In this document: positions 1 to 26,478 of the stretch, piece after piece
Position numbering within the stretch: the first letter of the stretch is position 1
Layout of the letters: the number at the start of each line of letters is the position of its first letter
Assembly: GCA_024277605.1 (NCBI GenBank)
Contig: JAJRUU010000168.1
Location: 1 to 26,478, forward strand
Source: a bacterium
GTDB lineage: Bacteria > SZUA-182 > SZUA-191 > JAJRXT01
DNA length: 26,478 nt
Reading direction: 5' to 3'
Made by a program: the position numbers and the translations under genes
The notes under the pieces: generated by a model
The model's database searches: none
What the model was told of the DNA's origin: nothing
The model's input: only the letters and a program-made list of their open reading frames with translations

Positions 1-108
1 ACGTTGCATAAAATTGAGGAAACTGCAAGGCTGGTCGAGCTGATTCCTCGAGGGGAAAACTATCAGGAACTGGTACACCAAATTAGTCATGTTAACTTAG
101 TTACATAA
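1..108 (+). CDS. 3' end of an upstream gene (partial, 35 codons, product unknown)
   Basis: Frame 1 is open from the window edge to TAA at 106-108 (TLHKIEETARLVELIPRGENYQELVHQISHVNLVT*). No recognisable motif; it may be non-coding. Confidence 0.2.
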   Translation, partial: TLHKIEETARLVELIPRGENYQELVHQISHVNLVT

Positions 109-134
109 TTAACCAATGCAGAGGAAAAAGCTTT

Positions 135-3100
135 ATGTTTAATAAGATTACGTATAAAAGAGTTTGTGTCGCTTTTATTCTGGCATTCTGCTTCGTGGTC
201 AGTGCCTTTAGTTTCAACCAGTCGGCTTATGCCGGCGAAGTCGAAAAGTTGTTCACACTGGGAGCGGAATTCTATAGTAACTCAGAGTATGAATTGGCCA
301 TTGAACAGTTTGCATCGTTGCTGGAAATGGCGCCGAAACATTCTCTGGCTTCTGAAGCGCAATATTGGATCAGTGAATGCCAATTTAATTTAAAAGAGTA
401 TAAAACAGCATTGGCGGAATATAAGAAGTTAATAAAGCAGTATCCCGCCAGTGACAAATCAAATGAGGCCAGGTTACGCATAGCGGATTGTTATTATCTA
501 ACCGAGGATTATGCCAAAGCGGCTGTTCAGTACAAGAAGATACTAAAGGATAACCTGGAGGGTGTAGACCCGGTGGATATCCATTTTTGGCTGGGCTGGT
601 GTTATGTCAAACTGGATGATTTTGAAAGCGCAACGGTTTCCTTTAACCAGGCAAGCGCTTCCAGCGATCCCCAGAAGGCGGCTGAAAGCCTGTTTATGTT
701 AGGTGAATCATACTATCATTTGAAGAAATATACAGAAGCCAGTCAAAGCTATCTAAAGGTAACCCAGCAGTATTCAGACAGTAAACACCTTATTGCGGCA
801 CAATATGCCCTGGCATTGTCCTATCAACAACTGGAAAAGCATGACCAGGCTATAGAATTATATAAACAGGTTATGCAGACCCATGCCGATAGCCAGGAAG
901 CAAAGGACAGCGCCTTTAAGATTGGCCTTTGCTATTATGAGAAAGGGGAGCACGATAAGTCTATTACCGCCAACCAGGAGGCGCTGGCAAAATACCCCCA
1001 GAATATATCGGTCCAAGACGCTAAATATTTGATAGCTGAAGCGCTGTTTCAACTAAAGAAATACACAGAATCACAAACAGCATACTCAAACTTCCTGACC
1101 GATTATCCCGACAGCAAATACACGGATAATGTGATATATGGTTTAGCCTGGAGTTACTTAAGTGACAATAAACCCAAAAAATCTATCGAGTATTTCCGCA
1201 AAATCGTCACAGAACAAGCCAAATCAACCTTTGCCGAGGAATCCATCTTTCACATTGCTGAAATAAGTTATAATGAGAAGGATTATAACGCATCAATTGA
1301 GGCTGCCAAGCAATTGCTTACCGCCAACCCCAAATCACAATATGCCGCCAATTCCCAATTTTTAATCGCCTTGAGCAATTATCAATTAAAGGACTTTTCT
1401 GCGGCTTCAGCTGCTTTCGGCAAACTCATAAAGGATTATCCTCAAAGCAAGTATCAGGCTGAGGCGCAATTTATGCTGGGAGAAACCCACTATCAATTAA
1501 AGCAATATACAGAAGCGATCGCAAAAGGTTATCAGCCGGTAATAAAGGATCATTTAGACACTGAATATGCGGATGATGCCATGATGGGTATGGCTTCAGC
1601 TTACAATCTGTTGAAAGATTACGATCAAGCGCTGGCTACCGCCAAGAACCTCCTGGAGAAATTTCCGGCTAGTGAATTTGCCGCCGAAGCTAGGTTCCTG
1701 ATGGGTGAAAATTACTTCAACAAAAAATCATATGAAGCCGCTAAAGCCGAATTCGAAAAATTAATTAAAGAACACCCGGATAGCCAATATGTAGGTGGAG
1801 CACATTACTCGACCGCTGAAATTCTATATTTACTGGGTGAGTATGAAGCAGCTGATAAGGAATACCAGATAGTAATCGACCAATTCTCAGATGGGAAGTT
1901 TGTGGAGCGGGCCATCTATGGTTCCGGTTACAGCGCAATTAAGCAAAAGAAATTTGATGACGCAATAGCACAATTCAAACAATTGGTTGTAAAGTTTCCC
2001 GAGACCGCTTATCGACAGGAGGTTCAACTTAGGATAGCAGATGCCCATTATGCTTTAGACCAATATGAAGAAGCGTTGGCGGCGTATAAGAAGATTTTGG
2101 ATACAGACCCCAAGAATGAGTCGGGCTATGCCAGTGATGCGCAATACTGGCTGGCATTGACCCTGTATAAGCAGCAGAAGTATCAGGATTCTATCGCCGA
2201 ATTCGAAAAGTTTTTATCAGGCTATCCTAAAGCTGAGTCATTGGCTGAAGCCCAATTTCAGATCGGAGTGGCGTATACAGACCTGAAAGAATATGGGAAG
2301 GCCATCAGAGCCTACCAAAAAGTGATAGATAATTATCCCGAAAGCGAATTAGTGGCAAAGTCCATGTTTGCGGTCGGCGGTTCCTCTATTTTATTGAGTG
2401 AAAAAGGGGCCGGCGATCAAAAACTCGATGAGACACAACAGGCTAATGTTAAAAGGTCCATCGAATATTTCAAGCAGTTGGTGGATAAATATCCTGAGCA
2501 CCAATTGGTGGCTGAATCTCATTATCTTATTGGACAGTCTTATTTTCGGCTGGAAAATTATGAGGCTGCCAATAACGAGCTTAAAAACTTTATTGAAAAA
2601 TATCCCAAAAACGATTTGGCGGATGAATCCACTTATAAGCTAGGGGTAGGCTATAATCAGTTAAAGCAGTGGGATAAGGCTATTTCCACTTTTGATCAGG
2701 TAGTAAGTAACAAAGAAAGCAAATGGATTGTGGAGGCACTGTATCAGAAGGCCGGTTGTTTATATAACCTAAAGCAGCACCAAGATGCAATTGCAGTCTA
2801 TAAGCAGATTATGGAAGAACATGGACAGCATACATTGGCGGTGGCGGCCACGTATGATCTGGCCTGGCTTTATGATGAATTAAAAGAAAGTAAGGCCGCT
2901 TTTGAAAATTTTAGTACCATTGCGGACAAACACCCAGACAGTGTCTATTGGGCGGATTCAGTATACAAAGGGGGAGAATATTATTATAAGGAAAAAGATT
3001 ATGAGAACGCAATTGCCAAATTTTCCCAGTTTACAGCTAAAAAACCGGATAGCGACCTATTTGATGACGCCCAGTTTCAAATTGGTCAGGGATACTTTGA

Positions 3101-3662
3101 ACTAAAAAAATACACCGAAGCCGAGGCCGCTTTTTCTCAAGTACTCGGTAAGAGCGGGAGCAAGTTGATTAATCCCAGCTTACTTAAATTGGGAAATATC
3201 TACTTACTGACAGAAAGGTACGCTGAGGCGGCTGAGGCCTTCAACAAAATTTTGGCTAATGAGGCTGAAGAGCTGGAAGCTGATGCCCACTTTGGGTTAG
3301 GGGAAGTTAACTTAAAGCAACAGAAGGCTGATGCGGCGATCAAGGAATTCAGTATAGTAATGGATAAACATCCCAAACATTATTTGGTGCCAAGGGCTCA
3401 ATATAATTTGGGAGAAGCGTATTACCAAAACAAAGATTATAAAAAGGCAAGAGTGGAATATACCAAAGTTGCTATATTCTATCCTACATTAGAGCTGGCT
3501 GAGCAGGCGATAATGCAAAATGCAAGGTGCTATGAGGAACAACAGAAAAACGATAGGGCTATAAGGCAATATGAAAAGCTACTTAAAAAATATCCAGAGA
3601 GTAAATTCGCAGCAGCAGCACAAAAGCGTGTTGAGCAACTTTCCACAGCCAGCAGCAAATAA
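135..3662 (+). CDS. Large secreted tetratricopeptide-repeat (TPR, YbgF-like) protein, 1175 aa
   Basis: ATG with upstream GAGGAAAAA RBS. N-terminal signal peptide (hydrophobic core, AYA-GE cleavage-like site). About 30 tandem ~34-residue repeats, each with the pattern 'A..Y..A..Y...Y' characteristic of TPR/YbgF repeats. Long uninterrupted ORF. Confidence 0.85.
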   Translation: MFNKITYKRVCVAFILAFCFVVSAFSFNQSAYAGEVEKLFTLGAEFYSNSEYELAIEQFASLLEMAPKHSLASEAQYWISECQFNLKEYKTALAEYKKLIKQYPASDKSNEARLRIADCYYLTEDYAKAAVQYKKILKDNLEGVDPVDIHFWLGWCYVKLDDFESATVSFNQASASSDPQKAAESLFMLGESYYHLKKYTEASQSYLKVTQQYSDSKHLIAAQYALALSYQQLEKHDQAIELYKQVMQTHADSQEAKDSAFKIGLCYYEKGEHDKSITANQEALAKYPQNISVQDAKYLIAEALFQLKKYTESQTAYSNFLTDYPDSKYTDNVIYGLAWSYLSDNKPKKSIEYFRKIVTEQAKSTFAEESIFHIAEISYNEKDYNASIEAAKQLLTANPKSQYAANSQFLIALSNYQLKDFSAASAAFGKLIKDYPQSKYQAEAQFMLGETHYQLKQYTEAIAKGYQPVIKDHLDTEYADDAMMGMASAYNLLKDYDQALATAKNLLEKFPASEFAAEARFLMGENYFNKKSYEAAKAEFEKLIKEHPDSQYVGGAHYSTAEILYLLGEYEAADKEYQIVIDQFSDGKFVERAIYGSGYSAIKQKKFDDAIAQFKQLVVKFPETAYRQEVQLRIADAHYALDQYEEALAAYKKILDTDPKNESGYASDAQYWLALTLYKQQKYQDSIAEFEKFLSGYPKAESLAEAQFQIGVAYTDLKEYGKAIRAYQKVIDNYPESELVAKSMFAVGGSSILLSEKGAGDQKLDETQQANVKRSIEYFKQLVDKYPEHQLVAESHYLIGQSYFRLENYEAANNELKNFIEKYPKNDLADESTYKLGVGYNQLKQWDKAISTFDQVVSNKESKWIVEALYQKAGCLYNLKQHQDAIAVYKQIMEEHGQHTLAVAATYDLAWLYDELKESKAAFENFSTIADKHPDSVYWADSVYKGGEYYYKEKDYENAIAKFSQFTAKKPDSDLFDDAQFQIGQGYFELKKYTEAEAAFSQVLGKSGSKLINPSLLKLGNIYLLTERYAEAAEAFNKILANEAEELEADAHFGLGEVNLKQQKADAAIKEFSIVMDKHPKHYLVPRAQYNLGEAYYQNKDYKKARVEYTKVAIFYPTLELAEQAIMQNARCYEEQQKNDRAIRQYEKLLKKYPESKFAAAAQKRVEQLSTASSK

Positions 3663-3674
3663 TCCGAGCACAAA

Positions 3675-4553
3675 ATGTTAACAGCGCTTATTGAATCCTT
3701 GCGTCCCAAGCAATGGATAAAGAATCTATCCATATTTGCAGCCATTATTTTCTCCCAAAATTTGCACGACCTTACCATGCTGTATAAGGTCTGTGTGGCT
3801 TGTTTTATCTTTTGCCTGATCTCGGGCTGTATCTATTTGATAAACGATGTGCTGGATATAGAGAATGATCGCCAGCATCCGCTAAAGTGTAAGCGGCCGA
3901 TTCCCTCTGGCAGGTTAAACCCCAAAGTAGCCATAATAACCAGTATTGGTTTGGGCTGTTTGTGCTTGGTGCTCTCTTTTTGGCTGGAGCCAAAGTTCGG
4001 TATGGTAGCGGCAATTTATTTTGCTCTTCTGGTCGGCTATTCGCTGAAATTAAAGCAAATTGTGATTGTGGATGTAATGGTCATCGCTTTGGGGTTTGTG
4101 TTGCGGGTGGTCTCCGGAGCATTGGTCATCCAGGTGGAGATTTCCTCATGGTTATTGCTATGCACTATTCTGTTGGCATTGTTCTTAGCGTTAAGTAAGC
4201 GGCGGCATGAATTAACGATATTAGACAAACAGGCGACTGAGCATCGAAAAATATTGAGGGAATACAGCCCCTATTTTTTGGATCAAATGATTGCAGTGGT
4301 TACTGCTTCCACCCTCATGGCGTATGCGCTGTATACCATGTCTGCTGAGACCATTGCTAAATTCAATACCCCGTACTTGAATTTAACCGTTCCCTTTGTG
4401 CTCTATGGTATCTTTCGCTATTTGTATCTGGTACACCAAAAGGGTAAAGGAGGCAGTCCCACTACCATTATGCTAACCGATGTGCCGCTGATTATAAATG
4501 TGGTTTTGTGGCTAATTACAGTCGAGGTTATTCTCTATACAGCAAGAGTATAG
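3675..4553 (+). CDS. UbiA-family prenyltransferase, decaprenyl-phosphate phosphoribosyltransferase-like (polyprenyl-phosphate 5-phosphoribosyltransferase)
   Basis: 292 aa, about 8 predicted TM helices. N-terminus 'KQWIKNLSIFAAIIF' and Asp-rich motif 'LINDVLDIENDRQHPLKCKRPIPSG' (NDxxDxxxD) typical of UbiA-superfamily DPPRT-type enzymes. Starts 12 bp after the TPR gene. Confidence 0.7.
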   Translation: MLTALIESLRPKQWIKNLSIFAAIIFSQNLHDLTMLYKVCVACFIFCLISGCIYLINDVLDIENDRQHPLKCKRPIPSGRLNPKVAIITSIGLGCLCLVLSFWLEPKFGMVAAIYFALLVGYSLKLKQIVIVDVMVIALGFVLRVVSGALVIQVEISSWLLLCTILLALFLALSKRRHELTILDKQATEHRKILREYSPYFLDQMIAVVTASTLMAYALYTMSAETIAKFNTPYLNLTVPFVLYGIFRYLYLVHQKGKGGSPTTIMLTDVPLIINVVLWLITVEVILYTARV

Positions 4554-4580
4554 AGAGTCCGAATAAGGAGTGTCCAAAAG

Positions 4581-5660
4581 ATGAAGGCTAAAGTAGCGGT
4601 TTTAAAAACAAAACCCGAAACGGTAATGGAAGATTATGCAAAGCTGATGAATTTGGCGGAGTATCAAAAGTATTTACCTAAAGAGAATGATACCGCCCTT
4701 AAAGTCAATATTTCCTGGCATCATTTCTATCCTGCTTGCTCAACCACCCCTTGGCAGTTGGAAGGGGTTATAAAAACCTTGTTGGCCGATGGGTATAAGG
4801 AAGAGTTAATCCATGCCTGCCATAACCGCACGGTGGTGGTAAATTCCAGGAAGGGCGAGAAACTCAACAAGCAGAAGCCGGTGGTGGACAAGTACAACTT
4901 AAGAAACATTCACCTGTATGAGGGCGAGGAGTGGATTACTTATGAGCCCAAGGGTGAGATGCTGGTACTGAAAGATGTATATAAACATGGAATCCAGATC
5001 CCCAAGCGCATGATCGGGGAGAATATTATCCACCTGCCGACCATGAAGACCCACGTGTTTACCACCATGACCGGGGCCATGAAGAACGCCTTTGGCGGCC
5101 TGCTGCATGAGAAGCGCCACTGGACGCATAGCGTGATCCATGAAACGCTGGTAGATCTACTTACTATCCAAAAGGAGATTCACGGCGGGATTTTTGCGGT
5201 GATGGACGGCACCTTTGCCGGAGACGGCCCGGGACCGCGCTGCATGAGACCGCATGTGAAGGATTATATTTTAGCCAGCGCTGATCAGGTGGCCATCGAC
5301 GCAGTATCGGCCAAGATGATGGGCTTCGAGCCTATGGATCTAAAATTTATCCGGCTGGCCCATGAGCGGGGATTAGGCTGTGGCGACATAAAACAAATCG
5401 AGATCGTGGGTGAAGACATATCCGGTATTAACTGGCACTTCTCCGGGGGAGAAAACACCTTCGCCAGCCGGGGACAAAAGGCTATCTATTGGGGGCCGCT
5501 AAAACCACTGGAGAATTTTTTGCTCAAAACAGTGCTTGCTCCCTGGTCGTATGTGGCCTCAATTCTATATCATGATTACTACTGGTATCCCTTTATCGGC
5601 AAAAAGCGGGTGAACCAGATGCTAAAAACCAAGTGGGGTAAGCTGTTTCAGCAGTATTGA
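4581..5660 (+). CDS. DUF362-domain protein
   Basis: 359 aa. AAGGAG RBS 7 nt upstream of ATG. N-terminal 'KVAVLKT...EDY...ALKVN' and central 'GTFAGDGPGP' resemble DUF362 family proteins as I recall them. Starts 27 bp after the UbiA-family gene. Confidence 0.55.
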   Translation: MKAKVAVLKTKPETVMEDYAKLMNLAEYQKYLPKENDTALKVNISWHHFYPACSTTPWQLEGVIKTLLADGYKEELIHACHNRTVVVNSRKGEKLNKQKPVVDKYNLRNIHLYEGEEWITYEPKGEMLVLKDVYKHGIQIPKRMIGENIIHLPTMKTHVFTTMTGAMKNAFGGLLHEKRHWTHSVIHETLVDLLTIQKEIHGGIFAVMDGTFAGDGPGPRCMRPHVKDYILASADQVAIDAVSAKMMGFEPMDLKFIRLAHERGLGCGDIKQIEIVGEDISGINWHFSGGENTFASRGQKAIYWGPLKPLENFLLKTVLAPWSYVASILYHDYYWYPFIGKKRVNQMLKTKWGKLFQQY

Positions 5661-5828
5661 TGCCAGGTTTGCTTTGGTAATGTAAAACAATGCATTTGCC
5701 CTATAAGTAAGCCCCCGCCGTTGTCTGCATGACAGGGTCAGTACCCCAGGGTCATATACCCGATTCCGGCAGGGGCCTGTTTTCAGCTAATAAAAGCTAT
5801 CGCGTAATTAATCCAGGTCTCGCCTGGC

Positions 5829-6692
5829 TTAAGCGAAGGCGATCAGTAGAACCCCCAGCAGCATCAGCCCACTCCCCAAAGCCCGCTCAGCGATGTTTTG
5901 CTCACCGAACAAAAAATAGCCATATAGTACGCTAAACAGGATATTAGTGCGCTTGACCGCAATCATATAGGCTACCTGGGTCAAATCCATTGCCAGAAAG
6001 TGGGTCAGGATCATCAGCGCATTAAAAAAGCCGATAGCCAAAAAAAGTTTTGGGCGGGAGAATATTTGACGGCTGCAACGGCCCAGTTTGGGCAATACTA
6101 CCAGTGAGAAGGCAATGCTTAAGATAATATAGTAAAATAAGCCAAAGAAAACCGGCTCAGAGTGGGTAATAGCCAGCTTGCCCATGGTGGAGCTGATGCT
6201 GTAGATCATAGCCACGGCGATCATGAGCAGTGATCCCCGTTCATTTGCGATAGCTCTTATGGGCTGCAATAAACCTCGCTTAGTGGTATGCACATTCAGC
6301 ATATATATCCCGATGACAATAAGCAGTATGCTGCTTAATCCCAGGTTGCTGGGCACCTCTCCCAGTATCAAAAAAGAGGTCAGCAGTACGCATATAGGAG
6401 TTAAGGCCAGAAAGGGAATGGTGAGCGACATCGGGGATATCTTTAGCGCCCGTACGTAAAGCAGCAGGGCTGCGATGTCGCAGGGAACAGCTATGGCGGT
6501 AGCCAGCCAGAAAGTATTATCCAGCGGGGGGACATTGATATAAGGCCAGGTCAAAAGCAGGAAGGGCACCGCATAGCCCACCCTTGCCCAGGCTACTACT
6601 AACTCGTTCTCTCTTGCTAATCCGCGCTTGCTTAGAGCATCGACAGTAGCCCATGAAAAAGCACAGGTTAAGGCATAAAATAACCACAACAT
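5829..6692 (-). CDS. EamA/DMT-superfamily membrane transporter
   Basis: 287 aa, about 10 hydrophobic helices arranged as two EamA-like halves. No soluble domains. Confidence 0.65.
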   Translation of the reverse strand: MLWLFYALTCAFSWATVDALSKRGLARENELVVAWARVGYAVPFLLLTWPYINVPPLDNTFWLATAIAVPCDIAALLLYVRALKISPMSLTIPFLALTPICVLLTSFLILGEVPSNLGLSSILLIVIGIYMLNVHTTKRGLLQPIRAIANERGSLLMIAVAMIYSISSTMGKLAITHSEPVFFGLFYYIILSIAFSLVVLPKLGRCSRQIFSRPKLFLAIGFFNALMILTHFLAMDLTQVAYMIAVKRTNILFSVLYGYFLFGEQNIAERALGSGLMLLGVLLIAFA

Positions 6693-6979
6693 AATGAACC
6701 ATCAACATTCGGGGGAGATGTGTGAGCAGCCTGACAACAAAATGCTTGATTTTACAGCCATAGCCTTCTAATAGCCACATCAGCTACAAACAACAACATA
6801 GCCAGCACTACCAGTATCTGCCAGATATCATAGGGCTTATATACCTCATCAGGGGGAGTTAAGAATATATCATTTCGTTCAGGGTTGTAGCGGCCCTGGC
6901 TTATAGTAGCCAACTGCTTAAGCAGTTGCAGGTTAGGTCTGAGTTTCCGGTATTCATCCGAAAACGGGGAAACTATGAC

Positions 6980-9337
6980 TCAGGCAGTTTTGAGATTCAC
7001 CAGTTTCCCCTTCTGCCTCTGGTTTACGCTGACCATATATAACCCGAATTGGGAGGTTTTAAAGGGTGCTTGATACTTTCCGGTACCTATCTTTTTAAGC
7101 TTCAGGTATTGGCGCTGTTGATCAGGTCCCCACAGTACCGCTTCTAATTTCCCCATTATGCTGGAGTGAGATGCCAGGCTTACATCCAATACAGCCCCCT
7201 CGGGAGTCCGCTGGGCGGAAATATCCAATGCGGAATCAGCCTTCTGCTTCATGGCAAAGCGAATGACTTGCGACCAGAAGCGGCTGAAACTGGACCAGCC
7301 GATCCACTCGGCTGACCAGCGTCCATCTACGTCTGAGGTATAGGCGACAGTCTTGCCGAGTCCGTAGCGCCAAGTAGCCAGTATGGGGTCCTCCATGCCC
7401 CGGGTATCGGAGGTTAGCGCCAGCTCGGCCCCGGCTTTAGCAGTGGTAACCATATAGCCCTTTAGGGGGGGGATCTGGCTTTGTTTCATGCCTTTTAATG
7501 CTTTGCTCTCAGGGGACAGTTTGGGCGTTAAGGGTTTTTCCACAAAAGGTGATTTGGAAATAGCGCTTTCTATATCGGTTAAGAATACCTGGGGCAATTT
7601 ACTTACATCTTGCGGGTGGTGAAACAGTCCCTTCCCCATCTGGGATATCTTGGCCAGCAGATTAACATCGGCTTCAGGGCCAATGGCGATACTGGAAACA
7701 GTCATATGATCCTTGGCAATATCGCTGGCTAATTTATCAAAATCACCCCCGTAGGTTTTGCCGTCTGAAAGTAGAATAATGTGTTTTACCTGCATCGGCG
7801 ATTTTTCATGTTCTCTTTTTGCCTTAAGCGTTTGATAGGCTTGCTCCAGGGCTGGATATATATTGGTACCTCCTTGACCGGTACGGATGGTTTTTATCTT
7901 TTTTATGACGCTATCCCGATTGTTCCACAAAAACTGCAGATCCAACAACACATGGTGTTTGGAGTCGAACAGGATTATTCCCAGCATATCGTTATTCCGC
8001 AACTGATTGGCCACCTTCAGGGCTGCCTCACGGGCCAGGGCAATCTTCTGACCCTGCATACTGGAGGATATGTCAATGATGAGTACTAATAACATCTGTT
8101 TGAACTTATAAGAAATATTTTGACCCATGTTTACCGGCAGGATTTCTTCAATTGGCGTCTTGGTATAATCGCCGGCGCTGAAACTATTCTCTCCCCCGAT
8201 CATCACAAATCCTCCCCCTATATCGGAAACATAATCCTTTATCAATTGCATTTGTGATTCGTTGATTTGCGAGCGGGATATGTTGTTGAATACCAGGGCG
8301 TCAAATTGTGCCAGCTGCGATAACTTTTGGGGGATATGATGCTGGTCTTCAACTATTACATCCACCCCTTTTAGCTTCAACGCTTCACTTAAGAAAGAAC
8401 TGCGCCCACTATGGCCGTCGATACATAGAATTTTAGGTTTTCCGCCAGCCAATACCTGGGCCATTATTGTATTATTGCTCATATTAGTATCGCAGACAGC
8501 TTCGATGGAGGCGGTGTATTGGTAAGCGCCGGTTTTCAGCAACACCTCATCCTGGCTAAAAAGGTTGATTCCCGGTGAAAGAGTGAGCGAAGTTGTAAGA
8601 AGAGGCTCTTTGTTTTTTGAAATTTTTAATTTTGCCGGGCAGGGTTCCACCCCCAGATTGGCGATATTAGTCTTCAGGCTGAAAGTCTCTCCCAGCATTA
8701 CTTTTTTGGGTACGCTTAATTGCTCGATCAATACCTCCCGGAGGTGCTGTTGCGGTGGAAGGATTGGATATATCTTTATTCCTCTGTTCCTGGCTAAGCC
8801 AGCGGCGCTCAGTGCCTGACCGACATTCTCATTTCCATCTGAAAAGAGTACAATGCGGCCCACCGCATCCTCAGGGACGGTGGTCATACTCAAACGTAAA
8901 GCGGCTTCTATGTTGGTGAATTCTTCTCCCGGCCTATTCCACGAATCCCGGCCTGATATTTTATCCAGCGCCTCTGCCTTCTCAACCGGTTTTTGTTCGA
9001 GGTACGCCTGCTTACCAAAACTCAGCCAGGCTATCTTATCATCGCCTTGCATGGCTTTTATAGTGCGCTGGATATAATTTTTAGTCCACTCCCGACTGGA
9101 GGGAGAAATACTGTCAGAATTATCGGTAACGAATACCAGGTTTAATTCCTTGAACATCTTAAGTGGGAACTTTACCCCGGCCAACGCCAGTACAAGGAAG
9201 ATGATAATTAAGCTGCGTACTATGTTTAGCAGTTTAAACCGTAGCGGAGGAAACAGCTCTTTCTGCGCCAGGGAAAACTTCCAGAATATGGGAAGGATGA
9301 GCAGTAAGAGCAGATAATACGGCTGAGAAATCCACAT
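6980..9337 (-). CDS. Membrane-anchored double von Willebrand factor A (VWA) domain protein, BatA-like
   Basis: 785 aa. Two N-terminal TM helices (MWISQPYYLLLLLILPIFW..., SLIIIFLVLALAGV) as in BatA aerotolerance-type proteins. Two VWA/MIDAS-like segments ('LVFVTDNSDSIS' near the N-terminus and 'LLVLIIDISSSMQG...ILFDS' in the centre), separated by a flavodoxin/GATase1-like middle region. Confidence 0.7.
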   Translation of the reverse strand: MWISQPYYLLLLLILPIFWKFSLAQKELFPPLRFKLLNIVRSLIIIFLVLALAGVKFPLKMFKELNLVFVTDNSDSISPSSREWTKNYIQRTIKAMQGDDKIAWLSFGKQAYLEQKPVEKAEALDKISGRDSWNRPGEEFTNIEAALRLSMTTVPEDAVGRIVLFSDGNENVGQALSAAGLARNRGIKIYPILPPQQHLREVLIEQLSVPKKVMLGETFSLKTNIANLGVEPCPAKLKISKNKEPLLTTSLTLSPGINLFSQDEVLLKTGAYQYTASIEAVCDTNMSNNTIMAQVLAGGKPKILCIDGHSGRSSFLSEALKLKGVDVIVEDQHHIPQKLSQLAQFDALVFNNISRSQINESQMQLIKDYVSDIGGGFVMIGGENSFSAGDYTKTPIEEILPVNMGQNISYKFKQMLLVLIIDISSSMQGQKIALAREAALKVANQLRNNDMLGIILFDSKHHVLLDLQFLWNNRDSVIKKIKTIRTGQGGTNIYPALEQAYQTLKAKREHEKSPMQVKHIILLSDGKTYGGDFDKLASDIAKDHMTVSSIAIGPEADVNLLAKISQMGKGLFHHPQDVSKLPQVFLTDIESAISKSPFVEKPLTPKLSPESKALKGMKQSQIPPLKGYMVTTAKAGAELALTSDTRGMEDPILATWRYGLGKTVAYTSDVDGRWSAEWIGWSSFSRFWSQVIRFAMKQKADSALDISAQRTPEGAVLDVSLASHSSIMGKLEAVLWGPDQQRQYLKLKKIGTGKYQAPFKTSQFGLYMVSVNQRQKGKLVNLKTA

Positions 9338-9389
9338 GAGTTGATTTTACTCTTTGAGTTTATGGGACTAATTGCTGACTTATTGTAAA

Positions 9390-11498
9390 TTATTTGGCTG
9401 CTGGATGTAAAGTGAATTGCTTCCAAGCCTTTCGGGCAGCTCCTTCTATTGTTTCCGGCGCTTGAATTTCTGCTGCGTTCCCGGTAGCGATTATAGTAAA
9501 AAGTTCAGTGGGCAGCTCCAGCTGTTTACTATAAACCATCTTTTTGGTAGCTTGCTTTGCTCCATAAACATAAGATATCCAACTATCGGTTAGTTTGGCC
9601 TCAAGCTGCTGATTGGTATCCGGTATTATCAGCATATATGCTCCCTTATTATTGCTGGACTTAAGTACTCCGGCGGGAGATAGTTCTACCTGTGTGGGAG
9701 CTAAGTTGAAGATGATCTCAATTTCATGCTTACCGCCGCCGCTCAATATATCATTGATTATAAAATAACCGGCTTGCTTTACAAATAATACCTGCCGCCG
9801 GTGAGTGACCTTATCGGCTAATCTATGATAGCAGTAGTGCTCGGCATCGAAAAAATCATATTCGGCTGAACTTTCCCAGCTGATAATTTTATACTGATTC
9901 TCTTCATCCACCCAGAGCGCATTTTCGGCAAGCCGGTGAAACTCTTGTTCATCCACCCGGATCGTATTGTGCGAGGAGGCGCTGATAAAATGCTTGCGCC
10001 ACTTAAGCGAACCGCTGTATGTATAGGTGCCGGGGTCGGCTATAAAGTGTTGTTCCTGGGCAAACAGGTCAAAACCTAAAATATCATTATGCCCGTGCAG
10101 CCCGTATTTGCTGCAGTGCAGTGTCAGATGTATATCTTTATGGCGCATTATGTAAAACCCGGCCTGATCATATGCTTTTGATTTAATAAGGCGTTTCTCC
10201 TTAACAGCCACACTATCAAAAGCCTTTAAACTATCAATCCCCAAGAGCCAGAATGAGGCTTCCGGCAATTTGGATGTTGATTTAAACCCTGGTTTTTCAA
10301 AGAGCATCGCTCCGGCAGCCAGACAAGCCAGATGACCGTTATCCCCCTGACTCCACAACCAGCCATTATCGGCATCACCAATCATAGGGGTACTGCCGTC
10401 GGGCCTGATATAGGCCAGCACGAATTCCAGCATTTTAATTACCCGTTTTTCTATAGCCGGGGGAACTGCTATATGGTTTAGTCGGCATAGTTGGATAGCC
10501 AGAAGTAAAATTTCCAGTACCTGGCGATGATAATCGATGGATTGCTCATAATCCACTCCATCCGGGTAAATCTGTTTCTCTGTCTGGCGCCATAAGATAT
10601 CAAGCCCCCTGGCTAACCACTTGGGGCCTACCTTAAAATCAGAAAGAAAAAGCCCCAGGCAGAAAAGCCCCAAGCCGTTAGCCATATAATGGTTGCCGAA
10701 TCTACCGTAGGGATTACCCTCCAGGTTACTTTGAATATATTTTCCATGTTGGATCAGCGACTTTATTAAGCCTATTTGTATATCTATAGTAAACGCGGGT
10801 GAGTCCAGGAAAAAATAATAGGCCCGGATCCAGCTTATTGCCCGCATAGCAGCCTCCATGGCACATGTCCAGTTACTGCCCCATTCTAAAGGGTTAGCTT
10901 CCCACCAACTTTGAAGTTGCCTTACAAATTCCCGGGCGTATTTTTCATCTCCGGTATACCAGTATGCCCGACCCAATGAAATAAAATGCTGAAAGCGGGA
11001 TAGTTCCCATGATATGCGCATATCACTTGGTTTTCCCAGCCCGGCGCAATTTATGTTTAAGTAATAATCGTTCCACGACACACCGAATCTCAGGTCGCTT
11101 TTCCATTCAATATCTTTTGAGAATTTTTGGCCCGGGTATCCCAACAGATCAAATACATGCTTACAGACTTGATCCGCTTTGGCGATAGTCCTTTTAGTGG
11201 AATCCGGGTAATTCCGGCGGGCGAGTTTTACATAGATATTTCGATTATGGTGTTCAAACAGGAAATGTGGGCTTTTGCGCTGGCTTATGTGCCGGGCTAA
11301 TGCCTCGCTCTCAGAATAATTATTTTGAGTAAGCCCCAGCAGTTTTTTATCGGTGAGGGTGGACGGCTTTAGATGGGGGCCATAAAGTCTTTTAAGCCCG
11401 GTTTTGGCTTTATTTAGCAGATTTATATACTTAAGACAGCTAAAATCAACCAGTCCCAAAGCGGCAAGCTCTTCCCGGCACTGTTTAATATACCCCAT
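9390..11498 (-). CDS. Heparinase II/III-like protein (alginate-lyase-like N domain plus heparinase II/III C domain)
   Basis: 702 aa. Motifs 'WGSNWTCAMEAAMRAISWIRAY' and 'HGHNDILGFDLFAQEQHFIADPGTYTY' match the conserved cores of heparinase II/III-family proteins. Sits 12 bp downstream of the radical SAM gene. Confidence 0.7.
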   Translation of the reverse strand: MGYIKQCREELAALGLVDFSCLKYINLLNKAKTGLKRLYGPHLKPSTLTDKKLLGLTQNNYSESEALARHISQRKSPHFLFEHHNRNIYVKLARRNYPDSTKRTIAKADQVCKHVFDLLGYPGQKFSKDIEWKSDLRFGVSWNDYYLNINCAGLGKPSDMRISWELSRFQHFISLGRAYWYTGDEKYAREFVRQLQSWWEANPLEWGSNWTCAMEAAMRAISWIRAYYFFLDSPAFTIDIQIGLIKSLIQHGKYIQSNLEGNPYGRFGNHYMANGLGLFCLGLFLSDFKVGPKWLARGLDILWRQTEKQIYPDGVDYEQSIDYHRQVLEILLLAIQLCRLNHIAVPPAIEKRVIKMLEFVLAYIRPDGSTPMIGDADNGWLWSQGDNGHLACLAAGAMLFEKPGFKSTSKLPEASFWLLGIDSLKAFDSVAVKEKRLIKSKAYDQAGFYIMRHKDIHLTLHCSKYGLHGHNDILGFDLFAQEQHFIADPGTYTYSGSLKWRKHFISASSHNTIRVDEQEFHRLAENALWVDEENQYKIISWESSAEYDFFDAEHYCYHRLADKVTHRRQVLFVKQAGYFIINDILSGGGKHEIEIIFNLAPTQVELSPAGVLKSSNNKGAYMLIIPDTNQQLEAKLTDSWISYVYGAKQATKKMVYSKQLELPTELFTIIATGNAAEIQAPETIEGAARKAWKQFTLHPAAK

Positions 11499-11510
11499 GG
11501 TTGATTTTAA

Positions 11511-12947
11511 TTAGAAGGGAGTATAGAGTTTACCGGCTAATTTGAGCAGGTGAAACTCGGGGGTGTTCCTGACCTGCCCATTTTTAAGCCGATAATGAGC
11601 CCATTTTTTTAGTGGCGCTAACCATGCCTGGGTTAAACCCGAGAACCTTTGTGGTTTGGTAAAAGTGAGCGCCCACATCAAGTGCACATCTTCAAAGTTA
11701 TAATCGCAGGCAGGCCGGAAAGACTCGGCTTTTGCAAAACAACGCTGTCCCCATTCCTCCAGAGTTTGAGGTTCATTGAAGGTCGGTAACTCTTTTATAG
11801 TGTTATATAGTTCAGTTCCCGGATAGGGGGTATAGTTGCTTAAGGTAAACTGCGTATTAGGGTTTGCCTCATATAATTCGACTGCCAGTTGTACTGTTTT
11901 TGCAACATCGTCGTCATTCTCAAAGGGGAAGCCCAGCATAAAAGAATACATGCCTTTGATATTATGCTTTTTTAACATCAAATTGGCGGCTTTAATGTGC
12001 TCTACCTTGATGCCTTTATTAATTTTATCTAATATCCTCTGAGAACCTGATTCAACTCCGAGGAAACAGTCATCCACTCCGGCTTCGGCCAGGGTGGAGA
12101 TTAGGGGTTCTTTGACATAGTCGATACGAATGCTAAAACCCCATTTAATCTTTAGATTTCTCTTTTTCAGCTCTCCGCAGAAATCTTCGGCCCGTTTTCG
12201 ATTGGTGAGGAAATTATCATCTACGAAATGAAATATGTCCACCTTAAACTTTTGCATTAAAAATTCGACTTCATCACAAATTTTCTTACCGCTTTTAGCC
12301 GATCTATGGCCTTTATTATACCCCTTGTTATAGCAAAACCGGCAAGTATGCGGGCAGCCGCGGGAACTGTGGAGCCGCAGGCAGCCATTCTGTATATAGT
12401 GCTCCATATTATGCTCAATGAGATGCCAGGCGGGCATGGGCAATGTTTCCATGTCCACCCATTCACGCACCGGATTCTCTATAATCTGACCCTCGTCTTT
12501 ATAAAAGATGCCCGGCAAGCCTTTTAAAGAGCCTCCCGCTTGTATTGTTTTCGCTAATTCTACCAGGGTAACTTCACCTTCATTAAGTACGATTATATCA
12601 ATGAGCGGATGTTTGATGGTCTGATGCGGCAGTAGTGAAGCATTGACTCCTCCCCAGACTATGGGTACCTGAGGGTCGGTCCGACGAATCAGCTCACATA
12701 TTTGCAGAGCGGAGATAATTTGATACCCCGTCATGCAGGTTATCCCTACCAGTATGGGTTTAGCCTGTACCCGGGCCTTGATTTGTTCCATAAAATCTTC
12801 CACCAGGCGGCAGTCTATTATTTCAACCTCATAGTCTGACTGCTCAAGGGGGGAGGCTAAAAACATCAGGTTTAAAGGAGGAAAAGCTTCCGCCAGTTTG
12901 GAGGTTCTTTCCTGTAGGAGAGGATATATTAATAAAATATCAGCCAT
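11511..12947 (-). CDS. Cobalamin (B12)-binding radical SAM enzyme (class B)
   Basis: 478 aa. GGAGGAATGAAAAATG RBS. N-terminal B12-binding Rossmann-like region ('ILVGITCMTGYQIISALQICELIRR...IVWGGVNASL'), then the radical SAM CxxxCxxC motif 'SRGCPHTCRFCYNKG'. Confidence 0.85.
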   Translation of the reverse strand: MADILLIYPLLQERTSKLAEAFPPLNLMFLASPLEQSDYEVEIIDCRLVEDFMEQIKARVQAKPILVGITCMTGYQIISALQICELIRRTDPQVPIVWGGVNASLLPHQTIKHPLIDIIVLNEGEVTLVELAKTIQAGGSLKGLPGIFYKDEGQIIENPVREWVDMETLPMPAWHLIEHNMEHYIQNGCLRLHSSRGCPHTCRFCYNKGYNKGHRSAKSGKKICDEVEFLMQKFKVDIFHFVDDNFLTNRKRAEDFCGELKKRNLKIKWGFSIRIDYVKEPLISTLAEAGVDDCFLGVESGSQRILDKINKGIKVEHIKAANLMLKKHNIKGMYSFMLGFPFENDDDVAKTVQLAVELYEANPNTQFTLSNYTPYPGTELYNTIKELPTFNEPQTLEEWGQRCFAKAESFRPACDYNFEDVHLMWALTFTKPQRFSGLTQAWLAPLKKWAHYRLKNGQVRNTPEFHLLKLAGKLYTPF

Positions 12948-13025
12948 TTTTCATTCCTCCAGCAGCCTGCCACAGGCTCGTGAGTAACCCAAATACACTA
13001 TATCTGTCAGCGATTAGCATCCATA

Positions 13026-13913
13026 TTACCAGATCACTTTATTCAAAGGATATTCCACAATACCGGTGGCCCCGGCACGTTTTAGCCGCGGAATGATATC
13101 CCGCACTGTTTTTTCATCAATGATGGTGTCCACGCCTATCCAGTTATCATCTTTTAAAGCGGATATGGTGGGGGACTGCATAGCCGGCAGAATGTCCAGC
13201 ACGGCGGCTAGTTTGTCTTTTTGTACATTCATTTTAAGCCCCACTTTTTCCTCAGCCAGGATAGCCCCCTGTAAAAGACAGGCCAGGTTTTCCAACTTCT
13301 GGCGTTTCCAGTCATCCTGCCAGGCGGTCTTATTCGCAATCAACCTGGTGGTGGATTCCATGACCGTATCTACAATCCGTAAATTATTAGCCCGCAGTGA
13401 ACGACCGGTTTCGGTGAGCTCGATAATAGCGTCAGCCAATTGCGGCGGCTTTACCTCAGTAGCGCCCCAGGAGAATTCCACCTGGGCCGATATGTTGTGC
13501 TTTTGCAGAAATTTCTTGGCAACCCCCACCAGTTCAGTGGATATACGCTTACCTTCTAAGTCGGATACCTTTTGTATATCGGAATCATTGGGTACGGCAA
13601 TTACCCACTTTACCGGACGCAATCCCTCCTTGGCGTAGTTTAGTTCGGCCACTTCTTCTACATCGGCGGATTGTTCGGTAATCCAGTCCAGGCCGGTAAT
13701 TCCGGCATCCAATACTCCGTCTTCCACATAAATAGCCATCTCCTGCGCCCGGATAAGCATGGCCTCAATTTCCGGATCATTGATACTGGGATAATATGAA
13801 CGGCTGATGACCCCCAGGCGGTAACCGGCTTTAGCAAACATTTTGACCGTTGATTCCTGTAAACTCCCCTTGGGAATTCCTAACTTAAGCTTCAATTGCA
13901 TCTCCTTAAACAT
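13026..13913 (-). CDS. hisG: ATP phosphoribosyltransferase, long form (HisG with C-terminal regulatory domain)
   Basis: 295 aa. '[10 protein letters not shown]', '[20 protein letters not shown]' and '[19 protein letters not shown]' align with conserved HisG-L motifs. The start may instead be the TTG two codons after the in-frame ATG at 13901-13899, preceded by AAGGAG (minus strand). Confidence 0.88.
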
Positions 13914-13952
13914 AAAATATTAGGTGTAACCCGGATTATTTGCTGAGTTTAA

Positions 13953-14025
13953 CCCGACCTATTCATGAATTCAGGCTGGGTTTGCAAGACATCCCTTGCG
14001 AGATAAGCTTTATAAGCCAACGTCC
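13953..14025 (+). repeat. 73-bp dispersed repeat, copy A1
   Basis: cccgacctattcatgaattcaggctgggtttgcaagacatcccttgcgagataagctttataagccaacgtcc. Near-identical to 14223-14295 and reverse-complementary to 18558-18630 and 19558-19630. Contains an internal 7-bp stem hairpin ttgcaag/cttgcga. Confidence 0.9.
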
Positions 14026-14046
14026 TGAAGAAACAGGCTGTGCCTG

Positions 14047-14061
14047 CCCGAATTTTTCGGG
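14047..14061. repeat. Conserved small hairpin cccgaatttttcggg (also present, inverted, at 18454-18470 and 19224-19240)
   Basis: 6-bp stem, 3-nt loop. The same 17-mer context (gacccgaaaaattcgggtt and its reverse complement) recurs at the start of both long repeat copies. Confidence 0.7.
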
Positions 14062-14105
14062 TTAAAAAAGTATCCCTATTATAATAGTTTTCTATCAAAA
14101 AGCAA

Positions 14106-14115
14106 GGGGGGGGGG
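14106..14115. repeat. G10 homopolymeric tract
   Basis: Ten consecutive G residues between repeat copies A1 and A2, followed by caagtcccc, inside the divergent hisG / SPFH-operon intergenic region. Confidence 0.9.
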
Positions 14116-14222
14116 CAAGTCCCCACGGGATAAGTCCCCTTTTATTTAAGGCTAACTATAGCGTGTCATTGCTCAACCGCAGGTGGACGGCGGCGTTTTT
14201 GGTATTTTAGCACCGCATTATT

Positions 14223-14295
14223 CCCGACCTATTCATAAATTCAGGCTGGGTTTGCAAGACATCCCTTGCGAGATAAGGTTTATAAGCCAACGTCC
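14223..14295 (+). repeat. 73-bp dispersed repeat, copy A2
   Basis: 70/73 identical to copy A1. Differences: catgaa to cataaa, aagctt to aaggtt. Confidence 0.9.
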
Positions 14296-14431
14296 AAATT
14301 GCGGGAGACAAAGTAATGATAATCGACTTCGGAGGGATACAGCGCCGCGTAAATAGGAGTCCGGCCTGGATTGGCGATTGTCACCGGCGGCAATCCCCGG
14401 TAACGGGATTACAGCTTACACACTGTTTTTC

Positions 14432-14460
14432 TTGACAGGCCAGTAAACTTGTTCCATAAT
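14432..14460 (+). promoter_or_regulatory. Near-consensus sigma70-type promoter (TTGACA-N17-CATAAT) for the SPFH-mdh-ndk-mobA-nrnA gene string
   Basis: TTGACA at 14432-14437, 17-nt spacer, CATAAT at 14455-14460. Sits about 110 nt upstream of the first CDS. GGAGAG RBS before the start. Confidence 0.55.
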
Positions 14461-14572
14461 GTGGATTACATAAACTAGGTAAAGATTGTATTACTTTAGC
14501 AAAACAAGCATAGATACTGCCGTTTCTTGTTAAAATCAGTTTGTTGTAATTTACCCTCTTACTGCGGAGAGA

Positions 14573-15328
14573 TTGATCATGTCGTTTGCATTTATTGTTC
14601 CTTTAGTTATTATAGTTTATTTGATAAATTCGGTTAAAATATTAAAAGAATACGAGCGGGGAGTCATCTTCCGCTTAGGCCGGGTGTTGCCCCAACCCAA
14701 AGGGCCGGGTTTAATACTGGTCTTTGCCCCGATTGATACCATGACGCGGATATCATTAAGGGTGGTGGTGCTGGACGTGCCTGAGCAGGATATCATTACC
14801 CGCGACAATGTATCAGCGAAGGTTAATGCGGTGGTTTATTTTAGGGTAATGGATGCTAATAAGGCTGTACTTGAGATAGAAAATTTCTTGTTCGCCACAT
14901 CTCAATTGGCGCAGACCACCTTAAGGAGTGTGATGGGGCAAGTTACGCTGGATGAACTCCTTTCGGATCGCGAAAAAATAAGCAGCCAGCTTCAGGAAAT
15001 TCTGGATAAAATGACCGATCCCTGGGGCATAAAGGTCTCCAACGTGGAAATAAAGCACGTGGATCTGCCAGAGGACATGAAGCGGGCCATGGCCCGTGAG
15101 GCCGAAGCTGAAAGGGAGCGGCGGGCTAAGGTCATCAGCGCCGAGGGTGAATATCAATCGGCCGAGAAGCTGGTAATGGCGGCTGAAATGATGGGCAAAC
15201 ATCCCATATCGGTACAGCTTAGATACCTGGAAACTTTGGTCAAAGTGGCTTCGGATCAAAACACCACCACCCTGTTTCCTATCCCCATAGATTTTTTAAA
15301 CGCCTTTATAGATAAAAACACGAAATAG
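14573..15328 (+). CDS. SPFH/band-7 (stomatin/prohibitin-like) membrane protein
   Basis: 251 aa. N-terminal TM then '[18 protein letters not shown]' and an SPFH domain with a C-terminal coiled coil '[19 protein letters not shown]'. The ORF track starts at TTG 14573. ATG at 14579, 8 nt after GGAGAG, is the more likely start. Confidence 0.85.
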
Positions 15329-15355
15329 AATTAACCTGAAAGTCGGAGTAATGCT

Positions 15356-16294
15356 ATGCCTCAAAAGGTAACCGTAGTTGGAGCAGGACATGTAGGGGCC
15401 ACGACAGCCCAGCGCATTGCCGAAACTAATTTAGCAAATGTAGTGCTATTGGATATATTAGCGGGTATCCCCCAGGGCAAGGCTTTGGATATCTGGGAAT
15501 CAGGTCCGGTGTGCGGTTTTAGCAGTCAGGTCATCGGTAGTAACGATTACGCCGACAGCGCTGATTCTGATTTGGTGATTATCACCGCCGGGATCGCCCG
15601 TAAGCCGGGGATGAGCCGTGAGGACTTACTGGCCACAAATGCCAGAATCATAGCCTCTGTCACCAAAGAAGTAACTCGCTACTCTCCCGAGACTATTATT
15701 TTAGTGGTTACCAATCCGCTGGATGTGATGGCGTATCTGGTTAATAAATTAAGCGGGTTTCCTAAACAAAAAGTAGTCGGCATGGCCGGGATTCTGGATG
15801 GTTCCCGTTTTCGCAGCTTCCTTGCGCAGGAGCTGGGAGTCTCCCCCCAAAGTGTCCAGGCCTTGGTGCTGGGTGGGCATGGCGATACAATGGTACCTCT
15901 GCCGCGTTATGCCAGCGTGGGGGGAATACCTCTTACCGAGTTGCTTGACCCTGAGCAGATAGAGCGTTTAGTACAGCGTACCCGCCAGGGGGGAGCTGAG
16001 ATTGTGGGACACTTAAAAACCGGCAGCGCCTATTATGCCCCCTCGGCCGCCGCAGCAGAGATGGCCGAAGCAATTCTGCTGGATAATAAAAAACTGCTGC
16101 CCTGTTCAGCTTATCTGGAAGGTGAGTATGCTTTGAACGATATATATATGGGGATGCCGGTTGTGTTGGGCGGCGGCGGAGTAGAGCGCATCATCGAGCT
16201 TAAACTAACCCCGGCAGAACAAAACCTGCTTTTGCAGAGCGCGGCTAAAGTCAAAGAAAGCCTTAAGCTACTGGAACAACTGGAATTATTTTAA
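15356..16294 (+). CDS. mdh: Malate dehydrogenase, NAD-dependent, LDH-like family
   Basis: 312 aa. 'KVTVVGAGHVGAT' NAD-binding GxGxxG. 'ITAGIARKPGMSREDLL' and 'VTNPLDVM' catalytic-loop motifs of LDH-type MDH. Confidence 0.88.
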   Translation: MPQKVTVVGAGHVGATTAQRIAETNLANVVLLDILAGIPQGKALDIWESGPVCGFSSQVIGSNDYADSADSDLVIITAGIARKPGMSREDLLATNARIIASVTKEVTRYSPETIILVVTNPLDVMAYLVNKLSGFPKQKVVGMAGILDGSRFRSFLAQELGVSPQSVQALVLGGHGDTMVPLPRYASVGGIPLTELLDPEQIERLVQRTRQGGAEIVGHLKTGSAYYAPSAAAAEMAEAILLDNKKLLPCSAYLEGEYALNDIYMGMPVVLGGGGVERIIELKLTPAEQNLLLQSAAKVKESLKLLEQLELF

Positions 16295-16319
16295 AACCAC
16301 AATCACACTGGGAGTTTCA

Positions 16320-16748
16320 ATGGAAAAAACCTTGGTTATCGTAAAACCGGATGCGGTCTGCCGGGGCTATAGCGGAAAAATATTGGGTATCTTAGAGGAA
16401 CACGGACTAAAACTGCGGGCGCTGAAGATGCTACAGTTAGATAAACAGCAAGCGCAGGGATTCTATGCGGTACATAAAGAAAGGCCCTTCTACGACAGTC
16501 TAACCAGTTATATGTCATCAGGGCCGGTAGTGGCTGCGCTGTTGGAAGGCGATGAAGCCATAAGTAAAGTACGCCAACTTTTAGGTGACACTGATTCTAA
16601 AAAAGCAGCGCCAGGTACCATCCGCGCCAGCTTCGGTCAAAACCGGGAGCAGAACGCCATTCATGCTTCAGATTCACCTGGGTCAGCGGCTTTTGAAATA
16701 CCGTTTTTATTTAATGAGCTGGAAATAACGGATTACGATCCCCAATAA
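16320..16748 (+). CDS. ndk: Nucleoside diphosphate kinase
   Basis: 142 aa. 'KTLVIVKPDAV' N-terminus and 'NAIHASDS' active-site histidine motif. Confidence 0.9.
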   Translation: MEKTLVIVKPDAVCRGYSGKILGILEEHGLKLRALKMLQLDKQQAQGFYAVHKERPFYDSLTSYMSSGPVVAALLEGDEAISKVRQLLGDTDSKKAAPGTIRASFGQNREQNAIHASDSPGSAAFEIPFLFNELEITDYDPQ

Positions 16749-16816
16749 TGGGGTCTTATTAGATACAAACCGGTGTTTAGTGTAAGGCCTTAAGTTTATA
16801 AGTCCTGACTAAGGTT

Positions 16817-17434
16817 ATGAATAGATCGCATAAAAAAAACATGACCGGGGTAATCCTGGCAGGCGGCATGGGACGTCGGCTGGGGCAATCCAAAACACAG
16901 GTACAGGTAGAGGGACAAGCGCTCATTAAGCGTGTTTTAGAGGCGCTCAGGCCACTGTTTGATGAGTTATTGATAATCGGTGGTGACCAAAGCCAGGCTG
17001 TACATGATTCAGGCGTTAAGAGGCTAACTGATGTAATCCCGAAAAAAGGCTCATTAGGCGGTATCTATAGCGGCTTGTGTTATACAGCGGCTTCCCGGAT
17101 ATTTTGCTTTGCCTGTGATATGCCATTTCTGGACGCAGGGTTAATTAAGCATATGATTAATAATGCTGCCTCCCAGGATGTGCTGATTCCTCAATTTGAC
17201 GGCGAGTTGCATCCCTTACACGCAATCTATAGCCAGGCTTGCCGAGAGCCTATAACACAACAGTTGGATATGGACGAGTTAAAGATTATAAATTTCTTTT
17301 CCCGGGTTAAAGTAAATTATGTGACTGCGGAGGAGATACGCCGACTAAATCCCGGCGGCTATTGCTTATTTAATATAAATACTCGCCAGGACTTACATAA
17401 CGCCCGTAAGATAGCCAAGAGGATACGCCATTAA
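16817..17434 (+). CDS. mobA: Molybdenum cofactor guanylyltransferase (MobA-like NTP transferase)
   Basis: 205 aa. 'GVILAGGMGRRLG' nucleotide-binding motif of the MobA family, of typical length. Confidence 0.78.
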   Translation: MNRSHKKNMTGVILAGGMGRRLGQSKTQVQVEGQALIKRVLEALRPLFDELLIIGGDQSQAVHDSGVKRLTDVIPKKGSLGGIYSGLCYTAASRIFCFACDMPFLDAGLIKHMINNAASQDVLIPQFDGELHPLHAIYSQACREPITQQLDMDELKIINFFSRVKVNYVTAEEIRRLNPGGYCLFNINTRQDLHNARKIAKRIRH

Positions 17435-17459
17435 TACGCCAGCGAATCAATGGCCAAGC

Positions 17460-18500
17460 TTGGAAAAAGCGCTTAACGGCTGCAAGAGACTGCTTATATT
17501 ACCCCACAACAACCCGGATCCGGATGCTATCTGTAGCTCACTGGCGCTTAAATATCTGGTTAAGGAAAAGTTGGGGGTGCGTTCTCAGATAGTATTAGCC
17601 GGTATTATCGGCCGCGCTGAGAATCAAGCCCTGGTCAGGGAATTAAAGATTAAATTTACCCCGGTGAATCAGATTGATTTCAAGGCTTATAAACATATTG
17701 CCCTGGTCGATACCCAGCCGGGATTCGGCAATAACAGCCTCCCTAAACATTGTATCCCCAGCATAGTTATTGATCACCATCCGCTTAAGCGCAGCATAAA
17801 GGGAAGCTTTATTGATGTGCGCCCGCATTATGGGGCCAATGCCACCATCATCACTGAGTACCTAATGGAAAATGAGCTTAAACCGCCACCGCGTATTTGC
17901 ACCGCCTTAAGCTTCGGCATTAGCTCTGAAACCGAAGATTTGGGACGGGACGCCACGCCTCATGATGTAACAGCCTTTGTGCAGTTATTCCCCAAGGTGG
18001 CTTTAAAGACCCTATCCCGCATCAAGAACCCCAGCCTAAGCAATGAATATTACTATAACCTTGATAGCGCACTGCATAACGCCTTTGTCTATAAACATGT
18101 CATTGGCACTACATTAGGTTGGGTAAATCAACCGGATGTGGTATCCCAGATAGCGGATATGCTCTTAAAAAAAGAACGTACCAGCTGGTCCATATGCCTG
18201 GCCCGTTATGATAGTAGATTATTTGTTTCTATCAGAACTCAAAACAGGAAGGCGAAGGCCGGAAAATTACTAAGAAAGATTCTAGCCGGTCGCGGCAGCG
18301 CCGGGGGACATGACATGATTGCCGGTGGACAGGTAAACTGTAGCGGCCAGGATGAGGCGGGTTATACCAAATTAGAGCAAGAAATAATAAGCAGGTTTTT
18401 TAAGGCCTTGGGCTTTAAGCAAGAAATCCAATTAAGAAAATTTTTGCCGCCTAACCCGAAAAATTCGGGTCTTGTTATGGGCGAATCGATATTTAGTTGA
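17460..18500 (+). CDS. nrnA: DHH/DHHA1 phosphoesterase, NrnA-like (nanoRNase/pAp phosphatase)
   Basis: 346 aa. 'LILPHNNPDPDAICSS' DHH motif region, 'VIDHH' and DHHA1 'GGHDMIAGG' motif. The only start in frame after the upstream stop is TTG at 17460. The last 16 codons lie inside the composite repeat at 18451-18630. Confidence 0.78.
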   Translation: MEKALNGCKRLLILPHNNPDPDAICSSLALKYLVKEKLGVRSQIVLAGIIGRAENQALVRELKIKFTPVNQIDFKAYKHIALVDTQPGFGNNSLPKHCIPSIVIDHHPLKRSIKGSFIDVRPHYGANATIITEYLMENELKPPPRICTALSFGISSETEDLGRDATPHDVTAFVQLFPKVALKTLSRIKNPSLSNEYYYNLDSALHNAFVYKHVIGTTLGWVNQPDVVSQIADMLLKKERTSWSICLARYDSRLFVSIRTQNRKAKAGKLLRKILAGRGSAGGHDMIAGGQVNCSGQDEAGYTKLEQEIISRFFKALGFKQEIQLRKFLPPNPKNSGLVMGESIFS

Positions 18501-18630
18501 AAATTATAAATTTATCAGTCTCCTATTCCTATCCCCTTGGGCAAACAAAGTTTTATTGGACGTTGGCCTATAAACCTTATCTCGCAAGGGGTGTCTTGCA
18601 AACCCAGCCTAAATTTATGAATAGGTCGGG
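18451..18630 (+). repeat. ~180-bp composite repeat, copy 1 (hairpin + ~95-bp spacer + inverted 73-bp element B1 at 18558-18630)
   Basis: Collinear and more than 95% identical to 19221-19287 plus 19508-19630. Overlaps the 3' end of the DHH gene. Confidence 0.9.
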
Positions 18631-18693
18631 TAAGGAATAACAGGCAACTTATCATTGACATTTAGAGTTATTTTTTATAAATTACTTAAAAGA

Positions 18694-18722
18694 TTGACAG
18701 CAGACAGAATAGCTAATGTATT
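18694..18722 (+). promoter_or_regulatory. Candidate tRNA promoter (TTGACA-N17-TGTATT) with AT-rich UP-like region; possible second TTGACA at 18655
   Basis: TTGACA at 18694-18699. Weak -10 at 18717-18722, 7-8 nt before the tRNA 5' end. A tttttataaattacttaaaa tract lies upstream. A second TTGACA at 18655-18660 is followed by an AT-rich -10-like tataaat. Confidence 0.35.
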
Positions 18723-18729
18723 TCTATGT

Positions 18730-18804
18730 GGTCCCATCGTCTAGCGGTTAGGACATCGCCCTCTCACGGCGGAGACAGGGGTTCGATTCCCCTTGGGACT
18801 ACCA
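18730..18804 (+). tRNA. tRNA-Glu (anticodon CUC), CCA encoded
   Basis: Manual cloverleaf. Acceptor GGTCCCA/TGGGACT (G1-U72 wobble). D-stem GTCT/GGAC with an 8-nt D-loop. Anticodon stem TCGCC/GGCGG with loop CTCTCAC. 4-nt variable loop. T-stem AGGGG/CCCCT with the TTCGATT loop. Discriminator A plus CCA. Confidence 0.85.
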
Positions 18805-18833
18805 AAATATATCGAGGAGTTAGCTGAAACGGC

Positions 18834-19208
18834 TTACTTTTCGGTAACAACTTGAGCTATGGCATAGTGTCTGGAATGGGATATGCTCAGGTAAATGCCC
18901 TTAATCTCCACGGTAGCTCTGTGTTTCTCCAGCTCATTATGCAATCTTACCTGGGGTTTGTTGCTATCCTTGGCATTAATAATCTCTATGTCCTTCCAGG
19001 AGATACTTCCCCTATAATCGAGGGCTTTGTATACAGCTTCCTTGGCGGCGAATTTACCTGCAAAATGTTGCTCTGAGCGGCTTTTTCCCAGACAGTAATC
19101 AATTTCCTGCTGGTTGAATACCCGGGTTATAAAAAGCTGGGCATGCTTTTTAATTAGGGCCGCTATGCGCCCGATTTCTACAATATCCACCCCCACCCCC
19201 ACAATCAT
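18834..19208 (-). CDS. acpS: Holo-[acyl-carrier-protein] synthase (4'-phosphopantetheinyl transferase, AcpS type)
   Basis: 124 aa. 'MIVGVGVDIVEIGRI', 'FAAKEAVYKAL' and 'ISHSRHYA' match AcpS conserved motifs. Confidence 0.85.
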   Translation of the reverse strand: MIVGVGVDIVEIGRIAALIKKHAQLFITRVFNQQEIDYCLGKSRSEQHFAGKFAAKEAVYKALDYRGSISWKDIEIINAKDSNKPQVRLHNELEKHRATVEIKGIYLSISHSRHYAIAQVVTEK

Positions 19209-19220
19209 ATACGGTTCCTC

Positions 19221-19630
19221 TCTAACCCGAAAAATTCGGGTCTTGTTATGGACGAATCGATATTTAGTTGAAAATTATAAATTTATCCAGTAGTGTCCGG
19301 TTAGGTTTTTGCACCAGCGGCAAAATGTCTTTTAGTTCTCTCTCCCCTCTGGGGAGAGAGTTAGAGTGAGGGGAAAACCCGGTTTTAAAATTCCCCTCAC
19401 CTTGATCCTCTCCCCCAAGGGAGAGGAAAAACAAGGAGTCTTGTGTTAGAAACTTACCGCAATTATTGACTTTTACCGTGTGCAAAAACTTGGAGCGGAC
19501 AACGCTGAAATTTATCAGTCTCCTGTTCCTATCCCCTTGGGCAAACAAAGTTTTATTGGACGTTGGCTTATAAACCTTATCTCGCAAGGGATGTCTTGCA
19601 AAACCAGCCTAAATTTATGAATAGGTCGGG
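19221..19630 (+). repeat. Composite repeat, copy 2, interrupted by a ~220-bp insertion (contains inverted 73-bp element B2 at 19558-19630)
   Basis: 19221-19287 equals 18451-18517 with 1 mismatch. 19508-19630 equals 18509-18630 with 4 mismatches. The two halves are separated by the insert at 19288-19507. Confidence 0.9.
19288..19507. mobile_element. MITE-like non-autonomous insertion (~220 bp) with imperfect ~27-bp terminal inverted repeats and a 9-bp target-site duplication (aaatttatc)
   Basis: Left end cagtagtgtccggttaggtttttgcac. Reverse complement of right end cagcgttgtccgctccaagtttttgcac (19/27 identical, terminal cag and gtttttgcac conserved). The insert is flanked by direct aaatttatc at 19279-19287 and 19508-19516. 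The uninterrupted copy 1 shows the empty site. The interior carries three GC-rich hairpins built from ctctcccc/ggggagag arms. Confidence 0.5.
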
Positions 19631-19640
19631 CTAAAAATAA

Positions 19641-20420
19641 TTACTTTAGCGGCAATATCCGGATCAAGGCTGCGGCTGCTGCGGCTGCCAGTTGATCAAA
19701 AGCGGCTGGATATTGATACACCCAGACCTTGGTTGAGGAGCTGCCCCTGCCGGTCCAGATTAACTCTCCCGTAGACATATCCCAAATCTGCCCCAGAATA
19801 GTAACCGAATAATCGGACGACCTGTTCCCGAAGGCCCAGACAAAAGACATTGAATTGTCATTTATGTTTGATATAATCACCAATTGAGGGATCATCAGGT
19901 ATCTGCAGTTTAAATAATCACCCAACTTTTTCAGAAAGTCAGCATTAACACTTAAATAGTTATAGCTACTTAGAAATTCCAGATAAGGCAGGCTTATATC
20001 TGACTGGCCGATAATGGCCTGCACCTGCTTTGGAGGAATTATAGTTATCCCGCTCTTGTTTTGCTTGAATTTGGCTAATAATATGTCGTTTGCGGTATTA
20101 CGAAAGCCTTCCATAGAAGTTTCCGTAGGCAGGGAAATCTCGGTATTTTTAATAATACGTGAGGGGGAATAAGGCGCCTCGGCAATCCTGGCGGTATCGG
20201 ATTTATTGTTTAGAGAGCTGCTACCGGCTGCCATTACTGAAAACAAGGCCAGCTTGCCCTCGATTCCTATATCAGGCTTAATCCTGTAAGACTCATCAGC
20301 CAGATGTTTAATTCCTGATGTTCCACAAGCGCCAGCCAAAAAGGTCAATATTAAACACCCAGCTATCCGCATAGTAGTTTTCATTGCCATTCCCCTACAA
20401 TTAAAGTGGTAATGTCTCAC
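19641..20420 (-). CDS. Exported protein of unknown function (signal peptide; possible lipoprotein)
   Basis: 259 aa. The probable true start is the third in-frame ATG (MKTTMRIAGCLILTFLAGAC-GTSG), 6 nt after AGGGGA, which would end the CDS at 20384. Signal peptide with an AGA|C cleavage/lipobox-like site. The Ser/Asn-rich mature part has no recognisable catalytic motif. Last gene of the carrier-protein operon. Confidence 0.55.
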   Translation of the reverse strand: MRHYHFNCRGMAMKTTMRIAGCLILTFLAGACGTSGIKHLADESYRIKPDIGIEGKLALFSVMAAGSSSLNNKSDTARIAEAPYSPSRIIKNTEISLPTETSMEGFRNTANDILLAKFKQNKSGITIIPPKQVQAIIGQSDISLPYLEFLSSYNYLSVNADFLKKLGDYLNCRYLMIPQLVIISNINDNSMSFVWAFGNRSSDYSVTILGQIWDMSTGELIWTGRGSSSTKVWVYQYPAAFDQLAAAAAAALIRILPLK

Positions 20421-20465
20421 TTTGTTCTAAATATAGTAAATTATATAATCAAATTTACCGAAATG

Positions 20466-21983
20466 CTAAGTCCCGCTTCCGTCTGTAAGGCGGCAGGGAA
20501 TGGGATTAGCTTGAGTTGCTTCAAGGAATAAATCCAGCCCCTGGCTGGTTTGTTGGCGCCTTATCTTGCCGCTGGCCGTTTTGGGCAATTGATTTACACA
20601 GACAAATTGCTTGGGCACCTTGTATGGAGCTAAGCGCTTATAGCAGAACCGCCGCAGATCTTGTAAATCCAAAGGCTTATTAAGCCCGTTTTTTAAAACA
20701 ATTTTTGCCACAGGCAACTGGCCATATTTTGGGTGATCTTTACCGTAAACCAGCGACTCATAAATCTGGGAGTACTGATTAAGCACGGCTTCAACTTCAA
20801 ACGGGAATATTTTTATGCCGATAAAATTAATTACATTCTGCTTACGCCCCACAATAGTCAAAAAACCAGTTTCATCGATTTTACCCAGATCGCCGGTTAT
20901 AAACCACCCATCCTCCAGAATAGCTTCCCGGTTTTGCCAGGGAGAGAAATAAGCATCCAGCATGCCTTTGCCTCTCACATAAACCCTTCCCACTCCGCTT
21001 GCATCTTGGTCAACAATTTTAATTTCATAATCGGGCAATATTTTGCCGACAGAATTGCGGTTATGCTGATTGGCGGAAAGATTGATAAATGGCAGCCCCA
21101 CTTCTATGATTCCATATGCCTGCGCCAATTCAAAACCAAATTTTTGAAAAAAAGCGCTGGCAGTTCCGTATGAAAGTTTTATGGTAGTGGAAACCGCTAA
21201 ACGGATACTCAGTAAAGATTCCGGGGACAGCAAATCCGAATGGGTTAACAAATCATAGTGAAAGGGTGAGGCATAGATAACGGTCGCCCGATATTTAGTA
21301 ATACTTTCCACCAGGGAATCGGGGAAGGGATGATGACAGAGAATAATAGTGGCTGCCCGGCGCAGAAAGAGCAGAATACTGACCACAAAATGAAAACTCA
21401 TGGACAAAACCCACAGAATTGAATCTGCTGAGGTTATCCGCAGACCCTTATCCGCAGCCTCGGTTCTTTGCATAATTGTTTCATGTGACAGGACGACCCC
21501 CTTACTCTTATCGGTAGTGCCGGAGCTGAACCGAATGAAGGCCGGATTGATTTTATAGTATGCTTGGGTGATTTTCCTCTTCACCTGTATCTTTTTAATA
21601 AAAAAGGTGTCGCTGGAAAGGCCGCAGCAAATAAATTTCTCAGCTCCGGCATAAGGGTAAAAATCTTTTTTAAACAGCAGAAAGTCTGCGCTAATCTCAT
21701 TTAGCACCTGCTCGATTTCTGCTGCGGTATAGTCCGCTGAAACAGGAACCGCTACTGCCGATATGGATAAAATGGCCAGGCTGGCGGCGATATAGTCAAT
21801 ACTATTGCCACAAAGTAAGCCTACCCGCTGAAAAGGGGCCACTCCCCCTTTTTTTAATAAACCGGCAATCTCCTGCGCTGCAGAAATCAATTCCGCATAT
21901 GACAGCGTACGTGTGTCTTCAATCAGGGCTGTTTTATGCGCAAAGTTCTGCGTCTCTGCTTTTATTAGTTGGAAAATGTTCAT
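20466..21983 (-). CDS. Adenylate-forming enzyme (AMP-dependent synthetase/ligase; acyl-ACP/acyl-CoA or fatty-acyl-AMP ligase type)
   Basis: 505 aa. Core motifs A3 'FSSGTTDKSKGVVLSH', A5 'YGIIEVG', A7/A8 'ITGDLGKIDETGFLTIVGRKQNVI' and A10 'PKTASGKIRR'. Start codon 3 nt after the stop of the upstream radical SAM gene. Confidence 0.9.
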   Translation of the reverse strand: MNIFQLIKAETQNFAHKTALIEDTRTLSYAELISAAQEIAGLLKKGGVAPFQRVGLLCGNSIDYIAASLAILSISAVAVPVSADYTAAEIEQVLNEISADFLLFKKDFYPYAGAEKFICCGLSSDTFFIKKIQVKRKITQAYYKINPAFIRFSSGTTDKSKGVVLSHETIMQRTEAADKGLRITSADSILWVLSMSFHFVVSILLFLRRAATIILCHHPFPDSLVESITKYRATVIYASPFHYDLLTHSDLLSPESLLSIRLAVSTTIKLSYGTASAFFQKFGFELAQAYGIIEVGLPFINLSANQHNRNSVGKILPDYEIKIVDQDASGVGRVYVRGKGMLDAYFSPWQNREAILEDGWFITGDLGKIDETGFLTIVGRKQNVINFIGIKIFPFEVEAVLNQYSQIYESLVYGKDHPKYGQLPVAKIVLKNGLNKPLDLQDLRRFCYKRLAPYKVPKQFVCVNQLPKTASGKIRRQQTSQGLDLFLEATQANPIPCRLTDGSGT

Positions 21984-21986
21984 GTT

Positions 21987-23426
21987 TTATTTTGACGGGT
22001 AATCCTGATAAATCTTTTTCAGGGCCATGATATATTTTGTACCGTAAATTATAGATTTTATTACTTCTGCAAAGGGCACCCGAACTTTATTAATCCTGAG
22101 CGGATTGCCCCTCCAACCTATGGTGTAAAGCCGGGCGAAGTGTTGGTAAAATGTTTTAATATCGAGCTTAGTGGGCAACAGGGTATGAAAGCAATCATAA
22201 AACAAATATGGGTCAGCACAGATAAAATCCGCTTTGTGCTTATACCAGAGCGCTGACCCTGGAGATGGCGAGAATACCGTAAAGGAAACCTCGGCCGGCA
22301 AAACATTAAGCACTTCTTTTTCCAGGCCCCTGAAATCCTGCAGCGAAAAGTTTGGATCGACCATAAAGGATGCGTGTAGAATTATGTCCAGTTCCCGCAA
22401 AATTGATACGGCTTTACGATTGGTTTCCACCGTGGTTCGTTTTTCATAATTACCAAGCCGTTTATCATCCATGGCTTCCAAACCGACATAAACTATACCC
22501 AAACCGACCTTTTTCCATAGCTTAAACAATTCCGGGCGGCTGATAATTGTATCGCTTCTGGCCCAGCTGACGAACTTTTTTTTTATGCCGCGCTCAATCA
22601 ACAGGTTTGCAATTTCCGTCATCCTGTTTGCATTTAAAAATGTCTCATCATCCACAAAATAAATATAATCTTCGCCAATCCCTTCAATTTCAGCTACCAC
22701 ATCTTCCGGAGTGCGCTGCAAATACTCGGAATGCATTATATAAGGCACCACACAAAAAGAACACGAAAAAGCACAGCCGTAAGATGTGCGGATGGTGGCG
22801 ATGCGGGGAAATATGGTGGATAATTTTTTCTCGGGGCTGGATGTCCACACAGAAAAATAGCGAGTGCGCTGTACTAAATCCCTGCGCGGCCGAGGTATAT
22901 CTCCGGGGCGGGGAAATTTCGCGGGTGGGGTGCTGGCTTTCACCTCAAAACCAGGATCCTTGACCGACAAGGCGACTTGTCCAAAATAGAGCGGCTCCCC
23001 CCGCTTGAAGCGACGGATGATCTCCCTGATAGCCGTTCCGCCCTCCCCGCGCACAATAATATCAATGTCCGCTATTGCATAATCCGCAGGCGCAATGGTG
23101 GCATGAATTCCACCCACAATTACCGTCGCCGAGGGGTCAATAGTCTTTGCAATATGGGCCAATTTTTTGACTATTGCAGCTTGCGTACTATATCCGGTAA
23201 GACCGATTATATGCGGTTTTTTAGCTTGCAATTCCCGCCGAAAAAGCCCAAGCGGGTCTTTCTCTAAACTTAAATCACAGATAAAAACCTGATCCTCATC
23301 CGGTACACCACCGGCCACAACTTCCAACTCTAATGGTTCCAGGTGCAGAAATTTTTTCAAATGCTCAGTCACCAGGAGTTGCGAGTGCGGTCTGACCAAG
23401 AGAATACGCAAGGGCTGATCCTGCAT
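21987..23426 (-). CDS. Cobalamin (B12)-binding radical SAM enzyme (class B), second copy in the window
   Basis: 479 aa. N-terminal B12-binding-like domain ('HIIGLTGYSTQAAIVKKLAHIAKTIDPSATVIVGGIHAT') then 'TSYGCAFSCSFCVVPY' CxxxCxxC. Confidence 0.85.
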   Translation of the reverse strand: MQDQPLRILLVRPHSQLLVTEHLKKFLHLEPLELEVVAGGVPDEDQVFICDLSLEKDPLGLFRRELQAKKPHIIGLTGYSTQAAIVKKLAHIAKTIDPSATVIVGGIHATIAPADYAIADIDIIVRGEGGTAIREIIRRFKRGEPLYFGQVALSVKDPGFEVKASTPPAKFPRPGDIPRPRRDLVQRTRYFSVWTSSPEKKLSTIFPRIATIRTSYGCAFSCSFCVVPYIMHSEYLQRTPEDVVAEIEGIGEDYIYFVDDETFLNANRMTEIANLLIERGIKKKFVSWARSDTIISRPELFKLWKKVGLGIVYVGLEAMDDKRLGNYEKRTTVETNRKAVSILRELDIILHASFMVDPNFSLQDFRGLEKEVLNVLPAEVSFTVFSPSPGSALWYKHKADFICADPYLFYDCFHTLLPTKLDIKTFYQHFARLYTIGWRGNPLRINKVRVPFAEVIKSIIYGTKYIMALKKIYQDYPSK

Positions 23427-23441
23427 TAACAGCCTCCCATC

Positions 23442-24656
23442 TTATTCTGTTTTAGCATAATGATAATTCCCATGCTTAACCCAATATGCGGCAGCCTGTC
23501 CCGCCTGTTCCCCCAAAACCATACAGGTTCCCATAACCCTGGTAGAGGCATAAGCCTCATGCGAAACGGAAATAATCCGTCCGGCACATAAAAGATTGTG
23601 GATATCTTTAACTTTCAGACAGCGAAAGGGGATCTCATAATAATCCCCGGCTTTTAGATATTTATAAAGCGTGCCCTTGTTTTTGTCCCATATTTCTATC
23701 GGCCAGGAATTCTTCAGCACCCCATCCTGAAATTTCCTTGCCCCCAGAACATCATCTTCGGTGAGCGTGAACTCCCCGCATATTCTCCGGCTTTCCCTGT
23801 CCATAACCCCCATTGAACTTCCGGCAATATAAGCAGCTTTGAAGGCCGACAGCCTGCGGCTTAAATAGCCAGTGGCATCTATGGCGTATTGCCGGGCTTC
23901 TTGCTCACGCTCAGCGCTACCTGCCCCATTAATGCTTAATTTGCAATAACCCTCATCCGGCGCATCTCCAGGGCTGTAACTTGAAAACCTTAAGACAGGG
24001 GGCAAAATATTCTCTTTCACCGCCAGGGCCAGACAATAAGGGACTTTAATCGACAACATCGCATCCTGATCCCGCAAGCCTTTTAATAAAATGGTGTAAG
24101 CCGCAAGTTGTATTTCATGTGCCGCTGATATATCATAAGCGGCTCCAGCCATGACAGACACCTCGCCATTGCCGGTACAATCGACTACCGCCTCGGGATA
24201 TATATCGTACTGTTTGGCCGAATGATAGACTGAGAGCCTATTAATCGCCTCTCTATTTTTACCTACCCCAATTGCGGTTGTGTTTAATAGAACATTTAAA
24301 TTTGACTCACCCAGACACAAAGAACTTAAACCATATTGCAGGGCAAACCAGGAATAAGGCAGGGCAAAAACCTTCCCCAGCCGGGTAACTTTTTTTTGCG
24401 GTGATAATTTATTTAAAATACTTACTATTTCTCTTACAATCCCCCCATTCAATGTTTCACTGGGCCAGGCCTTGCCGTTTAAGTATAAGCCGCAAATATA
24501 GCGTAACATTCCCCAGCCGCCCACACCACCCAGAACATTTTGTTTTTCCAATAAAATGGTGCGGGCGCCATTGCGGGCTGAGGCTAGTGCGGCTACTACC
24601 CCGGCAACGCCCCCGCCAACCACTAAAACATCACAATGGGTATCTTGGGTTAACAT
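23442..24656 (-). CDS. FAD-dependent oxidoreductase (PF12831-like)
   Basis: 404 aa. N-terminal '[36 protein letters not shown]' dinucleotide-binding fold. No WxWxIP halogenase motif seen. Confidence 0.78.
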
Positions 24657-24681
24657 ATCTTTTTAGTGAACAAAATCGGGC

Positions 24682-26013
24682 CTACAATCTGTCGATTAAG
24701 CCTCTTTCAAGCAGATCGACCTCTTCATCCGCTAACAATCCGTCAAGCCAAGTGATAATTGCATTTAACTGCCCGTTAGATGAGTTAAAAAATATCCCTA
24801 ACCCCGGCGGCACAGGAATCCGCGGCATATGAAAAATGTTTTTGATGTTCGCCCCCAGTAAATCTGGAAAGCGGTATGAACTTTTCCCCACATGGGAAAA
24901 GCAGAATGAAGCTATATTTCCACCAACCGGCAATTGGAACAGCTTGTTTAAAACAGGCAAAGGGGCAATTCGCAGCAGGGCGGAAGCCGCAAGCAGGTTA
25001 GCCGGAATCTGTGACTGCACCTGTTCGTACATCTGTGCTTTTATTTCCTTTAACAAGAGCTCCCTGCTTTTTAAGGTATCCACATTAATCTGGAAGAAAA
25101 ACATGGAAACATAGTTAAAGAACAATTCCTGTCTTATATCCTTTGCCGATCTCATATCCACCGAAACCGGAACCATATAGCTCTGGCCGGAGGCGCCCTT
25201 ACTTTCAAAAAACTCATGCATGGTTTGGACTACTGCGGCAAACAAATACGGCATTTCCATTAAATATCCCGCTACGGCATAAGCATTCTCATAAATCTTT
25301 TCGGTTTGCTCCCGGTCAAAGCAGATCGAACGAAACCGGAAACCCTTTTTTACCTCTGAATGTGGGAGCGGCAAATTCCTTACGGAGGTTTTGGAAAGGG
25401 CGATTAATCTACGGTTAATAGTTTTACCGGCAGCAAATTTATGCTTCCAGTTATCAAGATCAGCGGAGGCGGTTAAACAAACCCCCTTGGTAACTGCAGG
25501 ATCGCCGCCATCAGCAAAATATTGTTGGAATAAATCTAAAAATGCTTCTGCACCCCGGGCATCAAGCAGCCGATGATCAAAGGTCATGGCTAAACAACTT
25601 TGCCGGTCTTTGGTATAGACAAGATGAAAGGCTAAATGTTCATTTTTCCTTTTAAAGGGGCGGTTACTGCCCTCTTCCATCACAGATAACACGCTTTTTG
25701 GGGCGGCTGAATTTTCCAGCCGGTAAATATTAAGGTTCAGACCATTTTCAATATATTTTTTGGGAATTCGCCAATAGGGGGCCAGGGTATAATCGCGGGC
25801 CACCTGCCCTTGCACCACCGGAAATTCCTTGAGGAACCGGCTTAGGTAACTGCGCACCCGGGCCTCATCAACTTGACCATCCAGCATGAACACCAGTTGC
25901 GAGGCATTGCCCGCCACGGTTGATTTTTTTATTAAATAATCTATAACGCTCATTATCCAATCGAAGCCGGATAAATAGCGCCTGTTCTTGGATGCCAGGA
26001 CTGTCAAATTCAT
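24682..26013 (-). CDS. Hypothetical protein; candidate condensation/CAT-like (HxxxD) acyltransferase
   Basis: 443 aa, a size typical of stand-alone condensation/PapA5/WS-DGAT-type domains. 'FDHRLLDARG' at about residue 145 resembles the HHxxxDG active-site motif (second His and Asp retained) at the expected position. Located between the ACP and FAD oxidoreductase genes, with 5- and 25-bp gaps. Confidence 0.4.
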   Translation of the reverse strand: MNLTVLASKNRRYLSGFDWIMSVIDYLIKKSTVAGNASQLVFMLDGQVDEARVRSYLSRFLKEFPVVQGQVARDYTLAPYWRIPKKYIENGLNLNIYRLENSAAPKSVLSVMEEGSNRPFKRKNEHLAFHLVYTKDRQSCLAMTFDHRLLDARGAEAFLDLFQQYFADGGDPAVTKGVCLTASADLDNWKHKFAAGKTINRRLIALSKTSVRNLPLPHSEVKKGFRFRSICFDREQTEKIYENAYAVAGYLMEMPYLFAAVVQTMHEFFESKGASGQSYMVPVSVDMRSAKDIRQELFFNYVSMFFFQINVDTLKSRELLLKEIKAQMYEQVQSQIPANLLAASALLRIAPLPVLNKLFQLPVGGNIASFCFSHVGKSSYRFPDLLGANIKNIFHMPRIPVPPGLGIFFNSSNGQLNAIITWLDGLLADEEVDLLERGLIDRL

Positions 26014-26018
26014 AAAGC

Positions 26019-26270
26019 CTAAAGCCTTTTATTGACATAGGAAGCTAAAGCTGAGATTGTTTTAATATCTTCACGGGTTAAACCTGATTCTAGTAATTGC
26101 AAATTAAAATTGCTTTCAATAAACACAAATATCTCAACTAAGCCCAGAGAATCAATCCCCAGCTCAGGCAAAGGGGTCTGTGCCGTAATTGTGCTTTTAT
26201 CCAGCGACATTATATCGGTGACGGCTTGAATTAATTTTTCTTCTATTTCTTCCAAACTCATTTTATTCAT
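26019..26270 (-). CDS. Acyl/peptidyl carrier protein
   Basis: 83 aa, acidic. 'LGIDSLGLVEIFVFIE' with the phosphopantetheine-attachment Ser in the DSL context, followed by the helix typical of ACP/PCP. Confidence 0.8.
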   Translation of the reverse strand: MNKMSLEEIEEKLIQAVTDIMSLDKSTITAQTPLPELGIDSLGLVEIFVFIESNFNLQLLESGLTREDIKTISALASYVNKRL

Positions 26271-26325
26271 AAACGTAAACTGCCTCCAACCCGAAAAGGT
26301 AAATAGTTGCGATGATTGTTCTTAT

Positions 26326-26478
26326 CGGCCTGCTATCCCAATGTCTATAACCTTACCGTTTTCAAACTCAAGATGGTATGTAGCAACCCTATTTTTCCAG
26401 TACGTCCAGATATCCTGATCAATTGATGATGTTCTATGAAAAGCAGGATACCCCAAAGCGACAATAACCGCTTTTTTA
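26326..26478 (-). CDS. 3' end of an upstream gene (partial, 51 codons), possibly a nitroreductase-fold protein
   Basis: Minus-strand frame open from the window edge to TAA at 26325-26323 (...KAVIVALGYPAFHRTSSIDQDIWTYWKNRVATYHLEFENGKVIDIGIAGR*). The 'ALGYPA' segment resembles the conserved C-terminal strand of nitroreductase-family proteins. Only a fragment is visible. Ends 53 bp before the ACP start codon. Confidence 0.3.

Follow-up and report, generated by a model that had tools for sequence, protein, structure and literature searches.

Classical bacterial MITEs with structured cores include the Correia elements, RUP, ERIC and Nezha. They are short, non-coding and intergenic, have inverted-repeat ends and a target duplication, and as single strands form a long stem-loop. 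The element described here shares all of these features with the classical MITEs, which differ from it in belonging to other transposase families and having other duplication lengths. We know of no classical MITE with BoxC/TM motifs as its core.

Members of the IS4 family of insertion sequences move by cut-and-paste chemistry. According to De Palmenaer et al. (2008, PMC2266710), the family is defined by a DDE transposase in which the signature Y-(2)-R-(3)-E-(6)-K occurs; their Table 1 lists the IS4Sa subgroup with ends of the form CA------T, direct repeats of 8-10 bp and a size of 1150-1750 bp. The second described system of relevance, treated by Holder et al. (2015, PMC4666352), is the intrastrand-triplex motif, formerly BoxC or PIT, which occurs in E. 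coli and other bacteria and is laid out as a C-stem, a loop, a G-stem, a second loop and a mirror G-rich third strand. The strict E. coli pattern, TM_ECO, reads CCCTCNCCC-N3-6-GGGNGAGGG-N3-GGGNGAGGG, with 9-nt stems and a 3-nt second loop; a stable triplex was not detected in vivo in E. coli (PMC4666352). Holder et al. reported the motif to be without association with transposons, phages or plasmids and without transposase remnants nearby, and called its origin unresolved and its mode of spread unknown (PMC4666352). Among open-access papers we found none linking triplex motifs or BoxC to MITEs. Motifs of this type number in the hundreds in Microcystis and in Enterobacter.

The locus studied here lies in a 26.5-kb window, by which we mean the whole stretch of DNA that was analysed, an ordinary chromosomal contig with a G+C content of about 45%. 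Genes near the finding encode HisG, an SPFH-domain protein, Mdh, Ndk, a MobA-like nucleotidyltransferase, a DHH-family protein and tRNA-Glu, as well as AcpS, a conserved 259-aa protein, an acyl-CoA ligase, two B12-radical-SAM enzymes, an FAD oxidoreductase and an ACP. An anammox planctomycete as host, a reading prompted by the radical-SAM/ACP/FAD-oxidoreductase cluster, is not supported, the window's ACP showing only weak similarity to any solved ACP. A first-pass annotation of this DNA had placed an insert between the upstream operon and acpS, and the gene coordinates confirm this: the conserved 259-aa ORF (19641-20420, minus strand) forms one flank and acpS (18834-19208, minus strand, Pfam PF01648) the other. 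The intergenic gap between these two genes, both on the minus strand, is nearly filled by a host repeat. Neither a transposase nor a second element end of the family described below was found within the window, and the sole ORF spanning the element (107 aa, 19264-19587, minus strand) is without a Pfam match.

Copy 1 of the host repeat (18451-18630, plus strand) is uninterrupted and contains a single aaatttatc at 18508-18516; it therefore represents a paralogous empty site. Copy 2, recognised from the repeat families D1 and D4 and by alignment, is split on the plus strand into 19222-19287 and 19508-19640. Relative to copy 1 it carries 220 extra bp (19288-19507), flanked on the left (19279-19287) and on the right (19508-19516) by a perfect 9-bp duplication, aaatttatc. 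Once the 220 bp and one aaatttatc are taken out, the alignment of copy 2 with copy 1 is free of gaps and shows 6 mismatches in about 180 bp. The 220-bp insert, its duplication and the empty copy 1 had been reported in the first-pass annotation, and their coordinates and sequences were re-derived as given. The empty site is here a paralogue within the same window and not an orthologous allele; two further partial copies of the host repeat stop short of the target site and are uninformative on insertion versus deletion. Insertion of a MITE would account for the 220-bp indel that separates the two host-repeat copies.

The ends of the insert are imperfect inverted repeats of 26-42 nt, cagtagtgtccggttaggtttttgcac at the left being complementary to gtgcaaaaacttggagcggacaacgctg at the right, and complementarity from end to end reaches about 40 nt. 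Their local alignment scores 26, against a null of 11.7 +/- 2.3 obtained from 3000 equally spaced pairs of 50-mers in the window, only 2 of which scored 26 or higher, so that the inverted-repeat ends claimed earlier are borne out. The left terminal inverted repeat (19288-19329, plus strand) has a 26-nt core at 19288-19313, CAGTAGTGTCCGGTTAGGTTTTTGCA, which matches the family consensus CAGNNNTGTCCGGTTAGGNNNTTGCA at 20 of 20 specified positions. Among the matches listed, this 26-mer is identical over 26/26 positions to element ends at five metagenomic loci (L118, L077, L059, L054 and L045), and it is 25/26 identical to the left end of an IS at L008. The right terminal inverted repeat (19468-19507, minus strand; CAGCGTTGTCCGCTCCAAGTTTTTGCA, reverse complement CAGCGTTGTCCGCTCCAAGTTTTTGCAC...) is off consensus in the GGTTAGG block, where 5-6 positions differ, and has one extra base (an indel); it escapes detection in a consensus search of the window at up to 3 mismatches.

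Relatives of these ends were sought with a pattern made from the positions common to both, which was scanned against IMG/VR and matched IS ends and MITEs, and with a refined pattern, CAGNNNTGTCCGGTNAGNNNNTTGCA, which was applied to IMG/VR and to JGI metagenomes. The refined pattern occurs in at least 120 stretches of the JGI metagenomes. Pairing of inward-facing ends by script across all loci yielded two size classes. Among the matches listed, the short class comprises at least 23 elements of 64-313 bp, which have the ends in common and differ in their interiors from the window's MITE; 9-bp duplications are exact in at least 12 of them and have one mismatch in at least 5 more. One such element from IMG/VR (L028:8882-9184) is 303 bp long and has both ends and a 9-bp duplication, AATAAGAAT. 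The long class, again among the matches listed, comprises at least about 17 elements of 1288-1351 bp.

A complete member of the long class is found at L130:1069-2416, a 1348-bp IS with both inverted repeats, the 9-bp duplication attttcatt and one ORF of 388 aa. This ORF scores 199.8 bits on the NCBIfam model NF033592 ('IS4 family transposase', cut-off 115), and the transposase of L052 scores 194 bits on the same model and cut-off. Both are single ORFs of 388-389 aa without a frameshift, and the Y-(2)-R-(3)-E-(6)-K signature reads YKLRWNIEIFFGWWK in L130 and likewise YKLRWTIETFFKWWK. The terminal consensus stands next to an IS4-family transposase in L008, L118, L130, L052, L087 and others. In L008 the IS left end is followed after 138 nt by the start of a transposase ORF that continues to the contig end. 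A Pfam scan of this 165-aa fragment gave no match; the ORF has 605 homologues at E <= 1e-10, the longer of which pass the NF033592 cut-off and match Pfam DDE_Tnp_1. In L118, which has a 26/26 identical end, tblastn matches the transposase's N-terminal part from 135 nt in. Two further loci, L026 and L025, were considered as the autonomous reference and rejected, since both are IS copies that are degenerate or truncated and lack clear duplications.

Exact target duplications are scarce in the long class: among the matches listed, the 9-bp duplication is exact in one element (L130), three others abut contig ends and could not be scored, and the rest show at least 3 mismatches. We assume that chimeric assembly across multi-copy repeats is responsible for this scarcity at full-length copies. 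The 13 exact duplications among the matches listed, the window's included, are 72% A+T, with A at position 1 in 9/13 and T at position 9 in 10/13.

Compared with the described IS4 subgroups, the family most resembles IS4Sa. Shared are the ends CAGNNNTGT (5'-CA and T at position 9), the size of 1288-1351 bp and the 9-bp duplication, the last of which is found in the window, in at least 12 short elements and in L130 and lies within the IS4 duplication range of about 8-13 bp. Shared as well is an autonomous form of 1.29-1.35 kb with a single-ORF DDE transposase scoring well above the NF033592 cut-off. The family differs in that its autonomous relatives are less than 31% identical to any transposase annotated in PLSDB and are without a match to any named element of ISfinder. 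Among transposases annotated on PLSDB plasmids the nearest, IS4Bsu1-like and ISRel1-like, are only 23-31% identical, so the IS group is undescribed or at least unnamed. The features fit the IS4Sa subgroup, an assignment made from DNA features and not from a phylogeny. Judged by its ends and its transposases, the terminal-repeat family is an environmentally widespread IS4-family IS group with IS4Sa-like features, and the member in the window is of a kind itself already known.

A closer relative of the window's element came from protein databases. Relatives of the open translation of the MITE's minus strand were sought among about 5.8 billion predicted proteins and, with HMMER, among 1.84 billion cluster representatives, and the sole relative was P0001. 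This spurious ORF of 85 aa, a translated relative of the MITE, is located on another NCBI contig (10.7 kb), and it is 88% identical over 58 aa to the minus-strand translation of the MITE, from the right terminus through both triplex motifs described below. Its N-terminal flank is unrelated to the flank in the window. By this match P0001 marks another site at which this MITE is present. A translated search of the GTDB species representatives revealed no further copy, only triplex-motif matches in two Verrucomicrobia MAGs, and no element with the same core was present among the metagenome matches listed. Since one other copy was found, amplification of this MITE lineage was probably modest or is poorly sampled. 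The P0001 translation is identical across the right end (SVVRSKFL), and the second copy therefore very probably carries the same variant right end. Apparently shared in this way, the variant would be older than both insertions and presumably tolerated. The first-pass annotation had called the element recently mobile. Despite the perfect duplication this is not supported: the other copy is 88% identical (58 aa), the right end is degenerate and the window is without a transposase.

The core of the insert contains three consecutive hairpins, ctctctcccc/ggggagagag at 19338-19360, gtgaggggaa/ttcccctcac at 19366-19400 and cctctccc/gggagagg at 19407-19426. All three had been noted in the first-pass annotation and ascribed to the same arms. 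Their presence stands, whereas the common arms apply to the outer two only, the middle hairpin being formed by two G-rich third strands. Triplex-type motif 1 (19338-19373, plus strand) reads CTCTCTCCCC-tct-GGGGAGAGAG-ttaga-GTGAGGGG, a hairpin followed by a G-rich mirror third strand, and triplex-type motif 2 (19393-19426, minus strand) reads CCTCTCCC-ttgg-GGGAGAGG-atcaa-GGTGAGGGG, with no mismatches in stem and triads. Because motifs 1 and 2 are convergent, their third strands (GTGAGGGG and the complement of GGTGAGGGG) pair as the middle hairpin. On their sequence, the 'three hairpins' are better described as two purine-motif intrastrand-triplex motifs of the BoxC/PIT/TM type that form an inverted, convergent pair. 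A custom motif finder following the ITxF rules (stems of 6-15 nt, at most 1 mismatch, loops of 1-6 nt, G.G-C and A/T.A-T triads) returned exactly two matches in the 26.5-kb window, both within the MITE and on opposite strands, and predicts their capacity to form triplexes.

The resemblance to BoxC/PIT/TM_ECO extends to the layout, the intergenic position, the eight perfect triads of motif 2 and the convergent pair, which measures about 89 bp here and 86 bp at E. coli K-12 hrpB-mrcB. The differences lie in the stems, which are here 8-10 nt long and in a shifted register, in loop 2, which is 5 nt long, and in the location of the pair within IS4-type inverted repeats and a duplication. Both motifs accordingly fall outside the strict TM_ECO pattern; in motif 2 the stems CCTCTCCC/GGGAGAGG/GGTGAGGG have 8 nt and the second loop 5 nt. 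At the hrpB-mrcB locus of E. coli K-12, the one pair examined, no inverted repeats flank the pair beyond the pair itself. Two Verrucomicrobia MAGs contain motifs with 91-95% identity to motif 2 (38-45 nt), and the related genome L003 (GCA_024276125.1) contains one with 91% identity to it (35 nt). L003 holds a divergent TM pair inside a different MITE-like element with the ends CTAGTGTCNTGTCAANTTTAA.

Taken together, the insert is very probably a non-autonomous IS4-family (IS4Sa-like) MITE that carries triplex-motif cargo and was presumably mobilised in trans. At 220 bp (19288-19507, plus strand) it is below transposase-coding size and belongs to the terminal-repeat family of the IS4Sa-like elements. 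A transposase-mobilised, non-autonomous MITE nested in another repeat had been proposed in the first-pass annotation, and the family ends, the IS relatives, the duplications and the second copy all support this. It had also suggested looking for other elements bounded by the same termini, for a full-length IS with matching inverted repeats and for 9-bp duplications at other copies; the first proved common in IMG/VR and the JGI metagenomes, the second is present and encodes an IS4-family transposase, and the third recur, exactly so in at least 12 short elements.

In the mechanism that we propose, a DDE/YREK transposase of 388-389 aa, encoded elsewhere on an IS of about 1.3 kb, would bind the terminal repeats of about 26 bp (CAGNNNTGTCCGGTTAGGNNNTTGCA) and excise the element. 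The element would then be inserted at a 9-bp staggered cut, the target being aaatttatc within the host repeat of about 180 bp, and gap repair would produce the 9-bp duplication. The interior would be cargo, a convergent inverted pair of purine-motif triplex sequences giving rise to three stacked hairpins, and with this pair the element, as a single strand, could fold into one long stem. Mobilisation in trans by such a transposase is inferred, as are where the cargo came from and whether the neighbouring genes are affected.

The predicted fold of the whole insert is one long stem closed by the insert ends, with -98 kcal/mol as plus-strand RNA (z = -7.6 versus shuffles), -93.5 kcal/mol as minus-strand RNA and -51 kcal/mol as DNA, all three at z about -7.5. 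Such stability on either strand could mean that the element serves above all as a functional structured RNA or as a transcription signal, i.e. a terminator, an insulator or a processing site, its inverted ends forming the base of an RNA stem; since it lies in a same-strand intergenic gap, read-through transcripts would include it. A fold that is equally strong on both strands is, however, as expected of a DNA palindrome and not of a strand-specific RNA. Rfam, at gathering and at permissive thresholds, returned only the tRNA-Glu and sub-threshold microRNA/whalefall-1 noise, and the ends of the element match transposase-associated IS ends. We therefore regard a primary role as RNA or signal as distinctly improbable. 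The terminator or insulator function suggested in the first-pass annotation finds no support either, as there is no terminator-like site inside the insert and no T-tract follows any of the hairpins; moreover, Holder et al. cite work in which PIT/BoxC sequences were without promoter or terminator activity in E. coli (PMC4666352). An incidental effect of the element on read-through transcripts into acpS may occur.

Alternatively, the 220 bp could be original to the host repeat, copy 1 having lost the segment by slipped-strand or illegitimate recombination between the aaatttatc repeats. Loss between short direct repeats leaves a single repeat, as is seen in copy 1, and the sole empty site is a paralogue. 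Yet the limits of the segment coincide to the base with the termini of a large IS4-type family whose other members show 9-bp duplications at unrelated sites, and in the second copy, P0001, the sequence directly beyond the same terminus is a different one. Because the boundaries coincide with the termini of a transposase-associated family with repeated 9-bp duplications, a deletion in copy 1 is very unlikely, and insertion of the MITE into copy 2 is the reading retained in what follows.

Triplex motifs recur in other members of the terminal-repeat family. TM-type motifs or hairpins occur in five complete short elements with the same IS4-type ends (L101, L120, L069, L139 and L023) and also in two elements of which one end is truncated or decayed (L033 and L070); at least 6 other same-end MITEs carry TM-type motifs. 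Under the strict definition, and among the matches listed, 2 TM fall within 5.1 kb of short elements versus 8 within 854 kb of their surroundings, one of these eight lying in the MITE remnant of L070. This corresponds to an enrichment in short elements of about 40-fold, a post hoc figure from small numbers. The interiors of the TM-bearing MITEs align with each other only at the ends and the TM segments, which fits repeated capture or ancient divergence.

This last feature, together with the near-identical TM motifs that lack these ends in the two Verrucomicrobia MAGs, L003 and E. coli, could be taken to mean that the BoxC/TM palindrome of about 89 bp is itself the mobile or self-propagating unit and met decayed IS4 ends by chance, which is extremely unlikely, as it is the IS4-type termini, rather than the palindrome, that the duplication and the empty site enclose, P0001 has right end, subterminal sequence and core in common with the window's element as a single unit, and mobility of the palindrome may explain how cargo entered a MITE but not the insertion event in copy 2.

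For a MITE of the IS4 family with a triplex-motif core, a wider consequence can be considered. We tentatively propose, at slightly less than an even chance, that BoxC/PIT/TM palindromes are carried as cargo of IS4-family MITEs and moved by transposases acting in trans. If this is true, transposases move BoxC/PIT/TM palindromes, perhaps across genomes and phyla. The window would provide an example at the level of a single event, in which a convergent TM pair was brought to a new site with a 9-bp duplication. Given this insertion event, and given that the motif is met again in other MITEs of the family, one route of BoxC/TM dispersal becomes directly testable. The MITE by itself is a matter of routine repeat annotation; the link between MITE and triplex motif is the point of wider interest. 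As a speculation, the TM pair might in turn aid the MITE, e.g. by cruciform extrusion that brings the ends together. For annotators, the 107-aa ORF across the MITE, whose only database relative is P0001, should be regarded as spurious, as should P0001 itself.

Several other MITEs with the same IS4-type ends as the 220-bp MITE of the window (19288-19507) likewise have cores of triplex-type motifs. At six loci (L033 7008-7273, L070 ~1500-1689, L139 849-1123, L069 3383-3573, L120 902-1088 and L101 2102-2280) these cores are made of CCCTCTCCC/GGGAGAGGG/GGTGAGGG-type motifs, frequently arranged as inverted pairs, and the last three elements are flanked by exact 9-bp duplications. Among the matches listed, exact 9-bp duplications flank 12 of 23 short elements but almost never the 1.29-1.35-kb IS, for which only one copy among loci L030-L149 has such a duplication. 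The rarity at long IS copies is probably due to chimeric assembly across the multi-copy IS, which we assume to have occurred. The 13 exact 9-bp targets are 72% A+T. A occupies position 1 in 9 of them and T position 9 in 10, which may point to a preference for weakly palindromic targets.

The ~180-bp host repeat into which the MITE is inserted is a dispersed element too, with four copies, full or partial, in a 6-kb part of the window, namely copy 1 (18451-18630), the interrupted copy 2 (19222-19640) and two inverted copies, one with an internally different middle (13948-14064) and one partial (14223-14297). The left end of the repeat is a terminator-like hairpin. Since both termini (taacccgaaaaattcggg ... 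atgaataggtcggg) are retained around a different middle in the shorter inverted copy, the sequence suggests that the host repeat is another mobile or recombining repeat. Between the partial inverted copies there is an intergenic run of ~10 G (14106-14115), perhaps a tract prone to slippage, perhaps an assembly artefact.

Host-repeat copy 1 contains the end of the DHH/DHHA1 protein ORF (17460-18500), namely its final ~16 codons and stop codon, so the repeat may have taken the place of the original 3' end of this gene. A 107-aa ORF on the minus strand (19264-19587) runs across the MITE. It has no Pfam match, and its sole database relative, an 85-aa ORF on a different 10.7-kb NCBI contig (P0001), is another copy of the MITE. 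Both ORFs are almost certainly spurious gene calls.

Two further MITE-like elements are present in a related genome (GCA_024276125.1, JAJRXT010000079.1). The first, of ~225 bp (8293-8518), has ends (CTAGTGTCNTGTCAANTTTAA) unlike those of the window MITE and contains the same triplex-type motifs as a divergent pair, and it showed no clear target duplication. The other is palindromic (10760-10960; ends tatacaacccaa..., core gtcattctgaacgcagcgaag...cttcggcctcagaatgac) and lies immediately downstream of the 259-aa-gene orthologue.

This related MAG (1-10744) and the window (20466-26270) have a gene cluster in common, encoding an AMP-ligase, a B12-radical-SAM enzyme, an FAD oxidoreductase, a 443-aa protein without Pfam domains and an ACP. 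Comparison of this ACP with solved anammox ACPs revealed no link. In the related genome, ketosynthases and a methyltransferase are encoded upstream, and the conserved cluster resembles an unusual pathway for lipids or polyketides.

Follow-up and report, generated by a model that had tools for sequence, protein, structure and literature searches.

The 26,478-nucleotide window (the whole stretch of DNA analysed) ends in six minus-strand genes that had been taken, from the sequence alone, for a small operon built around a carrier protein. The question raised by this locus is whether these genes form a genuine biosynthetic unit, how far the unit reaches and what it could make. All six open reading frames of this sequence-only reading were confirmed with unchanged coordinates, and its domain calls proved correct. 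The order runs from a carrier protein (ACP2) through a 443-aa protein, an FAD-dependent oxidoreductase and a radical SAM enzyme to an ANL-superfamily adenylating enzyme, with intergenic gaps of 5, 25, 15 and 3 bp. A predicted lipoprotein gene follows after 45 bp from its GTG start or 81 bp from its ATG start, the latter being the start of the public 247-aa call, with which homologues agree; acpS starts 432 bp downstream. The spacing of 3–25 bp ascribed to all six genes is therefore restricted to the first five. On the other side, 51 bp separate ACP2 from an upstream gene cut by the window edge, which lies 208 bp upstream of ACP2; the unit does extend past the window.

The neighbourhoods of homologues of the 443-aa protein were surveyed in 80 species-representative genomes, mostly MAGs of Nitrospirota/Thermodesulfovibrionia and Desulfobacterota and spanning at least two phyla. 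Beside these homologues, the ACP was found in 75/75 loci, the flavoprotein in 72/72, the ANL enzyme in 56/57 and an HpnR-like radical SAM enzyme in 46/57, and ACP2 was directly upstream of the condensation-like (C-like) gene in all 75 of 75 loci. The HpnR-like enzyme is absent from ~20% of loci; in three of these, the gene after the ANL gene encodes a class I SAM methyltransferase. Even divergent members of the 443-aa family (~200–240 bits) have ANL, ACP and TIGR04072-like radical SAM genes as neighbours. Because this synteny recurs beside the 443-aa homologue at 80 loci, each from a different species representative, the five-gene core (ACP, C-like protein, flavoprotein, radical SAM enzyme and ANL enzyme) is a genuine conserved module beyond chance, with the 443-aa protein as its signature gene. 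The neighbourhood survey thus upheld the idea of a genuine carrier-protein-dependent unit.

The two remaining genes do not belong to it. The predicted lipoprotein (19641–20384, 247 aa, starting at M13 of a 259-aa ORF) has a lipoprotein signal peptide ending in ...FLAGAC, no Pfam or NCBIfam match and only 16 homologues in 5.8 billion clusters. Its gene is beside the module in 1/50 loci, in the closest relative only, and homologues at 52–60% identity occur in unrelated neighbourhoods; acpS is beside the module in 0/48 related loci. The lipoprotein gene and acpS adjoin the system by chance and are no part of it, so the earlier arguments for envelope delivery from an exported last gene and for an acpS next door as part of the system both fall. 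This finding would suit a chance juxtaposition of unrelated genes, but near-perfect five-gene synteny in 80 species representatives of at least two phyla speaks against it, and for the five-gene core chance juxtaposition was rejected on the conserved neighbourhood counts and gene orders.

Housekeeping fatty-acid synthesis was evaluated from the carrier protein. ACP2 (26019–26270, 83 aa), a dedicated acyl carrier protein, matches PF00550 and PF23297 and carries Ser41 in the site GIDSLG, whose Asp-Ser is invariant in 58 homologues. It scored 33.9 bits against the AcpP model TIGR00517 (cut-off 70.45) and was below the cut-off of all other AcpP models, and its flanks are not fabD/G/H in the window or in the 80 loci. 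Membership in housekeeping FAS-II was rejected on these grounds, in agreement with the sequence-only reading; ACP2 is far below every AcpP equivalog cut-off and no fabD/G/F context was found. With no fabH/D/G genes in the window either, we give housekeeping fatty-acid synthesis or chance juxtaposition almost no weight.

The ANL enzyme (20466–21983, 505 aa) matched PF00501 (185 bits) and PF13193 (66 bits). Both domains of an adenylating enzyme and its core motifs A3, A5, A7 and A10, including the A10 Lys, are present (SSGTT at 153, YGIIE at 290, TGDLG at 363 and PKTASGK at 467). In NCBIfam and the PDB it comes closest to acyl/aryl/dicarboxylate-CoA ligases, with no cut-off reached, and the nearest solved relatives, oxalyl- and malonyl-CoA synthetases and MenE, are uninformative on substrate. 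The ANL enzyme is probably the loader of ACP2.

The 443-aa protein (24682–26013) was found to have a two-lobed V-shaped fold of two CAT-like halves, which identifies it as a standalone member of the condensation/CAT superfamily; the fold check thus confirmed a CAT/condensation fold with a conserved catalytic His-Asp motif. This motif, FDHRLLDARG, occupies residues 145–154, and D146-H147-x3-D151-x2-G154 is invariant across 37 sequences of the family. Compared with (H)HxxxD(G), the family retains the Asp and the second, catalytic His but carries Asp in place of the first His, so that it has DHxxxDxxG where PapA5 and WS-DGAT-type acyltransferases have HHxxxDG. The FFN (C5-like) motif is also invariant, and the DHRxxDxRxA signature aligns with the catalytic motifs of E2 acyltransferases (DHRxxDG). 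No Pfam family matched the window protein at E ≤ 0.01: the PF00668 threshold was not reached, and PF03007 and PF06974 gave no match. Membership in WS/DGAT was rejected (TIGR02946, 16.5 bits vs. a cut-off of 309.95, E 0.003, C-terminal half only). The family comprises 926 representatives at 50% identity, and a precomputed PF00668 match was present in only 3 of the 120 homologues listed.

These components raise the alternative of a minimal NRPS-like pathway to a lipoamino acid or amide, in which an amino acid, activated by the ANL enzyme on the carrier protein, would be joined to an acyl donor through an amide bond made by the C-like protein. An ANL enzyme, a carrier protein and a C-fold protein do constitute minimal NRPS logic, the NRPS A domain LgrA is among the PDB matches of the ANL enzyme (125.9 bits), and some homologues of the 443-aa protein are named 'NRPS condensation-like' by JGI. 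However, acyl/aryl/dicarboxylate-CoA ligases match the ANL enzyme with better scores than A domains do, ACP2 scores best with ACP models and not PCP models, PF00668 is unmatched in the window protein, and the genes that constantly accompany the module encode KS/CLF, LPLAT and lipid-type radical SAM enzymes. We regard this pathway as quite improbable, and the earlier exclusion of a canonical NRPS was upheld.

The best structural neighbour of the C-like protein is AzeD, which is a dehydratase and not a transferase. AzeD is a standalone C-domain-family enzyme of Pseudomonas aeruginosa (PDB 8S6L) whose substrate, within an NRPS pathway, is a free bicyclic carbamate and whose clade was reported to comprise 35 homologues (bioRxiv 10.64898/2026.07.17.738954). 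It has a PHxxxD motif, whereas the 443-aa family has DHxxxD at 14–16% identity and, unlike AzeD, always lies beside an ACP, an ANL enzyme and lipid-type radical SAM enzymes.

The neighbouring FAD-dependent oxidoreductase (23442–24656, 404 aa) matched PF12831 with 248.5 bits, has GxGxxG at residue 14 and shows a two-domain GR2-type flavoprotein fold (AF2 model pLDDT 82.7). Its best PDB fold match is the geranylgeranyl-reductase-like Ta0516, a weak match at TM ~0.5, and its sequence matches to solved structures span the dinucleotide-binding motif only. Within the same cluster, the C-like protein could be an AzeD-like dehydratase and the flavoprotein an enoyl reductase/desaturase, together supplying the beta-carbon processing for which the KS/CLF system has no other enzymes, with off-loading by an LpxL-like acyltransferase. 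The loss of the first His of HHxxxDG, as in AzeD, the lack of conserved KR, DH or ER families in the cluster and the C=C reductase-like fold match all favour this assignment. Against it, the identity to AzeD is low, the acceptor-side FFN (C5-like) and E2-like DHRxxD motifs are conserved as in transferases, and there is no ketoreductase to make the needed hydroxyl; we consider it unlikely.

The 479-aa enzyme (21987–23426) contains PF02310 at residues 30–136 and PF04055 at residues 213–367, and its CxxxCxxC motif, CAFSCSFC at residue 218, is conserved in 49 homologues. By these features it is, as first proposed, a class B radical SAM enzyme, with predicted cobalamin binding. The best-scoring curated family was HpnR (TIGR04367, 204 bits over residues 7–435), which aligns over nearly the full length and shows the same architecture, with a CxxxCxxC-bearing radical SAM core placed after the B12-binding domain. 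The score is nevertheless far below the cut-off of 650, and no hpn or shc genes were found in the window or among the conserved families of related loci, so assignment as a hopanoid C-3 methylase was rejected. Membership in TIGR04072 was rejected as well (57.6 bits vs. 360). As this HpnR-like enzyme sits in an ACP/KS cluster, its substrate is likely an acyl chain and not a triterpenoid.

The larger cluster became apparent in the relatives. Their canonical gene order is KS, short KS-like protein, B12 radical SAM enzyme, TIGR04072 B12 radical SAM enzyme, GT2-DUF2062, LpxL-like acyltransferase, ACP1, (deacetylase), KS, CLF-like KS, (small exported protein), ACP2, C-like protein, flavoprotein, HpnR-like B12 radical SAM enzyme, ANL enzyme and (HpnJ-like B12 radical SAM enzyme), with three to five B12 radical SAM enzymes per cluster. 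Upstream partners were found at high frequency (CLF 58/63, KS 52/55, ACP1 46/50, LPLAT 44/50 and GT2 42/49 loci; the deacetylase in 34/53), and a TIGR04072-like gene was located ~7 kb upstream in 36/46 related loci with enough flank. The Cys and the two His motifs are intact in the KS consensus, and the CLF-like (PF13723) consensus is without them; a canonical KS adjoining a KS without catalytic residues, together with a dedicated ACP, is therefore present in the relatives, outside the window. In the closest relative, a UbiE-like methyltransferase gene lies between two KS genes. No dedicated KR, DH, ER or thioesterase was found among the conserved neighbourhood families of related loci.

The gene cut by the window edge (26322–26477, minus strand) fits this order. 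Its 3' end (51 codons and the stop) encodes the C-terminus of a ~190–230-aa signal-peptide protein family with a conserved GYPPxHKT...W.YW motif. Genes of this family, at −0.4 to −0.7 kb, are flanked by those for the CLF-like KS and ACP2 in 12 related loci; full-length members have N-terminal signal peptides, and the one searched against Pfam gave no match. The sequence-only reading had seen no KS genes and had proposed a small tailoring pathway. Neither point holds, since KS and CLF-like KS genes are directly upstream in relatives, so that the module is coupled to a type-II-PKS/FAS-like elongation system and does not stand by itself. In relatives it invariably makes up the 3' half of a ~16-kb cluster, and in the window, too, the five genes are probably the 3' half of such a lipid or type-II-PKS-like cluster, whose upstream half is inferred from relatives.

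The analogy to ladderane clusters proved stronger than first thought. TIGR04072-type extended FAS-II clusters are known in Kuenenia stuttgartiensis (kuste3335-3352), Desulfotalea psychrophila and Geobacter (Rattray 2009, PMC2649909; Javidpour 2016, PMC4790861). The upstream radical SAM enzyme of one related locus (L002) scored 632.8 bits with TIGR04072 'rSAM_ladder_B12' (cut-off 360), and the layout of kuste3335-3352 recurs in the relatives (KS, non-canonical KS, methyltransferase, deacetylase and GT). Shared with Kuenenia-type clusters are the TIGR04072 enzyme and a second B12 radical SAM enzyme, a glycosyltransferase, two ACPs, a polysaccharide-deacetylase-like gene and a canonical KS beside a KS without active-site residues; kuste3346-3348 also place a UbiE-like methyltransferase between two KS genes, as in the closest relative. 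By description, however, the Kuenenia and Desulfotalea clusters have a PF01593 phytoene-desaturase-like flavoprotein, a PaaK/F390-type ligase, FabZ, FabG and an MMPL-like membrane protein, whereas the present cluster has a PF12831 flavoprotein, a PF00501 ANL enzyme, a standalone C-domain protein and an HpnR-like radical SAM enzyme and no FabZ/FabG. The C-like protein is not listed in the published description of the Kuenenia cluster, the basis of this comparison. It seems likely that the cluster belongs to the TIGR04072 class labelled 'ladderane' by antiSMASH, carried here by strictly anaerobic Nitrospirota (Thermodesulfovibrionia) and Desulfobacterota. The 'undescribed' status first claimed thus applies to part of the system: discussion of this cluster class dates back to 2009, and antiSMASH labels its non-anammox members 'ladderane', but the ANL–ACP–C–flavoprotein–radical SAM module and the 443-aa family appear to have been neither described nor annotated before.

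The 'rSAM_ladder_B12' member and the kuste3335-3352-like layout could also mean that the cluster makes genuine ladderane (cyclobutane) lipids. Yet the carriers are Nitrospirota and Desulfobacterota and not anammox Planctomycetota, the cluster regarded as restricted to ladderane producers is not this one but Cluster I (kuste3603-3608, with amxFabZ and PDH), and D. psychrophila, with a related cluster type, makes no ladderanes or cyclobutane lipids. Non-anammox 'ladderane' calls are moreover treated as unexplained in the literature, and we regard ladderane synthesis here as very improbable.

A second known system with a similar arrangement is the aryl polyene (APE) cluster, in which the acyl-ACP synthetase ApeH loads the starter acid directly onto a dedicated ACP, alongside an ApeO/ApeC KS/CLF heterodimer (PF13723 CLF), two ACPs, the LpxL-type lysophospholipid acyltransferase ApeD and the GT2/acyltransferase ApeJ, with anchoring to an envelope lipid (PMC8253772). 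The putative ACP-loading ANL enzyme, KS/CLF, two ACPs, LPLAT and GT2 of the relatives resemble this set. The APE-specific KR, two DH, thioesterase, LolA/LolB-like and RND export families are in contrast absent from the conserved families of related loci, so that APE BGC membership was rejected; three to five B12 radical SAM enzymes, the C-domain protein and the PF12831 flavoprotein occur instead.

Based on these comparisons, we propose that the ANL enzyme would adenylate a carboxylic acid and load it directly onto ACP2, as ApeH does, and that the KS/CLF pair would lengthen the tethered chain by malonyl units. The class B radical SAM enzyme or enzymes would act on unactivated chain carbons, most likely by C-methylation, as suggested by the resemblance to HpnR and by the class I methyltransferase that takes the place of this enzyme in some loci. 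The flavoprotein may oxidise or reduce a C–C/C=C bond; an O2-dependent monooxygenase is unlikely in these anaerobes. Finally, the standalone C-domain protein could move the finished acyl group, via His147, from ACP2 to a hydroxyl or amino acceptor. A plausible acceptor is the glycolipid anchor that the GT2-DUF2062 enzyme, together with the deacetylase and the LpxL-like acyltransferase, would build. The scheme predicts an envelope glycolipid or acyl lipid of unusual and probably branched structure. Taken as a whole, the 3' half of a lipid cluster acting by this predicted mechanism is the best explanation and one we think rather likely to be right. Counted against it were the lack of a dedicated KR, DH or thioesterase, the dehydratase activity of AzeD, the TM of ~0.5 for the flavoprotein, the deacetylase found in only 34/53 loci and the HpnR-like enzyme missing in ~20%.

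A bolder proposal is held tentatively, as possible but doubtful: that the module is an unrecognised pathway in which B12 radical SAM enzymes modify an ACP-tethered acyl chain at unactivated carbons (methyl branching or C–C bond formation) before a new standalone C-domain clade installs the chain on an envelope glycolipid. If true, Nitrospirota and Desulfobacterota would possess a new class of acyl lipids, branched or cross-linked independently of O2, and the products of the many non-anammox 'ladderane' BGC calls would be explained; such clusters are reported in many non-anammox anaerobes (PMC9902471, PMC11968836). The locus is one orphan biosynthetic cluster among many, and its value is that of a lead rather than a discovery. 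Within one lineage of 'ladderane'-labelled clusters it marks out a small sub-module of high conservation and offers a tractable entry point, as a five-protein in vitro system, to radical SAM chemistry on ACP-tethered chains and to the lipids of uncultured sulfate- and metal-reducing anaerobes. The closest relative of the window (L001/L004) shows 77–84% identity over six proteins.

Six co-directional ORFs on the minus strand spanned 19641-26270. The first encodes an 83-aa carrier protein (ACP2; PF00550/PF23297) with Ser41 within GIDSLG, followed by a 443-aa condensation-like (C-like) protein that has no Pfam match and carries FDHRLLDARG at residues 145-154, an FAD oxidoreductase (PF12831, 248 bits), a B12-binding radical SAM enzyme (rSAM; PF02310 and PF04055, CxxxCxxC at residue 218), a complete ANL adenylating enzyme with every core motif present (PF00501 and PF13193) and a 247-aa predicted lipoprotein (19641-20384). 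The domain calls of the sequence-only reading were upheld by Pfam and NCBIfam. Gaps of 5, 25, 15 and 3 bp separate the first five genes, and the gap ahead of the sixth is 45 bp from a GTG start or 81 bp from an ATG start, the latter agreeing with the public gene call and with all homologues. The start of acpS (18834-19208, minus strand) lies 432 bp downstream of the sixth gene. On the 5' side of ACP2, 51 bp precede it, and before these stand the final 51 codons of a gene truncated at the window edge. An Rfam scan of the window detected a single tRNA and nothing else, and promoter and terminator scans gave background levels.

Conservation of these genes was evaluated around homologues of the 443-aa protein. 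It had 388 word-sharing homologues (~45-77% identity), all unnamed or 'hypothetical', and an exhaustive profile search gave 926 family representatives at 50% identity. A genome scan with one genome per species returned 104 relatives, the best 80 loci of which, mostly from MAGs, were analysed. Among these best 80 of 104, ~49 came from Nitrospirota/Thermodesulfovibrionia, ~11 from Desulfobacterales and relatives (including Desulfonema limicola and Desulfobacterium sp. N47), ~10 from unclassified 'delta/proteobacteria', 6 from Geobacterales/Desulfuromonadales and none from Planctomycetota. A neighbour was counted when flanking DNA was sufficient and the gene lay on the same strand with at least 30% identity and at least 50% coverage. 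ACP2 accompanied the C-like homologue in 75 of 75 loci, the flavoprotein in 72 of 72, the ANL enzyme in 56 of 57 and the rSAM in 46 of 57, and chance juxtaposition is an unlikely explanation for genes that recur in this way. In contrast, the 247-aa protein was found in 1 of 50 loci, that of the closest relative, and acpS in 0 of 48. Across the whole protein collection, only 16 homologues of the 247-aa protein were found; the three whose context could be read lie beside unrelated genes (a PMT_2 glycosyltransferase; a leucyl-tRNA synthetase; EF-G and a metallo-beta-lactamase-fold gene). Therefore, the real unit is a five-gene core, and the sixth gene and acpS are accidental neighbours. The earlier observation of a six-gene operon thus holds for five genes, and its interpretation was right in part. 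Its proposal that the exported last gene serves delivery to the envelope was rejected on these counts and contexts, and a role of acpS as a dedicated PPTase was likewise discarded on conservation.

Sequence searches gave no family for the C-like protein. It scored under the thresholds of both PF00668 and TIGR02946, and so falls outside these families, and the sole sequence-level signal in a PDB profile search was the short DHRxxD catalytic motif of E2 acyltransferases. Structure prediction was therefore required, and the sequence-only reading had named it as a check for a CAT/condensation fold. The AlphaFold2 model, based on 37 homologues, was a confident one (pLDDT 87.1, pTM 0.87), and a Foldseek search against the PDB matched it almost exclusively to condensation-family proteins, with the standalone C-protein AzeD at the top (8S6L; E 1.8e-19, TM 0.73-0.75). 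In addition, D146, H147, D151 and G154 are invariant in the family, as is an FFN motif at the C5-motif position. The fold matches and invariant motifs mark the 443-aa protein as a genuine condensation/CAT superfamily member. Recent work established that AzeD is a dehydratase and made it the founding member of a 'C-standalone' clade (bioRxiv 10.64898/2026.07.17.738954). Identity between the two proteins is only 14-16%, which precludes functional transfer, but the likeness makes a non-transferase role possible. Even divergent family members (~200-240 bits) have an ANL gene, an ACP and an rSAM resembling TIGR04072 ('rSAM_ladder_B12') as neighbours, which links the family more broadly to ACP-dependent radical SAM chemistry.

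In every relative with enough flanking DNA, more conserved genes precede the core. A CLF-like ketosynthase (KS; PF13723) was found in 58 of 63 loci, a canonical KS in 52 of 55, a second carrier protein (ACP1) in 46 of 50, an LpxL-type acyltransferase (LPLAT) in 44 of 50, a GT2-DUF2062 glycosyltransferase in 42 of 49, a TIGR04072-like B12-rSAM in 36 of 46 and a PF01522 deacetylase in 34 of 53. The Cys/His/His motifs are kept in the KS consensus and missing from the CLF-like consensus. Clustering of all ORFs of the related loci gave the canonical order KS, short KS-like protein, B12-rSAM, TIGR04072, GT2, LPLAT, ACP1, (deacetylase), KS, CLF, (small exported protein), ACP2, C-like, FAD, HpnR-like rSAM, ANL, (HpnJ-like rSAM). 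The closest relative, the unclassified MAG Dive96_bin3.184, has the order GT2, LPLAT, ACP1, KS, methyltransferase, CLF, ACP2, C, FAD, rSAM, ANL, 247-aa protein, with 76-84% identity over the six shared proteins. Moreover, the partial gene at the window edge aligned with the C-terminus of a small signal-peptide family that sits between CLF and ACP2 in 12 loci. Together with the conserved upstream genes, this alignment suggested that the window covers only the 3' half of a ~16-kb cluster, the remainder lying beyond its edge.

The rSAM of the core belongs to class B. Among curated families it came closest, over almost its full length, to the hopanoid C-3 methylase HpnR (204 bits; cut-off 650), and at 57.6 bits it is not a TIGR04072 member. 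Three deltaproteobacterial loci (L051, L054 and L060) lack the HpnR-like rSAM; after the ANL gene, ~4-5.3 kb downstream of the C-like start, they carry a class I SAM methyltransferase (PF13649/PF08241), and also a secreted YceI-like lipid/polyisoprenoid-binding protein (PF04264, 168 bits). The methyltransferase is mildly suggestive of methyl transfer as the role of the HpnR-like rSAM, and the two genes may represent a non-orthologous replacement of the methylation step together with a lipid carrier. The flavoprotein model showed a GR2-type two-domain flavoenzyme whose best PDB match, a geranylgeranyl-reductase-like protein, reached a TM of only ~0.5. Assignment of a reaction from this generic fold was dropped; we infer C-C/C=C redox chemistry, and probably not oxygenation, the hosts being anaerobes. 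The nearest families of the ANL enzyme (oxalyl-/malonyl-CoA synthetase, MenE and fatty-acid-CoA ligases) all scored under cut-off and were uninformative about its substrate. A condensation-superfamily protein beside an adenylating enzyme could also belong to an NRPS-like amide pathway; this is unlikely for an ANL enzyme closer to acyl/aryl/dicarboxylate-CoA ligases than to NRPS A domains.

From these assignments, we infer a route in which the ANL enzyme would adenylate an acid and load it on ACP2, and KS/CLF would extend the chain. The B12-rSAM(s) would then methylate or otherwise functionalise unactivated carbons, with the flavoprotein adjusting saturation, and the C-domain protein would pass the ACP2-bound chain to an O- or N-nucleophile. 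This nucleophile would plausibly be a (de-N-acetylated) glycolipid from the GT2-DUF2062 enzyme, the deacetylase and the LpxL-like acyltransferase, and the outcome an unusual envelope lipid. The main rival explanation applies to the same cluster but assigns dehydration, in the manner of AzeD, to the C-like protein and enoyl reduction or desaturation to the flavoprotein; the two would make up for the missing DH and ER.

The proposed acyl-transfer route has its closest mechanistic template in the aryl-polyene clusters, in which the starter acid is loaded straight onto an ACP by ApeH, ApeO and ApeC make up the KS/CLF pair, and the product is anchored in the envelope by ApeD (LPLAT) and ApeJ (GT) (PMC8253772). 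The KR, DH, TE and Lol/RND genes specific to APE clusters are, however, missing here. Extended FAS-II clusters with rSAMs, non-canonical FabF paralogues, a glycosyltransferase and a ligase were described in Kuenenia (kuste3335-3352), Desulfotalea, Geobacter and Pelobacter (Rattray et al., 2009; PMC2649909). The Kuenenia genes comprise a GT, a phytoene desaturase, methylases, FabZ, FabG, two rSAMs, a phenylacetyl-CoA ligase, FabF, a methylase, a non-canonical FabF, FabF, two ACPs and a deacetylase-like protein (Javidpour et al.; PMC4790861), a layout matched by the upstream half of the present cluster. In contrast, Kuenenia has a PF01593 flavoprotein and a PaaK-type ligase where the present module has a PF12831 flavoprotein and an ANL enzyme, the C-domain protein is absent from the Kuenenia list, and FabZ and FabG are absent from the present cluster. 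Genuine ladderane synthesis might be read from the upstream rSAM, which in the related locus L002 scored 632.8 bits for TIGR04072 against a cut-off of 360. It is nevertheless unlikely: Desulfotalea makes no ladderanes, and the favoured candidate for true ladderane synthesis is now a different, anammox-exclusive cluster, kuste3603-3608. In Desulfobacterota and other phyla outside the anammox group, 'ladderane' calls by antiSMASH have been reported as unexplained. The cluster class is already known, though functionally uncharacterised; the new element of this locus is its distinct accessory module, which includes a C-domain family that lacks annotation. It is an orphan cluster of uncultured anaerobes and of moderate interest, but radical SAM chemistry on ACP-bound acyl chains, described as almost unexplored in a 2026 review, could be tested in this compact system.

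Several further genes were observed around related clusters. A PagL-like outer-membrane beta-barrel gene (lipid A 3-O-deacylase, PF09411) lies near the cluster in 13 loci, just downstream and mostly on the opposite strand (e.g. L028:17117-17737, minus strand), which hints at a link of the product to lipid A or the outer membrane. Some versions (L002:4665-6077, L012, L026, L044, L050, L053 and L074) include a HemN/ChuW-like class C rSAM (TIGR04107, 182 bits, under cut-off), a class that performs cyclopropanation in jawsamycin-type pathways. Directly 3' of the L002 cluster, on a Thermodesulfovibrionales contig, BcrAD_BadFG and two HGD-D/DUF2229 genes (16845-20039, minus strand) form an architecture that we take to resemble the anaerobic plasmalogen synthase PlsA/PlsR type, and they may be coincidental neighbours. 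L073 (CAZSRD010000011.1), deposited as 'uncultured Methanosarcinales archaeon', holds a full bacterial-type cluster with two copies of the small exported protein; the label probably reflects mis-binning and not true presence in an archaeon.

In the window itself, a second class B rSAM gene (11511-12947, minus strand, 478 aa) lies 7.5 kb downstream of the module on the same strand. It was linked only by single-linkage clustering to the HpnJ-like family, whose members stand next after the ANL gene in 28 related loci. A displaced cluster member was not convincing at ~29% identity (tblastn) and with BchE as the top NCBIfam match (195 bits, under cut-off); the gene, with a heparinase II/III-like gene and hisG as neighbours, is probably unrelated to the module. 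No further lipid-cluster genes were found elsewhere in the window, the rest of which is ordinary (e.g. 135-3662, plus strand, and 6980-9337, minus strand): a 1175-aa TPR protein, UbiA prenyltransferase, DUF362, EamA transporter, a VWA/GATase1-like 785-aa protein, heparinase II/III-like, HisG, Band-7, malate/lactate dehydrogenase, NDK, MobA-like NTP transferase and DHH phosphoesterase. A direct repeat of ~190 nt (18451-18640 and 19222-19640) brackets tRNA-Glu(CTC) (18730-18804, plus strand) and acpS. Copy A consists of the last 50 nt of the DHH/DHHA1 gene and the DNA that follows. An insert of ~220 nt, in which a 31-nt imperfect inverted repeat lies (19345-19375/19391-19421), divides copy B into two parts, 19222-19287 (98% identical) and 19508-19640 (94%), and the end of copy B coincides exactly with the stop codon of the lipoprotein gene. 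This arrangement suggests either a local duplication or insertion that brought tRNA-Glu and acpS here or an assembly artefact, and a 107-aa ORF inside the repeat DNA (19264-19587) is probably spurious.
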